From the NCBI GenBank assembly GCA_964461435.1, contig CAYWUI010000007.1:7008-71007 (forward strand): a stretch of 64,000 nucleotides of DNA, given 5' to 3'. Below, piece by piece: positions 1 to 64,000 of the stretch. This stretch comes from an uncultured Bacteroidales bacterium. Its GTDB lineage: Bacteria > Bacteroidota > Bacteroidia > Bacteroidales > UBA10428. Numbering within the stretch: position 1 is the stretch's first letter; every line of letters starts with the position of its first letter. Below the pieces are notes generated by a model. It was not told the origin of the DNA. It ran no database searches and worked only from the letters and a program-made list of their open reading frames with translations. The position numbers and the translations under genes were made by a program.

Positions 1-210
1 CTCCTTTGCCCGTATTAATCTTTTTTCTGTAATGAAATCGCTGGCTGATTTACCGGTCAGTTTTATAAGTTTCCTGTGCAACATCGATCTGCTTAATCCT
101 GCATTTTTTGCCAGATCTTCAACTGAGAAATTCTCATTATCCAGGTTATCTTCTATAATCTGGTTGACAGTTCTGAGAAATTGATCTCCCATTGACGGAG
201 GCTTTTCCAT
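1..210 (-). CDS. AraC/XylS-family helix-turn-helix regulator, 5' portion only (gene runs off the left edge of the window)
   Basis: Absent from the ORF track because it is open at the edge. The reverse complement from ATG (210-208) reads MEKPPSMGDQFLRTVNQIIEDNLDNENFSVEDLAKNAGLSRSMLHRKLIKLTGKSASDFITEKRLIRAKE, a typical AraC HTH pattern. An in-frame stop lies just upstream (223-225). Confidence 0.75.
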   Translation of the reverse strand, partial: MEKPPSMGDQFLRTVNQIIEDNLDNENFSVEDLAKNAGLSRSMLHRKLIKLTGKSASDFITEKRLIRAKE

Positions 211-293
211 TGGTGATAATAATTAACGATAATATCATTACAACTTGACTATCAAACCAATAAGCTATTATCAATACAAATATACAAAATTAG

Positions 294-379
294 TGCCCAG
301 GACAGGACTTGAACCTGCACGTCCTTAAACGGACACATGGCCCTCAACCATGCACGTCTACCATTTCCGTCACCTGGGC
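294..379 (-). tRNA. tRNA-Leu (anticodon GAG), type II with long variable arm
   Basis: The reverse complement GCCCAGGTGACGGAAATGGTAGACGTGCATGGTTGAGGGCCATGTGTCCGTTTAAGGACGTGCAGGTTCAAGTCCTGTCCTGGGCA folds by eye. It has acceptor GCCCAGG/CCTGGGC, anticodon stem CATGG/CCATG with loop TTGAGGG, a variable-arm stem GTCC/GGAC and a GGTTCAAGTCC T-loop. CCA is not encoded. Confidence 0.9.
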
Positions 380-387
380 TGAATGAG

Positions 388-471
388 TGCCGAAGGAGGG
401 ACTCGAACCCTCATGCCCTTGCAGGCACATGTCCCTGAAACATGCGCGTCTACCAGTTTCGCCACTTCGGC
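388..471 (-). tRNA. tRNA-Leu (anticodon CAG), type II
   Basis: The reverse complement is GCCGAAGTGGCGAAACTGGTAGACGCGCATGTTTCAGGGACATGTGCCTGCAAGGGCATGAGGGTTCGAGTCCCTCCTTCGGCA. It has acceptor GCCGAAG/CTTCGGC, anticodon stem CATGT/ACATG with loop TTCAGGG, and a GGTTCGAGTCC T-loop. It lies 8 nt from the other tRNA-Leu, so the two are probably co-transcribed. Confidence 0.9.
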
Positions 472-516
472 AGTTTTTTACGGAGTAAGTTTACCCAATC
501 GATCATGATCGGAATG

Positions 517-524
517 CAAATATA
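517..524 (-). promoter_or_regulatory. Candidate Bacteroidota -7 promoter box (TATATTTG = TAnnTTTG) for the tRNA-Leu pair
   Basis: The minus strand reads TATATTTG about 45 nt upstream of the mature 5' end of tRNA-Leu(CAG). It matches the published Bacteroides sigma-A -7 consensus TAnnTTTG. The call rests on the motif alone. Confidence 0.3.
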
Positions 525-563
525 AAAATTTATAACTTATTTAGTCAAATAATTTATGCTCAT

Positions 564-596
564 AAAAAAAAGCCGGAAAAAAATATTATTCCGGCT
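564..596 (-). terminator. Rho-independent terminator downstream of the PKD lipoprotein gene (potentially bidirectional)
   Basis: AGCCGG (571-576) pairs with CCGGCT (591-596). The stem is flanked by an A8 run on the plus strand, which is a T8 run on the minus strand directly after the stem. It lies 30 nt past the stop of the 629..1357 gene. Confidence 0.6.
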
Positions 597-628
597 TTTC
601 AACATACATAATAATCGCTACAAACCCA

Positions 629-1357
629 CTACTTATGTGTCGACGAATCCTGTAAAGGTTTATTTTTAAACGTTCTTTCCTCCCTAGTTATTTTGTAATT
701 GTTCATATTTCTGTCACGTTTTATTTCCGTGCTTTTTATTTTTGCAGGGGGCTCCACTTCATCAACATATGCAATAAATGTATTCAGACTGTTTGCCACA
801 AGGGGCAGAGTTTTTATCCAGTACTCATCTTCCTCGGCCAGCTTATAATTGTTATAATTGGTATGCCATACATCTATCCAGTAGGAAACAGGACTCAGTC
901 CCGTAAAAGTAACTACTCCATTGTTATCCGTAAATCCTTCTACAAGCGCATTTGTCTCATTTTGCCAGTTATAAAGGCTGGGGTACAGAATAACACTTGC
1001 ATCACTCACGGGATACTCATCATAATACTCAAGAACCGTAATTTCAAGCATGGTGGGCATCAGTACCTCTATATTCATATATGCCCTGTCATACAGCCTC
1101 TCATCCCTGAAAGCAGTAAGCGACACTGTATATATACCCTCGGCACTGTAGTTATGACTGGGATTCCTTTGCGATGAAATTGTGCCGTCCCCAAAATCCC
1201 ATTCATAATATTCTGCATTCTGGGATAGATTAGTGAAATATATTATTTCATCAATATCCACAACTGTTGCCGAAGCAGAAAAATCAGCATAGGGATCTTT
1301 CTCACAGCCTGACAAAAACAGTGGTATTATAGCTATTATCAGTATATATTTTTTCAT
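629..1357 (-). CDS. PKD-domain lipoprotein with C-terminal carboxypeptidase-regulatory-like beta-sandwich
   Basis: Lipobox signal MKKYILIIAIIPLFLSGC. PKD signature FTNLSQNAEYYEWDFGDGTISSQRNPSHNYSAEGIYTVSLTA. Confidence 0.8.
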   Translation of the reverse strand: MKKYILIIAIIPLFLSGCEKDPYADFSASATVVDIDEIIYFTNLSQNAEYYEWDFGDGTISSQRNPSHNYSAEGIYTVSLTAFRDERLYDRAYMNIEVLMPTMLEITVLEYYDEYPVSDASVILYPSLYNWQNETNALVEGFTDNNGVVTFTGLSPVSYWIDVWHTNYNNYKLAEEDEYWIKTLPLVANSLNTFIAYVDEVEPPAKIKSTEIKRDRNMNNYKITREERTFKNKPLQDSSTHK

Positions 1358-1420
1358 GATTTCCGAGTTTTAAGATTATATAAAACATAAAACTCAAATA
1401 CCATGCCAAAAAATCCAAAA

Positions 1421-3625
1421 CTACAATTTCCTTAAAATAAAATCCGTGATTCTTTTGTACAGGTGATAGCGGGTAGAGCCCCCGCGAATACTATGGTCCC
1501 TGTCGGGATAAAACTGCATCTCAAACTGTTTATTATTTTGTATTAACATTTTTATAAGTTCGGTAGAATTCTGCAAATGGACATTATCATCTGCGGTACC
1601 ATGTATTAACAATAAATCACCTTTAAGCAGGTCAGCATAATTAAGTATTGAGCTTTCTTCATAGCCTTTTATATTTTCCTGTGGTGTACGCATATATTTT
1701 TCAGTATAAATATTATCATAAAACCGCCAGTCAGTTACAGGTGCTACAGCGACGCCCGCAGAAAAAATACCGGCGCCCCTTGTTAAACATGACAGGGCAA
1801 GATAGCCGCCATAGCTCCACCCGAATATTCCTATCCGCGAACTGTCAACATAAGGCAGGCCTGCCAGGTACAAAGCAGATTCAATTAAGTCTTCAGTTTC
1901 GAGCCTGCCAAGGTTCATGTATATACACTTCCTGAATTCTTCACCGCGTGCACCCGTTCCCCTGTTATCGACACAGGCCACAATATATCCGTGCTGAGCC
2001 AGCAACTGGTACCATGCTAAAGCTGATTCCCACGAATCTGTGACCTTCTGTGAACCCGGACCTCCATATATGGCCATCAGTAAAGGATATTGCCCTGATT
2101 CATCAAAATCTGCAGGCTTTATAATATATCCATTCAATTCCAGCCCTCCGTCAACAGGCACTTTTATAAATTCTTTTTTTGCAAATCCGTATGATACAAT
2201 CTTAGCTTTTAAGTCCTCATTATCCTCAAGAATCCTCAGCAGTGCGCCTGATGAATCACGAACAGTTATCCTGCAGGGAGTATTGGCTGTTGAATTATAG
2301 TTTACAAAATACTTAAGGTCATTATTAAATTCAGGTGTGTTCGTCCCGGGATCTTCAGTAAGCTTTTTCCTGCCCGTACCATCCGGATTTATGGAATAAA
2401 CGTGGCGTTGCAGCGGAGAAATTTCTGATGAAGTGTAATATAAAAGTCTTTTGCCGGGATCAAATCCCAGGAATCTGTCAACATCCCACTCTCCGCTGGT
2501 TACCTGGTTTATCAGGCTACCCCTGATGTCATATAAATATAAATGCATAAAACCGTCACGCTCACTTTTAATTATAAACTTTTCATTGTCATCGATAAAT
2601 GTTATATAATCATCGGTAATATCCGAAATATAGTACTTGTTTTCTTCCGTAAAAATCAATTCTGACTCGCCTGTCCGTGCATCAGCCAGCAGCACATCTA
2701 CCCTGTTCTGCAACCTGTTAAGCCTCACTATGCAAAGCACATCGGGATCGTTTGTCCATTTTATCCGTGGTATATAATTATCGTCATTTGCACCTGTATC
2801 CATGATCCCTGTTATTCCTTTACCAATATCATAAACACGAATGCTCACCTTTGAATTTTCTTGTCCTGCCTTCGGGTATTTGTAGGAATATACATCAGGA
2901 TACAGTGAATCATATATTATCATGTTGAATTCCCTGACTCCTGATTCATCAAACCTGTAGTAGGCTATTTTATTTCCGTCAGGAGACCATGCGAAAGCTT
3001 TCGTAAATTCAAATTCTTCCTCGTAAACCCAGTCCGGACTCCCGTTAATTATTTCATTCTTTTTGCCGTCATGTGTTATCTGCACTATTTTGTCATCGGG
3101 CAGATCTTTATAATAGAGGTTGTTGTTTCTTGTAAAAGCTATATTATCACCCGCCGGTGAGAATGTGGCAAGCTGTTGTTTACCACCCGAAAATAAAGAC
3201 ACAATGCTTTGATCTGACAAATCATAAATAAAGTAATCAGCTGAAAACGAATGCCTGTATATTTTATCGATGTTCGTTGCCAACAATAATTTCGAGCTGC
3301 TATAACTGAATTCGTAATCTGATATCCCGCTGGGAACCGACTTACTGCATTTGGTTGCTGAAAAAACTGTATCCACCTGCTTACCGGTATTATAATCGTA
3401 CCTGATCAGTGACCCGCAAGCATCCAGCACAGTATAATGTTCACCATCATTAACCGGCTTTAATTTGTCAAATGTCTTCTGATCAAATGAAGCCTCGAGA
3501 AATACCTGCTCCAGTGTAATTTTATTATCTGCCTGTGCGGAAATACCGGCATTTTTAATAAAAAATACTAACGCCAGTATGAGAAATCCATTAAATTTTA
3601 ATTGAATAAATTTATATCTTTGCAC
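1421..3625 (-). CDS. Dipeptidyl-peptidase IV (S9B prolyl oligopeptidase family)
   Basis: 734 aa with a signal peptide and an N-terminal DPP-IV beta-propeller region. Catalytic triad motifs are GWSYGG (Ser), GTADDNVH (Asp) and DRDHSI (His). The start is GTG at 3625, the only start that keeps the signal peptide. Confidence 0.92.
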
Positions 3626-3654
3626 TTCAAAATTTATTTAAATTTTCAAATCTA

Positions 3655-5589
3655 ATGATAAAAATTACATTTCCGGATAATTCTGTCAGGGAATATAAAG
3701 AAGGAATAAGCGGTCTGGATCTGGCCAAAGATGTAAGCAGCAGTCTTGCCAGTGAAGTTATGGCAATAAGTGTAAATGATGAAATATGGGATATTACCAG
3801 GCCTATAAATACAGATGCTTTCGTCAGGCTGCATAAATTTGATGATCAGGAAGGCAAGCATGCATTCTGGCATTCATCTGCCCATCTTATGGCTGAGGCC
3901 CTTGAAGCCCTTTACCCCGGTATTAAGTTTGGCATCGGGCCTTCGATAGAGAATGGTTTTTATTATGATGTAGATCCCGGGGATGGAGTTATTATAACGG
4001 AAGCCGCGCTGCCGAAAATAGAAAAAAAGATGTACGAACTTGCGCGGCAAAACAATAAGTATATGCGCAAAGAAATCAGCAAAAGCGAAGCTGAGAAGTA
4101 TTATAAAGCAAAAGGAGATGAATACAAACTCGAATTAATTAATGAGCTTGAGGATGGATCGATATCTCTTTATACACATGGTAAGTTTACTGACTTGTGC
4201 AGGGGCCCTCATTTGCCTGATACCAGTCCAATTAAAGCCATAAAATTATTAAATATTGCCGGTGCCTACTGGAGGGGAGATGAAAAAAGAAAACAGCTTA
4301 CAAGGATCTATGGAATAACTTTCCCGAAGAAAAACATGCTTGACGAATATCTTGAAATGCTGGAGCAGGCAAAAGAAAGGGATCACAGAAGGCTGGGCAA
4401 GGAACTTGAGCTCTTTACATTCTCATCCAAAGTCGGACAGGGACTGCCCTTATGGTTGCCAAAAGGAACGGTTCTCAGGGAAACCCTGGAAAATTTCCTG
4501 AAAAAAGTCCAGAAAAAGCACGGGTATCTTCCTGTTATAACACCTCATATCGGACAAAAAGAGCTGTATGTAACATCGGGGCATTACGAAAAATACGGGA
4601 AAAATTCATTCAGGCCCATAACTACTCCTGCTGAGGGTGAGGAATTTCTTTTGAGACCTATGAATTGTCCCCATCACTGCGAGATATACAAAAGCAAACC
4701 CAGATCATATAAAGATTTACCTGTCCGCATTGCCGAATTCGGCGCCGTCTATCGTTATGAACAGAGTGGCGAACTTCACGGACTTACAAGGGTAAGAGGA
4801 TTCACAATTGACGATTCCCATATTTTCTGCAGGCCTGACCAGGTAAAAGAGGAATTCGTGAAGGTCATTGATATTATTTTATATATTTTTCGGACCCTTG
4901 ATTTCAAAGATTTTACAACACAGGTATCTCTCAGGGATCCCGATGACAGAGAAAAGTACATCGGAACTGATGAAAACTGGGAAAAGGCCGAAAAAGCGAT
5001 AATTGAAGCTACTGAAGAAAAGGGGCTTGAAAAGGTAATTGAGTACGGAGAAGCTGCTTTTTACGGGCCAAAATTAGACTTCATAGTTAAGGATGCTATA
5101 GGACGTAAATGGCAACTTGGTACTATCCAGGTCGATTATAACCTTCCGGACAGGTTTGAACTTGAATATATTGGCAGTGATGACCGGAAACATCGTCCCG
5201 TTATGATTCACAGGGCCCCCTTCGGATCAATGGAGAGATTTGTTGCAGTCTTAATCGAGCATACTGCAGGAAAATTTCCGCTCTGGCTGGCTCCTGATCA
5301 GGTAGTGATTCTTCCCATCAGCGAAAAATTTAACGATTATGCAGAAAAAGTTTTAAATTTTCTAAATAATTGCGATATTCGCACCCTGATTGATTACAGA
5401 AATGAAAAAATTGGGAAAAAAATAAGAGATAATGAGATAAAAAAGATACCTTATCTCTTGATCGTTGGAGAAAAAGAAGCTACTAACAATACAGTATCAG
5501 TGCGTAAACAAGGCGAAGGTGATAAAGGAGCTATGAAATTAGAAGATTTTGCAATATCTTTAAATAAAGAATTGGAAAAAACATTTTAA
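3655..5589 (+). CDS. thrS: Threonine--tRNA ligase
   Basis: 644 aa. It has the TGS-domain start [14 protein letters not shown], the editing-domain HSSAHLMA motif, class II core motifs ([20 protein letters not shown]-like) and a C-terminal anticodon-binding domain. Confidence 0.97.
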
Positions 5590-5628
5590 TTTTATTAACA
5601 ATTTAATAAAATATAGGAGGACTTAAAG

Positions 5629-6192
5629 ATAGCTGTACAGAATTTCAAAAAAAGCGGTAAATATTCAGATCTTCCGCAATTTGCAATAAACGAAGAAATT
5701 AAAGCAGCGAAAGTAAGAATAGTAGGTGACAATATTGATAATCCTGGTATTTATTCTATCGGGGAAGCATTGGAATTAGCTGACGATATGGATCTTGACC
5801 TGGTTGAAATTTCTCCGGGAGCAAGTCCGCCAGTTTGTAAAATCATTGATTATCAAAAATTTCTTTATCAGCAGAAGAAAAAGCATAAGGAGCTAAAAGC
5901 GAAAACTGTAAAAGTTGTTGTTAAGGAGATAAGGTTTGGTCCTCATACTGATAGTCATGATTATAATTTTAAGCTCAGGCATGCCATGAAATTCCTGGAG
6001 GATGGGGCAAAAGTCAAAGCTTATGTGTTTTTTAAAGGGCGTACAATAGTATATAGTGAAGATGGTGAAATTCTTCTGTTGCGTTTTGCACAGGATCTTG
6101 AAGAACTGGGTAAAGTAGAACAAATGCCCAAGCTCGAAGGAAAAAGGATGAATATGATAATTACACCAAAATCAATAAAGAAGAAAAACTAA
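5629..6192 (+). CDS. infC: Translation initiation factor IF-3, proposed non-canonical ATA start
   Basis: The ORF track starts at TTG 5770 (MELADD...). The same frame is open back to the stop at 5614 and encodes the conserved IF-3 N-domain (..[34 protein letters not shown]). There is no ATG, GTG or TTG between 5617 and 5769. ATA at 5629 lies 8 nt after AGGAGG (5615-5620). Confidence 0.8.
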
Positions 6193-6212
6193 TAATCTAA
6201 AATAAATTAAGA

Positions 6213-6410
6213 ATGCCGAAAATGAAAACAAATCCCGGGGCAAAAAAAAGATTTACACTCACCGGGACAGGGAAGATTAAGAGGAAACATGCTTATAAAA
6301 GTCACCTGCTTACAAAGAAATCTAAAAAAAGAAAAAGAAATCTCGGGTACTTTTCAATAATAAATAAAGATAATTCTGATAGTGTAAGGCATTTACTGGC
6401 CTTAAAATAA
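6213..6410 (+). CDS. rpmI: 50S ribosomal protein L35
   Basis: 65 aa. It reads [36 protein letters not shown] and sits in the canonical infC-rpmI-rplT position. Confidence 0.95.
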
Positions 6411-6417
6411 AAACACC

Positions 6418-6762
6418 ATGCCAAGATCAACAAATGCAGTAGCGTCGAAAAAAAGAAGAAAAAAAATTCTAAAACAGACTAAAGGCTACTTCCTGTCCCG
6501 CAGGAATGTATTTACGGTTGCAAAAAATGCATATGAGAAAGCTCTTCAATATGCTTACAGGGATAGAAGAAAGAAGAAAGCTGATTTCAGGGCTTTATGG
6601 ATCCAGCGTATTAATGCAGGAGCCCGACAATATGGAATGTCATATTCGGAATTCGTTGGAAAGCTGAAAAAGAAAGGAATTGAAATTAACAGGAAGGTAT
6701 TGGCAGATCTGGCAATGAACGACTCAAAAGCATTTGAATCTATTGTTAAATCTGTTAAATAG
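6418..6762 (+). CDS. rplT: 50S ribosomal protein L20
   Basis: 114 aa. It reads [25 protein letters not shown]...[20 protein letters not shown]. Confidence 0.96.
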
Positions 6763-6783
6763 GACAAAGAAATTCAACCCGCA

Positions 6784-6812
6784 GGGAAGCACATAATGCT
6801 TCCCTTTTTTTT
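6784..6812 (+). terminator. Rho-independent terminator of the thrS-infC-rpmI-rplT unit
   Basis: GGGAAGC (6784-6790) pairs with GCTTCCC (6798-6804) across a 7-nt loop. A T8 run follows (6805-6812). Confidence 0.8.
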
Positions 6813-6884
6813 AAGCCGAACAGTATAATTTTTTTATATTTAGTAAAAAATATCTCTTTGTAAATTCTAAATAATATAATTATT

Positions 6885-7604
6885 ATGAACCTTGCTATTA
6901 TAGGATACGGCAAAATGGGTAAGGAAATTGAAAAGATGGCCCTGGAGAGAAATCATAAGGTAGGCGTGATTATTGATATAGAAAACCTGGGCGATTTTAC
7001 AGCAGATAATTTGCAATCTGCAGATGTTGCACTTGACTTTTCTCAGCCAGCCAGTGCATTTTCAAATATAGTAAAATGCTTCGATGCCCGTTTACCTGTT
7101 GTTTCAGGTACAACCGGATGGCTTGACAGGTTTGATGAGGTATTATCAATATGCAAGGAAAAAGAAGGTACTTTTTTCTATGCATCAAATTTTTCCCCCG
7201 GAATGAATATATTTTTTCATCTGAATAAATATCTTGCCGGAATAATGAATTCATTCAAAGATTACGAAATAAGTATCGAGGAGACACATCATACACGGAA
7301 ACTTGATGCGCCGAGCGGAACGGCCATTAAACTGGCTGATGATATTATTTCCTTACTTGACAGAAAAAATAAATGGGAACAGGGCATAAGCACAGAAAGT
7401 GATTCAATAAAAATCATTTCTGTAAGAAAAGGCAATATCGCCGGAATCCATACAATAGACTATGACTCCCCCATGGATCTTATTGAAATAAAGCATTCTG
7501 CAAAGAGCAGAAAGGGATTTGCCCTGGGCGCCATACTGGCAGCTGAATTTATAAAGGACAAAAAGGGATTCTTTACCATGAATGATCTTCTTAAAATTAG
7601 CTAA
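6885..7604 (+). CDS. dapB: 4-hydroxy-tetrahydrodipicolinate reductase
   Basis: 239 aa. It has the N-terminal Rossmann motif IIGYGKMG and the signature EETHHTRKLDAPSGTA. Confidence 0.93.
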   Translation: MNLAIIGYGKMGKEIEKMALERNHKVGVIIDIENLGDFTADNLQSADVALDFSQPASAFSNIVKCFDARLPVVSGTTGWLDRFDEVLSICKEKEGTFFYASNFSPGMNIFFHLNKYLAGIMNSFKDYEISIEETHHTRKLDAPSGTAIKLADDIISLLDRKNKWEQGISTESDSIKIISVRKGNIAGIHTIDYDSPMDLIEIKHSAKSRKGFALGAILAAEFIKDKKGFFTMNDLLKIS

Positions 7605-7619
7605 TCAATACCCGTAAAA

Positions 7620-8966
7620 TTGACTGTCAAGGAATTAACCAGAAATCCATATTTCAAGCTCCTCATCTCTTCAATGATATATACCATCCTTGTATCATGG
7701 TTTGGTAATTACTGGTTATTCCTCGGAATTATTATATTAATTGATGTTTACATAACCAGGTGGGTAAACTGGACATTCTGGAAAAAAAGAAAAAAAGAAA
7801 ACGGGAAACCCAAATTTAAAACCGAATTACTTGATGCTTTTATTATAGCCCTTCTCCTGGTACTTTTCTTAAGAATACTATTCATTGAACCATTCACGGT
7901 TCTGACATCGTCAATGGAAAGGACAATACTTGCGGGGGATTACATATTTGTAAATAAGCTTGAATACGGGCCAAGGCTGCCCCAGACGTTACTATCCATG
8001 CCATTCTCGCATAACACTTTGCCTTTTGCAAAAGAAACACGCTCATACCTGACATGGATAAAATTACCTTATAAAAGATTACCAGGCATAAGAAAAATTA
8101 AAAACTGCGACATTGTTGTTTTTAACTTTCCCGAAGGTGACTCTGTTGTAATGAATTTTCCGAAAACAGATGAAACATATTATACATTAATAAGAAAGCA
8201 CGGACGGGCGCAGATTTTAAACAACTATAAGATTAATGCCCATCCTGTAGATAAGCGTGAATACTATATTAAAAGATGTACGGGGATACCTGGTGATACA
8301 ATACGTATTATTCACGGAAAAGCTTATATTAACGGGAAAAAGGAAATTGAACCTGAAATGCTTCAGTATAATTACTTCGTAAAATCTGAAAATAAGGAAA
8401 TTGACAATTCCATTTTTGAAGAACTAAATATATCTATATACGATATTAATTATAACTCCTTAAACTCAATTTACGAAATTCCTCTAACAAGAGAGTGCTA
8501 CACAAGAATAAGAAAATATGATTGTGTTAAAGCGATACGAAAACATGAAAGTGTTGATCCGCTCGCATCTAATCGTCAGATCTTCCCTTTCAGCGATAAT
8601 TATTTATGGACTGAGGATAATTTTGGTGCCCTGGTTGTCCCAAAAAAAAATGAGACGGTGGATATAAATACGGACAATCTTCCGTTATACAGGAGGATAA
8701 TTGCGGTCTATGAAAAAAATGATTTGAAAGTTATTAATGACTCGGTCTTTATTAATGGAAAATTTGCAAATAATTATAAATTTAAAATGGATTATTATTT
8801 CATGATGGGGGATAACAGGCATAATTCAAACGATTCCAGATTCTGGGGTTTTGTTCCGGAAGATCATATTATTGGAAAAGCTATGTTTGTTTGGTTATCT
8901 TTGGATAAAAATAAAAAAGCTTTTGGAAGAATAAGATGGAAAAGAATGTTCAAATCAATTAAATAG
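7620..8966 (+). CDS. lepB: Signal peptidase I (S26), long Bacteroidota form, copy 1
   Basis: 448 aa with a TTG start. S26 boxes present are TSSMERT (Ser), [11 protein letters not shown] (Lys) and [25 protein letters not shown]. Confidence 0.9.
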
Positions 8967-8995
8967 TGAATTAATAATAATTTAAAATATTAGAC

Positions 8996-10390
8996 ATGAA
9001 ATTCTTTAAGAAAGATTATGTAAAGTTCGTTATTGCATCGGTTATTTATATCTTATGGGTAATCTGGCTTGGAAGCTACTGGTTTTTATTCGGGTTGTTA
9101 ATAATTTTTGATATCTATATATCAAAAAAGGTACAGTGGAGTTTCTGGAAAAAGAGAGAAGGCAAGAACAGTAAATTTATTGAATGGCTTGATGCCTTAA
9201 TATTTGCAGTAATTGCTGTTACTATAATAAATATTTTTCTGTTCCAGAACTATAAAATCCCGACAGGTTCAATGGAGAAATCGTTACTCGTGGGCGATCA
9301 TTTGTATGTTAGCAAAGTTGCCTATGGGCCAAAGATACCCAACACACCTTTGTCTTTTCCGTTTGCCCAGAATACTCTCCCCCTGACGACAAACACTAAA
9401 TCCTATGTTGAATGGATAAAACTGCCCTACAAGAGGCTAAAAGGATTCGGTAAAGTAAAAAGAGATGACGTTGTTGTATTTAATTTTCCCGAAGGTGATA
9501 CAGTTGCCATACAGCAAAGAAACACCAGCTATTACCTCCTGATTCTGCAGGAAGCAGAAAAATTAAAACAAATGGATTTTTATTATAAACAAAACATTAA
9601 AAGCGATAAATTCTATTATAATAAAGCACGCAGCAACATTTGGAGAAGTATGGATATTGTTGTGCACCCCGTAGACAGAAAGGATAACTACATTAAAAGA
9701 TGTGTTGCCATTCCGGGAGATACTCTGAAAATAATAGACGGGAAAGTATATGTCAATAACATACCGCAGAAAGACTATAAGGGTATTCAATATAATTTTG
9801 AAGTTATTACTGACGGATCAACCATGAACAGGCGAAAGCTCGAAAAGATGGGCATTTACAGGGCCGATATAAAGAGAGTAATAAATTCAAATAATGCATG
9901 GGAAATACCCTTAACCGGTGATAATGTAAAAAGTATCAGCAACATGAGAAACGTCGTAGCTGTTAATAAGATAATCCTTCCAAAAGGATATTATGATTTT
10001 TCAATATTTCCCCATAGCAATAAATATCCCTGGAACCTGGATAATTTCGGACCATTATATATCCCGGAGAAGGGGAAATCAATGAAGATAGATACTGCAA
10101 ACCTGCCTGTATACAAACGCATTATTAACTGCTATGAGAAGAACGATCTTAAAGTAGAAAACGGGAAAATCTATATAAACGGAATTGAAACAGATACGTA
10201 CACATTTAAAATGGATTACTACTGGATGATGGGTGATAACAGGCACAGCAGCCTGGATTCCCGTTTCTGGGGATTTGTTCCTGAAGATCATATTGTTGGA
10301 AAACCAAAATTTATCTGGTTATCACTCGACAAAAATAAAAAGTTTATAAGTAAGATACGGTTTGGAAGAATGTTTATGGGGGTGCATTAG
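8996..10390 (+). CDS. lepB: Signal peptidase I (S26), copy 2 (tandem paralog)
   Basis: 464 aa. S26 boxes present are PTGSMEKSL, YIKRCVAIPGD and [25 protein letters not shown]. It is collinear with copy 1. Confidence 0.9.
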   Translation: MKFFKKDYVKFVIASVIYILWVIWLGSYWFLFGLLIIFDIYISKKVQWSFWKKREGKNSKFIEWLDALIFAVIAVTIINIFLFQNYKIPTGSMEKSLLVGDHLYVSKVAYGPKIPNTPLSFPFAQNTLPLTTNTKSYVEWIKLPYKRLKGFGKVKRDDVVVFNFPEGDTVAIQQRNTSYYLLILQEAEKLKQMDFYYKQNIKSDKFYYNKARSNIWRSMDIVVHPVDRKDNYIKRCVAIPGDTLKIIDGKVYVNNIPQKDYKGIQYNFEVITDGSTMNRRKLEKMGIYRADIKRVINSNNAWEIPLTGDNVKSISNMRNVVAVNKIILPKGYYDFSIFPHSNKYPWNLDNFGPLYIPEKGKSMKIDTANLPVYKRIINCYEKNDLKVENGKIYINGIETDTYTFKMDYYWMMGDNRHSSLDSRFWGFVPEDHIVGKPKFIWLSLDKNKKFISKIRFGRMFMGVH

Positions 10391-10436
10391 CTGTCAGTAT
10401 ATAATCCCTTAATATTCCAGTAATACTAATATTCCT

Positions 10437-11477
10437 ATGGATTCCGGAAAAAATAACAAGAGTGATTTAAAAAAGATAAAAAGGCTGCTTCAGAAACCAT
10501 CAAAGAGAATTGTTATAATTACTCATATAAATCCCGATGGTGATGCAATAGGTTCATCATTGGGGCTCTTAAACATATTAGTTAACGCCGGTCATATAAC
10601 TGATGTTATAACTCCTAATGATTATCCCGGGTTTTTACAGTGGTTGCCCGGAAATAATAGTGTACTTGTTTATTCTGGAAATAAGGAAGCTGCCCTTAAA
10701 AAAATCCTGGAAGCTGAAATCATCTTTAGCATTGATTTTAATGATTTAAAGAGAATAAAACAATTCTATAAACCGGTAGAAAATTCGGGTGCTTATAAAG
10801 TTATGATAGACCATCACCCTGATCCGGAATATTTTGCCGAATGCCTGATAAATGACGTTAATGTGAGCTCAACAGCCGAGTTGGTGTTTGATTTTATTAT
10901 AAATCTTGGATTTAAAAAATATATTAATAAAGAAGCTGCTGTATGTCTGTTTACCGGAATTATGGCTGATACAGGTTGCTTTAGTTACAATTCATCAAAT
11001 AAAAATACTTACCTTATAATTGCTGACCTGTTGGATTATAAATTCAGTAAGAATGAGATATACTACAGGCTTTATGATAATTTTACAGCAAACAGGATGC
11101 GGCTGCTTGGTTATGCCCTGAATGAAAAAATGGAAATACTCCCTGACTATAATACTGCTATTATAAGTTTAAACAAAAAAGAGCTGGAAAAGTATAAATT
11201 CCGGACCGGTGATTCGGAAAGTTTTGTAAATTATCCTCTTTCAATAAAAAATATATGCTTTTCTGCCTTTTTTATTGAAAGGGAAGACCATATTAAAGTA
11301 TCATTCCGCTCAAAAGGAGATTTTGCCGTTAACGAATTTTCAAAAAAACATTTTAATGGAGGCGGACATTTAAATGCTGCCGGCGGGGAATCTTACACAA
11401 CAATGAAAGAGACTCTGGAGAAATTCAAAAAACTGTTGCCTGCATATAAAGAAAAGCTAAAAAAATATGAAATTTAA
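10437..11477 (+). CDS. DHH/DHHA1 phosphoesterase (NrnA-like bifunctional oligoribonuclease / pAp phosphatase)
   Basis: 346 aa. Motifs present are HINPDGDAIGS, DHHPD and the DHHA1 GGGHLNAAGG. Confidence 0.85.
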   Translation: MDSGKNNKSDLKKIKRLLQKPSKRIVIITHINPDGDAIGSSLGLLNILVNAGHITDVITPNDYPGFLQWLPGNNSVLVYSGNKEAALKKILEAEIIFSIDFNDLKRIKQFYKPVENSGAYKVMIDHHPDPEYFAECLINDVNVSSTAELVFDFIINLGFKKYINKEAAVCLFTGIMADTGCFSYNSSNKNTYLIIADLLDYKFSKNEIYYRLYDNFTANRMRLLGYALNEKMEILPDYNTAIISLNKKELEKYKFRTGDSESFVNYPLSIKNICFSAFFIEREDHIKVSFRSKGDFAVNEFSKKHFNGGGHLNAAGGESYTTMKETLEKFKKLLPAYKEKLKKYEI

Positions 11478-11988
11478 AATACATGTAATATTACTTTGCG
11501 TCTTCCTGGTTTCATGTATGGGGAAACGCAGGAGACCGGCAGAAGAAGAACATAACGATACAAAAAAAACTCTTATAGAGGTAAATAAGATCCTTGTTAA
11601 AAAAGACTCCGAAAAGATAGCCGGTTATATTAAAAGAAGAAACTGGGATATGACTGAAACCAAAACAGGTTTATGGTACATGATATATGAGAATGGATCG
11701 GGTAAAAAATCAAAAGAGGGACTTAACGCTACAATTAATTACAGGGTCAGCCTTCTTGACGGAACCGAATGCTACAACTCTGACAGCCCTGGACCGAAAA
11801 CATTTAAAATTGGAAGGGGATCGGTAGAATCAGGGCTCGAAGAAGGTATTCTAATGCTAAGGGAAGGTGATAAGGCAAGGTTTATTTTACCACCTCACCT
11901 GGCACACGGATTGGTAGGTGATGATAATAGAATACCTGCCCGTTCAATAATTGTATATGACGTGGAACTGTTATCGCTTAAAAATTGA
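11467..11988 (+). CDS. FKBP-type peptidyl-prolyl cis-trans isomerase lipoprotein (GldI-like size and architecture)
   Basis: 173 aa. Lipobox LCVFLVSC. The FKBP core reads NYRVSLLDGTECYNSD...FKIGRGSVESGLEEGILMLREGDKARFILPPHLAHG...VYDVELLSL. It overlaps the nrnA-like stop by 11 nt. Confidence 0.85.
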   Translation: MKFKIHVILLCVFLVSCMGKRRRPAEEEHNDTKKTLIEVNKILVKKDSEKIAGYIKRRNWDMTETKTGLWYMIYENGSGKKSKEGLNATINYRVSLLDGTECYNSDSPGPKTFKIGRGSVESGLEEGILMLREGDKARFILPPHLAHGLVGDDNRIPARSIIVYDVELLSLKN

Positions 11989-12010
11989 TATAATCAAATA
12001 TATTACTGAT

Positions 12011-12877
12011 ATGAAACAATATCTTATCCTGCTCGGGGTGCTTTTTTTATTTCTGACGTCATGTTATGATAAATCAAAATATCCCGGTTATAAGCTTGCA
12101 AGGCATGGTATATATTACCAGTTACATAAAATAGGTGAAGACACTCAAAAACCAAAGGCCGGGGATTTTGTTACAGTGGACCTGTCTTATAAAACTCTCG
12201 GTGATTCTGTTTTTTTTACAGGAAGGAGAAAGTTCCAGATTACAAAACCTGCCTATAAAGGGTCCATTGACGAATGCTTTATGATGCTTGCTGAAAAAGA
12301 AAGTGCTACATTCATAATTTCAGCATATGACTTTTTCAATAAAACACTTCAAACGAGGCTGCCCTGGTTCTTTAATGAAAATAGCAGTATGAAAGTAACT
12401 ATTGATGTAATTGAAATTCAAACCGAAGAACAGTATCAGAAAGAAAAGGAAGCATTTTTCAGATGGATCCAGGATTTCGGTGATTACGAAAAAGTTATCT
12501 TAAAACAATTTCTTGAAGAAAAGGAATTGCCCGTCAAACCTATATTACCGGGAATTTATTATATTAATTTGCGGAAAGGCAAAGGCAAAAAGATTGAAAT
12601 CGGCGACACTATTACAATTAATTATGAAGGTAAATTTTTAAATGGTAAATTCTTTGACTCGACAATAAAACGCAATCAACCCTTCCAGTTTATATACGGA
12701 ACTGAATGGCAAGTAATTAAGGGACTTGAAAAGGCATTAGGATTTATGCATGAAGGTGAAAAGGCAATAGTAATTTTATCATCTGACCTGGCTTTTGGCA
12801 AAGAAGGATCATCTACAGGCATTATTCCGCCTTTTACATCTTTAATTTTTGAAGTTGAAATTTTAAAAGTAAATTAG
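12011..12877 (+). CDS. FKBP-type peptidyl-prolyl isomerase lipoprotein with two FKBP-like domains
   Basis: I chose ATG 12011 (MKQYLILLGVLFLFLTSC lipobox) over the ORF-track start at 11951, which overlaps the previous gene. The C-terminal FKBP core reads NYEGKFLNGKFFDST...QFIYGTEWQVIKGLEKALGFMHEGEKAIVILSSDLAFG...IFEVEILKV. Confidence 0.85.
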   Translation: MKQYLILLGVLFLFLTSCYDKSKYPGYKLARHGIYYQLHKIGEDTQKPKAGDFVTVDLSYKTLGDSVFFTGRRKFQITKPAYKGSIDECFMMLAEKESATFIISAYDFFNKTLQTRLPWFFNENSSMKVTIDVIEIQTEEQYQKEKEAFFRWIQDFGDYEKVILKQFLEEKELPVKPILPGIYYINLRKGKGKKIEIGDTITINYEGKFLNGKFFDSTIKRNQPFQFIYGTEWQVIKGLEKALGFMHEGEKAIVILSSDLAFGKEGSSTGIIPPFTSLIFEVEILKVN

Positions 12878-12950
12878 CAGAAAATATAAAAGCAACCTTT
12901 TTTATTATGAATCATCTATTAATATTACAATTACTAATTAATAAACAAAA

Positions 12951-13919
12951 ATGAAAAAAATATTTAACGGCCTGGTAATTATCCTGGTAATATTTATGAA
13001 TATTGTCCTTAACGGTTGTTTTAAAGACAAATGGGATGAATACGAAAAACAGGAAAAATCCGAGAGGGATGCCTATTTGCAGTCATTGAGAGATCAGGGC
13101 TATACAGTAATTGAAGAGGATGGCATCTACTATGTAAAGATAACTGAGGGTTCAGGCATTTCGCCAATAATAACCGATTACGTTGCAATAGACTTTACGG
13201 GACGAAAAACCGATAACACAATTATTGAAACAACTGACAGCAATCTTATAGATGAATGGACTAACTACCAGTATCTCGATCATTATATTTTCGGCCCAAA
13301 GAAAATATATTTGGGAAACAGTATCGAGGGATTTTACAGGGGTGTTACAAAAATGCATGAAGGTGGAAGATTTATAATAATTATTCCCTCGGAATTAGCT
13401 TACCCGCAAGACTATGTAACATTAATATATGATGTTGAACTTCTAAAAGTAATTCACGATCCTGCTGCCTATGATTCAATTCAGCTGAATACCTTGCTTG
13501 CAGAACAAAACATGGACACTACAAATATTATTGATAATGTGTACTATAACGAAACAGGGGCTCCTATACTAGACCATTCAGGGACAATTGAAACAAACGA
13601 TTCGGTATACGTTCTGTTTGACAGTTATTATATTATGGAAAATTCCCTGATATTATTCGAATCTAACCGGACGGATAACAGCCATCTTAAATTCAAATAT
13701 TCCAAATCCGCAACTGCCCCCGAAGGATATCTTCCTTTCACTGATGGTTTTCTTGCGGCACTCGATACTATGAGTATGGGAACAAAGGCAAGGGTTATAG
13801 TACCTTATGATTACGGATATGAAGAAGCCGGCTACAAGCATCCTTATTTCGGTTATATAATTGTTCCTGCATATACTTCACTGGTTTATGATATAGAAAT
13901 TGAAGATGTGATAAAATAG
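12951..13919 (+). CDS. FKBP-like double-domain lipoprotein (degenerate PPIase motifs)
   Basis: 322 aa. Signal ending LNGC. It has two FKBP-shaped segments ending in ...IYDVELLKV and ...VYDIEIEDV. The core residues are more divergent than in the two upstream genes. Confidence 0.65.
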   Translation: MKKIFNGLVIILVIFMNIVLNGCFKDKWDEYEKQEKSERDAYLQSLRDQGYTVIEEDGIYYVKITEGSGISPIITDYVAIDFTGRKTDNTIIETTDSNLIDEWTNYQYLDHYIFGPKKIYLGNSIEGFYRGVTKMHEGGRFIIIIPSELAYPQDYVTLIYDVELLKVIHDPAAYDSIQLNTLLAEQNMDTTNIIDNVYYNETGAPILDHSGTIETNDSVYVLFDSYYIMENSLILFESNRTDNSHLKFKYSKSATAPEGYLPFTDGFLAALDTMSMGTKARVIVPYDYGYEEAGYKHPYFGYIIVPAYTSLVYDIEIEDVIK

Positions 13920-13938
13920 TATGCCTGTTACTATATTA

Positions 13939-14661
13939 TTACTTTCTGATCCCTGATTTTGTTTTCTGTATAATAAATACTGCAGGTTTTTTATTGATAT
14001 CTGCCTGCTGTTTTTCCCATTCACTAATAGTACGAGTTCTTACCGATTCACCGGTCATTGTCAGATTAGTGGCAATACAAAGATATGTCATGGGATCACA
14101 ATAATTAATAAGATCATTAAATACCTGGTTATTACGATAAGGCGTTTCAATGAATATTTGTGACTGGCCCTCCTCAAATGATCGCTTCTCAACTTGTTTA
14201 ATTTTTTTAATCCTCTCGTTTCTCTTTATCGGAAGATATCCGATAAATGCAAAATTCTGCCCGTTGAGCCCCGAGGCCATCAACGCAAGCAACAGGGATG
14301 AAGGTCCCACCAGCGGTATAACACTGATGTTTTTCATATGTGCCAGTCTGACTATTGCTGAACCCGGATCGGCAACACAGGGTGCCCCTGCTTCGGACAG
14401 GAGACCAATATTCGCTACTGAAACCGGATCAAGAAATCCGGAAAGCTCATCCTGCCTGGTATGTTTATCAAGGGTGAAAAATACTATATCATCAAAAGGA
14501 GTTTTTATTCCGAGCTGAATAAGGAATCTCCTTGCCGTTCTGACGTTCTCAACGATAAAATATTTAATGGAATGCACTATATCAATTATTCCCGGCGGTA
14601 TAACGTTGCTGATTGAATCTATCCCAAGCGTTGACGGGATTAAATATAATTTACCTTTCAT
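13939..14661 (-). CDS. Tetrapyrrole-methylase-fold SAM-dependent methyltransferase (RsmI-like)
   Basis: 240 aa. It has LYLIPSTLG near the N-terminus and the RsmI-type motif LLSEAGAPCVADPGS. Confidence 0.75.
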   Translation of the reverse strand: MKGKLYLIPSTLGIDSISNVIPPGIIDIVHSIKYFIVENVRTARRFLIQLGIKTPFDDIVFFTLDKHTRQDELSGFLDPVSVANIGLLSEAGAPCVADPGSAIVRLAHMKNISVIPLVGPSSLLLALMASGLNGQNFAFIGYLPIKRNERIKKIKQVEKRSFEEGQSQIFIETPYRNNQVFNDLINYCDPMTYLCIATNLTMTGESVRTRTISEWEKQQADINKKPAVFIIQKTKSGIRK

Positions 14662-14818
14662 CTCTATTTAAAATATATTAAATAATCATCAAGACATTTA
14701 CTAATAAATATAACCGCGAAATTAACCAAAAATAATTGCAGAATCTCCATATGATTTATCTGCGGTTAAGTTAACATAAACTTAATATTAAATAAGTCCC
14801 TCTTTAGTATGTAAAAAT

Positions 14819-14826
14819 TACATTTG
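14819..14826 (+). promoter_or_regulatory. Candidate -7 promoter box TACATTTG (TAnnTTTG) for the PiT gene
   Basis: Exact consensus match. The box ends 30 nt upstream of the GTG start at 14857. Confidence 0.35.
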
Positions 14827-14856
14827 CATAACTGAGTGTACCCTAATTAAGTAATA

Positions 14857-17106
14857 GTGACCATATACATAATCATTGTAGTTGTGCTATTTACACTGGC
14901 CGTGTCAGATCTGATCGTCGGTGTAAGCAATGATGCCGTGAATTTTCTCAATTCAGCTATTGGCTCCAAAGCTGCCCCTTTTAAAATAATTATAATAATT
15001 GCCGCACTGGGTATCCTTGCAGGAGCCACCTTCTCAAGCGGGATGATGGAAGTTGCCAGAAAAGGTATCTTTCACCCTGATCAGTTTTACTTTTCAGAAA
15101 TTATGATCATCTTTCTTGCTGTAATGATTACTGATGTTATCCTGCTTGATTTTTTCAATACATTCGGATTGCCAACTTCAACGACGGTTTCCATAGTTTT
15201 TGAATTGCTGGGAGGCGCCGTTGCCATTTCTCTGATAAAAATCAGCAGTTCCCCTGACGGGATCGCCAATATAGGAACCTATATCAATTCGGGCAGGGCC
15301 CTGTTAATTATATCGGGTATATTATTATCAGTATTCATAGCATTTACTGTAGGGGCTGTTGTACAGTATATTACAAGATTAATATTTTCATTCAATTATA
15401 AAAAATCGTTAAAGTTTTTTGGATCGGTCTGGGGAGGCTTTGCCGTTACTTCTATAATATATTTCATTATTATAAAGGGAGCAAAAGGTTCTTCATTTAT
15501 TTCAGGTGAAAACATAGACTGGATTAAGGGACATACACTGGCCATACTAATGGTAAGCTTTGCAGGATTTACTGTCCTTATGCAATTGCTGATATGGCTC
15601 TTTAAGCTTAATGTACTGAAATTAATTGTGCTTGTAGGAACTTTTGCACTGGCAATGGCCTTTGCAGGGAATGACCTTGTTAACTTTATAGGAGTGCCCC
15701 TGGCAGGTTTTGAGTCTTTTAAAATTTTTGCGGCCCAGGGTGCCCAGGGTCCCGGTTCTTTTCTGATGAATGCCCTTAAAGGTGAAATAGCTACACCTAC
15801 AATGTTCCTTCTTATTGCAGGATTAATAATGGTCATCACCCTCTGGGTATCAAGGAAAGCACGATCGGTCATTAAAACACAATTACGGCTAAGCGACCAG
15901 GACAGGGTAAATGAAAGATTTGGCTCCACATTACTTGCACGAACACTTGTAAGGCAGTCAATGCAATTAGGTAAATTCATTAAAGGAATATTGCCGGAAC
16001 CGTTTTTAAAAGCTGTTGACCGGAGATTTAATGATAAGTATTTTAAGAAATCAGTAAAAAAAGACAAATCCATATCCTTTGATTTATTAAGAGCTTCTGT
16101 AAACCTTGTTATAGCAAGTATTCTCATTGCTTTCGGAACATCACAAAAACTCCCCCTGTCAACCACTTATGTAACATTTATGGTGGGAATGGGAACATCG
16201 CTGGCAGACGGCGCATGGAACAGGGAAAGTGCAGTATATAGAGTTACCGGGGTGATGACAGTAATTGGCGGCTGGTTTTTTACAGCCCTCAGTGCCTTTT
16301 CAGTGGCCTTCCTTATTGCTTTGTTTATTAACTGGTTTAATATATATGCCATATTAATATTAATTGCCCTTACAGTATTCTTCCTTTATAAAACACATAT
16401 TCTTCACTCCAGTAAAGAAAAAGCAGAAAAAAAAGCTGATACCGTATTTAGTGAAAGCCTGTCTCTTAAAGGTGAAACGATTTTTGAAAAATGTAATTCG
16501 AATATTATTTCCACTTTGCTTGCTGTGTCTGAATTATATGACATGGTAATAAACGGACTGATAGGTGAAAAAAGAAAAAAACTTAAAAAAGCGTTGAAAG
16601 AAATTAAGAAGCTTAATAAAGAAATAAAATTCATAAAAAGTAATATACATATCACTATCAACAAACTTGAAGATAAAACAGCCGAAAGCGGACATCATTA
16701 TGTGCAGGTTCTGGATTATTTAGGTGATATCACTCATTGCTTGCTTAATATTACCATACCGGTTTTTAACCATGTCGACAACAATCATGCTCCCCTGAAA
16801 AACAGTCAAATAAAAAATCTGTCCGGTTTTCAAAAAAGTATCGGTAAGTTTTTCAGGCAGGCAATAAATATAATTACCGATAATTCATATAAAGATATTA
16901 AAGCTGTTGTATCGTATTCGGAAAAATTATCGGACAGGACGGTAAAGCTGCGCAAGGATCAGCTTAATATTTTTAAAACAAATAATATAAGCACCCGTAT
17001 TGGCTTACTGTACCTAGACTTTCTGGTAGAAAGCAAAAACCTGATGTTATTTACAATAAACCTGCTTAAGGCTTCGAAAGAATTTACCCGGCATTTTAAA
17101 CCGTAA
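14857..17106 (+). CDS. PiT (PHO4) family inorganic phosphate transporter with a long C-terminal helical PhoU-like extension
   Basis: 749 aa with a GTG start. It carries the duplicated PiT signature (VGVSNDAVNFLNSAIGS and AFAGNDLVNFIGVPLAG) and many TM segments. The last ~230 aa are soluble and K/E-rich. Confidence 0.85.
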   Translation: MTIYIIIVVVLFTLAVSDLIVGVSNDAVNFLNSAIGSKAAPFKIIIIIAALGILAGATFSSGMMEVARKGIFHPDQFYFSEIMIIFLAVMITDVILLDFFNTFGLPTSTTVSIVFELLGGAVAISLIKISSSPDGIANIGTYINSGRALLIISGILLSVFIAFTVGAVVQYITRLIFSFNYKKSLKFFGSVWGGFAVTSIIYFIIIKGAKGSSFISGENIDWIKGHTLAILMVSFAGFTVLMQLLIWLFKLNVLKLIVLVGTFALAMAFAGNDLVNFIGVPLAGFESFKIFAAQGAQGPGSFLMNALKGEIATPTMFLLIAGLIMVITLWVSRKARSVIKTQLRLSDQDRVNERFGSTLLARTLVRQSMQLGKFIKGILPEPFLKAVDRRFNDKYFKKSVKKDKSISFDLLRASVNLVIASILIAFGTSQKLPLSTTYVTFMVGMGTSLADGAWNRESAVYRVTGVMTVIGGWFFTALSAFSVAFLIALFINWFNIYAILILIALTVFFLYKTHILHSSKEKAEKKADTVFSESLSLKGETIFEKCNSNIISTLLAVSELYDMVINGLIGEKRKKLKKALKEIKKLNKEIKFIKSNIHITINKLEDKTAESGHHYVQVLDYLGDITHCLLNITIPVFNHVDNNHAPLKNSQIKNLSGFQKSIGKFFRQAINIITDNSYKDIKAVVSYSEKLSDRTVKLRKDQLNIFKTNNISTRIGLLYLDFLVESKNLMLFTINLLKASKEFTRHFKP

Positions 17107-17227
17107 ACCGGGACATGAATAGCGGCGATAAGTCTGAACTCACCTGCAGATTCAATAAACAAAAATCTTTAATTCGTGATAAGTATATTTTTGAGAAAAT
17201 TCATTTATATATTTAAAGTTAAAAATA

Positions 17228-17235
17228 TATATTTG
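17228..17235 (+). promoter_or_regulatory. Candidate -7 promoter box TATATTTG for the ankyrin gene
   Basis: Exact TAnnTTTG match. The box ends 13 nt before ATG 17249 and 28 nt before ATG 17264. This spacing favours 17264 as the real start. Confidence 0.35.
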
Positions 17236-17248
17236 ACAACTGTTAATA

Positions 17249-18691
17249 ATGCAGCAATTAATTATGCATATTAAAAAGGAATTTTTAAAAATATTACTAC
17301 TGATGCTTTCCATCAGCGGATTTAGCCAGGATTCGACTAATGTTGACACAACTGTCACCGATACCTCGTTTTATGTCAGAGGGAATATGGATTATAACCT
17401 TATTCTTGCCACCGAGAAAGGCTATACAAATGAAGTACTGCGTCTCTTAAACAGGGGAGCTGATATTAATACAAAAACATGGGAAGGTATAACCCCTCTT
17501 ATGTATGCAATTCAGAACCAGGATACAAACATGGTCAAGATTCTGGTATTGAACGGCGCGGATGTTGATAAAAAGCCCGATAATGGAATACCGGGCTTAA
17601 TAAATGCAGTAATGGCTGACAACCTGGATATTGCTGAATATCTTATAAGAAAGGGGGCTGATATAAACATTTCTGATAATTATGGCAATACCCCCCTGAT
17701 GTATGCAACGGCTTACGGACACCTAGTAATGGCAGATATGCTGATTTATTATGAAGCCGATGTAAATAAAAAGAATAACACCGGAACAGATGCCCTGATG
17801 ATTGCATCATTTTATGGCGATTATGACCTGGCAACCATTTTGATTGAAGCGGGGGCAACAGTTAATTCAGAAGATAATAACGGTTACTCAGCAATACACT
17901 GCGCTACACAAAATGATTATTCCGATATCGTAGATTTGCTGACAGACAATGGCGCTGATATTGACAGTAAAACTCACAAAGGTTATTCTCCATTAGCTAT
18001 TGCAGTGGTAAATAATGATTTTGAATTATCAAAACACCTGACAGAAAAGGGAGCAAATGTAAATGAAAAAATATCATTCTCTGAAAATCCGGTATCATTG
18101 GCCCGCTATTATAAAAACAGAACAATTAAAAAATTCCTGCTGCAGAATGAGGGAAGAAGAAATCCATGGCCTTCCTTTAACCAGTATAGCTTTGGCCTTA
18201 ATGTCAACTGCAACTTAAATGACTTCATGACAGGATTGGAAATAGGGTTGCAGGATAAAAAATACAATATTTCTGTAAATTCCGGACTGGTATTGCGGCC
18301 CTGGTCGATCAGGGTTCTTGAAAAAGAAACCCCGGAATTATCTTATCAATACAGGGAAAGGAGAACAACCCTCTTTCTTGGCCTGTATAAAAAAATCAAC
18401 CTGGTAAAACTTAATAACCGGTTTAACACGGGGATACTGCTGGGAGCGAAAGAGGCATATACTTTCGGGAGTTACAGGGGCTCCCTGGAAAAACCCGGCA
18501 ATAAAATGATACTGGCTCCGGGGACAGGCATATACTGGAATAATAATTTTTTTGAAGTAAATCTTATTTATGAATACCTGAAATATGATCTGTACAAAAT
18601 CAAACCGGGCAGAATAAATATATCGGTTAACTTTAAAATTAACAGAAATAAAAATAATTACATTCCAAAGGAAATAAAGGATTTTAATTAA
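17249..18691 (+). CDS. Secreted ankyrin-repeat protein with uncharacterised beta-rich C-terminal domain
   Basis: 480 aa. The likely true start is ATG 17264 (MHIKKEFLKILLLMLSISGFSQD signal peptide). There are about 7 ANK repeats (G.TPLMYA...G....V..LL..GADVN pattern, repeated). The last ~180 aa are non-ANK with alternating hydrophobic strands. Confidence 0.8.
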   Translation: MQQLIMHIKKEFLKILLLMLSISGFSQDSTNVDTTVTDTSFYVRGNMDYNLILATEKGYTNEVLRLLNRGADINTKTWEGITPLMYAIQNQDTNMVKILVLNGADVDKKPDNGIPGLINAVMADNLDIAEYLIRKGADINISDNYGNTPLMYATAYGHLVMADMLIYYEADVNKKNNTGTDALMIASFYGDYDLATILIEAGATVNSEDNNGYSAIHCATQNDYSDIVDLLTDNGADIDSKTHKGYSPLAIAVVNNDFELSKHLTEKGANVNEKISFSENPVSLARYYKNRTIKKFLLQNEGRRNPWPSFNQYSFGLNVNCNLNDFMTGLEIGLQDKKYNISVNSGLVLRPWSIRVLEKETPELSYQYRERRTTLFLGLYKKINLVKLNNRFNTGILLGAKEAYTFGSYRGSLEKPGNKMILAPGTGIYWNNNFFEVNLIYEYLKYDLYKIKPGRINISVNFKINRNKNNYIPKEIKDFN

Positions 18692-18707
18692 AAATTCGAC
18701 AGTTATT

Positions 18708-19121
18708 ATGTATAGATTTGTAATAATAGCTTTTCTTGGTTTTTTGACCTGTTCATGCAGTGAAAAGATATTTACTGCCGGTGTGGATTGCGATGAGTGT
18801 TACCGTGTAAAACCTGACAGTGCCTACCTGAGAGTGGATCTAACCATAAATGATACTTATGAAACAATTCCCCTGGTTATATACAGAAATGAGGTGGAAA
18901 AAAACGATACCGAATATGTTGACACAGCATACGAGAGTCCGTATTACCTGCTGGTTCCTGTAAATAAAGAATACTCTGTTGCAGCAGAGTATATTAAAGC
19001 TACTGATAAAATAATTGCTATAGATGGTACCAGGATTAAAATAAAACATGTAAGCAGCGAGTGTGATGAGGATTGCTGGATCATCGAAGGAGATGAGTTG
19101 AATATGGAGCTGAAGTATTAA
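18708..19121 (+). CDS. Hypothetical lipoprotein (137 aa, six Cys after the signal peptide)
   Basis: Lipobox FLGFLTCSC. It lies 16 nt after the ankyrin gene, so the two are probably co-transcribed. I recognise no motif. Confidence 0.6.
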   Translation: MYRFVIIAFLGFLTCSCSEKIFTAGVDCDECYRVKPDSAYLRVDLTINDTYETIPLVIYRNEVEKNDTEYVDTAYESPYYLLVPVNKEYSVAAEYIKATDKIIAIDGTRIKIKHVSSECDEDCWIIEGDELNMELKY

Positions 19122-19128
19122 TACCCCT

Positions 19129-19524
19129 TTACTGAAGAAGTTTTATTTCTACTGCAGAATTACCCGGTTTGTTATCCTTAAACCGTATAAGTATATCATA
19201 GAATGCGGTTTTACTACAAACAAAGCTGAAGACTTCATAATATTTATCTTCCAGTACATTAGTCAGCACAAGCTTGTCTGCATCTAACAATTCAAAAATA
19301 GCTTCCCCTGCATAGCCATCAAGATGATTTGTGACTATAAACTTATAAGTTGATCCTTTATTAAATTTAGTTGTCATAAAATACTCGTTCTCATAATCCT
19401 GTTCGCTTATCTCATCCAGCCTGAAGTCAATTACTTTGATAAAAATTTCTTTTTGAGCATATGTGTTCTTAATAAAGAGGAATAAGAATGCCGTCAAAAT
19501 TATTAAGATTTTAAACCTTACCAT
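19129..19524 (-). CDS. Hypothetical secreted protein (131 aa)
   Basis: Signal peptide MVRFKILIILTAFLFLFIKNTYAQ. No recognisable motif. Confidence 0.55.
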   Translation of the reverse strand: MVRFKILIILTAFLFLFIKNTYAQKEIFIKVIDFRLDEISEQDYENEYFMTTKFNKGSTYKFIVTNHLDGYAGEAIFELLDADKLVLTNVLEDKYYEVFSFVCSKTAFYDILIRFKDNKPGNSAVEIKLLQ

Positions 19525-19587
19525 TTTTATTTATTTCTAAAAGATTACATAAAGTCACTTTTTAAAATAAATCAACCGGACAGAAAA

Positions 19588-20367
19588 TTAAATCTGTTTA
19601 ATTTTTAACCATTCATAATTTACATCCAGCAAGATCAGCTTTGCATGCTCTGACACTCTTTTTGTCTGCACTTTTGACAATTCAAGGACTATACTATGAA
19701 TATTGTCTTCATAATATTCTTCGGTAAGTCCCGTGCACTTTGTTTTCCCGTTGCGCAGATAAAATAATGCCTTAACCTGTCTTTTTTCATCATCACTTTT
19801 AAGGGCATTAACAAGTGCATCAAGCCTGTTCCAGCTACCTGACTCTTCATCCCACCATTCTTTAGCTTCCATAACACTAAGGTCCTTAATTATTCTGCGC
19901 TTTTCAGGAACTGAACATTTATCAAGTTTTTTTCTGTTGCCGGGATCATTATAATAACCAGGAAAATTAATTTTAATAAAATTTATAAGCCTGTCCTCCT
20001 GAATATGTACACCACTGAATCCGAAATTCTGAAAAGTAATTTCCTCAAGAAGCCATCCTGCACGAACAATCATATCATCAATATCATATTCTATTATTTG
20101 TCCCCGTCCATAAAACTTCTCAGCACCCGGATATATAAGGTCCCCGGTATTGGTAAGTTTTACAAATGATTTAACGCCTAACATATTTATCAGATCAGGA
20201 ATAGATTTCTCCTCCATATTTTCCAGCTTTTCCTTAGCATCCAGTACCGTCGGCCAGTCATTCGACTTGAAATCCCTTAGAAGAGCATCAATTGATATTT
20301 CCTGGATAAAACCGGCAAGTATAAAACCACCAATCATAATAACAACGAACAACAATCTCTTTTTCAT
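19588..20367 (-). CDS. Hypothetical membrane-anchored or secreted protein with HEAT-like helical repeats (259 aa)
   Basis: It has an N-terminal hydrophobic helix, MKKRLLFVVIMIGGFILAGF. Segments such as DWPTVLDAKEKLENMEEKSIPDLINML and LVNALKSDDEKRQVKALFYLRNG look like HEAT/PBS-lyase-type repeats. This is a weak judgement by eye. Confidence 0.5.
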   Translation of the reverse strand: MKKRLLFVVIMIGGFILAGFIQEISIDALLRDFKSNDWPTVLDAKEKLENMEEKSIPDLINMLGVKSFVKLTNTGDLIYPGAEKFYGRGQIIEYDIDDMIVRAGWLLEEITFQNFGFSGVHIQEDRLINFIKINFPGYYNDPGNRKKLDKCSVPEKRRIIKDLSVMEAKEWWDEESGSWNRLDALVNALKSDDEKRQVKALFYLRNGKTKCTGLTEEYYEDNIHSIVLELSKVQTKRVSEHAKLILLDVNYEWLKIKQI

Positions 20368-20549
20368 AAAAATTCTTTATTTTTTAAGTTTTCAGATTTC
20401 CAGATAAAGTTACAATAATTTTAATATTTTCAAATTTTTAATCAGTCAATAGTAATTTTCTTCCCTTCAGACAGAGATAAGTATTGTTAAACCAATTCCA
20501 CTGCAACATCACTATTCAGGACATCAAAAAAAATCCGGCAAAGACTGCC

Positions 20550-22250
20550 TCAGATTAATAAATCATATACATTAAGAGCGTAATATCCAAGAGTAATAAT
20601 CTCGCTGTACATATCCGAATAAATTACTCCTGTTGAGCACTTATACCTGCCCTTTCTCAGATTTTTAAAATGCTCTTCTTTTAAAGCCCTGTCAATTTTC
20701 TGCAATTCTTTTCTATGAGCCCTGTTTTTATCTGAAAATGCCAAAGTTTCTTCGCTGGCAAATCCTTCATTTATTTCCTTTAATATCTGATCAATAATTA
20801 TAAAAAGTCTGCTTATGTTTTTATCCATTTCTTTAGTGAAACCTGCCTTGGCATCATTCTTCCGTTCAATAGTATCTGCCAGCTTATTGTTTGAATCAGC
20901 CATGCTTTCGATATTACTAATCATATTAAGCATATTTGTGATATTCTCGGAGCTTGAACTGCTGAATGATTCTTCGGTAATCCTTGTTAAATAGGAAGCT
21001 ATCTCCACTTCCATCCTGTCAGAGATATCCTCATATTTCCTGATTTTCGCCAGATACTTATCGTATTTCTTCCCTGTCTTTGTATAATAAGATTCTTTCA
21101 CCAGCTCAAACATCTTTGTAACACGCCCTGCATAAAGCTGCGTTTCTTTCCTGGCTTGCAGTATAGATAGCTCACCCGTCGAGAGCAATCCGGTATTAAT
21201 ATATCTCAGGCTAAATTCCTCATCTTCATCACGATCAGGCACCATAACACTAACAATTTTTATAATAAACGAAGCAAACCATATTAAAATCACAGTGTTT
21301 AAAATATTAAAGGCAGAATGAAAAATTGACAAAGCAACAGGCATGGCCTGAGCGGTTTCAACAGCTGTTTGTCCCTCTATCATGTAGGGTGAATTTAATC
21401 CTATTTTTATGATAAACCAGTTTATGGATTTCAGAAAGGGATTAAATACAAGGAGCATAAGTAAAACTCCTGTTAAATTAAAAACCAGATGTGCCCTTGC
21501 AGCGCGTTTGGCAGATGTGTTGGCAACAAATGCTGCCAGATTTGCTGTAATTGTTGTCCCTATGTTTTGTCCAAGAACCATTGCTGCTGCCAAATCAAAA
21601 GATATCCAGCCATTAAAACACATGACCAGTGTGAGTGCCATAGCTGCACTTGATGACTGAATAATCATCGTTATAACAGTGCCAATAATTATAAAGATCA
21701 ATATTGATATAAAGCCGGAATCTGAATAAATGGATAAGAACTTTAATAATCCGGGATTACTGTTTATATCGGGCGTATATATCTTCAGGAAATGCAATCC
21801 GAAAAATATTAATGAGAATCCTATTATTACTTCACCCCAGGAACTTCTTCTTTTGTCTTTTGAGAATAATATGGGCAATCCTAATCCGATCAATATAAAT
21901 GTAAATGAGAATATATCGAACTTAAAGCCAAGAATGGAAATCAGCCAGGCTGTAACCGTTGTACCTATATTTGCCCCCATAATTACGCCTATGGATTCGG
22001 CAAGTGATAACAGTCCGGCATTTACAAAACTGACCACCATTACAGTTGTCGCAGATGATGATTGAATAATTCCTGTAATGATGAAACCTGTAAAAATGCC
22101 CATAAATCTGTTTGAAGTCATCGCTGAAAGGATACTCCTTAATTTTGAGCCCGCCACTTTTTGAAGGGACTCGCTCATAAGTTTCATGCCAAAAAGGAAA
22201 AGTCCGAGTGCCCCAAGCAACTTCAGGAAATCCAGGAATCCGTAATTCAT
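20550..22250 (-). CDS. Na+/phosphate cotransporter family protein (NptA-like) with C-terminal PhoU-like domain
   Basis: 566 aa. The N-terminus LKLLGALGLFLFGMKLMSESLQKVAG and the duplicated QSSSATT/QSSSAAM motifs are typical of the Na/Pi-cotransporter II-related family. The C-terminal ~220 aa are soluble and helical. Confidence 0.88.
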   Translation of the reverse strand: MNYGFLDFLKLLGALGLFLFGMKLMSESLQKVAGSKLRSILSAMTSNRFMGIFTGFIITGIIQSSSATTVMVVSFVNAGLLSLAESIGVIMGANIGTTVTAWLISILGFKFDIFSFTFILIGLGLPILFSKDKRRSSWGEVIIGFSLIFFGLHFLKIYTPDINSNPGLLKFLSIYSDSGFISILIFIIIGTVITMIIQSSSAAMALTLVMCFNGWISFDLAAAMVLGQNIGTTITANLAAFVANTSAKRAARAHLVFNLTGVLLMLLVFNPFLKSINWFIIKIGLNSPYMIEGQTAVETAQAMPVALSIFHSAFNILNTVILIWFASFIIKIVSVMVPDRDEDEEFSLRYINTGLLSTGELSILQARKETQLYAGRVTKMFELVKESYYTKTGKKYDKYLAKIRKYEDISDRMEVEIASYLTRITEESFSSSSSENITNMLNMISNIESMADSNNKLADTIERKNDAKAGFTKEMDKNISRLFIIIDQILKEINEGFASEETLAFSDKNRAHRKELQKIDRALKEEHFKNLRKGRYKCSTGVIYSDMYSEIITLGYYALNVYDLLI

Positions 22251-22517
22251 ACCTGCCTCTGTATAATATAGTATGTTAATTGCATAAAAATACTGTTATA
22301 AATATATACTAATAATTAATCAATTAAAAAACATTGCCTGATATTAATTTATATGAGTGTTTTATCAGTTAAGAAAATGAAGCAAAATAACATATTAAAA
22401 TGCAAATAAGCAAAGTCATAAATTGTAACTTAATTCCCGATTTTATATAGTTATTTATAATCATTAAAAATAATTATAAAACACTGTTGAAACTAAAACT
22501 ATAAGTAAACTTTTCGT

Positions 22518-22525
22518 TATATTTG
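22518..22525 (+). promoter_or_regulatory. Candidate -7 promoter box TATATTTG for the V-ATPase operon
   Basis: Exact TAnnTTTG match about 108 nt upstream of ATG 22633. It lies in the 382-bp divergent intergenic region. Confidence 0.3.
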
Positions 22526-22632
22526 AGCTTTTGAGAAAGCTAAATCCTCTGGTTATTAAAAGATTGCAACCATAAGAGTAGTTCGCTGAATTTCATTTTT
22601 TTATATTCTTTTATATCTGAAATAAAATTAAA

Positions 22633-23250
22633 ATGCAAAATAAACTACAGGAACTTACGCAGAAAATATTTAAGGAAGGTATTTCAAAAGGGAATGCCGA
22701 AGCTGAAAAAATTATAGACAACTCCAGAAAAGAAGCTGAAGATATTGTTGGCAAGGCAAAAAAGGAAGCTGATAAAATCCTTAAGGATGCAAAAAAGAAA
22801 TCTGATGAAATAAAAAAAAGCTCGGAAGCCGAATTCAGGCTGTCTTCAAAACAATCAATAAATGCTTTGAAACAGCAGATTACAGACCTGATAAATGGTG
22901 AGATTGTGAATGTGTCTGTTAAAAAAGCTTTTAAAGATAATGATTTCATCAAGAAGCTGATTGAAAGCATTATAAAAAAATGGAAACCGCAGTCAGATGA
23001 GGTAGCTGACATTTCCATACTTTTGCCTGAAAAAGATGAAAAAGCAGTACAGCAATATTTTACCAGGTCTGTCAAAGATTTGTTAAGCAAGGGAATTGAA
23101 ATCAGATATGACGATAACATTAAGTCAGGTTTTCAGATTGGACCTAAAAACGGCAGTTATAAAATAAGTTTTACTGATGAGGATTTTGTTAACTTTTTCA
23201 AGCAATATTTAAGGCCAAGGCTAATTAAATTACTATTTGCAGAAGAGTAA
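22633..23250 (+). CDS. V-type ATPase subunit E
   Basis: 205 aa. The N-terminal half is a K/E/A-rich coiled coil followed by a globular C-terminal domain. It is the first gene of the E/DUF2764/A/B/D/I/K order. Confidence 0.8.
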   Translation: MQNKLQELTQKIFKEGISKGNAEAEKIIDNSRKEAEDIVGKAKKEADKILKDAKKKSDEIKKSSEAEFRLSSKQSINALKQQITDLINGEIVNVSVKKAFKDNDFIKKLIESIIKKWKPQSDEVADISILLPEKDEKAVQQYFTRSVKDLLSKGIEIRYDDNIKSGFQIGPKNGSYKISFTDEDFVNFFKQYLRPRLIKLLFAEE

Positions 23251-23253
23251 GAT

Positions 23254-24108
23254 ATGAGGCGTGAATACCATTGTTTTATTGCAGGACTTCCTGAGTTATT
23301 CCCAGATGCAAAAAAAATTGACTTTATTCTTTTAAATTTCAGGGATCAACTTGGGGAAGTGCTGCATTCTGATGACTACAGGTTAATTGAGTCATTATTC
23401 TGGAAATATGATAATGCAAACATTATTAAATTATTAAAGGACCCGCAATCAGATATTAATAATCTGGGAAATCTTTCCAGGGAGGATATTGAAGAGATTT
23501 TTTACCTTGCTAAAGATGATGCATTATATACTTATAAAAGAAAGATCCCCCCATATTTGGGAATATTTATTGATGCATTCAAAAACGAGGCCCCTCTTTT
23601 TAAAGGTAAAGAATGGGAAAATCAAATTACACAACTTTACTATAATTTTGCAGTTAATATAGATAATTATTTTATTCGCAGCTGGTTTGAATTTGAGATG
23701 AACCTGACTAACATATTAACAGCTGCCGGTTGCAGAAAACATAAAGTGGATATTGAAAATGAACTTATAGGGAACAATGAAATAACTGAAAAACTGGTTA
23801 AAAGCAGTGCGCGTGATTTTGGCATAAGTAACGAATTCCCGATGCTGGAAGCAATAATAAGGGCAACCGAAGAAGATAATATTATTGAAAAGGAAAGGAA
23901 AATTGACATGGTAAGATGGGAACTGTTGAATGACCGGAATTTCTTTCATTTTTTTACAATTGAAAAGATATTTGCTTATACTATACAGGTCGATATTATT
24001 GAGAGATGGCTAAAACTGGACAAAGACACAGGAAATAAATTATTTAATGATTTATTGACAGGCCTTGAAAAAAGTTATGAGTTCTCAAAGGAGTATACAT
24101 TATATTAA
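23254..24108 (+). CDS. DUF2764-type protein occupying the subunit C/d position of Bacteroidota V-ATPase operons
   Basis: 284 aa, helical, lying between E and A. The call rests on position and size. I recall the family name from memory and did not verify it by search. Confidence 0.6.
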   Translation: MRREYHCFIAGLPELFPDAKKIDFILLNFRDQLGEVLHSDDYRLIESLFWKYDNANIIKLLKDPQSDINNLGNLSREDIEEIFYLAKDDALYTYKRKIPPYLGIFIDAFKNEAPLFKGKEWENQITQLYYNFAVNIDNYFIRSWFEFEMNLTNILTAAGCRKHKVDIENELIGNNEITEKLVKSSARDFGISNEFPMLEAIIRATEEDNIIEKERKIDMVRWELLNDRNFFHFFTIEKIFAYTIQVDIIERWLKLDKDTGNKLFNDLLTGLEKSYEFSKEYTLY

Positions 24109-24118
24109 GTAATTAAAG

Positions 24119-25876
24119 ATGTCAACAAAAGGAACAGTAAAAGGTATTATTTCAAATCTTGTAATTGTTGAAGTTGATGGCCCGGTATCTCAAAATGAGA
24201 TATGTTTTATACTTTTTAAGCAAGTCCGGTTAATGGCTGAAGTAATAAAAGTATACGGCAAAAATGCTTACGTGCAGGTATTTGAAAGCACGAGAGGATT
24301 ATTAACAGGTGATGAGGTAGAATTTACAGGGCATATGCTTGAAGTTGTTCTTGGCCCGGGCCTGTTGTCAAAAAATTACGACGGACTGCAAAATGACCTG
24401 GATAAGATGGAGGGTATATTCCTCAAAAAAGGCCAGTATACGCATGCTTTGGACGAAAATAAAACCTGGCATTTCAAACCTGTTGCCAGTACTGGGGATA
24501 TTGTTATCGCAGGAGACTGGCTGGGTGAAGTTGAAGAAAACGCTATGCCTCACAAAATTATGATGCCTTTTAGTTTTAAAGGGACCTTCAGGATAAAAAG
24601 TATTGTAAAAGCCGGTGATTATAAAATAAATGATACTGTAGCTGTTTTGACTGACAGCAATAATAAAGATATTTCTGTAACAATGGTCCAGAAATGGCCG
24701 GTCAAGGTTGCCGTCAAGTCCTATAAAGAAAAACCCCGGCCCTATAAGCTTCTTGAGACAGGAGTAAGAATTATCGACACTTTAAATCCTATTGTTGAAG
24801 GAGGAACAGGATTTATTCCCGGACCTTTTGGATGCGGGAAAACTGTTCTTCAGCATGCCATCTCAAGACAGGCTGAAGCAGATATTGTAATCGTCGCAGC
24901 ATGCGGGGAAAGGGCGAACGAAGTTGTGGAACTTTTTAAAGAATTCCCTGAACTTGAAGATTTCAGAACAGGAAGGAAACTTATGGAAAGGACCATTATT
25001 GTTGCTAATACATCAAATATGCCCGTGGCAGCAAGGGAAGCATCGGTTTATACAGCCATGACTATCGCTGAATATTACCGTGCTATGGGACTGCGCGTGC
25101 TGATGCTTGCCGATTCAACATCGCGCTGGGCACAGGCTCTGAGAGAAATGTCGAACAGGCTTGAAGAACTGCCGGGGCCGGATGCCTTCCCGATGGACCT
25201 GCCGGCTGTAATTTCAAATTTTTACTCGCGCGCCGGTTACACTATTTTAAATAATGACGAAACCGGTTCAATTACTTTTATAGGAACCGTTTCTCCTGCC
25301 GGTGGAAATCTTAAAGAGCCTGTAACCGAATCAACCAAAAAGGTAGCCAGGTGCTTTTATGCTCTGGCACAACACAGGGCAGACAGCAAACGCTATCCTG
25401 CTGTTGACCCTATAGACAGTTATTCAAAATACCTTGAATATCCCGAATTTGCAGAATATGTTGAAAGTAAAATATCAGATAACTGGATTGATAAAGTTAA
25501 CGAGGCCAAGACCATTTTTCAGCGCGGCAAAGAGACCTATGAGCAGATTAATATCCTTGGAGACGATGGTGTACCTGTCAATTATCATGTTACCTACTGG
25601 AAATCCGAGATTATAGACTTTGTAATATTGCAGCAGGATGCGTTCGATAAAGTCGACCGGTCCACACCTGTGGAAAGGCAGAAATATATGCTGGAACATG
25701 TTCTTAATGTATGTAATACAGAGTTTAATTTCGAATTATTTACAGAAATTGATATTTATTTTAAACGGATCATAAACCAGTACAAACAGATGAATTACTC
25801 TGAATTTAAATCAGAGAAATTTCTGAATTATGAAAAAGAACTATTGAAAATTATTGACGAACGAAAGGTATCATGA
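24119..25876 (+). CDS. atpA: V-type ATPase catalytic subunit A
   Basis: 585 aa. Walker A is GPFGCGKTV. It also has ERANEV and LMLADSTSRWAQALRE motifs. Confidence 0.96.
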   Translation: MSTKGTVKGIISNLVIVEVDGPVSQNEICFILFKQVRLMAEVIKVYGKNAYVQVFESTRGLLTGDEVEFTGHMLEVVLGPGLLSKNYDGLQNDLDKMEGIFLKKGQYTHALDENKTWHFKPVASTGDIVIAGDWLGEVEENAMPHKIMMPFSFKGTFRIKSIVKAGDYKINDTVAVLTDSNNKDISVTMVQKWPVKVAVKSYKEKPRPYKLLETGVRIIDTLNPIVEGGTGFIPGPFGCGKTVLQHAISRQAEADIVIVAACGERANEVVELFKEFPELEDFRTGRKLMERTIIVANTSNMPVAAREASVYTAMTIAEYYRAMGLRVLMLADSTSRWAQALREMSNRLEELPGPDAFPMDLPAVISNFYSRAGYTILNNDETGSITFIGTVSPAGGNLKEPVTESTKKVARCFYALAQHRADSKRYPAVDPIDSYSKYLEYPEFAEYVESKISDNWIDKVNEAKTIFQRGKETYEQINILGDDGVPVNYHVTYWKSEIIDFVILQQDAFDKVDRSTPVERQKYMLEHVLNVCNTEFNFELFTEIDIYFKRIINQYKQMNYSEFKSEKFLNYEKELLKIIDERKVS

Positions 25877-27198
25877 TGGAGACCAGAGCTTTTCAGAAAA
25901 TATATACTAAAATCAATCAGATCACCAAGGCAACATGTTCATTACAGGCCCATGGCATAGGGTATGAAGAGCTGGCCATTGTTAACGGAAAACTGGCCCA
26001 GGTTGTTAAGGTCATTGAAGATACTGTTACTTTGCAGGTATATGGAGGCACTGAAGGAATACCTACAAATGCAGAAGTAACATTCCTCGGCAAGCCACCT
26101 ACCCTGAAAGTCAGTGATGACCTTGCCGGAAGGTTTTTTAATGCTTATGGCATGCCTATTGACGGAGGCCCGGATATAGAAGGTGAAGAACGGGAAATAG
26201 GGGGACCTTCAGTGAACCCGGTAAGAAGAGAGCAGCCTTCAGAATTGATAGCAACAGGTATAGCAGGTATAGACCTGAATAACACCCTGGTATCGGGACA
26301 AAAAATACCGTTTTTTGCAGATCCTGACCAGCCCTATAACCAGGTTATGGCGATGGTAGCATTAAGGGCAAAGGCTGACAAGATAATCCTGGGAGGAATG
26401 GGACTTACAAACGATGACTACCTTTTTTATAAGAATGTCTTTGATAACGCAGGAGTCCTTGATCATATAATAAGCTTTGTAAATACAACCGAAAATCCAC
26501 CTGTGGAGAGGTTACTGGTCCCGGAAATGGCACTTACTGCCGCAGAGTATTTTGCCGTTGACAAAAACCAGAGCGTCGTTGTGCTTCTTACTGATATGAC
26601 ACTTTATGCCGACGCATTAAGTATAGTATCAAACCGCATGGACCAGATACCGTCCAAAGACAGTATGCCCGGCTCACTCTATAGTGACCTGGCGAAAATC
26701 TATGAAAAAGCGGTTCAGTTTCCTGACGGAGGGTCAATTACCATTATTGCCGTCACAACATTGTCAGGAGGAGACATTACCCATGCTATCCCCGATAATA
26801 CAGGGTACATCACCGAGGGACAGCTGTTTCTGAGAAGAGACTCTGATATTGGAAAAGTTATTGTCGATCCCTTTAGAAGTTTATCGCGGTTGAAACAACT
26901 TGTAATAGGCAAAAAAACGAGAGAAGATCATCCCCAGGTTATGAACTCTGCAATAAGATTATATGCAGATGCGGCTAATGCAAAAACCAAGCTTGAAAAT
27001 GGATTTGACCTGACGGACTATGATGAGCGAAGCCTCAAGTTTGCAAAAGCCTATTCAGAAAAACTTTTAGCTATTGACGTTAACATTGATATTGATGAAA
27101 TGCTAAACACAGGATGGTATTTATTTAAAGAATATTTTAAGCCTGAAGAAGTGGGTGCAAAAAAGGAACTGGTAGATAAATACTGGCCAAAAGAATAA
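25873..27198 (+). CDS. atpB: V-type ATPase subunit B
   Basis: 441 aa. It is a non-catalytic A/B-family subunit (no intact P-loop, motif LLTDMTLYADAL). ATGA overlap with subunit A. Confidence 0.95.
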   Translation: MMETRAFQKIYTKINQITKATCSLQAHGIGYEELAIVNGKLAQVVKVIEDTVTLQVYGGTEGIPTNAEVTFLGKPPTLKVSDDLAGRFFNAYGMPIDGGPDIEGEEREIGGPSVNPVRREQPSELIATGIAGIDLNNTLVSGQKIPFFADPDQPYNQVMAMVALRAKADKIILGGMGLTNDDYLFYKNVFDNAGVLDHIISFVNTTENPPVERLLVPEMALTAAEYFAVDKNQSVVVLLTDMTLYADALSIVSNRMDQIPSKDSMPGSLYSDLAKIYEKAVQFPDGGSITIIAVTTLSGGDITHAIPDNTGYITEGQLFLRRDSDIGKVIVDPFRSLSRLKQLVIGKKTREDHPQVMNSAIRLYADAANAKTKLENGFDLTDYDERSLKFAKAYSEKLLAIDVNIDIDEMLNTGWYLFKEYFKPEEVGAKKELVDKYWPKE

Positions 27199-27200
27199 TT

Positions 27201-27803
27201 ATGGCAATAAAATTCCAATATAATAAAACTTCATTACAGCAACTTCATAAGCAGCTTAACATGAGGGTTAGGGCCCTGCCAACTATCAAAAACAAAGAGT
27301 CGGCTCTCAGGGTTGAGGTAAAAAGAGCCAGGGATAAAATGACCAGCCTGGAACAAATACTTAAAGAAAAGATCAGACAATATGATTATATGAGCAAATT
27401 ATGGGTGGAATTTGATGCAAGCCTCGTAGGTATAGATAATGTGAGATTATCGGTTAAAAATATTGCAGGGGTCAAGACACCTGTCCTTGATGGAATTGAC
27501 TTCTACACTAAAAAGTTCAGCATCTTTAATAAGCCCAAATGGTATCTTGACGGTGTGGCATTAATAAAGGAAATTGCTTCAATAGCTATTGAGAAAGAAG
27601 TATTTAACAGAAAAATGCAGCTTGTTGACCGTGCCAGAAAAAAAACAACACAAAAGGTAAACTTATATGAAAAAGTGCAGATTCCCGGATTTGAAGAGGC
27701 AATATTAAAAATAAAAAGATTCATGGAGGATGAGGAATGTCTCTCCAAATCTGCCCAGAAGATCGTTAAAAACAGGCAGCAGCAAATAGAACTTGTGCAA
27801 TGA
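27201..27803 (+). CDS. atpD: V-type ATPase subunit D
   Basis: 200 aa, a long coiled-coil central stalk protein in the canonical position. Confidence 0.88.
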   Translation: MAIKFQYNKTSLQQLHKQLNMRVRALPTIKNKESALRVEVKRARDKMTSLEQILKEKIRQYDYMSKLWVEFDASLVGIDNVRLSVKNIAGVKTPVLDGIDFYTKKFSIFNKPKWYLDGVALIKEIASIAIEKEVFNRKMQLVDRARKKTTQKVNLYEKVQIPGFEEAILKIKRFMEDEECLSKSAQKIVKNRQQQIELVQ

Positions 27804-29611
27804 TCATACCTATGAAGAAATATTCATTCCTTGTTTATCATAAGGAATATTCTGAATTTCTGAACGAGCTTCAAAAAACAGGAGTATTGCATGTTATTGA
27901 AAAACAATCCGGTGAACTGGCAGATGAAAAACTCAGGGACCGGTATGACCTTATTAATCAATATAATTCAGTTATAAAATTTCTGCAGAAAAGGGCAATC
28001 GAGAATAAATCAGGCTCAATATCAGCATCTGACGGACTGAAAATTTTGAAAGAAATTCAAAATATCCAGTCTGAGGTTGAAATTAATACTCAGCAACTAT
28101 CTGCCCTAAAAAAAGAAATAATTCAGATTCAACCATGGGGAGATTTCTCATTTGAAGGCATTAATAAATTAAAAGAACATGACTTTAATATCAGGTTTTT
28201 CATATGTACAGCTAAAAAATTCGATAATGAGTGGAAAGCAAAATACAGCTTAGAAGAAATAAATCAATACGGGGGGAAAATATATTTTGTTATTGTCCAG
28301 GAGGGCGAAGAAAATATCGATATTGATGCTGAAGAGATAAAACTACCTGAAACATCACTTTCCAGGTTATTAAAAAAGCATAAGGAGATAGAAGAAATTC
28401 TGACAAAGTCAGAGGAGATATTCGATATGTATGCTGAAAAGTACATACCCCTGCTTATTTCCGACAGGGACAAGCTGCAGGAACATTTTGATTTTGAAAG
28501 CGTTGTGTTTAACACTGAAAAGCAGGTGGATGAAAAGCTGATGTTACTTGAGGGATGGGTGCCTGAAGATAAGGTAGAAGAAATAAACTTATTTCTTAAC
28601 AAATCAGGCATATTTTTCATTACTTCAAAACCTGGTATCGACGATAAAATTCCGATTAAGTTAAGGAACAGCAGATTTGCCAGGTTATTCGAACCTATTG
28701 CAAAGCTTTATTCCATGCCGGACTATAAAGAGCTTGATCTGACACCTTTCTTTGCTCCTTTCTTCATGATGTTTTTTGGATTCTGCCTTGGTGATGCAGG
28801 GTACGGATTATTATTCGTTGTTGCTGCCAGTATAATCAAGCTACGGGCAAAGAGTAATTTAAAACCACTGCTTACCCTGGTACAAATCCTGGGAGGTTCG
28901 ACAATTGTTTTCGGGCTGCTCTCAGGAACCATCTTTGGAATCGATTTAATAAAGGCCGATATAGCATTCATGGCAAACCTGAAAAAAATATTCCTTGATC
29001 CCAGGGAGATGTTCTATTTTGCAATTATCCTCGGAGGGATACAGATAATTTTCGGAATGTTTGTAAAAATACTGAATATAACAAAACAGCTGGGATTCAG
29101 ATATGCACTGTCAACACTCGGCTGGCTTATTTTAATTATAAGCAGTGTATTGTTTATTGCACTTAATAAAATATCTGAAACCGGATCGGATATTTTGAAA
29201 TACAGTTACTTAATGGTATTATGTGCCAGTTTAATAATGATAATATTTCTTAATAATCCCGGAAAAGGAGTGCTGGGAAACATTGGTAAAGGCATGGGAG
29301 ATGTATATTTTACAGCCACCGGCGTATTTGGAGATCTCCTTTCATATATCAGGCTTTTCGCCCTGGGTATTTCAAGTTCAATTCTGGGATATGTATTTAA
29401 TTATCTGGCTATAGAAATGAGCGGAGACACTATAATACTCAGCCAGATTATATTTCTGTTAATACTTGTCGTTGGTCATTCGATAAATATCTTTATGTCA
29501 GTTCTGGGTGCATTCGTGCACCCGCTCCGTTTAACTTTTGTTGAATTTTACAAGAATGCCGGTTTTGCCGGAGGCGGCAAAGAATATAAACCCTTTAAAA
29601 AAAACCAGTAA
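27800..29611 (+). CDS. V-type ATPase subunit I (a-subunit homolog)
   Basis: 603 aa. It has a soluble N-terminal half and a polytopic C-terminal half with the essential-Arg motif LSYIRLFALGISS. 4-nt overlap with D. Confidence 0.92.
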   Translation: MIIPMKKYSFLVYHKEYSEFLNELQKTGVLHVIEKQSGELADEKLRDRYDLINQYNSVIKFLQKRAIENKSGSISASDGLKILKEIQNIQSEVEINTQQLSALKKEIIQIQPWGDFSFEGINKLKEHDFNIRFFICTAKKFDNEWKAKYSLEEINQYGGKIYFVIVQEGEENIDIDAEEIKLPETSLSRLLKKHKEIEEILTKSEEIFDMYAEKYIPLLISDRDKLQEHFDFESVVFNTEKQVDEKLMLLEGWVPEDKVEEINLFLNKSGIFFITSKPGIDDKIPIKLRNSRFARLFEPIAKLYSMPDYKELDLTPFFAPFFMMFFGFCLGDAGYGLLFVVAASIIKLRAKSNLKPLLTLVQILGGSTIVFGLLSGTIFGIDLIKADIAFMANLKKIFLDPREMFYFAIILGGIQIIFGMFVKILNITKQLGFRYALSTLGWLILIISSVLFIALNKISETGSDILKYSYLMVLCASLIMIIFLNNPGKGVLGNIGKGMGDVYFTATGVFGDLLSYIRLFALGISSSILGYVFNYLAIEMSGDTIILSQIIFLLILVVGHSINIFMSVLGAFVHPLRLTFVEFYKNAGFAGGGKEYKPFKKNQ

Positions 29612-29632
29612 ATATTTAATAAATAAACCTAA

Positions 29633-30112
<480 letters not shown>

Positions 30113-30125
30113 TATATCTGAACTT

Positions 30126-30635
30126 ATGCTGGACTATATCTTACTTATATTTTCAATTTTATTAATCATCGTAGGTATAGCTGGCTGCATTCTGCCTGTT
30201 ATTCCGGGACCCCCCGTTGCCTATGCGGGCATGGTTATTGTATATTTCACAAAATTTGCTGATTTTAATGTCAACACTCTTTTTATTTTGGGAGCCCTGG
30301 CAATAATTGTCCAGTTATTCGATTATATTGTCCCTGCATGGGGAGCTAAGAAATTCGGAGGATCGAGGGCAGGTGTATGGGGAAGTATAGTAGGTTTAAT
30401 TATAGGAATATTTTTTCTCCCTTTAGGGCCATTTGGCATTATAGGAATACTGGGAGGCCCCTTCTGCGGAGCACTTGTTGGTGAATTAATTGCGGGAAAA
30501 GATACAGACAGTGCATTTAAGGCGGCATTCGGGACATTTATAGGATTTATCGCGGGAACATTAATGAAGCTGGCCGTTTCGGTTATTATTACTGTTTTTT
30601 TCATTATGGGAATCTGGCACACTGTTCTGTCGTGA
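30126..30635 (+). CDS. DUF456-like small polytopic membrane protein
   Basis: 169 aa with 4-5 TM helices, Gly-rich. It starts 13 nt after subunit K. I recall the family name from memory. Confidence 0.6.
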   Translation: MLDYILLIFSILLIIVGIAGCILPVIPGPPVAYAGMVIVYFTKFADFNVNTLFILGALAIIVQLFDYIVPAWGAKKFGGSRAGVWGSIVGLIIGIFFLPLGPFGIIGILGGPFCGALVGELIAGKDTDSAFKAAFGTFIGFIAGTLMKLAVSVIITVFFIMGIWHTVLS

Positions 30636-30690
30636 ATGACTATTAATAGCTCTAATGCTAACGGCATAATATTATAATTAGCGGCATTTT

Positions 30691-31380
30691 ATGAAACCAG
30701 TAATTATTTCCCTTATAATTATACTTTCTGTTTCCGGAAATTTGTTTCCTCAGGCATCACAAGAAAAAAATTATTACTCTGATTTAAGTCTTAAGAATTT
30801 CAGAAAGGAACAGTTATTTCACGAAAAGATAGATTTTGAAAATATTGATTACCGGAGGCTGCACGCGGCAATTTTCTTTGTCACAAATGAAGAAAGAGCC
30901 AAAAAAAATCTGACTTTCCTTGAATATGCTCCGGAACTGGAAAAAGTTGCCATTATGCATTCAAGAGATATGAACAGGGATTCTTTTTTCAGCCATTTTA
31001 ATCCTGCTGATAAAAAGAAAAAAACTCCCAATGACAGGGCCGTCCTGGCAGGAATATTAAATCCGTACCTTGCTGAGAATATTGCCACCTGCCACGGGTT
31101 AACTTATGTATCGGGGACCAATGTATTTATAAGGGGTGACGGACAGTTCAGCTACAAGACGGACGGTGAGTTAATACCTCCTCACACTTATCTGTCCCTC
31201 GCCGAATCGGTAGTAGAAAACTGGATGAATTCAAAAGGACACAGGAAAAATATCCTGCTTGATACTGCCCTGCAACTGGGATGTGGTTCAGATTTTTATC
31301 GTGACGCGCACTTTAACAACATGCCTTCGTTTATGGTAACACAAAATTTTCAGCTATACGTGAAAATTAAATCAAAATAA
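30691..31380 (+). CDS. CAP (SCP/PR-1, YkwD-like) domain secreted protein
   Basis: 229 aa with a signal peptide. CAP motifs are MHSRDMNRDSFFSH and WMNSKGHRKNIL. Confidence 0.8.
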   Translation: MKPVIISLIIILSVSGNLFPQASQEKNYYSDLSLKNFRKEQLFHEKIDFENIDYRRLHAAIFFVTNEERAKKNLTFLEYAPELEKVAIMHSRDMNRDSFFSHFNPADKKKKTPNDRAVLAGILNPYLAENIATCHGLTYVSGTNVFIRGDGQFSYKTDGELIPPHTYLSLAESVVENWMNSKGHRKNILLDTALQLGCGSDFYRDAHFNNMPSFMVTQNFQLYVKIKSK

Positions 31381-31452
31381 TACCTCGTTATAATTTAATA
31401 ACTGAAAAATACTCCCGATAAGCGGAATAATAACCTTCTAATTTAATAATCT

Positions 31453-31716
31453 TCAGACCTTTTCTTTGATTTTCTTTGTAGAATGAGCTTTTAAAACCCT
31501 GAGGTTTCTGCCGGCAACTTCTTTGCCATCAAGGGTCTTAATCGCCTCCATAGCCTCCTTTTTGTCAGGCATTTCAATGAATGCAAATCCCTTTGATCTT
31601 CCTGTTCTTTTGTCTCTTATTATCTTTACAGTTTCAACTGTACCTAAAACCTCGAATATTTTTTGAATTTCAGCTTCTCCCAGTGAGTAGTTAATGTTAC
31701 CAACGTAAATAGTCAT
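31453..31716 (-). CDS. RRM-type RNA-binding protein
   Basis: 87 aa. RNP2 is IYVGNI and RNP1 is KGFAFIEM. Confidence 0.9.
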   Translation of the reverse strand: MTIYVGNINYSLGEAEIQKIFEVLGTVETVKIIRDKRTGRSKGFAFIEMPDKKEAMEAIKTLDGKEVAGRNLRVLKAHSTKKIKEKV

Positions 31717-31858
31717 AATGCGAATTGTTGAGATTAGTAAAATAATATATACAAGTTAACAAATATTTTTTTTAAAAAGCAATTTTAAAACAACAAAAAA
31801 ATATTTTTTTAACTGACTGTATTCACCTTAATAGAATCTGTTTTAACCGATTATGCTG

Positions 31859-32872
31859 TTAATAATCCTGTATTTCACTTAATGTTGCTACCATAACAGC
31901 CTTAATGGTATGAATGCGGTTCTCGGCCTCATCAAATACAACAGACTTATCAGACTCAAATACATCCTCTGTGACCTCCATTGAATCCAATCCGTATTTC
32001 CGGTATATCTCTTCTCCTACTTTTGTTTCCCTGTTATGGAAGGCAGGGAGACAATGCAGAAATTTTACTTTCGGATTTCCCGTCATTTTTATAACATCCG
32101 TATTAACCTGAAAAGCCTTTAATAATTTTATTCTTTCTGCCCAGGTCGAGGATGGTTCTCCCATGGAAACCCATACATCCGTATATAGGAAATCAACATC
32201 CTTTACAGCGTTTTCAATTTTATCAGTAATATATATTGATGCTCCTGATTTATCAGCTATATCCTTACATTTTTCCACCAGTTCCTTTTTAGGATGACAC
32301 TGTACAGGTGCAGCCGCCCTGAAATCCATTCCCATTATTGCAGCTCCTGCCATTAGGGAATTTCCCATGTTATTCCTTGAATCACCGAGATAACAAAATT
32401 TAATTTCATTCAGAGGTTTTTCAGCATGCTCCATCATAGTAAAAAAATCTGCCAGCACCTGTGTAGGATGAAATTCATCAGTAAGCCCGTTCCATACCGG
32501 TACCCCTGCATATCTTGCAAGTTCTTCAACTGTATACTGGCTGAATCCCCTGTATTCAATGCCGTCATACATTCTTCCCAGTACCCTCGCCGTATCTTTC
32601 ATTGATTCCTTATGTCCTATCTGGGATCCGCCGCTATCAAGATATGTGACATTTGCTCCCTGATCAAAGGCAGCCACTTCAAAAGCACACCTTGTTCTCG
32701 TTGATGTTTTCTCAAAAATTAACGCAATGTTTTTACCTTTGAGAAATTGCTTCTCTTTACCTTTATATTTTGCCTTCTTTAATTTTTCTGATAATTCCAG
32801 TAAGAATTTAATTTCATCCTGCGAAAAATCAAGGAGTTTTACAAAATTTCTTTTTCCCAGATTAATTACCAT
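31859..32872 (-). CDS. argF: Ornithine carbamoyltransferase (canonical ArgF/ArgI/ArcB type)
   Basis: 337 aa. Motifs present are [13 protein letters not shown] (carbamoyl-P), [18 protein letters not shown] (ornithine SMG loop) and HCLPAFH. It is collinear with E. coli ArgI over the N-terminal 150 aa as I recall that sequence. Confidence 0.9.
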
Positions 32873-33231
32873 TTGTATAAATATTTATTTTGAATTTATA
32901 AATATAATATTTTAATTACCCATTACCTGCAATATAATAAAGCTGGCATTAACAAAATACACTGTTATTCAAGACTTAAATAAACTTCAAATATACGGAA
33001 TATTTATTAACTATTGTAATGATATTGAATGGATTTTGTGAATATTTATACATATTTTTATTTTATGACTAATTTTTAAAAAAATGTTATATTAGATTTT
33101 TCTTAATCAAGTTAATTATATGATTGGTATTATGATTTTATAATATCATCAAACAACAAAGAAAGAACCTAACAAACAGATTAATCAAACGTATATTTTC
33201 GAAAATTATTTAACTTCCCTAAAATAAAGAA

Positions 33232-33912
33232 ATGAAATATTTGCTGGTGGCAGTACCTTTTCTATTACTCCTGACTACATGTAAAAGAGGCGATTATGAA
33301 GATAAGTACAGTAACGGTCTTATTGAATATAAAATAAATTACCTCGAAAATGAACTGACGGAGATATCGCCAAGCTTACTGCCAAAAAAGATGAAGCTGG
33401 AATTTAGCCCCAATTATTCTACAAATACAATAGAAGGCTTTATGGGGTTTTTTAAACTTAGTAACCACACAAATTTCAGGCATAAAAAGTGCGTTACCTT
33501 ATTGGAAGTCCTGAATAAAAAATACCTGTTTAAAGGTAAGAAAGGTGAGTCAATGTGCTGCTTCGATGAAAATCCTGATATGGAAATTGAATATACAGAT
33601 GAAATAAAAGAAATAGCAGGTTTTAAATGTAAAAAAGTGATTGTCACATTGCCCGGACAAAATGATACATTTGACGTTTATTATACCAATGAAATATCCA
33701 TAGCAAAACCGAATTCTGTTAATCCTTACTACCAGATTGATGGTGTATTAATGGAATTCCAGCTTAAGCTTGCTTATTTAAAAATGCGGTTTACTGCAGA
33801 AAAATTTGTGCCAATTCAGAATAACAAAATCAAGGAATTCACTGTGCCTGATAATTACCGTGAAGTTACCAGAGAACAGATGACTTATATCATTAAGCGG
33901 CTCATGGAATAA
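33232..33912 (+). CDS. Hypothetical lipoprotein (possibly related to the GLPGLI/DUF4412-like fold family)
   Basis: 226 aa. Lipobox LLLLTTC. The segment IAGFKCKKVIVTLPGQNDTFDVYYTNEISIAKPNSVNPYYQIDGVLMEF resembles the I.G..C.KA...a.YT..I....P..f.GLPGLI pattern. The resemblance is weak. Confidence 0.45.
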   Translation: MKYLLVAVPFLLLLTTCKRGDYEDKYSNGLIEYKINYLENELTEISPSLLPKKMKLEFSPNYSTNTIEGFMGFFKLSNHTNFRHKKCVTLLEVLNKKYLFKGKKGESMCCFDENPDMEIEYTDEIKEIAGFKCKKVIVTLPGQNDTFDVYYTNEISIAKPNSVNPYYQIDGVLMEFQLKLAYLKMRFTAEKFVPIQNNKIKEFTVPDNYREVTREQMTYIIKRLME

Positions 33913-34035
33913 CTGCCCGATAACTTATTAACCGCTGCCTGTTATTAACTTTAGTAATAAAATCTTTTATTATTTTAATTTGAATCAAACACTTATTAAT
34001 TTTAAGGCATATTTATGATGCTTTAAAATTCATCA

Positions 34036-36414
34036 ATGGGCAGGAAAAAAAATCCGGACAGCAATAATGCAAAAAAGGGGGCAATAGGTTCTTTTTTGAA
34101 AGATGAAAGATTCGGATTTACTGTCGGATTAATAATCACTTGTTTTTCAATCCTGATTTTTCTTTCATTGATTTCCTATCTCTTTACATGGACAAAAGAT
34201 TCTGAATTTAAGTGCGGTGAAGTATTTTCAGGCGGACAGGTCTATAACTGGGCAGGCAAGGTCGGGGCATGTCTTGCCACCCTGCTTATTGAAAGATGGT
34301 TCGGCATTGTTTCATTCTCAATTCCTTTTATGATCCTTATCCTGGGCCTGTCACTATTGAACATAAAAGTGCTGCCCCTGGGCAAAACAATCAGGATTAC
34401 ACTTTTAGGAACAATTATTCTTTCAGTATGGTTTGCATTTATATTTAAAGAGTATGACACTTCAGAAGGTCAGTTCATATTATTCAGGTATGGTCTGGGA
34501 GGTGGTCACGGGTCTTATGTAAGTGAATGGCTAATTGGATTCATAGGCAAAATAGGTACGGCATTTTTGTTGCTTATAGCAACTTTTGCACTTATTATTT
34601 TCTCGTTTAAAAACTCATTCGGACTGTTAAAGTCTTTTTTTAACTATTTACTTAAAAAAACCGTAAATATTTCTTCAGCAAAAGTAGAAGATAATAAAAC
34701 AGGTTCGGTGGAAATAGAGCTCGATACCGGCAACAAATCCGAAGACCTGGTTTTCGAGACGGAATTTCCCCTGAGAGAATCCGCTGATAATGATAATGCA
34801 ACAGATAAAATAACCGGTGTACACGAAGAGAATAAGACTATAACCGGAGAAAGTAAAAATTACAAAGATGAACCTGACGATCTGATAAATATTGAAGAAC
34901 TGGAGGATTATGATCCTACGCTGGAGCTCAGCAGTTTCAGGCTCCCCTCACTGGATCTGCTCGAAAAATATGAGAACCGCGACTCAAATGTCACAAACGA
35001 AGAGCTTATAAACAATAAAAATAAGATTGTTGAAACCCTGGCTCACTACAAAATAAAAATTAATAAAATTAAGGCAACGATAGGGCCTGCAGTAACTTTA
35101 TACGAGATAGTTCCTGCCCCGGGTGTCCGCATTTCAAGGATTACGAGTCTTGAAGACGATATAGCGTTGAATCTAGCCGCACTTGGCATAAGAATTATTG
35201 CTCCAATACCTGGCAGGGGTACTATTGGAATAGAGGTTCCGAATCAAAATCCGGAGATAGTATCTATACGGTCTATCTTAAGTTCAAGAAAATTTCAGGA
35301 ATCCGATTTTGATTTAACTATTGCACTCGGCAAGACAATATCTAATGAAACCTATGTCTTTGACCTGACAAAGATGCCTCATTTGCTGGTGGCCGGGGCA
35401 ACCGGACAAGGCAAGTCAGTGGGGCTGAATACAATAATTGCTTCCCTGCTGTTCAAGAATCACCCGGCAAAACTAAAACTTGTTCTAATTGACCCTAAGA
35501 AAGTTGAGCTTACTTTATATTCAAAAATTGAAAAGCATTACCTTGCCAAAGTTCCTGATATCGAAGATGCTATAATTAACGGGACACAGAATGTGATCTA
35601 TACACTAAACTCGCTGACTGTTGAAATGGACCAGCGATATGATCTGCTGAAAAAGGCACAGGTAAGGAATATTAAAGAATATAATCAGAAGTTTATCAAA
35701 CGTATGCTGAATCCTGAAAAGGGACACCGCTATATGCCATATATTGTGGTAATAATAGATGAGTTTGCCGATCTGATAATGATAGCGGGCAAGGAAGTGG
35801 AAATGCCTCTGGCCCGGCTGGCCCAGCTGGCGAGAGCCATAGGAATTCACCTGGTTATAGCTACACAAAGGCCCACAACAAATATAATCACAGGAATTAT
35901 TAAAGCCAATTTCCCGGCAAGGATGGCCTTCAGGGTAACATCCATGATTGATTCAAGAACAATACTCGACACCCCGGGAGCCAACCAGCTTGTCGGAAGA
36001 GGCGATATGCTGTTTGCCCAGGGAAATGATATGATAAGGCTCCAATGTGCATTTATTGACATACCGGAGATTGAAAAAATTACCGAATATATCGGTTCCC
36101 AGCAAGGTTTTACAACAGCTATGTACTTACCTGAATATGTTGAAGAAAGCACACTTGAAACTGCTGACGTTGATTTATCAAAACGTGACAGCCTGTTTAA
36201 CGAGGCAGCAAGACTTGTAGTCATTCATCAGCAGGGTTCAACGTCGTTGATACAAAGAAAATTTTCTATAGGTTATAACCGCGCAGGGCGTATCATCGAC
36301 CAGCTCGAGGCAGCGGGCATAGTGGGACCGTTTGAGGGTAGCAAAGCCCGGCAGGTTCTGTTCTCTGATGAATATTCCCTGGAACAGTTTTTGAACTCTC
36401 TTGATAATAAATAA
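34036..36414 (+). CDS. ftsK: DNA translocase FtsK/SpoIIIE
   Basis: 792 aa. It has N-terminal TM helices and an acidic linker. Walker A is GATGQGKS and Walker B is VVIIDEFADL. A C-terminal gamma winged-helix domain is present (SLIQRKFSIGYNRAGRIIDQLE). Confidence 0.95.
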   Translation: MGRKKNPDSNNAKKGAIGSFLKDERFGFTVGLIITCFSILIFLSLISYLFTWTKDSEFKCGEVFSGGQVYNWAGKVGACLATLLIERWFGIVSFSIPFMILILGLSLLNIKVLPLGKTIRITLLGTIILSVWFAFIFKEYDTSEGQFILFRYGLGGGHGSYVSEWLIGFIGKIGTAFLLLIATFALIIFSFKNSFGLLKSFFNYLLKKTVNISSAKVEDNKTGSVEIELDTGNKSEDLVFETEFPLRESADNDNATDKITGVHEENKTITGESKNYKDEPDDLINIEELEDYDPTLELSSFRLPSLDLLEKYENRDSNVTNEELINNKNKIVETLAHYKIKINKIKATIGPAVTLYEIVPAPGVRISRITSLEDDIALNLAALGIRIIAPIPGRGTIGIEVPNQNPEIVSIRSILSSRKFQESDFDLTIALGKTISNETYVFDLTKMPHLLVAGATGQGKSVGLNTIIASLLFKNHPAKLKLVLIDPKKVELTLYSKIEKHYLAKVPDIEDAIINGTQNVIYTLNSLTVEMDQRYDLLKKAQVRNIKEYNQKFIKRMLNPEKGHRYMPYIVVIIDEFADLIMIAGKEVEMPLARLAQLARAIGIHLVIATQRPTTNIITGIIKANFPARMAFRVTSMIDSRTILDTPGANQLVGRGDMLFAQGNDMIRLQCAFIDIPEIEKITEYIGSQQGFTTAMYLPEYVEESTLETADVDLSKRDSLFNEAARLVVIHQQGSTSLIQRKFSIGYNRAGRIIDQLEAAGIVGPFEGSKARQVLFSDEYSLEQFLNSLDNK

Positions 36415-36423
36415 TTATTCTTT

Positions 36424-37071
36424 ATGCAAAAGTATATCCTGGTACTAATTATACTGTTATTCACTAAATATTCACTGTGCCAGCAGGATCCGGCAGCCCG
36501 CGATATACTCGACAGGGTGGCAGAAAAATCGAAATCGTATAAATCGGTTCAGGCTGACTATGAACTGGTAATTGAAGACCGTAAAGAAGATATGAAATCA
36601 GAAAGCAAGGGGCATATAATTATTAAGAAAGACAAATATAAACTGGAATCCACTGAATCAACAATATTTTATGACGGCAAGACAATGTGGACCTATACGG
36701 AAGAAACCCAGGAGGTTGTAATATCAGAGCCTGACACCCTTGATGAAAATTTCCTTAGCAACCCGGTAAAAATATTCGATTCTTATAACAGGGATTTCAA
36801 ATACAGGTACGACGGGGAAATAATGGCTGACAACGTTAAGGTACATGAGATTCACCTGTTTCCAAAAAATCTGGACCAGCCATATTCGAGAATTATATTA
36901 TATGTTGATGCAAACAAAAACCTTCTGTCAGGTATAAAGCTCGTTGGTAAAGACGGCGTTGATTATAGCATATCTCTTGGCAATTATATTACGGATGAAA
37001 ACATTGATGATTCAGTGTTTATCTTCGACGTCTCCAAACATAAAAAGGCAGAAATAATTGATCTCAGATAA
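36424..37071 (+). CDS. lolA: LolA-like outer-membrane lipoprotein carrier protein
   Basis: 215 aa with a signal peptide. The start DPAARDILDRVAEK...YKSVQADYELV is typical. The ftsK-lolA adjacency is conserved. Confidence 0.8.
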   Translation: MQKYILVLIILLFTKYSLCQQDPAARDILDRVAEKSKSYKSVQADYELVIEDRKEDMKSESKGHIIIKKDKYKLESTESTIFYDGKTMWTYTEETQEVVISEPDTLDENFLSNPVKIFDSYNRDFKYRYDGEIMADNVKVHEIHLFPKNLDQPYSRIILYVDANKNLLSGIKLVGKDGVDYSISLGNYITDENIDDSVFIFDVSKHKKAEIIDLR

Positions 37072-37091
37072 AACAAGATTAACTTTGCCTG

Positions 37092-39245
37092 CTAAGCGGG
37101 ATATACAATTCTTGCGTGATATATATTTTTGAGTCTTTTTGTGAATACCTCTTTGATAGTTGTAATATCTCTGAATGTAATATTCGCATTATTGTATTGT
37201 TCTTCCTTTTGCTGGTAACTGATAATATTTTCCACAGTCTTTTCAAGTGTTTTCTCATTAATTGTTTTCAGACTCCTGGATGCAGCTTCAACTGCATCAG
37301 CCATCATCATTATTGCTGTTTCTTTTGAAAAAGGCTTTGGCCCCGGATATGAAAATTTCCTGACATCCACTTCTTCCTCGGGATATTTTTTTATATATGA
37401 TCGGTAAAAATACTGTACTGTGGTCGTGCCGTGATGAGTCCTTATAAAATCGATAATAGCCTGCGGCAATTTGTTCTTCCTCGCTATTTCCAATCCGTTT
37501 TCAACATGGCGTATAATTATTTTAGCACTCTCTTCAAACTCCAGATTATCATGAGGATTAATATCAGAAGATTGATTTTCAATATAGTATATAGGATTGG
37601 TCATCTTCCCTATATCATGATACAGAGCTGCTGTCCGTACCAGTAAAGGATTACCGCCGATCTTGATTGTTGCCTCCTCGGCTAAATTTGCGACCTGCAG
37701 GGAATGCTGAAAAGTACCCGGCGCGGTCTCTGCAAGTTTTCTTAATAAGGGCTGGTTGGTGTCGGATAATTCAAATAAGGTGGCATCGGAAAGAAATCCG
37801 AAAGTCTTTTCGAAAACATACATTAAAGGATAAGCTATAAGAATCAGTATTCCATTTATGCCGAACCAGGCAAAGCTTGTAAGATCTTCGGTGGTCATAT
37901 TTGCAACATTCCCCTCCTTCACAATCATGATACCAAAATAGAGTGCGCAATATGTGATAAAGACCAACAGTGCCGTAATAACCAGCTTTGACCTCCTGTA
38001 AAGATTTGTCAGACTGAAAATTGCTACCATACCCGCTATAGAATTAAGGAAGACAAACTCGAAGCTGTTCGGGGCAAAAAAGCCTATTAACAGTATTGCT
38101 ATAAAATGAATAAATAAAGCCAGGCGTGCGTCATAGAATGTCTTCAAAATAATTGGCAAAATTACAAACGGAATAACATAGATATTTATAAGATTAAGCC
38201 TTGTTATTAAGCTTGCTATGAGAATGATTAAGATAAAAAGAAATAATATAAATCCGGTCCTCAGACTATCACTTAATACTTCTTTCCTGAAGTTATAAAG
38301 GAACAAGAATATGACCAGCATTGACAGAGAAACCAGGATAAGTTTGCCAAGCTTGACCAGCTGATTTGTCATAAAACCCAGCTGCTGTTCATATTCGACT
38401 TTCAGTGACTCCAGAATTCTGAGTTTTTCATTTGTGACAACTTCCCCGTTTGAAATTATGAGCTGCCCCTTCTGTATCATACCGCGGGTCAGTGATATTT
38501 TGTCAATAATCTCCTTCTGTGCCCGCATTGACTTACTTTCATCATAGTTGACATTTACTTTTATAAAGCTATTAAGGTCAAATTGCTTAAAAAAACCACG
38601 GTACCTTTTAGTATAATATGTATTATTATCAATCAGATACTGGTTCAGACTCATTTTCATATATTCGTAAGCCGACCTGGTTGTAAAAATATCCTCAAGC
38701 TCTATTTCCTCACTTATATTCCCTTTTATAACATATACAGAAGTTATGTCCCTGTTGAGCTTTTCCTCCAAATCACCTATTTCTATTATACCTTTTAAAT
38801 AGATTTTTTGCAGCTGCCCGGATAAATAATCCCTTATTTGCACGCCCATTTCAATTAAGCTGTTGAACTTTCCACTGTTGAGGTATTCTTTCTCACTTCT
38901 AATTCCGAACTCATTTATAGTATATTCCGACCACCTTCTGTCAAATGTTTCTTCAAATTTTTCAAGTTGATCGGTACCTATGTATGCGTCGAATGTAAAA
39001 TAAGGCTTAAAAAACCTCATAACCGAGTCTCTTTCCTTGGCAAGCCTCGATTCTGATTTATAAACAGGGAAGTCAAAAGGTGCTTTCAGGTCATCATGTT
39101 TCCAAACCTCCATTTTCCTGAATTCATATTTGAATTTACCCTGCCTCGGGAATAAATAGACTATTATTAATGCACTGATAATGAATAGAAAAATAACAGT
39201 TATTAATCTTATGTTTTCTCTTATATATTTAAAAAACTTATTCAT
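37092..39245 (-). CDS. 7TM-receptor-HD (HDIG) phosphohydrolase, PgpH/YqfF-like
   Basis: 717 aa. It has an N-terminal anchor, an extracytoplasmic domain, 7 TM helices and a C-terminal HD domain (HSLQVANLAE, ALYHDIGK, THHGTT). Confidence 0.88.
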   Translation of the reverse strand: MNKFFKYIRENIRLITVIFLFIISALIIVYLFPRQGKFKYEFRKMEVWKHDDLKAPFDFPVYKSESRLAKERDSVMRFFKPYFTFDAYIGTDQLEKFEETFDRRWSEYTINEFGIRSEKEYLNSGKFNSLIEMGVQIRDYLSGQLQKIYLKGIIEIGDLEEKLNRDITSVYVIKGNISEEIELEDIFTTRSAYEYMKMSLNQYLIDNNTYYTKRYRGFFKQFDLNSFIKVNVNYDESKSMRAQKEIIDKISLTRGMIQKGQLIISNGEVVTNEKLRILESLKVEYEQQLGFMTNQLVKLGKLILVSLSMLVIFLFLYNFRKEVLSDSLRTGFILFLFILIILIASLITRLNLINIYVIPFVILPIILKTFYDARLALFIHFIAILLIGFFAPNSFEFVFLNSIAGMVAIFSLTNLYRRSKLVITALLVFITYCALYFGIMIVKEGNVANMTTEDLTSFAWFGINGILILIAYPLMYVFEKTFGFLSDATLFELSDTNQPLLRKLAETAPGTFQHSLQVANLAEEATIKIGGNPLLVRTAALYHDIGKMTNPIYYIENQSSDINPHDNLEFEESAKIIIRHVENGLEIARKNKLPQAIIDFIRTHHGTTTVQYFYRSYIKKYPEEEVDVRKFSYPGPKPFSKETAIMMMADAVEAASRSLKTINEKTLEKTVENIISYQQKEEQYNNANITFRDITTIKEVFTKRLKNIYHARIVYPA

Positions 39246-39431
39246 TGAATGAATATTTGAATATTTAATTTATAATCTGATAAAATTGTTCTAATTTCAA
39301 TCTTTTAATATCGAAAAGAAAACCTAAAACTTTACAAAATAAGTAAAAATTTAGGCTTATTTATTTGATAAACAGTAAATATTTATATAAGTTCATTTTT
39401 TCGCTATCATAAAATTCCTGATTTACTGACA

Positions 39432-40220
39432 ATGGAATACGGAATAGCCCTTTTAAGTATCATACCTGTAAGAAAAGAAAGCAGCGAGAAGAGTGAGATG
39501 ACGAGCCAGCTTCTATTCGGAGAGTGTTTCAGAATACTGGAAATGAAAAACAACTGGGTTTTAATTGAATCATTATTTGATAATCACCAGGGATGGGCAG
39601 ATGAAATAATGATCACTGAGATCAGCAGGGATACATTTAACATGCTGGCTTCCGGAGCTTTTTTAACTATCAGGCAGAAAACAATTGATATAATACTGGC
39701 AGACAACTCCGTTCTACCGGTTTTTGCAGGCAGCACGATACCATTTTTTGATAAATACTCAGGCAAATTTGCTATTGAAGGCAGGGAATTCAGGATATCT
39801 GAAAAGCTTCATTGCCCCGGTATTAAAAATATCAGACAGGAAATTGAGAATATTGCGTTATTGTATTATAATTCTCCCTACCTGTGGGGAGGCCGTTCAC
39901 CATGGGGAATCGACTGTTCAGGATTAACACAGATAGCATTCAAGATATGCGGGATCAAGCTCCCCAGAAATTCATATCAGCAGGCTGAGTGTGGCAAACC
40001 TGTTGCAGACCTTAAGCGTTCAAAAAAAGGTGATCTTGCATTCTTCACAAAAGGCAGTCCGGTTGAAATCACCCATACTGGCATATTGCTTGAGCAAGAC
40101 AGGATTATTCATGCCTCGGGCAGGGTAAGAACAGACATGATTGACGAAAAAGGAATATTTAATGAAGAACGGGATGCTTATACACACAGGCTTGTGACTA
40201 TAAGAAATGTGATTGACTAA
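39432..40220 (+). CDS. NlpC/P60 (C40) cell-wall peptidase with N-terminal SH3b-like domains
   Basis: 262 aa. The catalytic Cys motif is GIDCSGL. The downstream His motifs are ITHTGILL and IIHAS. Confidence 0.88.
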   Translation: MEYGIALLSIIPVRKESSEKSEMTSQLLFGECFRILEMKNNWVLIESLFDNHQGWADEIMITEISRDTFNMLASGAFLTIRQKTIDIILADNSVLPVFAGSTIPFFDKYSGKFAIEGREFRISEKLHCPGIKNIRQEIENIALLYYNSPYLWGGRSPWGIDCSGLTQIAFKICGIKLPRNSYQQAECGKPVADLKRSKKGDLAFFTKGSPVEITHTGILLEQDRIIHASGRVRTDMIDEKGIFNEERDAYTHRLVTIRNVID

Positions 40221-40229
40221 TATTTGCCA

Positions 40230-40829
40230 TCAGTAAATAACTATCTCATCCAGACTCCTTTTAGGTACATGATGGACATTATTTTCATCCCTCCAGTACC
40301 GGATGTTTCCTGTATCATTAACCTCTTCCAGTATTATTTGTTCATTTGGTTTGCCCAGCGCTATTACCAGGGGTATCTGGTACTGCATCGGAATTTTCAG
40401 ATCTTTTCTTAAACCAGGTCTGTCCAGGGAACCGATCATACAACCGCCAAGGCCCTTTTCAACAGCTCCGAGAAGTATGCTTTGAGCAGCAATGCCTACA
40501 TCTACTTCAATAGTAGAGTGTATTTCCGTATCTCCCAGGATAATTATATAACCCCCCGGCCTCTCCCCTTCCCCTGGCCCATCCCAGTCTTTCAGATAAT
40601 ATGCCCACTTAAGGTGCTTAAATATCCTGGAATTCTTCTGCCCGTCAACTGACAGGAGAAATTTTAATCCCTGAATATTACCGCTTGATGCCGATAACCT
40701 CGCAAAATCCACAAGCTCTTTCATGGTATCCATATCCAGCTTATAATCCTGTTTGAATCTGCGGTAGCTCCTGTTCTTTATTATCAGGTACTTAAATTCC
40801 ATTATTATTTTAGGTGTTTGTTTAATCAA
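40230..40829 (-). CDS. Nitroreductase-family flavoprotein
   Basis: 199 aa. RSYRRF near the N-terminus and the overall pattern are typical of the NADH-oxidase/nitroreductase fold. Confidence 0.8.
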   Translation of the reverse strand: MIKQTPKIIMEFKYLIIKNRSYRRFKQDYKLDMDTMKELVDFARLSASSGNIQGLKFLLSVDGQKNSRIFKHLKWAYYLKDWDGPGEGERPGGYIIILGDTEIHSTIEVDVGIAAQSILLGAVEKGLGGCMIGSLDRPGLRKDLKIPMQYQIPLVIALGKPNEQIILEEVNDTGNIRYWRDENNVHHVPKRSLDEIVIY

Positions 40830-40899
40830 ATATAATTTATTTTTGTTTACTATTATTAATTATATTTATTGTCTTAATAAGCATAAAAAAAGAAATAAT

Positions 40900-41901
40900 A
40901 TGAGCCTTTTTAAACCAATTGAAAATCTTGACAATGATAATAAAGAAATAAATCCTGTGACAGAGGCAGAAAGAGTAAGATGTCTTATTATAGGTTCGGG
41001 GCCTGCAGGTTACACTGCTGCCATTTATGCAGCAAGGGCAAACCTTAAACCCGTTTTATATGAAGGATTGGAGCCTGGGGGACAGTTGACAACAACGACC
41101 GAAGTGGAAAATTATCCCGGCTACCCTGAGGGCGTGAGCGGACCAAAGATGATGGACGATTTTAAGAAGCAGGCAGAAAGATTTGGTGCCGATTGCCGCC
41201 AGGGAATTGCTACCGGGGTTGATCTGTCATCTGCTCCCTATAAGGTCACAATTGACAGCACCCATGTTCTTCAAACCGACACTCTGATTATTGCTACGGG
41301 GGCAACAGCCCGCTACCTGGGACTGGAATCGGAAAAAAAATTCAGGGGCTCAGGAGTATCGGCTTGCGCAACCTGCGATGGCTTTTTTTATAAAGGTAAA
41401 GATGTTGCAGTCGTCGGAGGTGGTGATTCGGCATGCGAAGAGGCATTATATCTGGCAGGTTTATGTAATAAGGTGTACATGATCATCAGGAAGAATTATA
41501 TGAGAGCCAGCAAAATTATGCAGGAAAGAGTATTCAACACGCCTAATATTGAAATACTGTTTGAAAGGAACACAAGGGAGCTGCGTGGCAAAGATCTTCT
41601 GGAGGAAGCGGTGCTCATAAAAAGAAAGGGGCAGCCTGATGAAAAGGAAGAAGTAATAAAGATTGACGGATTTTTCCTTGCCATAGGCCATGTACCAAAC
41701 TCCCAATTGTTTAAAGGCTATGTTGAAACCGATGAAACGGGTTATATTAAGACTCTTCCGGGCTCGTCAAAAACAAATATCCCCGGTATTTTTGCATGTG
41801 GAGATATCCAGGATCCTGTATACAGGCAGGCAGTGACAGCTGCAGGCTCAGGATGCCGGGCAGCAATCGACGCCGAAAGGTACTTGTCAGCTTCTACTTA
41901 A
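40900..41901 (+). CDS. trxB: Thioredoxin-disulfide reductase
   Basis: I chose ATG 40900 (MSLFKP...) over the ORF-track TTG at 40843. Motifs are GSGPAGYTAAIYAARA (FAD), CATCDG (redox disulfide), VVGGGDSACEEA (NADPH) and GDIQD. Confidence 0.95.
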   Translation: MSLFKPIENLDNDNKEINPVTEAERVRCLIIGSGPAGYTAAIYAARANLKPVLYEGLEPGGQLTTTTEVENYPGYPEGVSGPKMMDDFKKQAERFGADCRQGIATGVDLSSAPYKVTIDSTHVLQTDTLIIATGATARYLGLESEKKFRGSGVSACATCDGFFYKGKDVAVVGGGDSACEEALYLAGLCNKVYMIIRKNYMRASKIMQERVFNTPNIEILFERNTRELRGKDLLEEAVLIKRKGQPDEKEEVIKIDGFFLAIGHVPNSQLFKGYVETDETGYIKTLPGSSKTNIPGIFACGDIQDPVYRQAVTAAGSGCRAAIDAERYLSAST

Positions 41902-43141
41902 GGAATGACCCTACCTTATCAGATTTATAACTTCCGGCTACCAGTTTTTCATAAACCTCTCCGAATGCCCTGATAGTCTCCTCTGCATCTTTAAGGGTAT
42001 GGACAGCCGTAGGAATAATCCTCAGCATTATAACATCCCTGGGTACTACCGGATATAGTACAATTGAGCAGAATATCCTGTAATTCTCCCTCAGATCAAT
42101 AACCATATTACTGGCTTCAACAACTGAACCTGAAAGAAATACGGGCGTCACCGGCGATTCAGTATTTCCCAGGTTAAATCCTTTTTCTTTTAGTCCGCTT
42201 TGCAGGGCTTTTACAATCTTCCAGAGATTTTCCCTTAACTGGGGCTGTGATTTAAGCAGTTCCAGGCGTTTTATGGCACCAACAACCATCGGCATAGGTA
42301 ATGCTTTTGCAAATACCTGTGAACGCATATTATACCTCAGATAATTTATAATATCTTCATTACCTGCAACAAAAGCCCCTATACCTGCCATTGACTTTGC
42401 AAAGGTTGAAAAATAAAGATCAATTTCGTCCTGCACGCCGAAGTGTTCACCGGTGCCGGCTCCTGTTTTGCCCATGGTTCCGAAACCGTGAGCGTCGTCA
42501 ACCAGGATCCTGAAATTAAATTTTTTCTTAAGTGCAGTTATTTTATCAAGCTTTGCCAAATCACCCGCCATACCATACACTCCCTCGGTAACAACCAGGA
42601 TTCCGCCACCCGTCTGATCAACAAGCCTGGCAGCTCTACCCAGCTGCTTTTCACAACTATCAATATTATTATGGGGAAACACGAATCTCTTTCCAAGGTG
42701 AAGACGTACACCGTCGAAAATACAGGCATGAGCCTCAGAATCATACACCACAACATCATTCCTGCCCAGGAGGGAATCAATAATCGATATAATACCCTGA
42801 TATCCGTAATTGAGAAGAAATGCATCTTCCTTGCTCACAAATTCCGCAAGCTGCCTTTCCAGCTCCTCATGCTTACTTGTTTGCCCGGTCAACAACCTGG
42901 AGCCCATAGGATAGGCCATCCCCCACTCTTTTGCTGCTTCAGCATCGGCCTTCCTGACTTCAGGATGATTTGCCAGTCCAATGTAGTTATTTAAACTCCA
43001 TACCAGTACTTCCTTGCCTCTGAAATTCATTCGTGCTCCCAGCTCACCTTCCAGTTTTGGAAATATGAAATATCCGTGGCCAACTTGCTGATACTGTCCA
43101 AGAGGCCCCTTATTCCTGTAAATCTTATCAAATATGTCCAC
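41894..43141 (-). CDS. PLP-dependent alpha-oxoamine synthase family enzyme (KBL/BioF/serine-palmitoyltransferase-like)
   Basis: 415 aa. Motifs are NNYIGLANHPEV, DSEAHACIFDGVRL, DDAHGFG and the PLP-lysine context STFAKSMAG. Substrate cannot be assigned from sequence alone. Confidence 0.85.
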   Translation of the reverse strand: MDIFDKIYRNKGPLGQYQQVGHGYFIFPKLEGELGARMNFRGKEVLVWSLNNYIGLANHPEVRKADAEAAKEWGMAYPMGSRLLTGQTSKHEELERQLAEFVSKEDAFLLNYGYQGIISIIDSLLGRNDVVVYDSEAHACIFDGVRLHLGKRFVFPHNNIDSCEKQLGRAARLVDQTGGGILVVTEGVYGMAGDLAKLDKITALKKKFNFRILVDDAHGFGTMGKTGAGTGEHFGVQDEIDLYFSTFAKSMAGIGAFVAGNEDIINYLRYNMRSQVFAKALPMPMVVGAIKRLELLKSQPQLRENLWKIVKALQSGLKEKGFNLGNTESPVTPVFLSGSVVEASNMVIDLRENYRIFCSIVLYPVVPRDVIMLRIIPTAVHTLKDAEETIRAFGEVYEKLVAGSYKSDKVGSFLK

Positions 43142-43324
43142 AGTTATTGGTTTTTAATGTTATTAATGCTCTGTCGTTTTTAATTTTCAGCACAAATGTA
43201 ATTTTTTTTGAAATTAAGACAAATTTAATGAGCTATTCAAATAATAATTCTGAAAATAAATTTTCAATGAATAACGTTACATATTTATCACTTAATAATT
43301 TGTATTTTATTTAAATAAAAATTG

Positions 43325-43332
43325 TAATTTTG
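43325..43332 (+). promoter_or_regulatory. Candidate -7 promoter box TAATTTTG for bamD-rpoZ-coaBC
   Basis: Exact TAnnTTTG match. The box ends 16 nt upstream of ATG 43349. Confidence 0.4.
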
Positions 43333-43348
43333 GGCGATATTTTAAAAT

Positions 43349-44170
43349 ATGAGTAAAAACTTTGTAATTACATCATTACTGGCTCTCCTGATTTTTTCCT
43401 GTTCAAGATATGAAAGATTATTGAAGAGTAGTGATTATAACCTTAAATATAAAAAAGCATTTGAATATTATGACAAAGGTGAATATGTACGGGCTTCAAC
43501 ACTGTTCGACCAGATTTCTTCAATTTTCAGGGGTACCAATAAGGCTGACTCGGTATATTTTTACCAGGCAATGAGTTATTTTAACCAGAATGATTTTATT
43601 CTTGCCACACATTATTTTGAAACTTTTGTAAAAACTTATGGCAACAGCAGATTTGCAGAAGATGCAAGCTACTATAAAGCAATTTGTTATTACAAAACAT
43701 CACCAAGGCCAGAACTTGACCAGGCAAATACAATTCTGGCTATTCAATCGCTTCAATTATTCATAATTAAATACCCTGGCAGTCCGAGAGTTGAAGAATG
43801 TAAAAATATAATAACTGAACTGAGAGAAAAGCTTGTCGAGAAGTCATTTATGAGTGCCAGATTATATTTTGACCTGGAAGACTATAAAGCATCTATTGTA
43901 GCCCTGAATACAAGTCTGGGTGAATTTCCCGATAGTAAATTCAGGGAAGATATCATGTTTTTAATTCTTAAGTCAAGTTATTTATTGGCTTACAACAGCA
44001 TTGAAAAGAAAAAAAAGGAAAGATACCAGGCATCTGCAGACGAATACTACTCATTTATTACGGAGTTTCCTGATAGCAAGTACAGGAAGGAAGCTGACAA
44101 AATGTACGAAAATACTTCAAAAATATTAAAAGTAGATAATGATTTAAATCAAACGGAAGATGGATTATAA
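43349..44170 (+). CDS. bamD: Outer-membrane protein assembly factor BamD (TPR lipoprotein)
   Basis: 273 aa. Lipobox LALLIFSC. It is TPR-like and begins YKKAFEYYDKGEYVRAS. Confidence 0.88.
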   Translation: MSKNFVITSLLALLIFSCSRYERLLKSSDYNLKYKKAFEYYDKGEYVRASTLFDQISSIFRGTNKADSVYFYQAMSYFNQNDFILATHYFETFVKTYGNSRFAEDASYYKAICYYKTSPRPELDQANTILAIQSLQLFIIKYPGSPRVEECKNIITELREKLVEKSFMSARLYFDLEDYKASIVALNTSLGEFPDSKFREDIMFLILKSSYLLAYNSIEKKKKERYQASADEYYSFITEFPDSKYRKEADKMYENTSKILKVDNDLNQTEDGL

Positions 44171-44486
44171 AAAGACAAAAGCATCTGCAACAACTGTAAC
44201 CAGAAACCTGGACCAGCTGGAGAAGGACACGGGCAACATATATGAAACCGTTATAATTTGTGCCAAAAGAGCAAACCAGATAGGTATGGAAATTAAAGAA
44301 GAGCTGAACCGCAAACTTGAGGAATTTGCCTATTATACAGATAATCTTGAAGAGGTATTTGAGAATCGTGAACAAATAGAGATTTCCAAGTTTTATGAGC
44401 GTATGCCCAAGCAGACACTTATTGCACTGGATGAATATGAGAATGAGAAAATATATATCAGAAGAGTTGAAAACGAAGAAGCCTGA
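44160..44486 (+). CDS. rpoZ: DNA-directed RNA polymerase subunit omega
   Basis: 108 aa. It has the NIYETVIICAKRANQI core motif and the conserved Bacteroidota position after bamD. Confidence 0.85.
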   Translation: MDYKKTKASATTVTRNLDQLEKDTGNIYETVIICAKRANQIGMEIKEELNRKLEEFAYYTDNLEEVFENREQIEISKFYERMPKQTLIALDEYENEKIYIRRVENEEA

Positions 44487-45061
44487 TGTTAAAAGGTAAA
44501 AAAATAATCCTTGGAGTAACCGGCAGCATAGCAGCATATAAAGCTGCCATACTTATCAGGCTGCTTATTAAAGAAGGAGCGGAAGTAAAAGTGATAATGA
44601 CCGGACTGGCAAGGGAGTTTATCACACCCTTAACTTTGGCTGCTCTTTCCGGGAATCCTGTTATGGCTGACTTCTTCAATCCTGAAAACGGGGAATGGAA
44701 TAATCATGTCAAATTGAGCCTGTGGGCAGATGCCATGGTGATTGCACCGGCAACAGCAAATACCATAGGAAAGATGGCTAACGGGATTGCAGATAATCTG
44801 CTGCTTACAACGTACCTCGCTGCCAGATGTCCGGTTTTCATAGCTCCGGCTATGGACAGGGATATGTATAATCATAAGGCCACGAAAACAAACATTCAAA
44901 CCCTGCAATCGGCCGGGAATATTGTTTTTGAAGCTGCTGCGGGTGAACTGGCAAGCGGACTGGAAGGTAAAGGAAGGATGGAAGACCCTGCCGCAATAGT
45001 CAGTGAGCTTAAAAAGTATTTTAAAGACAATGCGCTAAAAAAAAACTCCGCGACAAACTGA
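44486..45061 (+). CDS. coaBC: coaBC, 5' reading frame: phosphopantothenoylcysteine decarboxylase (CoaC flavoprotein) half, terminated prematurely after a frame change
   Basis: 191 aa. It has the flavoprotein motif GVTGSIAAYKA and PAMDRDMYNH. The frame ends ...KDNALKKNSATN* right after the A9 run (45037-45045). TGATG overlap with rpoZ. Confidence 0.9.
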   Translation: MLKGKKIILGVTGSIAAYKAAILIRLLIKEGAEVKVIMTGLAREFITPLTLAALSGNPVMADFFNPENGEWNNHVKLSLWADAMVIAPATANTIGKMANGIADNLLLTTYLAARCPVFIAPAMDRDMYNHKATKTNIQTLQSAGNIVFEAAAGELASGLEGKGRMEDPAAIVSELKKYFKDNALKKNSATN

Positions 45062-45147
45062 TTAACAAAAGAATACTTGTAACCGCGGGTCCGACCATCG
45101 AAAATATTGATCCCGTAAGATATATCAGCAATTATTCATCAGGGAAA

Positions 45148-45702
45148 ATGGGCTATGCCCTGGCTGAAGAGCTCGCAAACTCGGGTGTAAAAGTGACATT
45201 GATCAGTGGTCCTGTCAGCCTTTCAGTAAACCATCCTGACATAGAAATTATTAATGTAATTAACGCTGACGACATGTATAAACAAGCCCTGAACAGGTTC
45301 AGTGACATGCACGGGGCAATTCTTGCAGCTGCCGTAGCCGATTACAGGCCAAAAAATGTATCACTCAAAAAAATTAAAAGCTCTGAAAAAGACCTGGTTA
45401 TACAGCTTGAACCTACGGTTGATATTGCCGGCGAGCTGGGAAAACGGAAGAACAAAAACCAGTTCCTTGCCGGCTTTGCCCTCGAAGTGGATAATGAACT
45501 TGAAAATGCACGAATAAAACTCAGGAATAAAAACCTTGATTTTATCGTCCTGAATTCCATTAAAACCAGGGGAGCCGGCTTTCAGCATGATACGAACAAA
45601 ATCTCAATAATAGATAAAAACAATAAACTAACTAATTTTAAGTTAAAGTATAAAAAAGACGTTGCTAAAGATATCGTTGATAAAATAGCAGAAATAATAT
45701 AA
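45148..45702 (+). CDS. coaBC: coaBC, 3' reading frame: phosphopantothenate--cysteine ligase (CoaB) half
   Basis: The ORF track begins at MGYALAEE. The same frame is open back to 45025 and encodes KKKLRDKLINKRILVTAGPTIENIDPVRYISNYSSGK, the conserved CoaB N-terminus. There is no ATG, GTG or TTG in that stretch, so this is a continuation of the upstream gene rather than a separate gene. Confidence 0.88.
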   Translation: MGYALAEELANSGVKVTLISGPVSLSVNHPDIEIINVINADDMYKQALNRFSDMHGAILAAAVADYRPKNVSLKKIKSSEKDLVIQLEPTVDIAGELGKRKNKNQFLAGFALEVDNELENARIKLRNKNLDFIVLNSIKTRGAGFQHDTNKISIIDKNNKLTNFKLKYKKDVAKDIVDKIAEII

Positions 45703-45709
45703 TTAAATT

Positions 45710-46615
45710 ATGACAAAGACCATCCTGACAGTTTTGATATTCCTTTACAGTCTGAATATATATTCGCAGGAACTGAACTGCAATGTTCAGATAGTCACCC
45801 AGCAGATCCAGGGGACAAATAAACAGGTATTTCAAACAATGCAGGAGGCAATATATGAGTTTATGAATAATACTGCCTGGACTTCCAATGTATTTGAGCT
45901 GGAAGAAAGGATAGAGTGCACCATGTTATTTAACCTGCAGGAACAAATTGGAGATGATGAGTTTAAGGGCACCCTGCAAATCCAGGTGCGCAGACCTGTA
46001 TATAACAGCTCTTTAAATACCGTACTGTTTAATTACGTGGATAATGACCTGCATTTTAGTTATGTCGAATACCAGCCCCTGCAATTTAGTGAGAATACAC
46101 ATATTTTAAACCTTACATCAATTCTGGCATATTATGCCTATATAATACTGGGACTCGATTATGATTCGTTTTCGTATGAAGGAGGCACGGAATTTTTCCA
46201 GAAAGCCGAAAAGATAGTAAACAATGCCCAGAATGCCTCAGAAAAAGGATGGAAATCAGTTGACAGCCAGAGCCGCAAAAACAGGTACTGGCTTATTAAT
46301 AATATATTAAACGAAGATTTCAGTCCGGTCAGGGAATTTATTTACAGGTATCACCGGCTCGGACTTGATAAGATGTATGAAAAGCTCAATGAAGCCAGGG
46401 CTGAAATAGCGGAAAGCTTAAAATTGCTGCAACAGGTTTACAGAAATAAACCTGATCCGTTCATGCATTTTTTACAGGTTATATACGACGCTAAATCAGA
46501 CGAGTTTGTAAATATTTTCAAGGAATCATTCCAGGATGAAAAAACCCGCGTTTTCACACTTCTCAACGAAATTGACCCTGCAAATACAAACAAATACGAG
46601 GCTATACTAAAGTAG
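45710..46615 (+). CDS. Conserved Bacteroidota secreted protein (DUF4835-like) between coaBC and recN
   Basis: 301 aa. Signal peptide MTKTILTVLIFLYSLNIYSQ. I recall the family name and synteny from memory. I recognise no catalytic motif. Confidence 0.55.
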   Translation: MTKTILTVLIFLYSLNIYSQELNCNVQIVTQQIQGTNKQVFQTMQEAIYEFMNNTAWTSNVFELEERIECTMLFNLQEQIGDDEFKGTLQIQVRRPVYNSSLNTVLFNYVDNDLHFSYVEYQPLQFSENTHILNLTSILAYYAYIILGLDYDSFSYEGGTEFFQKAEKIVNNAQNASEKGWKSVDSQSRKNRYWLINNILNEDFSPVREFIYRYHRLGLDKMYEKLNEARAEIAESLKLLQQVYRNKPDPFMHFLQVIYDAKSDEFVNIFKESFQDEKTRVFTLLNEIDPANTNKYEAILK

Positions 46616-46734
46616 CACGTGACCGTTTGTTTAATATCCTGTTGAAAAGCTTTTAATATTAAATAATCTTATTTTAATTTAAAATTATTCTTTTTGCGTA
46701 ATTTTATTCCGCCCTGTTATTTAAGTAGTATTTA

Positions 46735-48390
46735 ATGATTCAGTCTTTATCAATAGAGAACTATGCAATAATAAACAGCCTGGAGATAAATTTTAACAGG
46801 GGGCTGTCAATAATCACCGGTGAAACCGGTGCAGGAAAATCTATTCTGCTGGGAGCCCTTTCTTTAATTCTCGGAAAGAGGGCAGACACTTCAATTCTTA
46901 AAGACAAAAAAAGAAAATGTATAGTTGAAGGGACTTTTGATATAAGAGATTACGGTTTTCAAAATTTCTTTATCGAAAATGATATTGATTATGAAGATTT
47001 TACTATTCTCAGAAGAGAGATTTCACCAAACGGTAAATCCAGGGCATTTATTAATGACTCACCCGTAAATCTGAATGTACTAAGTGAAACAGGAATCAGA
47101 TTCATTGACATACACTCCCAGCATCAGAACCTGAATCTTGGCAACAGCCAGTTCCAGTTAAAAGTTATAGACTGTTACTCACAATCAGGGGAATTGCTGA
47201 AACAATACCAGGAGGTATATAACTTTTACAGGAAGCTATTAAAGGAATATCACGAATTACAGGAAAAATCCAGACAATCGCAGGCTGACATGGATTACTA
47301 CCAGTTTCAGCATGATCAGCTGGATGTTGCCAAATTAAAAGATAACGAGCAGGATGAACTGGAACAGGAACTGGAAACCCTGAATCATGCCGAAGAAATA
47401 AAAAACAGTCTGGATAACTCGTACGGACTGCTTGGCGGTAATGATAATTCCGTACTGAGCCAGCTCAAAGATATATATTCGCTCATCAGTAAAATTATTA
47501 AATTCCTGCCTGGGGTCTCTGATTACGGAAAGAGACTCGAAAGTGCCTATATTGAATTAAAGGATATTGGAAACGAACTTGAATCGCTAAAGGAAAAAAT
47601 AGAGCTTGATCCCGGAAAACTGGAATATATAAATGAAAGACTTGACTTGATATATTCACTTCAGCAAAAGCATAAAGTAAATACTATAAAAGACCTGCTG
47701 GATATAAAAGTATCGCTAAAGCAAAAGATTGATGAAGTTTCATCTTATGAGTCGCGGCTTGAAGAACTTAAGAAAAAAACTGATGACAGTGAAAACAAAT
47801 TAAATATACTGGCCCGCAGGCTGTCAATGCGAAGGCAGGAGTCTTTAAAAAAGATTGAAAAAGAAATTACCTTATTGCTTATTGATTTGGGTATTCCTAA
47901 CGGAAGGTTCGAAATACAGCATGATACAGGCACAGATTATACAATAAACGGTATCGACAGGGTTCAGTTACTGTTTTCAGCCAATAAGAATATTGAATTA
48001 CAGGAGATTTCAAGAATTGCTTCAGGAGGAGAGTTATCGAGATTAATGCTGAGCATCAAATCGCTTCTGTCTGATTCAGCCGGACTGCCAACAATAATTT
48101 TTGATGAAATAGATATGGGCGTTTCGGGAGAAATTGCAGATAAAGTCGGTAACATTATAAAAAGAATGTCCTCAGGAATGCAGATAATCAATATTACACA
48201 TCTTCCCCAGGTCGCCTGTAAGGGTGACTTCCATTACCTTGTATATAAGTCTGATGAGGGTGAATCCACTACTGCCCATATCAAACTTCTCAATAATGAA
48301 GAAAGGCATATTGAAATTGCAAGGATGCTAAGTGGTGAGGAGCTTACTGAAGCTGCTATGCAAAATGCCAGGGAGCTTCTTAAAAACTGA
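46735..48390 (+). CDS. recN: DNA repair protein RecN
   Basis: 551 aa. Walker A is GETGAGKS. It has a long coiled-coil middle, the signature ASGGELSRLMLS and Walker B IIFDEID. Confidence 0.95.
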   Translation: MIQSLSIENYAIINSLEINFNRGLSIITGETGAGKSILLGALSLILGKRADTSILKDKKRKCIVEGTFDIRDYGFQNFFIENDIDYEDFTILRREISPNGKSRAFINDSPVNLNVLSETGIRFIDIHSQHQNLNLGNSQFQLKVIDCYSQSGELLKQYQEVYNFYRKLLKEYHELQEKSRQSQADMDYYQFQHDQLDVAKLKDNEQDELEQELETLNHAEEIKNSLDNSYGLLGGNDNSVLSQLKDIYSLISKIIKFLPGVSDYGKRLESAYIELKDIGNELESLKEKIELDPGKLEYINERLDLIYSLQQKHKVNTIKDLLDIKVSLKQKIDEVSSYESRLEELKKKTDDSENKLNILARRLSMRRQESLKKIEKEITLLLIDLGIPNGRFEIQHDTGTDYTINGIDRVQLLFSANKNIELQEISRIASGGELSRLMLSIKSLLSDSAGLPTIIFDEIDMGVSGEIADKVGNIIKRMSSGMQIINITHLPQVACKGDFHYLVYKSDEGESTTAHIKLLNNEERHIEIARMLSGEELTEAAMQNARELLKN

Positions 48391-48436
48391 CCGGGGTAAA
48401 AGCTACAGGCTGGTACATCAGCGAATATAATTGTAC

Positions 48437-48482
48437 GCAGGTTTCTGCCGATATATTAAGCAGGTTTCTACCGATATAATTT
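48437..48482. repeat. Imperfect tandem direct repeat, 2 x 23 nt
   Basis: GCAGGTTTCTGCCGATATATTAA (48437-48459) is followed directly by GCAGGTTTCTACCGATATAATTT (48460-48482). About 19 of 23 positions are identical. It lies in the 603-bp non-coding gap between recN and susC. Confidence 0.7.
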
Positions 48483-48907
48483 TGATACCGGCAAATCACC
48501 GCTTTATATTGTCTTTGAAGATATCTGGCTGACATAGCCGGATCAGATAATGAACTTATTGATACGGACATAGAAAATATGGGATTAAATGATGTAAAAA
48601 TTTTCAATCCCCGGGATAAAATTGTTGAATTTTTAATAAATCTTCAGCAAACTATAATGATTTTTCAGTCTTTCCGCATAAAATATGATTTTTGACAAAA
48701 TAAATAATAATGGTGGTGAATATAACTTTTTTGGTGGTAAAACAACTTAAATTTGTTTTTTATGCCTCCATAACTCCCATTATAATAATCAATTAGTAAA
48801 TAAGCCGTATATTTATTTACATTGATTTCATATTTATTCAATGTATTAACTTAATTATTAAACAGTTAAAAACACTTCACTATATTTTATTTTTTAAGAT
48901 TTTTTTA

Positions 48908-48915
48908 TAGATTTG
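48908..48915 (+). promoter_or_regulatory. Candidate -7 promoter box TAGATTTG for the first SusC/SusD operon
   Basis: Exact TAnnTTTG match. The box ends 78 nt upstream of ATG 48994. Confidence 0.35.
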
Positions 48916-48993
48916 AGCTATTGAAGTAATAGAATGTTGTATCTAGTAATTTTTTTTAATTATTAGCCTATTAAAAACCTAAAATTATTATCT

Positions 48994-51900
48994 ATGAAAA
49001 AAATTACAAGTTTTTTTGTATGCTGGGTATTTATTGGCTTTGGTGTCATATTCGCCCAGGACATACAAATATCTGGAAAAGTCACCGGTGCGGATGACGG
49101 CAGTTCCCTGCCGGGTGTATCTGTATTTGTAAAAGGTACATCCATAGGAACAGCTACTGACGTAAATGGTGATTATTCTTTAACAGTTCCTCCGGACGCA
49201 ACTCTTGTGTTTAGTTCAGTTGGAATGAAAACACAGGAGATACAAGTCGCCGGACAGACTGTTATTGATGTTAGCTTGGAAACAGAGGTACTTGGTTTGG
49301 AAGAGGTAATAGTCACGGCTATAGGTATTTCGAGGGCAGAAAGAGCCCTGGGATACTCGGTAGCCACGATATCATCTGACGAAACCCTCCAGAAATCAGA
49401 ACCTGACTTGCTGAAATCACTTGAGGGTAAAATACCCGGAGTGGATATCAGAAGTACCAGTGGTGCACCGGGTTCTGCTACCCGTATCACTATCAGGGGT
49501 AATTCATCATTCCTGGGTGATAACCAGCCGCTGTTTGTTGTAGATGGCATTCCTTACAGCAATGACCAGTATACTACAACAAGCCAGAGCAGTGGTGGTG
49601 GAGCTTATGGTACCAGTCTTTCAACACTTGACCCGAACGACATTGCCTCGGTATCGGTATTAAAGGGAGCCCCTGCTGCCGCCCTGTACGGATCAAGGGC
49701 TAAAAACGGGGTAGTTGTTATTACTACAAAATCAAGAAGCATAAATCCTTCGAAAAAAGGACTTGAGGTTACGGTATCAAGCTCCGTTAACTGGGAGCAA
49801 ATATCAAACCTGCCGGAATACCAGAACACATACGGCAATGGCACTGATTTCGTTTATGCCAATGCCAATGGTTCATGGGGCCCGAGGTTCGATTCACGTG
49901 ATTCGATAGAAACATGGCCTATGTACAAAGATGCTTTCCCTGATATGTTTGGTGACAGTGTGGCATGGAAAGCATATCCCGATAACGTTAAAAATCTTTT
50001 TAAAACCGGACTGGTATACGAAAACTCGGTTAATATTGCAGGAGGAGATGAAAAATCTGCGTTTAACCTGACTGCTTCCGCATTAAACAATGACGGTTAT
50101 ATTCCTCACTCAAGCTTTGACAGGTATAGCATAAGCCTTGGCGGTAGCACGCTGCTGGCAAATAAGTTAAGGGCCGGCGGTACTTTCAGCTATACCACCA
50201 GCCAGCAATCAGGAGGTATATTTGGTAATAACCAGGCTGATGATGACAATGCCGCTTCCTCATTTGCCCGCGCGTTGTGGCTGGGCAGGGCATGGGACTA
50301 CAGCCTTCCCTATACCGATCCTGTCACAGGAGGACCCATACAGCATAACGGGCCGGGACAGTTTGACAACCCTATGTGGTCATGGGAACACAACAAGGTT
50401 ATCACTGACATGGACAGGATTGTAGGTACAATAAACCTGTCATATAACTTCACAGACTGGCTGAATGCCAGCTATGAGATTGGAGTAAACACTTTTATTC
50501 AGAGAAGGCAACAGATAATAGATAAAGAATCAAGAGGATACCAGGGACTGGGTGCTATTATTGATGACGATGTATGGCAGCAGGAAATAGAATCGAACTT
50601 CCTGTTAACCTTTAACAAGCAGTTTGGTTCAGGCATAGATTTCAAAGCCATACTGGGTCACAATGTAAACCAGCAGACACTTGACGAGCAGGCCTTCAGG
50701 GGTATACAAATTGTTACTCCCGGTATTTATGACCTTGACAATACAAACAGCGTAATCCCCTTTGGCGGTTTATACCAGCGCCAAAGATTGGTGGGAGCCT
50801 TTGCAGATGTGACAGTAGGTTATAAGAATTTCCTTTACCTGAACTTGACAGGAAGAAATGACTGGTCATCAACATTACCTGTTGATAACAGATCTTATTT
50901 CTATCCTGCTGCTTCAGCCTCATTTATGTTTTCAGAGCTGCTTAATGTTGATGAAAGTATATTGAGCATTGGAAAAATAAGGGTTGGCTGGGGTAAGGTA
51001 GGTATGGATGCCGATCCTTACAGTATTTATACAACATACATTGGTAAAGCTTCAGAATTTACTAATGATAAATATAACTATAAATACGCTGCATTCCCGT
51101 TTCTCGGACAGGCTGGCATGACCACACCTGATGAAGGTAATGACCCTGAACTTAAACCGGAGTTCAAAACAGAATTTGAAGCCGGGACCAACCTGGGTTT
51201 CATTAATAACAGGATTAACATAGACTTTACCTATTATTCAAATAATTCCAAGGATATGATATTCCCGGTTAATGTGCCGGCATCATCAGGCTACACTTCA
51301 CAATGGACAAACGTAGGGGAAATGACAAACAAAGGTGTTGACATCGGACTCGAATTAATACCTATAAAGACTGCCAGCGGCTTTACATGGAACATATACT
51401 CGACGTTTACAAAAAATATTAGTGAAGTTGTGGATGTAATTGAAGGAGAACCTCAGGAAGGTGAAGTGGAAAGGGCAGTACTGTACGGATTGTTTGGTGA
51501 TCCCAGTATTGTTGCAGAAGTCGGACAGCCTTACGGTGTGTTCCTTGGTGAAGTTAACGTAAGGGACGATGCAGGTAACCTGCTTATAAATCCGGGTAAC
51601 GGATTTCTCATCAGGTCAAGAACACAGGAAATATACGGAGATCCCAATCCCGATTACAAACTCAGTGCTATAAGTACTTTCTCATTCAAGGGATTTTCTT
51701 TACGTGCCCTTATAGATTACACCAAGGGAGGTGATGTGTATTCTTATTCTATTACCACCTTGCTGGCTAGAGGTGTTACCAAGGATACCGAGGACAGAGA
51801 ACATAGCTTCGTAATTCCCGGATATTATGGTGACCCGAACACCGAAGAACCACTGCTGGATGCCGAAGGTAACGAGATACCGAACATAACCCAGGTTAGT

Positions 51901-52221
51901 ATGAACGACCTTTACTTTGGAGAGACTTTTGCAATTAACTCTGCAGGTGAATGGAATGTATATGATGCAACAGTATTAAGATTAAGGGAAATTGCATTTG
52001 GATATGACCTGCCAAAGAAGCTTCTGAGCAAGACACCTTTCGGTATGATTAACATTAGCTTTACAGGCAGGAATCTGTGGTTCTATGCTCCGAATATGCC
52101 CGAGTACACCAATTTCGATCCTGAAGTTAATGCCTACGGAGCTACTAATGTTCAAGGTGTTGAATATACTATTGCACCCTCAGTGAAAAGATACGGTGTT
52201 AATCTTAAGTTTACTTTCTAA
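48994..52221 (+). CDS. SusC/RagA-family TonB-dependent outer-membrane transporter
   Basis: 1075 aa. After the signal peptide comes a carboxypeptidase-regulatory-like domain (ISGKVTGADDGSSLPGVSVFVKGTSIGTATDVNGDYSL). Then come the plug (EEVIVTAIGISRAERALGYSV) and a barrel ending ...RYGVNLKFTF. There is no STN/anti-sigma signalling domain. Confidence 0.95.
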   Translation: MKKITSFFVCWVFIGFGVIFAQDIQISGKVTGADDGSSLPGVSVFVKGTSIGTATDVNGDYSLTVPPDATLVFSSVGMKTQEIQVAGQTVIDVSLETEVLGLEEVIVTAIGISRAERALGYSVATISSDETLQKSEPDLLKSLEGKIPGVDIRSTSGAPGSATRITIRGNSSFLGDNQPLFVVDGIPYSNDQYTTTSQSSGGGAYGTSLSTLDPNDIASVSVLKGAPAAALYGSRAKNGVVVITTKSRSINPSKKGLEVTVSSSVNWEQISNLPEYQNTYGNGTDFVYANANGSWGPRFDSRDSIETWPMYKDAFPDMFGDSVAWKAYPDNVKNLFKTGLVYENSVNIAGGDEKSAFNLTASALNNDGYIPHSSFDRYSISLGGSTLLANKLRAGGTFSYTTSQQSGGIFGNNQADDDNAASSFARALWLGRAWDYSLPYTDPVTGGPIQHNGPGQFDNPMWSWEHNKVITDMDRIVGTINLSYNFTDWLNASYEIGVNTFIQRRQQIIDKESRGYQGLGAIIDDDVWQQEIESNFLLTFNKQFGSGIDFKAILGHNVNQQTLDEQAFRGIQIVTPGIYDLDNTNSVIPFGGLYQRQRLVGAFADVTVGYKNFLYLNLTGRNDWSSTLPVDNRSYFYPAASASFMFSELLNVDESILSIGKIRVGWGKVGMDADPYSIYTTYIGKASEFTNDKYNYKYAAFPFLGQAGMTTPDEGNDPELKPEFKTEFEAGTNLGFINNRINIDFTYYSNNSKDMIFPVNVPASSGYTSQWTNVGEMTNKGVDIGLELIPIKTASGFTWNIYSTFTKNISEVVDVIEGEPQEGEVERAVLYGLFGDPSIVAEVGQPYGVFLGEVNVRDDAGNLLINPGNGFLIRSRTQEIYGDPNPDYKLSAISTFSFKGFSLRALIDYTKGGDVYSYSITTLLARGVTKDTEDREHSFVIPGYYGDPNTEEPLLDAEGNEIPNITQVSMNDLYFGETFAINSAGEWNVYDATVLRLREIAFGYDLPKKLLSKTPFGMINISFTGRNLWFYAPNMPEYTNFDPEVNAYGATNVQGVEYTIAPSVKRYGVNLKFTF

Positions 52222-52246
52222 CTAAATAACAATAAATATTATAGCT

Positions 52247-53884
52247 ATGAAAAAAATAAAAATCTTTCTGCTAGCAACATTAATAGTATTATTAGCAGGG
52301 TGTGAAGATTTTCTCGATATAAATCATGATCCTAACAGGCCCTCGGAACCTGCAATAGATCAGTTACTCCCAGGAATAATGTATGACATTGCAGATGATT
52401 TATGTATCGGATATGGCAGAATAGGTTATGCCTGTGCAGTATATGTACATCAGCTGACAACAAGGCAACCCGAATATGATGATTATAACATTTCAGGGTC
52501 TTCGTATGCCGTTGACCAGTACTGGGAAGACTTATATGCCGGTCCGGCAGAAGATCTTGCATTATTAATACAGATGGGAGAAGAAAGTGATAACCTCATA
52601 TATGCCGGTATTGGGAAGATAATGAAAGCATATTTGTTCAGCCAGATGGTTGACCTGTGGGGAGATATACCTTATACCGAAGCAAATACCATGGGTATTA
52701 CCGAACCGGCTTTTGATAATGACGAAGATATATATACGGCATTGTTTGCTTTAATCGACGCAGGTATTGCAGACATTAACAATACTGATGCTGAAAATAT
52801 ACTTGTTCCCGGCGATGACGATTTGATTTATGGCGGCGACACCGAAAAATGGATAAAAATGGCCAATACGCTGAAACTTAAAATGTACAACCAGGTAAGG
52901 CTCGTTTCCATGTACAACCAGGCAGCAGTGGATAATTTGCTGGCAGGCGACCTGATTGGTCCCGCCGGTGATGATTTCATGCTTCCTTTTGGTACTTCGG
53001 TGGCACCTGAAAACCGTCATCCTGCATTTGTTTCAGAATACGGGGGATCACAGATAAGCAGTTATTTAAGCCCCTGGTTTTTTGAAATATTAAGCGGCTT
53101 AAATGCAAATATTCATACGGGAATTGTTGATCCCAGGATACCTTACTACTGGTGTAACCAGCTGGCCGGAGGCGCACCTGAAAATCCGCCTGAATACAAA
53201 GATGGCGACTTCAACACGATCTATTTCGGATCTACAGGTCCGAACCGTGACCATGCAGGACGTGCAAGTTTCACAATGATAGGAATATACCTCTGTGGCG
53301 GTAAATATGATGACGGCAGCGGCGGCGGCCCTCTTGGTTCTACTGACGGAACCGGTGCTGCGCCCGAAAGATTTATTACTTATGCCGACGAGTTATATAT
53401 CGAGGCCGAACTTATGCAGGCAGGATTAGTAGCAGGCGATGCCAGGGCAAAGCTGGAAAAAGCAATATATGCTTCGTTTGCCCAGGTAGATATGGTTGTT
53501 GATATGGTAGGCTCTGCCCAGGATGTCCCCGTTCTTTCGGGATCCGGAGCAGATACGGTTTATGTTACGCAGGTGCTTGCAGAGTATGATGCAGGTGATG
53601 CTGAAAAGAAAATGGAGATTGTCATGACACAGAAGTGGATCTCTGCCTGGGGTAATCCAGTGGATCAGTATACCGATTACAGAAGAACAGGATATCCCGT
53701 GATGTTTGATGCTAATTCAAACGGAGGCATCCAGTATGAAGGTCCTGACGGCACTGCTCCTGTCCCGACACAGGAAACAAGAGCCTATCCGATATCATTT
53801 CCATATGATAAGGATGAAGTTATCCTTAATGATAACTGCACTCAGAAAATTGTTTCTCAGTCTCCTGTATTCTGGGATAATTAA
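52247..53884 (+). CDS. SusD/RagB-family nutrient-binding lipoprotein
   Basis: 545 aa. Lipobox LLAGCEDFLDINHDPNRP is the typical SusD start. It sits immediately downstream of SusC. Confidence 0.93.
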   Translation: MKKIKIFLLATLIVLLAGCEDFLDINHDPNRPSEPAIDQLLPGIMYDIADDLCIGYGRIGYACAVYVHQLTTRQPEYDDYNISGSSYAVDQYWEDLYAGPAEDLALLIQMGEESDNLIYAGIGKIMKAYLFSQMVDLWGDIPYTEANTMGITEPAFDNDEDIYTALFALIDAGIADINNTDAENILVPGDDDLIYGGDTEKWIKMANTLKLKMYNQVRLVSMYNQAAVDNLLAGDLIGPAGDDFMLPFGTSVAPENRHPAFVSEYGGSQISSYLSPWFFEILSGLNANIHTGIVDPRIPYYWCNQLAGGAPENPPEYKDGDFNTIYFGSTGPNRDHAGRASFTMIGIYLCGGKYDDGSGGGPLGSTDGTGAAPERFITYADELYIEAELMQAGLVAGDARAKLEKAIYASFAQVDMVVDMVGSAQDVPVLSGSGADTVYVTQVLAEYDAGDAEKKMEIVMTQKWISAWGNPVDQYTDYRRTGYPVMFDANSNGGIQYEGPDGTAPVPTQETRAYPISFPYDKDEVILNDNCTQKIVSQSPVFWDN

Positions 53885-53915
53885 TATTATTAGTTAAAAA
53901 ATAAATTTTAAAAAC

Positions 53916-54812
53916 ATGAAGAAACTTATTTATATAATATTTGTACTGATTATCGGCTTGCTTACAACCTGTAATAAAGAGCCGGACCTCAGAATGCCAG
54001 ATGTACAGGATGCAACTTCTGCTTATCTGAAAGCGACAGAGAACTCTTCGATCTCTATAGATCTGTACGATTTAGCCGGATTTACTTTTGAGGCTACAGT
54101 CGATATTTTATTCGACGATCCCTTTCAAAAACTCGCTGTGGTTGTTGTATTTGACGGGGATTTTGCTAGCCAGTATGTGCTGACAGATAACATTACATCT
54201 GTTCCCCAGACAGTATCATATTCGATTGATGATATTGTCGCTGCTGTTGACGAATTGGATGCTGCCACTGATATAGTTGCAGGTGATGAATTCGTTTTCT
54301 TTGTAAATACAACACTTGAAGACGGATCTCTTTTACCCGGCTACACTGATAACGGTGATATAGCTTTTAGTTCAACTTTAGCTAATGCGTTGACCGGTCT
54401 GAAAGGTGCTACGTTTGATATATCCATTCCTGTTCCATGTCCTTTCAGTATAGATGACTGGCCGGGAACATATGACTTCTTTGATGTTCTCTATCCGTCG
54501 GAAAATACGACATGCGAAATAACTCTGGATACGGAAGTTGAAAACGGACTGATAGTTGATGGTATCTGGGGACTCAGCGTCGGAGCTGTTCCTTTCAAAA
54601 TTGTTCTTCATCCGGCCGACTTCTCGGTTAGCCATGAAGAACAACAAATAGGACAGGATATGTGGGGAAATGGCCCAGGTACTGCATCCAGCAGTGCAGA
54701 AAAAGGTGCAGGTACGTTCAACACGTGTACATTTACAATAAACCTGTTTCCTTATATATGTGTTGATGCAGGGTGTTTTGGAACACTTCCGATAATTCTT
54801 GTAAAACAATAA
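53916..54812 (+). CDS. Acidic surface lipoprotein in the SusE/F position (function unknown)
   Basis: 298 aa. Lipobox IGLLTTC. It is very D/E-rich and beta-rich, with several Cys in the C-terminal third. The call rests on position alone. Confidence 0.6.
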   Translation: MKKLIYIIFVLIIGLLTTCNKEPDLRMPDVQDATSAYLKATENSSISIDLYDLAGFTFEATVDILFDDPFQKLAVVVVFDGDFASQYVLTDNITSVPQTVSYSIDDIVAAVDELDAATDIVAGDEFVFFVNTTLEDGSLLPGYTDNGDIAFSSTLANALTGLKGATFDISIPVPCPFSIDDWPGTYDFFDVLYPSENTTCEITLDTEVENGLIVDGIWGLSVGAVPFKIVLHPADFSVSHEEQQIGQDMWGNGPGTASSSAEKGAGTFNTCTFTINLFPYICVDAGCFGTLPIILVKQ

Positions 54813-54834
54813 TTGACTCAACAATAACTTAAAA

Positions 54835-54858
54835 AGCGAACCGGGAGGTTCGCTTTTT
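54835..54858 (+). terminator. Rho-independent terminator after the SusC/SusD/lipoprotein unit
   Basis: AGCGAACC (54835-54842) pairs with GGTTCGCT (54847-54854) across a GGGA loop. TTTT follows, and an A-run precedes the stem, so it could act in both directions. Confidence 0.75.
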
Positions 54859-54905
54859 AAGTATATAAGAATAATCTATTTACCACTATAATTCAACTAT
54901 TGGCA

Positions 54906-57299
54906 ATGAACCGGGCAGTAGTGACTTTTATATTACTGATTTTGTTAACCGGCATACGGAATTTAAACGGGCAGGGAAGCGGTTCTATTGAATCATACCT
55001 GCCGCCTGTTAAGGTTATTGAATCAAACGGACCTGAGCCCGGTTATTTCTTTATCTCTTCAAGAGTGCTTAATACAGCTTCTGCAAAACATTTTGTCGCT
55101 ATAGTTGATAATTACGGCACTCCCGTGTATTACAGGAGAATCTACCTCGGGAACGGCGGCTTTCGCCTGCAAAAAAACGGATATCTTACATACCGTCCCA
55201 ATTTTACGGGCTTCGGCTATTTTGTTCTTGACAGTTCGTTTAACCGTATCGATACTCTGTACATGACTGGCTATGATGCTAACCAGCATGATTTTAAAAT
55301 ATCCCAAAACGGACATGCACTGTTTATTGGAAATTACTACAGAAGCGTTGATATGAGCCAGGTCGTCGAGGGTGGCAATCCGAACGCCACTGCCATAGAA
55401 CTGGTTATCCAGGAGTTTGACAGCCTCCAGAACCTCGTTTTTGAGTGGAGAAGCTGGGAGCATTTTGATATTCTTGATGCCAATGCTGCTTCCGTTAACT
55501 TTACTTCTTCAATTATTGACTATGTTCACCCCAACGGTATTGAATTTGATTCCGATACAAGCATACTTCTCTCATCACGGCATCTTGACGAGATAACAAA
55601 AATTGACAGGAGAACCGGTGATATTATATGGAGGCTCGGGGGGAAAAAAAACCAGTTTACTTTTATAAACGATACCATAGGCTTTTCTCAACAGCATAGC
55701 ATTATTAAACTTGATAACGGCAATATACTGCTTTTTGATAATGGCAATTATCATACACCGCAGCTTTCCAGTGCTGTTGAATACACGATTAATGAAGATT
55801 CAATGACTGCAACCCTTGTTAAAAGGTACCGCCCCGATTTTGATATATATGCATTTTTTGGATGCAACGCGCAAAAACTGCAGGGGGGCAATATATTACT
55901 CGGACTCGGGGAGACCGCTCCTTCCCTTATTGAGCTCCGTCCCGATAATTCTGTTGCGCTAATAATGGACTTTTCAGATTATGCATCATCCCTCCTTATA
56001 ACCAAACATCCGTGGAAAACAAATTTGTTCACTACAAATACCGATACTGTTATATTCCCGAAATATGAGTATATGACATATTACTACCAGTTAAAGCTAT
56101 TCAATAAATCGGATAATCCCATTAATATTACGGGGTATTCAAATCATACATCATCTTTTTATATAGATGAAGATTTTCCCTTTACTATTCCTCCAAATAG
56201 TGATACAATTATTAATGTAGCATTCAATCCGGTTACTGAAGGTTATGTTGAAGACGTACTGACAATTAATTCCGACATAGTAAGCGACACACTCATACAG
56301 CGAATTGCACAGCAGGTATTCCTTTCAGGTACAAGCGACGATTTCAATCCCCCGGTGGCGAATATATCCCCTTCGGATGAAGGCGCTGTACTCCTGGACA
56401 CAAAAGTATATATTGAGTTTGACGAACCGGTCAGATTTGTTGATAATTCCAGGATTGACTATACAAATATTAAAACTCTGCTGACTTTTAAAAAGACCGA
56501 TGCCCAGGGTGAGGATGTCGATTTTATTGTTACTGTGAGTACCGACAAAAGATTGATAACCCTGAAGCCCACATCATACCTTGAAGAAGAACAGGCATAT
56601 TATGTGTCTGTGGCAACCGGACTGGAAGATTACTCCGACAATGCGGCTGATGCATTCAGTGCCAGCTTTACAACAAAAGAGATACAGCCTCCGCAAATAC
56701 AAATTTTTCCCGGGGATGGATCCACAGATGTCCCAACAATACTGGAGGCCACGGCTAGCTTTAATGAACCGGTAAGATTAACTGACAACCGGGATATTGA
56801 TGATACAAACGTTGACTCGTTAATTACCTTTAAAGAATCATCAGGCCATATGAGCCACGTTGCTTTCGATGCAACGATAAATACGGGGAAGACTGAAATT
56901 ACTATTGTTCCTGATTCAGAATTAAAACCTTATACGGACTATGTAATAATAGTCAGAGATATTGAAGATTACAGTAATAATACCCTGCCTGGCAATATTG
57001 CCAAGTCATATTTTACAACAGGTGCATCCACACTTACACCGGTTATATCATTAAAGTCAGATTCCCGGTATATTATATACCCTAATCCGTGCAATGAAAA
57101 ATTTGTCATCGATTTTGGCAGCGGGGGAACAAGGATAATAAAAGTGTACAACTTTTCAGGAGATGTAATCTTTCGTGAAATGTCTGACAGTATGGTACAA
57201 ACGGTTGATTTGCGCGGTTTGCCCCCGGGCATATATTTTGTTGAAATAATTCAGACCGGTATCCCGGGAAAGACCTTGTTAAAAGTCATTAATAAATAG
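54906..57299 (+). CDS. Arylsulfotransferase (ASST)-family beta-propeller protein + PapD/HYDIN-like Ig domain + two SbsA-type Ig domains + T9SS C-terminal sorting domain
   Basis: ATG 54906 is 2 codons inside the TTG-started ORF at 54900. ASST-like motifs are NQHDF, IDYVHPNGIEFDSDTSILLSSRHLDEITKIDRRTGDIIWRLGG and QQHS...DNGN. Two repeats follow of the P.DG...V....I.I.F.EPV.......I........D form. The tail IIYPNPCNEKFVIDF...PPGIYFVEII...LKVINK matches the Por_Secre_tail pattern. Confidence 0.8.
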   Translation: MNRAVVTFILLILLTGIRNLNGQGSGSIESYLPPVKVIESNGPEPGYFFISSRVLNTASAKHFVAIVDNYGTPVYYRRIYLGNGGFRLQKNGYLTYRPNFTGFGYFVLDSSFNRIDTLYMTGYDANQHDFKISQNGHALFIGNYYRSVDMSQVVEGGNPNATAIELVIQEFDSLQNLVFEWRSWEHFDILDANAASVNFTSSIIDYVHPNGIEFDSDTSILLSSRHLDEITKIDRRTGDIIWRLGGKKNQFTFINDTIGFSQQHSIIKLDNGNILLFDNGNYHTPQLSSAVEYTINEDSMTATLVKRYRPDFDIYAFFGCNAQKLQGGNILLGLGETAPSLIELRPDNSVALIMDFSDYASSLLITKHPWKTNLFTTNTDTVIFPKYEYMTYYYQLKLFNKSDNPINITGYSNHTSSFYIDEDFPFTIPPNSDTIINVAFNPVTEGYVEDVLTINSDIVSDTLIQRIAQQVFLSGTSDDFNPPVANISPSDEGAVLLDTKVYIEFDEPVRFVDNSRIDYTNIKTLLTFKKTDAQGEDVDFIVTVSTDKRLITLKPTSYLEEEQAYYVSVATGLEDYSDNAADAFSASFTTKEIQPPQIQIFPGDGSTDVPTILEATASFNEPVRLTDNRDIDDTNVDSLITFKESSGHMSHVAFDATINTGKTEITIVPDSELKPYTDYVIIVRDIEDYSNNTLPGNIAKSYFTTGASTLTPVISLKSDSRYIIYPNPCNEKFVIDFGSGGTRIIKVYNFSGDVIFREMSDSMVQTVDLRGLPPGIYFVEIIQTGIPGKTLLKVINK

Positions 57300-57326
57300 A
57301 GTATCTTAACTGAAATATTAGCTATT

Positions 57327-59507
57327 ATGTATTATATCATTTCAGTTACAGATCAGCATATGCATAACTATTATGTCCCCAGGTTGCCGGTTCTTGCTTT
57401 ATTGCTTCTTTTTATTTTCATATTAAAAGGTTCCGGACAGCAACCTTATGCTAATACCCTGCTTCAGTATACCAGCCCCCGGAACGGATCAGCTTATGTG
57501 ACAAGGGAAAGTTCCATAATAATAAGGTTCAGTAAAAAAGTGCTTAAAGAATCTGTACCTGACTCAGCCATAATAGTTGCCGGCTCTGTAAAAGGCCGGT
57601 ACCAGGGCAAATCACACCTGTGTAAGGATGAAAAAACTCTTATTTTTGAGCATCATGATCCTTTTAAAGTTTCAGAAATAATAAATGTGACAGTGCCTGA
57701 TGGTTTATATACAACAGGCAGGGAAATGATTCCCGGCTTTGATTTTTCTTTCCATGTTACAAATAATAATGACAGCTGCAGGAATGCAGGGAACATTGGT
57801 AACACGTATAGTGAGACTTCAGAAATTCCGGATTTATATGAATGGCCGGCTGAATCATATAACGGCAGATTAAAATCAGCATATGACGACTTCCCCGCAA
57901 TATATTCTTTAAGAAGCGATAATCCTTCAGGAGGGTACTATTTCCTTGAAAAAAATTATGCGGGTTATTGCTATTTGATTATTATGGACAACTTCGGTAC
58001 CCCGATATTTTACAGGATCCTGGAGGATAATGCCCATAACTTTACCCTTCAGCCTACCGGATATCTTTCCTATTTTATTGAAAGTGAAAGAAGTTTTGAG
58101 ATTCTGGACAGTCTGTATCATGTTGCCGCTACCTACAGTATGAAAAACGGCTATGATGCTGACAGTCATGATTTCATCCTGCTGGAAAACGGACATTCAT
58201 TAATGATGGCATATGATCATCAGCTGGTTGCGATGGATAAGGTAATAGAAGGTGGTGATCCTGAGGCCACGGTGGTAGGACTGGTAATCCAGGAGCTGGA
58301 TGAGGAGCAGAATGTTATTTTTCAGTGGAGAAGCTGGGATCATTTCAACATCCTTGATACTGACGAATCTGTTGTTAACCTCACTTCAAAGTATGTTGAT
58401 TATGTTCACGGCAATTCCCTTGATATTGATTCCGACACGTCACTGCTTCTATGTTCAAAGAATCTGAACGAGGTAACAAAAATTAACAGGCTGACAGGTG
58501 AAATAATCTGGCGCCTGGGCGGCAAACATAACCAGTTCACCTTTATTAACGATGACCGGGGATTCTCAATGCAGCACTCTGCAAAAAAACTGGAAAACGG
58601 TAATCTGATAATTTTTGATAACGGGAAACTGGCAGAATCCGGATATTCCAGGGGCATTGAATATGAGCTCGATGAACAACATTATACTGTAACCCTTCTC
58701 AATGAATATAAGCATGATTCAAGCGTTTTCTCACCCCTGATGGGTAATATGCAAAGGTTACCCAACGGCAATACACTTATAGGCTGGGGTAAGAACCTGG
58801 GTGATTACGTTTGTACCGAATTTAACTCTTATGGTGCAATAACAAATGACATATATACAGATGATAATGTAAAAAGTTACCGGGTGTATAAATTTGACTG
58901 GAATCCGAAAATTATTGAGCCGGAGAAGGAGATTCTTGTATTTGATACTGTAAAACCATATAGTACTGACACAAAGGAAATAAGGATATTCAACAGGACA
59001 GATGAAAATATAATAATTAACGGCTATTCAAGGAGTAATAATCCTTTCTATGTAACGACCGCTTTTCCTGTTATAATTCCGCAAAATGACAGCCGTGTGC
59101 TGAAAATTAAATTCGTTCCCTTAGAGATTGGTGAGTTTAATGATATAATGACGATATACTCGGACGGACTGTCAGATAATAATGAGACACAAAGAATTGG
59201 AGTCCAGTTTAACATTAAAGGCGCCTCTTCCTGGGATGCTACCCCTGTAAAAAGATTACTGTCCCGCCAGAACAAGGAATTGCAGATATACCCTAATCCT
59301 GTCTCTGACCGCCTGTCAATATTCAATGCCGATAACATAGTCTACCTGGCAGTAAGAGACATACACGGAAGCGTGATTTTTTCAAAAGAAATCCGTGATA
59401 ACAGACTGACTGAAATAGACTGCTCAGGCTTCTATCCCGGAATATATATGCTGGAGTTAACTGACGGATCGGGCTTAAAATACTCCACAAAATTTATTAA
59501 GAGATAA
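57327..59507 (+). CDS. Paralogous ASST-family protein with rearranged architecture: N-terminal SbsA-type Ig domain + ASST propeller + PapD/HYDIN-like Ig domain + T9SS C-terminal sorting domain
   Basis: 726 aa. An alternative start is ATG 57360 (MHNYYVPRLPVLALLLLFIFIL...). The propeller core is highly similar to the upstream gene (VDYVHGNSLDIDSDTSLLLCSKNLNEVTKINRLTGEIIWRLGG, MQHS). The tail QIYPNPVSDRLSIFN...PGIYMLELTD...KFIKR is a T9SS CTD. Confidence 0.8.
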   Translation: MYYIISVTDQHMHNYYVPRLPVLALLLLFIFILKGSGQQPYANTLLQYTSPRNGSAYVTRESSIIIRFSKKVLKESVPDSAIIVAGSVKGRYQGKSHLCKDEKTLIFEHHDPFKVSEIINVTVPDGLYTTGREMIPGFDFSFHVTNNNDSCRNAGNIGNTYSETSEIPDLYEWPAESYNGRLKSAYDDFPAIYSLRSDNPSGGYYFLEKNYAGYCYLIIMDNFGTPIFYRILEDNAHNFTLQPTGYLSYFIESERSFEILDSLYHVAATYSMKNGYDADSHDFILLENGHSLMMAYDHQLVAMDKVIEGGDPEATVVGLVIQELDEEQNVIFQWRSWDHFNILDTDESVVNLTSKYVDYVHGNSLDIDSDTSLLLCSKNLNEVTKINRLTGEIIWRLGGKHNQFTFINDDRGFSMQHSAKKLENGNLIIFDNGKLAESGYSRGIEYELDEQHYTVTLLNEYKHDSSVFSPLMGNMQRLPNGNTLIGWGKNLGDYVCTEFNSYGAITNDIYTDDNVKSYRVYKFDWNPKIIEPEKEILVFDTVKPYSTDTKEIRIFNRTDENIIINGYSRSNNPFYVTTAFPVIIPQNDSRVLKIKFVPLEIGEFNDIMTIYSDGLSDNNETQRIGVQFNIKGASSWDATPVKRLLSRQNKELQIYPNPVSDRLSIFNADNIVYLAVRDIHGSVIFSKEIRDNRLTEIDCSGFYPGIYMLELTDGSGLKYSTKFIKR

Positions 59508-60210
59508 ACACAGTATTTATCAGGGAATTGTAATATTCAACAATCGTTTTAAGGTCAGCTACCTTATTTATTTTAAGATTATTTGACTTGATAAATGACA
59601 TTATCGCCGGGGAATAATTATCAAAAAACTTCATAAATCTCTTTTTATTACTGTTCACAAATAAAACTTTTTCTCCTTCCATTATGTACAGCTCTTCCTG
59701 AACATAATTATGATCAATTGACGAATATGCCCCGTATTTTACTTCACTTTCAGGCTTTGGCCTGTAAACATAGGTCTTTAATAATTTTGCTTCCCCGTCA
59801 TATAATATCTGCGCTATTCCATATAATTTTGAACCTGTTGCTTTAACATTAAGGTTGATAAACCTGTGACTTGCCCCTGCTTCATCTTCCCATGAAAATT
59901 CTTTTATTCTGTATAAATCCAGAATTTTTATCTCTCCGGAAAGCTGTATCTCGAGATTGTTATTCTTCAGATCATATTTAACAGGATAGTTTTCAATTGT
60001 CTGATTCGAAATAAGGGTAAATTTACCCATATGCCATTCATCATCGATGTAATAGGAATCATTACTTCCGGCCTCTTTGGTATTAAAATCTATAATTATT
60101 TCATACGGCGTTCCCAGTATTGTATAATCGTGGGGCGACCACTGGGAGTAAAGACAGCCAGTAAGAGATAAAAGTAACAAACCCTGCATAATACAATTTC
60201 CCCCGATCAT
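59497..60210 (-). CDS. Hypothetical lipoprotein or secreted protein (237 aa)
   Basis: The likely start is ATG at 60189 (MQGLLLLSLTGC lipobox). I recognise no motif. Its 3' end overlaps the convergent ASST gene by 11 nt. Confidence 0.55.
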   Translation of the reverse strand: MIGGNCIMQGLLLLSLTGCLYSQWSPHDYTILGTPYEIIIDFNTKEAGSNDSYYIDDEWHMGKFTLISNQTIENYPVKYDLKNNNLEIQLSGEIKILDLYRIKEFSWEDEAGASHRFINLNVKATGSKLYGIAQILYDGEAKLLKTYVYRPKPESEVKYGAYSSIDHNYVQEELYIMEGEKVLFVNSNKKRFMKFFDNYSPAIMSFIKSNNLKINKVADLKTIVEYYNSLINTVFIS

Positions 60211-60369
60211 GTTAATTGCTTTTTAATTGATTTAAATTTGTATATGTATATATTCCGGCCTCTTCAATAGTGACCTGTAAAATATTTTATAAAATTAATA
60301 ACATTTGTTCAATTTTTAAAAAATACATCTATTTTATCCTTCTTTTAAAAAATTTTCCCTGAATTTTAA

Positions 60370-60377
60370 TAGTTTTG
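60370..60377 (+). promoter_or_regulatory. Candidate -7 promoter box TAGTTTTG for the second SusC/SusD operon
   Basis: Exact TAnnTTTG match. The box ends 35 nt upstream of ATG 60413. Confidence 0.4.
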
Positions 60378-60412
60378 AATAATAATAAATCATTTATTAT
60401 GTTATCCATGTC

Positions 60413-63400
60413 ATGAATAAACTCTTTGTTTGCATATGCATCTTACTTTTTCTGCCGGCTCAGATTTTATTCTCCCAGACCCGCAATATTTCGGGAAGAG
60501 TCATCAGTTCGGAGGATAGCCTGGGCCTTCCCGGTGTTACGGTGATTGTAAAGGGTGCGGATATCGGTACTATTACAAACATTGAAGGTATGTACTCTCT
60601 TGATATTCCGGCAGAAAGTGATTCACTTGTATTCAGTTTCATCGGTATGCAGTCACTGGTAAAGGATGTACAAGGTAAGAACATAATAAATGTTACGCTC
60701 AGGCCAAAGTTATACGAGGTAAATGAAGTGGTTGTCACCGCGCTGGGAATAAAAAGGGCAAGCAAAGCCCTGGGATATTCCGCAACAAGTGTTTCAAGCA
60801 AGGATTTAACCGGGGGAAGGGACAGGAGCATGCTTAACTCCCTTCAGGGGAAGGTAGCAGGTGTAAATGTCAGTTCTGCTTCGGGGGCTCCCGGTGCATC
60901 CTCAAGGATACTTCTTCGCGGCATATCAACTCTGGGAGGTTCCAACCAGCCTCTTTTTGTTATTGACGGCGTACCTGTAAATAACAGCTATACAGGCAGT
61001 ACATCTATTAACGGAGGCACCGACTTTGGCAATAAGATTAACGATCTTAATCCCGATGATATTGAGAATATATCTATACTTAAAGGCGCCTCGGGTGCAG
61101 CACTCTATGGTTCAAGAGCAGCTAACGGCGTAATTATTATTACAACGAAAAAGGGCGAACAGCTTAAAGGAAAGAAAAAATCCGAAATTACTGTTTCAGG
61201 TTCAGTAAGATTTGAAGAGCCTTTACGGACAATAAAGTACCAGAATGAATTCGGGCAGGGAATATACGGTGATGCTGTTAACTATGAGAACATGAGCTGG
61301 GGCCCTGCATTTGATAACAAATTGCACTACTGGGGTTACGAGGTGGATAACACACTGAGGGTAAAGCCATATGTCGGTCTACCCAACAACGTGAGAGAAT
61401 TTTTCGATACCGGGGAAAATTATAATAACTCTATTTCCATATCAGGAGGTAATGAACAGACAACTTACTATATATCGTATTCAAATGTGATGCACGACGG
61501 TATATTTCCGACTAATTCCGACAGCTATAACAGGCATACACTGTCAGCCAGGGGTACCCATATAACCTCATCCAGGCTGAGCAGCTCATTTTCGATAAAC
61601 TACATAAAAAAGAACAATAAATCAGTTCCAACAGGACAGGGTGAAAACTCGGTATATAACCAGGTGATGCAGACACCCAGGGATATAAGCCTGCTGGAAC
61701 TTGAAGATATTGACAGCAAATGGAATAATCTTGACAACTATTACTCGTTATATACTGTGAATCCCTATTTTATTCTGAAAAAAAACGGGAATACCAATAA
61801 TGAAGACAGGGTATATGGAAGTGTTGACCTTGATTACCGCATTGCTGAGCCCCTGTCACTTAAACTGCGCCTTGGTGGTGATGTTTCCAATGAGCAGTTA
61901 AAACAATGGCGTGCTATAATAGAACCGGGAGGTAATAATGAGTTTTCTGCAGTATTCGAACCGGGCAGCGTAAGTGAGGGATCAAGTTATGTCATGCAGC
62001 TGAACAGTGACCTTATACTTAACTACAATAAGGAATTTGGGAACTTCAGCATAGATGCCATAATTGGCCATAACCTGAACCATAGGACTGTTAAAAGCAT
62101 ATCAGCATCGGTAAATGATCTTACTATACCGGACTTCTTCCAGCTAAAAAACTCATCCGAAACTCCTTTTGCCAGTGAGAGTTACGTGAAACGCAGGCTT
62201 GTTGGTGTTTTCAGCAGCCTGGATTTATCTTATAAAAGCATCCTGTTTGTTACTATGACAGCCAGAAATGACTGGAGCTCAACCCTGCCCCTTAAAAATA
62301 ATTCATTCTTCTATCCCGGGATTAGTGCCTCACTAATATTCACGGAATTATTTCCTTCGATCAGGAAACACTTTCCTTATGGTAAATTAAGAGCTGCTTT
62401 TACAAGGGTAGGTAACGATGCGCCGGTATATAGTATTCATTCTGTATTTGTTACCGGCGGTCATTCGGACGGGTATGGATATTTAAGATATCCTTTGCCT
62501 AACGGCGTAAACTCCTATGAAGTAAGTAACCTTATAGGAAATGAAGAGCTGAAGCCGGAGCTTACAACAGAATTTGAAGCCGGCACTGACCTCAGGTTCT
62601 TTAATAACCGCCTGGGCATTGATGTTTCATATTATGATAAAAACACAACGAATCTTATATGGCCGGCACCGCTTCCATCTTCGTCGGGATATACATACAA
62701 AACCGTTAACCTCGGAAAGATGACAAATAAAGGGGTTGAAGCCCTGCTTAATCTCACTCCTGTTCAGAGAAACCGCTTCCAGTGGGATATATCATTTAAT
62801 TATACTAAGAATAACAATAAGCTTGTAGAACTGACAGAGGGACTGGACAGGATTGAAATTACCGGAATAAGCGTTGAGGGCGGCCAGCAAATTAATTTCG
62901 TAGCCAAGCCGGGAAGGACCGTTGGCATATTTGAAGGACGTGAAGTAAAACGCGATGACCAGGGACGGATTGTGGTTGATAATACGGGTTTGCCAGTTGC
63001 GGCCGACTCCCTTGTTGAATACGGCGACAGGGAGTATAATTTTATTGCCGGTATCAATACAAAATTGTCATGGAGGGGGCTTTCAATATCCGGCACAGTT
63101 GACATAAGGCAGGGAGGAATCATGTATTCAAGGACAAAGGAAATTTCAGTATGGGCCGGTACCGTACCATTAACACTTTATAATATGAGAGAACCTTTTA
63201 TTATACCTAATTCAGTATATGAAACAGGAAGAGATGAGAATGACGAGCCCGTATACGCTGAAAACAATATACCAATTGATGCGGTTCATATAGTCGATTA
63301 CTGGGGAAACGGCGGTACCGAACTGGATGGTAATGCTTTAATTGATAAATCATACATAAAACTGAGGGAAGTTATTCTGTCATATTCCGTTCCTGAAAAG

Positions 63401-63598
63401 CTGCTGGACAAACTGCCGATAGAGACTATACAGCTTAGCGTAATAGGAAGAAACCTGTTATTGTGGACACCAAAAGACCAGTATTATATTGATCCCGAAC
63501 TTACAACATTCGGAAATGATCTGGAGGCTGACTTCGGAGAATATGGCGCACAGCCATCGGTAAGAAGCGTAACTTTCAGCCTCATTCTTACTTTATAA
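60413..63598 (+). CDS. SusC/RagA-family TonB-dependent outer-membrane transporter (second copy)
   Basis: 1061 aa. It has the same architecture as the first (ISGRVISSEDSLGLPGVTVIVKGADIGTITNIEGMYSL; plug NEVVVTALGIKRASKALGYSA). It has no STN domain and is clearly a diverged paralog. Confidence 0.95.
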   Translation: MNKLFVCICILLFLPAQILFSQTRNISGRVISSEDSLGLPGVTVIVKGADIGTITNIEGMYSLDIPAESDSLVFSFIGMQSLVKDVQGKNIINVTLRPKLYEVNEVVVTALGIKRASKALGYSATSVSSKDLTGGRDRSMLNSLQGKVAGVNVSSASGAPGASSRILLRGISTLGGSNQPLFVIDGVPVNNSYTGSTSINGGTDFGNKINDLNPDDIENISILKGASGAALYGSRAANGVIIITTKKGEQLKGKKKSEITVSGSVRFEEPLRTIKYQNEFGQGIYGDAVNYENMSWGPAFDNKLHYWGYEVDNTLRVKPYVGLPNNVREFFDTGENYNNSISISGGNEQTTYYISYSNVMHDGIFPTNSDSYNRHTLSARGTHITSSRLSSSFSINYIKKNNKSVPTGQGENSVYNQVMQTPRDISLLELEDIDSKWNNLDNYYSLYTVNPYFILKKNGNTNNEDRVYGSVDLDYRIAEPLSLKLRLGGDVSNEQLKQWRAIIEPGGNNEFSAVFEPGSVSEGSSYVMQLNSDLILNYNKEFGNFSIDAIIGHNLNHRTVKSISASVNDLTIPDFFQLKNSSETPFASESYVKRRLVGVFSSLDLSYKSILFVTMTARNDWSSTLPLKNNSFFYPGISASLIFTELFPSIRKHFPYGKLRAAFTRVGNDAPVYSIHSVFVTGGHSDGYGYLRYPLPNGVNSYEVSNLIGNEELKPELTTEFEAGTDLRFFNNRLGIDVSYYDKNTTNLIWPAPLPSSSGYTYKTVNLGKMTNKGVEALLNLTPVQRNRFQWDISFNYTKNNNKLVELTEGLDRIEITGISVEGGQQINFVAKPGRTVGIFEGREVKRDDQGRIVVDNTGLPVAADSLVEYGDREYNFIAGINTKLSWRGLSISGTVDIRQGGIMYSRTKEISVWAGTVPLTLYNMREPFIIPNSVYETGRDENDEPVYAENNIPIDAVHIVDYWGNGGTELDGNALIDKSYIKLREVILSYSVPEKLLDKLPIETIQLSVIGRNLLLWTPKDQYYIDPELTTFGNDLEADFGEYGAQPSVRSVTFSLILTL

Positions 63599-63626
63599 TT
63601 GTTACCGGTATTGTTAATAGAATAAT

Positions 63627-64000
63627 ATGAGAATTCATACTAAAATACAAAATACAGTCCTTTTACTTGTCGCTTTACTCCTCTTAGTGTCGTGTGAGGA
63701 CTGGCTTGATATTAACAAGGATCCCAATAATCCCGATGAAGCTAATGAAGAGCTGACCCTGGCAGCAGGAATATCATCCCTCGCCTATGTATATGGAGGC
63801 AAATACCAGGTTCTTGGAGCACTATGGTCACAGCACTGGACCCAGTCCCTGGGTGCATCTCAATATTCGGGACTGGATTCATACGATATAAACAGCAGCA
63901 CCTTTGATAACAGGCAGTTTGGTGAACTTTATTCGGGAGCACTTATGAATCTCGAGTACGTCAAAAACCTGGCCCGTCAAAACGGCAACTGGAACTATTA
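63627..64000 (+). CDS. SusD/RagB-family lipoprotein, 5' part only (runs off the right edge)
   Basis: Absent from the ORF track because it is open-ended. From ATG 63627 it reads MRIHTKIQNTVLLLVALLLLVSCEDWLDINKDPNNPDEANEELTLAAG..., the typical SusD lipobox and start. Confidence 0.88.
   Translation, partial: MRIHTKIQNTVLLLVALLLLVSCEDWLDINKDPNNPDEANEELTLAAGISSLAYVYGGKYQVLGALWSQHWTQSLGASQYSGLDSYDINSSTFDNRQFGELYSGALMNLEYVKNLARQNGNWNY

Follow-up and report, generated by a model that had tools for sequence, protein, structure and literature searches.

A SusC-SusD-lipoprotein import operon and a pair of predicted T9SS-exported, Cpz4-like sulfotransferases occupy adjacent positions in a Bacteroidales chromosome

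The stretch of DNA analyzed (64,000 nucleotides, hereafter the window) encodes a SusC-SusD-lipoprotein triad followed on the same strand by two paralogous genes of the ASST family, and then by a convergent gene and a second SusC/SusD pair (Table 1). An earlier note on this DNA had read both the triad with its two ASST paralogs and a terminator after the lipoprotein gene from the letters, and all were recovered. The SusC1 transporter matches TIGR04056 (NCBIfam) with 603 bits versus a cut-off of 368, and carries Plug and CarbopepD_reg_2 domains (Pfam); its orthologs, at 56% identity or 1200-1600 bits, occur in L003, L009 and L085-L090 (L numbers denote the loci compared). SusD1 matches PF12771 (E=1.4e-50) and PF12741 (E=2e-34) in Pfam, and the best 120 of its 2617 matches at E<=0.001 are 47-100% identical. 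The 298-aa lipoprotein has no family match in Pfam or NCBIfam and a poor AF2 model (pLDDT 49), and its homologs lie 3' of SusD1 in L001, L003, L009, L078 and L085-L090; it is the constant third member of the triad. At its C-terminal end (~130 aa) it is similar by hhalign (probability 78%, E=2e-5) to c12/c35, the lipoproteins found beside the ASSTs of L004-L007.

Table 1. Coordinates of the features at the locus (nucleotide positions in the window; residues of the encoded proteins)
Feature	Position (nt)	Strand	Residues	Description
SusC1	48994-52221	+	1075 aa	SusC/RagA-type TonB-dependent transporter
SusD1	52247-53884	+	545 aa	SusD-like_2/RagB-type lipoprotein
Lipo298	53916-54812	+	298 aa	lipoprotein, lipobox LLTTC-NKEPD
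Hairpin	54827-54862			intrinsic-terminator type; A-tract, 16-bp stem, T-tract, -24.6 kcal/mol
ASST-A	54906-57299	+	797 aa	ASST family (Pfam, NCBIfam)
ASST-A signal peptide			1-23	
ASST-A propeller	54993-56021		~30-372	six-bladed ASST propeller
ASST-A Ig-like sandwich			~375-476	ASH-type Ig match below cut-off
ASST-A Big_5			~483-705	two domains, E=1.2e-19
ASST-A type-A T9SS CTD			722-797	Por_Secre_tail, E=4e-10
ASST-A catalytic residues	55287-55697	+		five positions aligned to E. coli AssT
ASST-A H128	55287-55289	+	128	aligns to AssT H252
ASST-A H208	55527-55529	+	208	aligns to AssT H356
ASST-A N210	55533-55535	+	210	aligns to AssT N358
ASST-A R225	55578-55580	+	225	aligns to AssT R374
ASST-A H264	55695-55697	+	264	aligns to AssT sulfo-histidine H436
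ASST-B	57327-59507	+	726 aa	ASST-A paralog (Pfam, NCBIfam)
ASST-B Big_5			48-130	N-terminal
ASST-B propeller			~190-528	PF05935 E=2.8e-25, PF14269 E=2.3e-23
ASST-B Ig			530-622	HYDIN/ASH type, match below cut-off
ASST-B type-A T9SS CTD			654-726	Por_Secre_tail
ORFm237	59497-60210	-	237 aa	exported protein, convergent with ASST-B
SusC2	60413-63598	+		SusC/RagA transporter, TIGR04056 657 bits
SusD2	from 63627	+		SusD-like ORF, runs past the window end

A hairpin is present 3' of the lipoprotein gene in all 14 of the 14 triad or variant loci examined. Equivalents of differing sequence were found where ASSTs follow the triad (L001, L003, L009, L078), after the variant SusC/D unit of L004, L006 and L007, and in L085-L090, of which L089 alone has an ASST. 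Judged by sequence, the hairpin belongs to the triad as its terminator in each genome examined, regardless of the gene that comes next, and unit 1 (48994-54862) would be a self-contained SusC-SusD-lipoprotein import operon without enzyme genes. Only ~45 nt, with no recognizable promoter, separate the hairpin from the start of ASST-A, so that transcription of the ASSTs may need read-through from the SusC1 operon, in which case the two units would be coupled. The gap between the ASST genes is 27 nt and has no hairpin.

The ASST-A frame is listed from a TTG at 54900; the ATG at 54906 is preferred as the likely start since it gives a signal peptide. Both paralogs combine a signal peptide and a type-A T9SS C-terminal domain with Ig-like spacer domains, and TIGR04183 is matched by ASST-A with 36 bits (cut-off 23). 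The propeller of ASST-A matches PF05935 (E=5.6e-25) and PF14269 (E=7.5e-18). Membership in the ASST family, the T9SS export signal and the Ig-like decorations (Big_5, and HYDIN/ASH-type domains below cut-off) had all been proposed in the earlier note and are borne out by these matches, and the ASST motifs that it quoted contain the catalytic residues.

Sequence and fold comparison place ASST-A and ASST-B among the ASST-family (PAPS-independent) sulfotransferases of the Cpz4-like kind. Cpz4 of Streptomyces sp. MK730-62F2 (PDB 9KF4/9KF6), an ASST-type sulfotransferase of caprazamycin biosynthesis, is the nearest solved relative of both proteins (ASST-A, phmmer E=7e-27 and profile E=3e-49; ASST-B, E=5.6e-34). 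It is also the top Foldseek match of the ASST-A AF2 model (pLDDT 91.4), with E=4e-21, a TM score of 0.65-0.68 by target and 21-23% identity over the aligned columns. Cpz4 and the window ASSTs alike have a propeller without the N-terminal sandwich of EcAST, and share the H/H/N/R/H motifs QHD, DYVHxN, SGR/SSR and QH. However, Cpz4 is a 472-aa single-domain protein encoded in an actinomycete antibiotic gene cluster, whereas the window ASSTs (726-797 aa) carry a signal peptide, Ig-like and Big_5 domains and a T9SS sorting domain, and lie in a Bacteroidales chromosome beside SusC/D units.

The archetypal PAPS-independent aryl sulfotransferase, AssT of E. coli CFT073 (PDB 3ELQ/3ETS/3ETT), has the six-bladed propeller family PF05935 in common with the window proteins. 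Its catalytic sulfo-histidine His436 and its sulfuryl-binding His252, His356, Asn358 and Arg374 (roles in PMC13426309) have aligned counterparts in ASST-A and in ASST-B (H281, H361, N363, K378, H417), with Lys in place of the Arg374 equivalent in the latter. Sequence similarity to AssT is weak, however (profile E=2e-10; ASST-B alone, E=0.006), and no counterpart was seen in the window ASSTs to the periplasmic location and dimeric state of AssT, its N-terminal beta-sandwich or the dsbL/dsbI genes that accompany it. The family comprises 7920 clusters of 50% identity at E<=1e-3 and 1397 at E<=1e-30; the catalytic positions are kept in 57-59 of 60 members, and one, P0088, has lost all five. This retention in relatives and in both paralogs argues for AssT/Cpz4-type catalysis. 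BvASST of Phocaeicola (Bacteroides) vulgatus (BVU_0583) is likewise a Bacteroidota ASST targeted beyond the cytoplasm, and moves sulfate between phenolic compounds via a sulfo-histidine (PMC12809581, PMC13426309). It is, in contrast, a lipoprotein (SPII signal) rather than T9SS cargo, and is encoded by a single gene for which no SusC/D context has been reported.

The 906-bp interval before SusC2 contains the conserved ORFm237, a gene that the earlier note left out and whose stop codon overlaps that of ASST-B by 11 nt. It has no match in Pfam or NCBIfam; homologs were detected in L078 (384 bits), L089 (150 bits), L051 (32 bits) and L086 (31 bits), and L085 and L003 have ORFs at this position without detected similarity to it. 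By eye, the 266-aa ORF of L003 has in common with ORFm237 an N-terminal signal-like stretch and a C-terminal Y(Y/C)NS motif. SusC2 is 34% identical to SusC1. Two loci, L078 and L080, are collinear with the window at 80-83% nucleotide identity, and there the genes after SusC2 encode SusD2, an Ig-like protein of 221 aa, one of 194 aa and a BNR/Sortilin T9SS propeller of 1058 aa (weakly glycosidase-like), after which come cysC-cysD-cysN, rather than CAZymes.

The triad resembles a canonical Sus-like PUL in its tandem SusC/SusD followed by a surface lipoprotein, in the hairpin 3' of the binding-protein genes and in the secreted proteins encoded alongside. It differs in that CAZymes are lacking, the 600 nt upstream contain no HTCS or ECF-sigma/anti-sigma regulator and, by domain search, SusC1 has no STN signaling domain, and also in that L086 and L088 have the triad by itself, with no enzyme gene beside it. 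The absence of CAZymes and sulfatases claimed in the earlier note held: no glycoside hydrolase, lyase or sulfatase family was matched among the products encoded from 34 kb to 64 kb of the window, nor among ten of the largest ORFs 5' of 34 kb.

Linkage of the ASSTs to SusC/D is conserved only in part. A SusC-SusD-lipoprotein unit lies directly upstream of the ASSTs, on their strand, in nine of 11 informative A/B-clade loci; the linkage is kept in L089 despite the inversion of one ASST, and recurs with a non-orthologous SusC/D type (25-28% identity) in L004, L006 and L007. All nine are positional homologs from related Bacteroidales MAGs, within a chromosomal island whose conserved housekeeping borders are RecN/CoaBC/DUF4835 on one side and cysDN/NlpC-P60/7TM-HD/LolA/FtsK on the other, and thus do not constitute independent observations. 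From the SusD side, five of the six SusD1 ortholog genomes sampled carry the triad without any ASST (L085, L086, L087, L088, L090). The slot after the triad holds ASSTs in the window, L078, L089, L001, L003 and L009, a T9SS trypsin-like protein in L087, a T9SS BNR/Sortilin protein plus cysDN in L090, and the convergent 23x-aa gene alone in L085 and L086. SusC is absent within 10 kb at 70 of the 77 GTDB loci of the family, and such loci often hold tandem arrays of 2-6 paralogs.

We consider it somewhat better than an even chance that the stretch consists of two adjacent units and not of one PUL, the ASST pair being a separate unit in a variable slot. Unit 2 (54906-59507) would comprise two paralogous Cpz4-like PAPS-independent sulfotransferases, both probably exported by the T9SS and acting outside the cell, either anchored on the surface or released into the medium. 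As PAPS is absent there, they would use a ping-pong mechanism in which an environmental sulfate ester (aryl sulfate) would sulfurylate His264 of ASST-A or His417 of ASST-B, and the sulfuryl group would then move to an acceptor bearing a hydroxyl group; judging from Cpz4, not only phenols but also the sugar hydroxyls of glycosides may serve. The pair would represent accessory cargo of a variable slot in a conserved island (RecN ... SusC/D units ... cysC/D/N) of one Bacteroidales lineage. The ASSTs may modify compounds imported by the neighboring SusC/D, the importers themselves being presumably independent of them. So read, the ASSTs beside the importer are an optional addition made in one lineage, and not proof of a new uptake system.

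The earlier note had suggested a dedicated capture system, that is, a CAZyme-free 'PUL' in which the surface-displayed pair acts on a sulfated or phenolic non-glycan and SusC1/D1 or SusC2/D2 imports the product. Within the A/B clade the linkage that this entails was found, surviving the inversion in L089 and extending to a different SusC/D type whose flanking lipoproteins have a Lipo298-like C-terminal domain, and the small hairpin-to-start spacing allows read-through expression. Yet the triad is mostly ASST-free when sampled from the SusD side, the linked loci share one chromosomal context, a conserved terminator stands between the units and most family loci have no SusC nearby, so that we regard such a system as possible but unlikely. 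Still less probable, in our view, is that the ASSTs belong functionally with cysC-cysD-cysN, either in a two-step sulfation like that of caprazamycin biosynthesis, where CysDNC-made PAPS would charge a small exported carrier from which the extracellular ASSTs sulfate surface or external acceptors, or in organosulfate harvesting that supplies sulfate to CysDNC. In favor of this, cysD-cysN, in some cases joined by cysC, are only a few genes away from the ASSTs in L004, L005, L007, L008, L051 and L009 (in L008 cysC-cysD-cysN directly follow the ASST), and cys genes are expected just past the window end by collinearity with L078 and L080; Cpz4, the nearest characterized homolog, acts downstream of a PAPS-dependent step in the two-step sulfation of caprazamycin. 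However, the triad adjoins cysDN in the ASST-less L087 and L090 too, so the adjacency tracks the island and not the ASSTs; none of the loci yielded a PAPS-dependent sulfotransferase, carrier-synthesis gene, exporter or sulfatase, and Ignavibacteria and other phyla carry ASSTs without cys neighbors.

It is similarly improbable that in vivo the propellers serve not as transferases but as binding proteins, water-accepting (sulfatase-like) hydrolases or proteins of some other undescribed activity. What ASSTs do physiologically is for the most part not known, and 'aryl sulfatase II', an early fungal example, acted as transferase or hydrolase according to the acceptor (PMC13426309); degenerate members such as P0088 occur, and the several Ig-like domains recall adhesin or spacer architectures. 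These points are set against the conservation of the catalytic positions in both paralogs (Lys for Arg in ASST-B) and in nearly all relatives, and against the lack of similarity between the propellers and CAZyme, lyase or sulfatase families.

Against the reading of two adjacent units we counted the persistence of SusC/D beside the A/B-clade ASSTs, which exceeds what a neutral passenger might show, as well as the Lys at the Arg374 equivalent of ASST-B.

The ORF listing and profile searches bore out the gene content described in the earlier note, namely two susC/susD pairs (one at 48994-53884, the other from 60413 past the window end at 64000), the first completed by a lipoprotein gene, with two genes of the PAPS-independent aryl-sulfotransferase (ASST) family between them (see table). 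One minus-strand gene, encoding a 237-aa exported protein, was absent from that account. The remaining window genes are housekeeping ones (DPP-IV, ThrRS, signal peptidases, phosphate transporters, V-type ATPase, FtsK, LolA, a 7TM-HD protein, NlpC/P60, a TrxB-like protein, BamD, RpoZ, CoaBC, DUF4835 and RecN). The locus shares adjacent susC/susD homologues with polysaccharide utilization loci (PULs), but the linked carbohydrate-active enzymes of a PUL are lacking: as the note had claimed for CAZymes and sulfatases, no GH, PL, CE or sulfatase Pfam family was matched by the window products tested. Also, no regulator ORF (HTCS, ECF sigma/anti-sigma or SusR-like) was found in the ~600 nt upstream of SusC1 (48391-48993), nor does SusC1 itself have an STN domain. 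An Rfam scan of the window recovered two tRNAs only; neither a riboswitch nor a leader RNA precedes SusC1, the ASSTs or SusC2.

Features of the window discussed in the text (profile cut-offs: PF05935, 24.2 bits; PF14269, 27; TIGR04183, 23; PF18962, 27)
Feature	Position	Strand	Evidence and remarks
Two signal peptidase I (S26) paralogues	7620-10390	+	448 and 464 aa
Ankyrin-repeat protein	17249-18691	+	480 aa; Ank_2 E=2e-54
SusC1	48994-52221		TIGR04056 603 bits
SusD1	52247-53884		SusD-like_2 E=1.4e-50
298-aa lipoprotein	53916-54812		outside all families in profile searches
Hairpin	54827-54862		16-bp stem, A-tract before, T-tract after
ASST-A	54906-57299	+	797 aa; PF05935 88.6 bits, PF14269 65.4; TIGR04183 36.0, PF18962 40.1
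ASST-B	57327-59507	+	726 aa; PF05935 89.6 bits, PF14269 83.5; TIGR04183 36.3, PF18962 37.8
237-aa exported protein	59497-60210	-	no family; convergent with ASST-B, stops overlap by 11 nt
SusC2	60413-63598		SusC homologue; second pair spans 60413 to beyond 64000

Both propellers, which are paralogues with 37% identity, match the two ASST profiles well above cut-off, in agreement with the family membership proposed for them. Their closest solved relative is Cpz4, the Streptomyces caprazamycin sulfotransferase (PDB 9KF4/9KF6), which ASST-A matches at E=7e-27 and ASST-B at 6e-34 in phmmer, and the family profile at E=3e-49; 9KF4 was identified as Cpz4 by the PDB title of the Foldseek match, a search for its source paper having given none. 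The AlphaFold model of ASST-A, with 60 homologues as input, is confident (pLDDT 91.4) and consists of a propeller (~30-372), one Ig-like sandwich, two Big_5 domains, a disordered linker and the C-terminal domain. The six-bladed beta-propeller fold of the ASST family is recovered, and the top Foldseek match of the model in the PDB is again Cpz4 (TM 0.65-0.68 by target).

E. coli AssT (EcAST) is a distant match to the family profile (E=2e-10). In the HMMER alignment H128, H208, N210, R225 and H264 of ASST-A fall on AssT H252, H356, N358, R374 and H436, the positions of its sulfuryl-binding residues and sulfo-histidine nucleophile (2026 review, PMC13426309). The transiently sulfurylated catalytic His436 has its counterpart in H264 of ASST-A and H417 of ASST-B and is conserved in 59/60 relatives. 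The first four residues of the sulfuryl-coordinating set (His252, His356, Asn358, Arg374, Thr501) are matched in ASST-A, while ASST-B retains H281, H361 and N363 and has Lys (K378) for Arg at the Arg374 position; the five catalytic columns are kept in 57-59 members of the 60-sequence alignment. The match to Cpz4, the model and the aligned, conserved catalytic residues are the grounds for accepting ASST membership and for considering ping-pong chemistry of the AssT/Cpz4 type the most likely activity of both proteins. A CAZyme, lyase or sulfatase identity of the propellers was rejected, there being no such match and the ASST catalytic set being intact. All five catalytic positions are replaced in one database homologue, P0088 (H128A, H208S/N, N210S, R225A, H264T), which by its sequence is probably a non-catalytic derivative and serves as an example of a decayed ASST copy.

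[quoted passage not shown] Whereas EcAST begins with this sandwich, the propeller of ASST-A starts at about residue 30, directly after the signal peptide; likewise, EcAST has a dsbL/dsbI operon and no Dsb genes were found among the window products tested. Hydrophobic N-terminal signal peptides are visible in both ASSTs (the most likely start of ASST-A is the ATG at 54906, which gives one), and their Big_5 and ASH/HYDIN-type Ig-like domains are followed by a terminal type-A T9SS sorting domain recognized by both TIGR04183 and PF18962 (Por_Secre_tail). The Sec and type-A signals expected from the proposed export are thus in place, and both proteins are predicted T9SS substrates. The closest Bacteroidota precedent is a lipoprotein ASST of P. 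vulgatus (PMC12809581); a literature search combining ASST with SusC, PUL or T9SS found no published T9SS-exported ASST or ASST-SusC/D linkage.

Clustered at 50% identity, the matches to the propeller alone form 7920 clusters with a limit of E<=1e-3 and 1397 with one of E<=1e-30, and nearly all of the best 120 full-length matches combine ASST, Big_5 and Por_Secre_tail. Scanning of GTDB species genomes yielded 77 loci in MAGs of Bacteroidales, Ignavibacteria, Kapaibacteria, Calditrichota, Zixibacteria and Eisenbacteria (homologous loci in other genomes are designated L001-L090). Both the T9SS sorting domain and the catalytic residues are present in the window pair and in the close homologues examined, from Bacteroidota and the other five groups. 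Four database proteins (P0257, P0258, P0261, P0264) carry two ASST cores in one chain. ASST genes of the T9SS type also occur in bins labelled Hyphomicrobiales (L023) and Chlorobiota (L007, L049); the label of L007 is probably a binning or taxonomy error, since this locus shares the Bacteroidales island synteny.

In order to assess linkage from the ASST side, ORFs were called in all 77 loci and searched with the window proteins. SusC occurs within 10 kb in only seven of them, directly upstream and on the same strand in six; in the other loci, two to six ASST paralogues frequently stand in tandem (L039, L060) alongside unrelated genes. Arrays of four to six ASST-T9SS paralogues with no SusC nearby were seen at L039 561-13454, L060 6572-18217 and L056 5263-13673, in Bacteroidetes, Zixibacteria and Ignavibacteria MAGs. 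The ASST neighbours in Ignavibacteria and other loci (DUF3298, DUF3078, LemA, M48 peptidase, Fe-S protein, oxidoreductase, amidase, MscS, Usp, histidine kinases, ABC transporters) were rejected as a functional clue, being unrelated genes.

Linkage is concentrated in part of the family: in a neighbour-joining tree of 124 propeller cores every SusC-linked copy falls in two clades, A-type and B-type, and in these clades a SusC-SusD-lipoprotein unit directly precedes the ASSTs in 9 of the 11 loci with enough upstream sequence (linked in the window, L001, L003, L009, L078, L089, L004, L006 and L007; unlinked in L011 and L017). The linkage is kept in L089 despite the inversion of one ASST. The SusC/D proteins of L004, L006 and L007 are non-orthologous (25-28% identity to SusC1), and the flanking lipoproteins of these loci (c35, c12) have a C-terminal domain in common with that of the window (hhalign probability 78%, E=2e-5). 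This ~130-aa domain, with the motif C-x5-D-[FW]-x-G-x-[YW] ... W-G-[EQ], is not in Pfam and is common to the family-less lipoproteins beside ASSTs (the window gene; L004 5028-6230 and 10603-11436; L006 8325-9146); in L004-type loci the ASST pair has one such lipoprotein on either side. The predicted structure of the window lipoprotein (pLDDT 49) was too poor for a fold search.

From the SusD side the picture is different. SusD1 has many orthologues, and in the six whose genomic context was viewed (49-63% identity) the SusC1-SusD1-lipoprotein triad is kept in every case and ASSTs occur in L089 only. In L085 and L086 the triad is followed just by a convergent 23x-aa gene (and, in L085, by another SusC/D after that), in L088 by unrelated genes, in L087 by a T9SS trypsin-like protein and then cysD-cysN, and in L090 by a T9SS BNR/Sortilin protein and then cysD-cysN. 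Since triads occur without ASSTs, the importer does not need them. The L087 protein (13210-15855, minus strand; 881 aa, weak trypsin-like domain) lies in the post-triad slot of an ASST-less locus, indicating that the same slot is occupied by different T9SS cargo genes in different genomes.

The terminator that had been placed behind the lipoprotein gene is a real hairpin. All triads and variant units examined, with or without ASSTs (window, L001, L003, L004, L006, L007, L009, L078, L085-L090), have a strong hairpin with A-tract and T-tract at the same position behind the lipoprotein gene, its sequence differing from one to the next; being kept whatever follows, this hairpin is considered the terminator of the importer operon. 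Where ASSTs are lacking it lies between convergent genes, an arrangement resembling a bidirectional terminator. The ASST pair has this terminator on one side and the convergent 237-aa gene on the other, as expected of an insertion. Homologues or positional counterparts of the latter gene adjoin the triad in L078, L089, L086, L085, L003 and L051, with or without ASSTs. Co-transcription of transporter and enzymes is a mark of PULs; here the conserved hairpin separates the ASSTs from the lipoprotein gene, but only ~45 nt lie between hairpin and ASST-A start, with no promoter seen there, so that read-through from the SusC1 operon into the ASST pair is possible. Apart from this hairpin, sigma-70 and terminator scans of the window were at chance level.

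Exact-sequence searches with the window's SusC2, P0001 and P0228 matched no record, and the region past 64000 was therefore deduced from collinear relatives. L078/L079 (~80-82% nucleotide identity; ASST-A 78% amino-acid identity) are collinear with the window from CoaBC to SusC2 except that they have an additional FTCD gene between RecN and SusC1, and L080 has 83% nucleotide identity over 61383-64000. In these relatives SusC2 is followed by SusD2, a 221-aa Ig-like protein, a 194-aa protein, a 1058-aa BNR/Sortilin T9SS protein and cysC, cysD and cysN, all three of the last above NCBIfam cut-offs. No ordinary CAZyme set, which would have made this a common PUL with the ASSTs as bystanders, appears there. 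The BNR/Sortilin protein, found after SusC2/D2 or, in L090, directly after the SusC1 triad, is the one CAZyme candidate of the relatives and is weakly glycosidase-like (NF045728 'F510_1955 family glycosylhydrolase' 137 bits, below the cut-off of 175; GH74 E~1e-6). Such Vps10-type double-propeller proteins recur in the island (L080 5074-8250; L078 from 21416; L090 13789-16962; L081 8121-12056), with ~1060 aa in L078 and L090 and 1311 aa in L081.

Could the exported ASST pair, the enzyme-less importers and cysC-cysD-cysN serve a single pathway for organosulfates? Sulfuryl groups would then be transferred outside the cell, adding sulfate to phenolic or glycosidic compounds or removing it from them, and this would allow the compounds or the sulfate to be imported. 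For a family that handles sulfate, the proximity of cys genes is suggestive: cysD-cysN, with or without cysC, adjoin the ASST block in L004, L005, L007, L008, L051 and L009. However, cysDN also flank the ASST-less triads of L087 and L090, and housekeeping neighbours (NlpC/P60, 7TM-HD, LolA, FtsK, RecN) are common to the region across these genomes, so the adjacency follows the island rather than the ASSTs, and it was rejected as independent evidence of a sulfur function. None of the loci examined yielded a PAPS-dependent sulfotransferase, a gene for carrier synthesis or a sulfatase. A single pathway of this kind seems improbable; if true, it would mean use of environmental sulfate esters without formylglycine sulfatases, and a first physiological role for the very large secreted Cpz4-like ASST family of Bacteroidota and allied phyla. 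As separate observations, cysC-cysD-cysN come immediately after an ASST gene in L008 (8924-12033), and these three genes border the SusC/D-T9SS island in many relatives (e.g. L080 8268-11131) and, by collinearity, just past the window.

The arrangement best supported by the comparisons is a self-contained, enzyme-less SusC-SusD-lipoprotein operon followed by a separate two-gene unit, which fills a variable cargo slot of a lineage-specific island and encodes PAPS-independent sulfotransferases that would act outside the cell; a functional link of the ASSTs to the neighbouring importers or to cysCDN is possible and would be non-obligatory. Of the reading in the earlier note, a SusC/D capture system with two secreted ASSTs, the observation stands and the family assignment is strengthened (Cpz4-like, intact active site, T9SS signal), but the functional inference is weakened. 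This two-unit arrangement counsels caution in PUL biology, since what looks here like 'SusC/D plus odd enzyme' is better read as a widely conserved enzyme-less operon (SusC-SusD-lipoprotein) with swappable T9SS cargo genes.

PAPS is unusable by enzymes outside the cell, and extracellular ASSTs must therefore depend on environmental sulfate esters, which gives experiments on organosulfate turnover in anoxic habitats a point of entry. The locus belongs to a large uncharacterised branch of a family, the PAPS-independent aryl sulfotransferases, whose natural substrates and roles are still unknown (PMC13426309). As Cpz4, the closest characterised relative, acts on the sugar hydroxyl of glycosides in preference to phenols (PMC13426309), glycosidic acceptors have to be considered for the window ASSTs, and candidate substrates widen to glycosides and glycans.

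Elsewhere in the window, a protein made up nearly entirely of ankyrin repeats, unusual in a free-living Bacteroidales genome, is encoded between a PHO4-type transporter gene and, farther on, a Na/Pi cotransporter gene. The two neighbouring signal peptidase I paralogues are unusually long.
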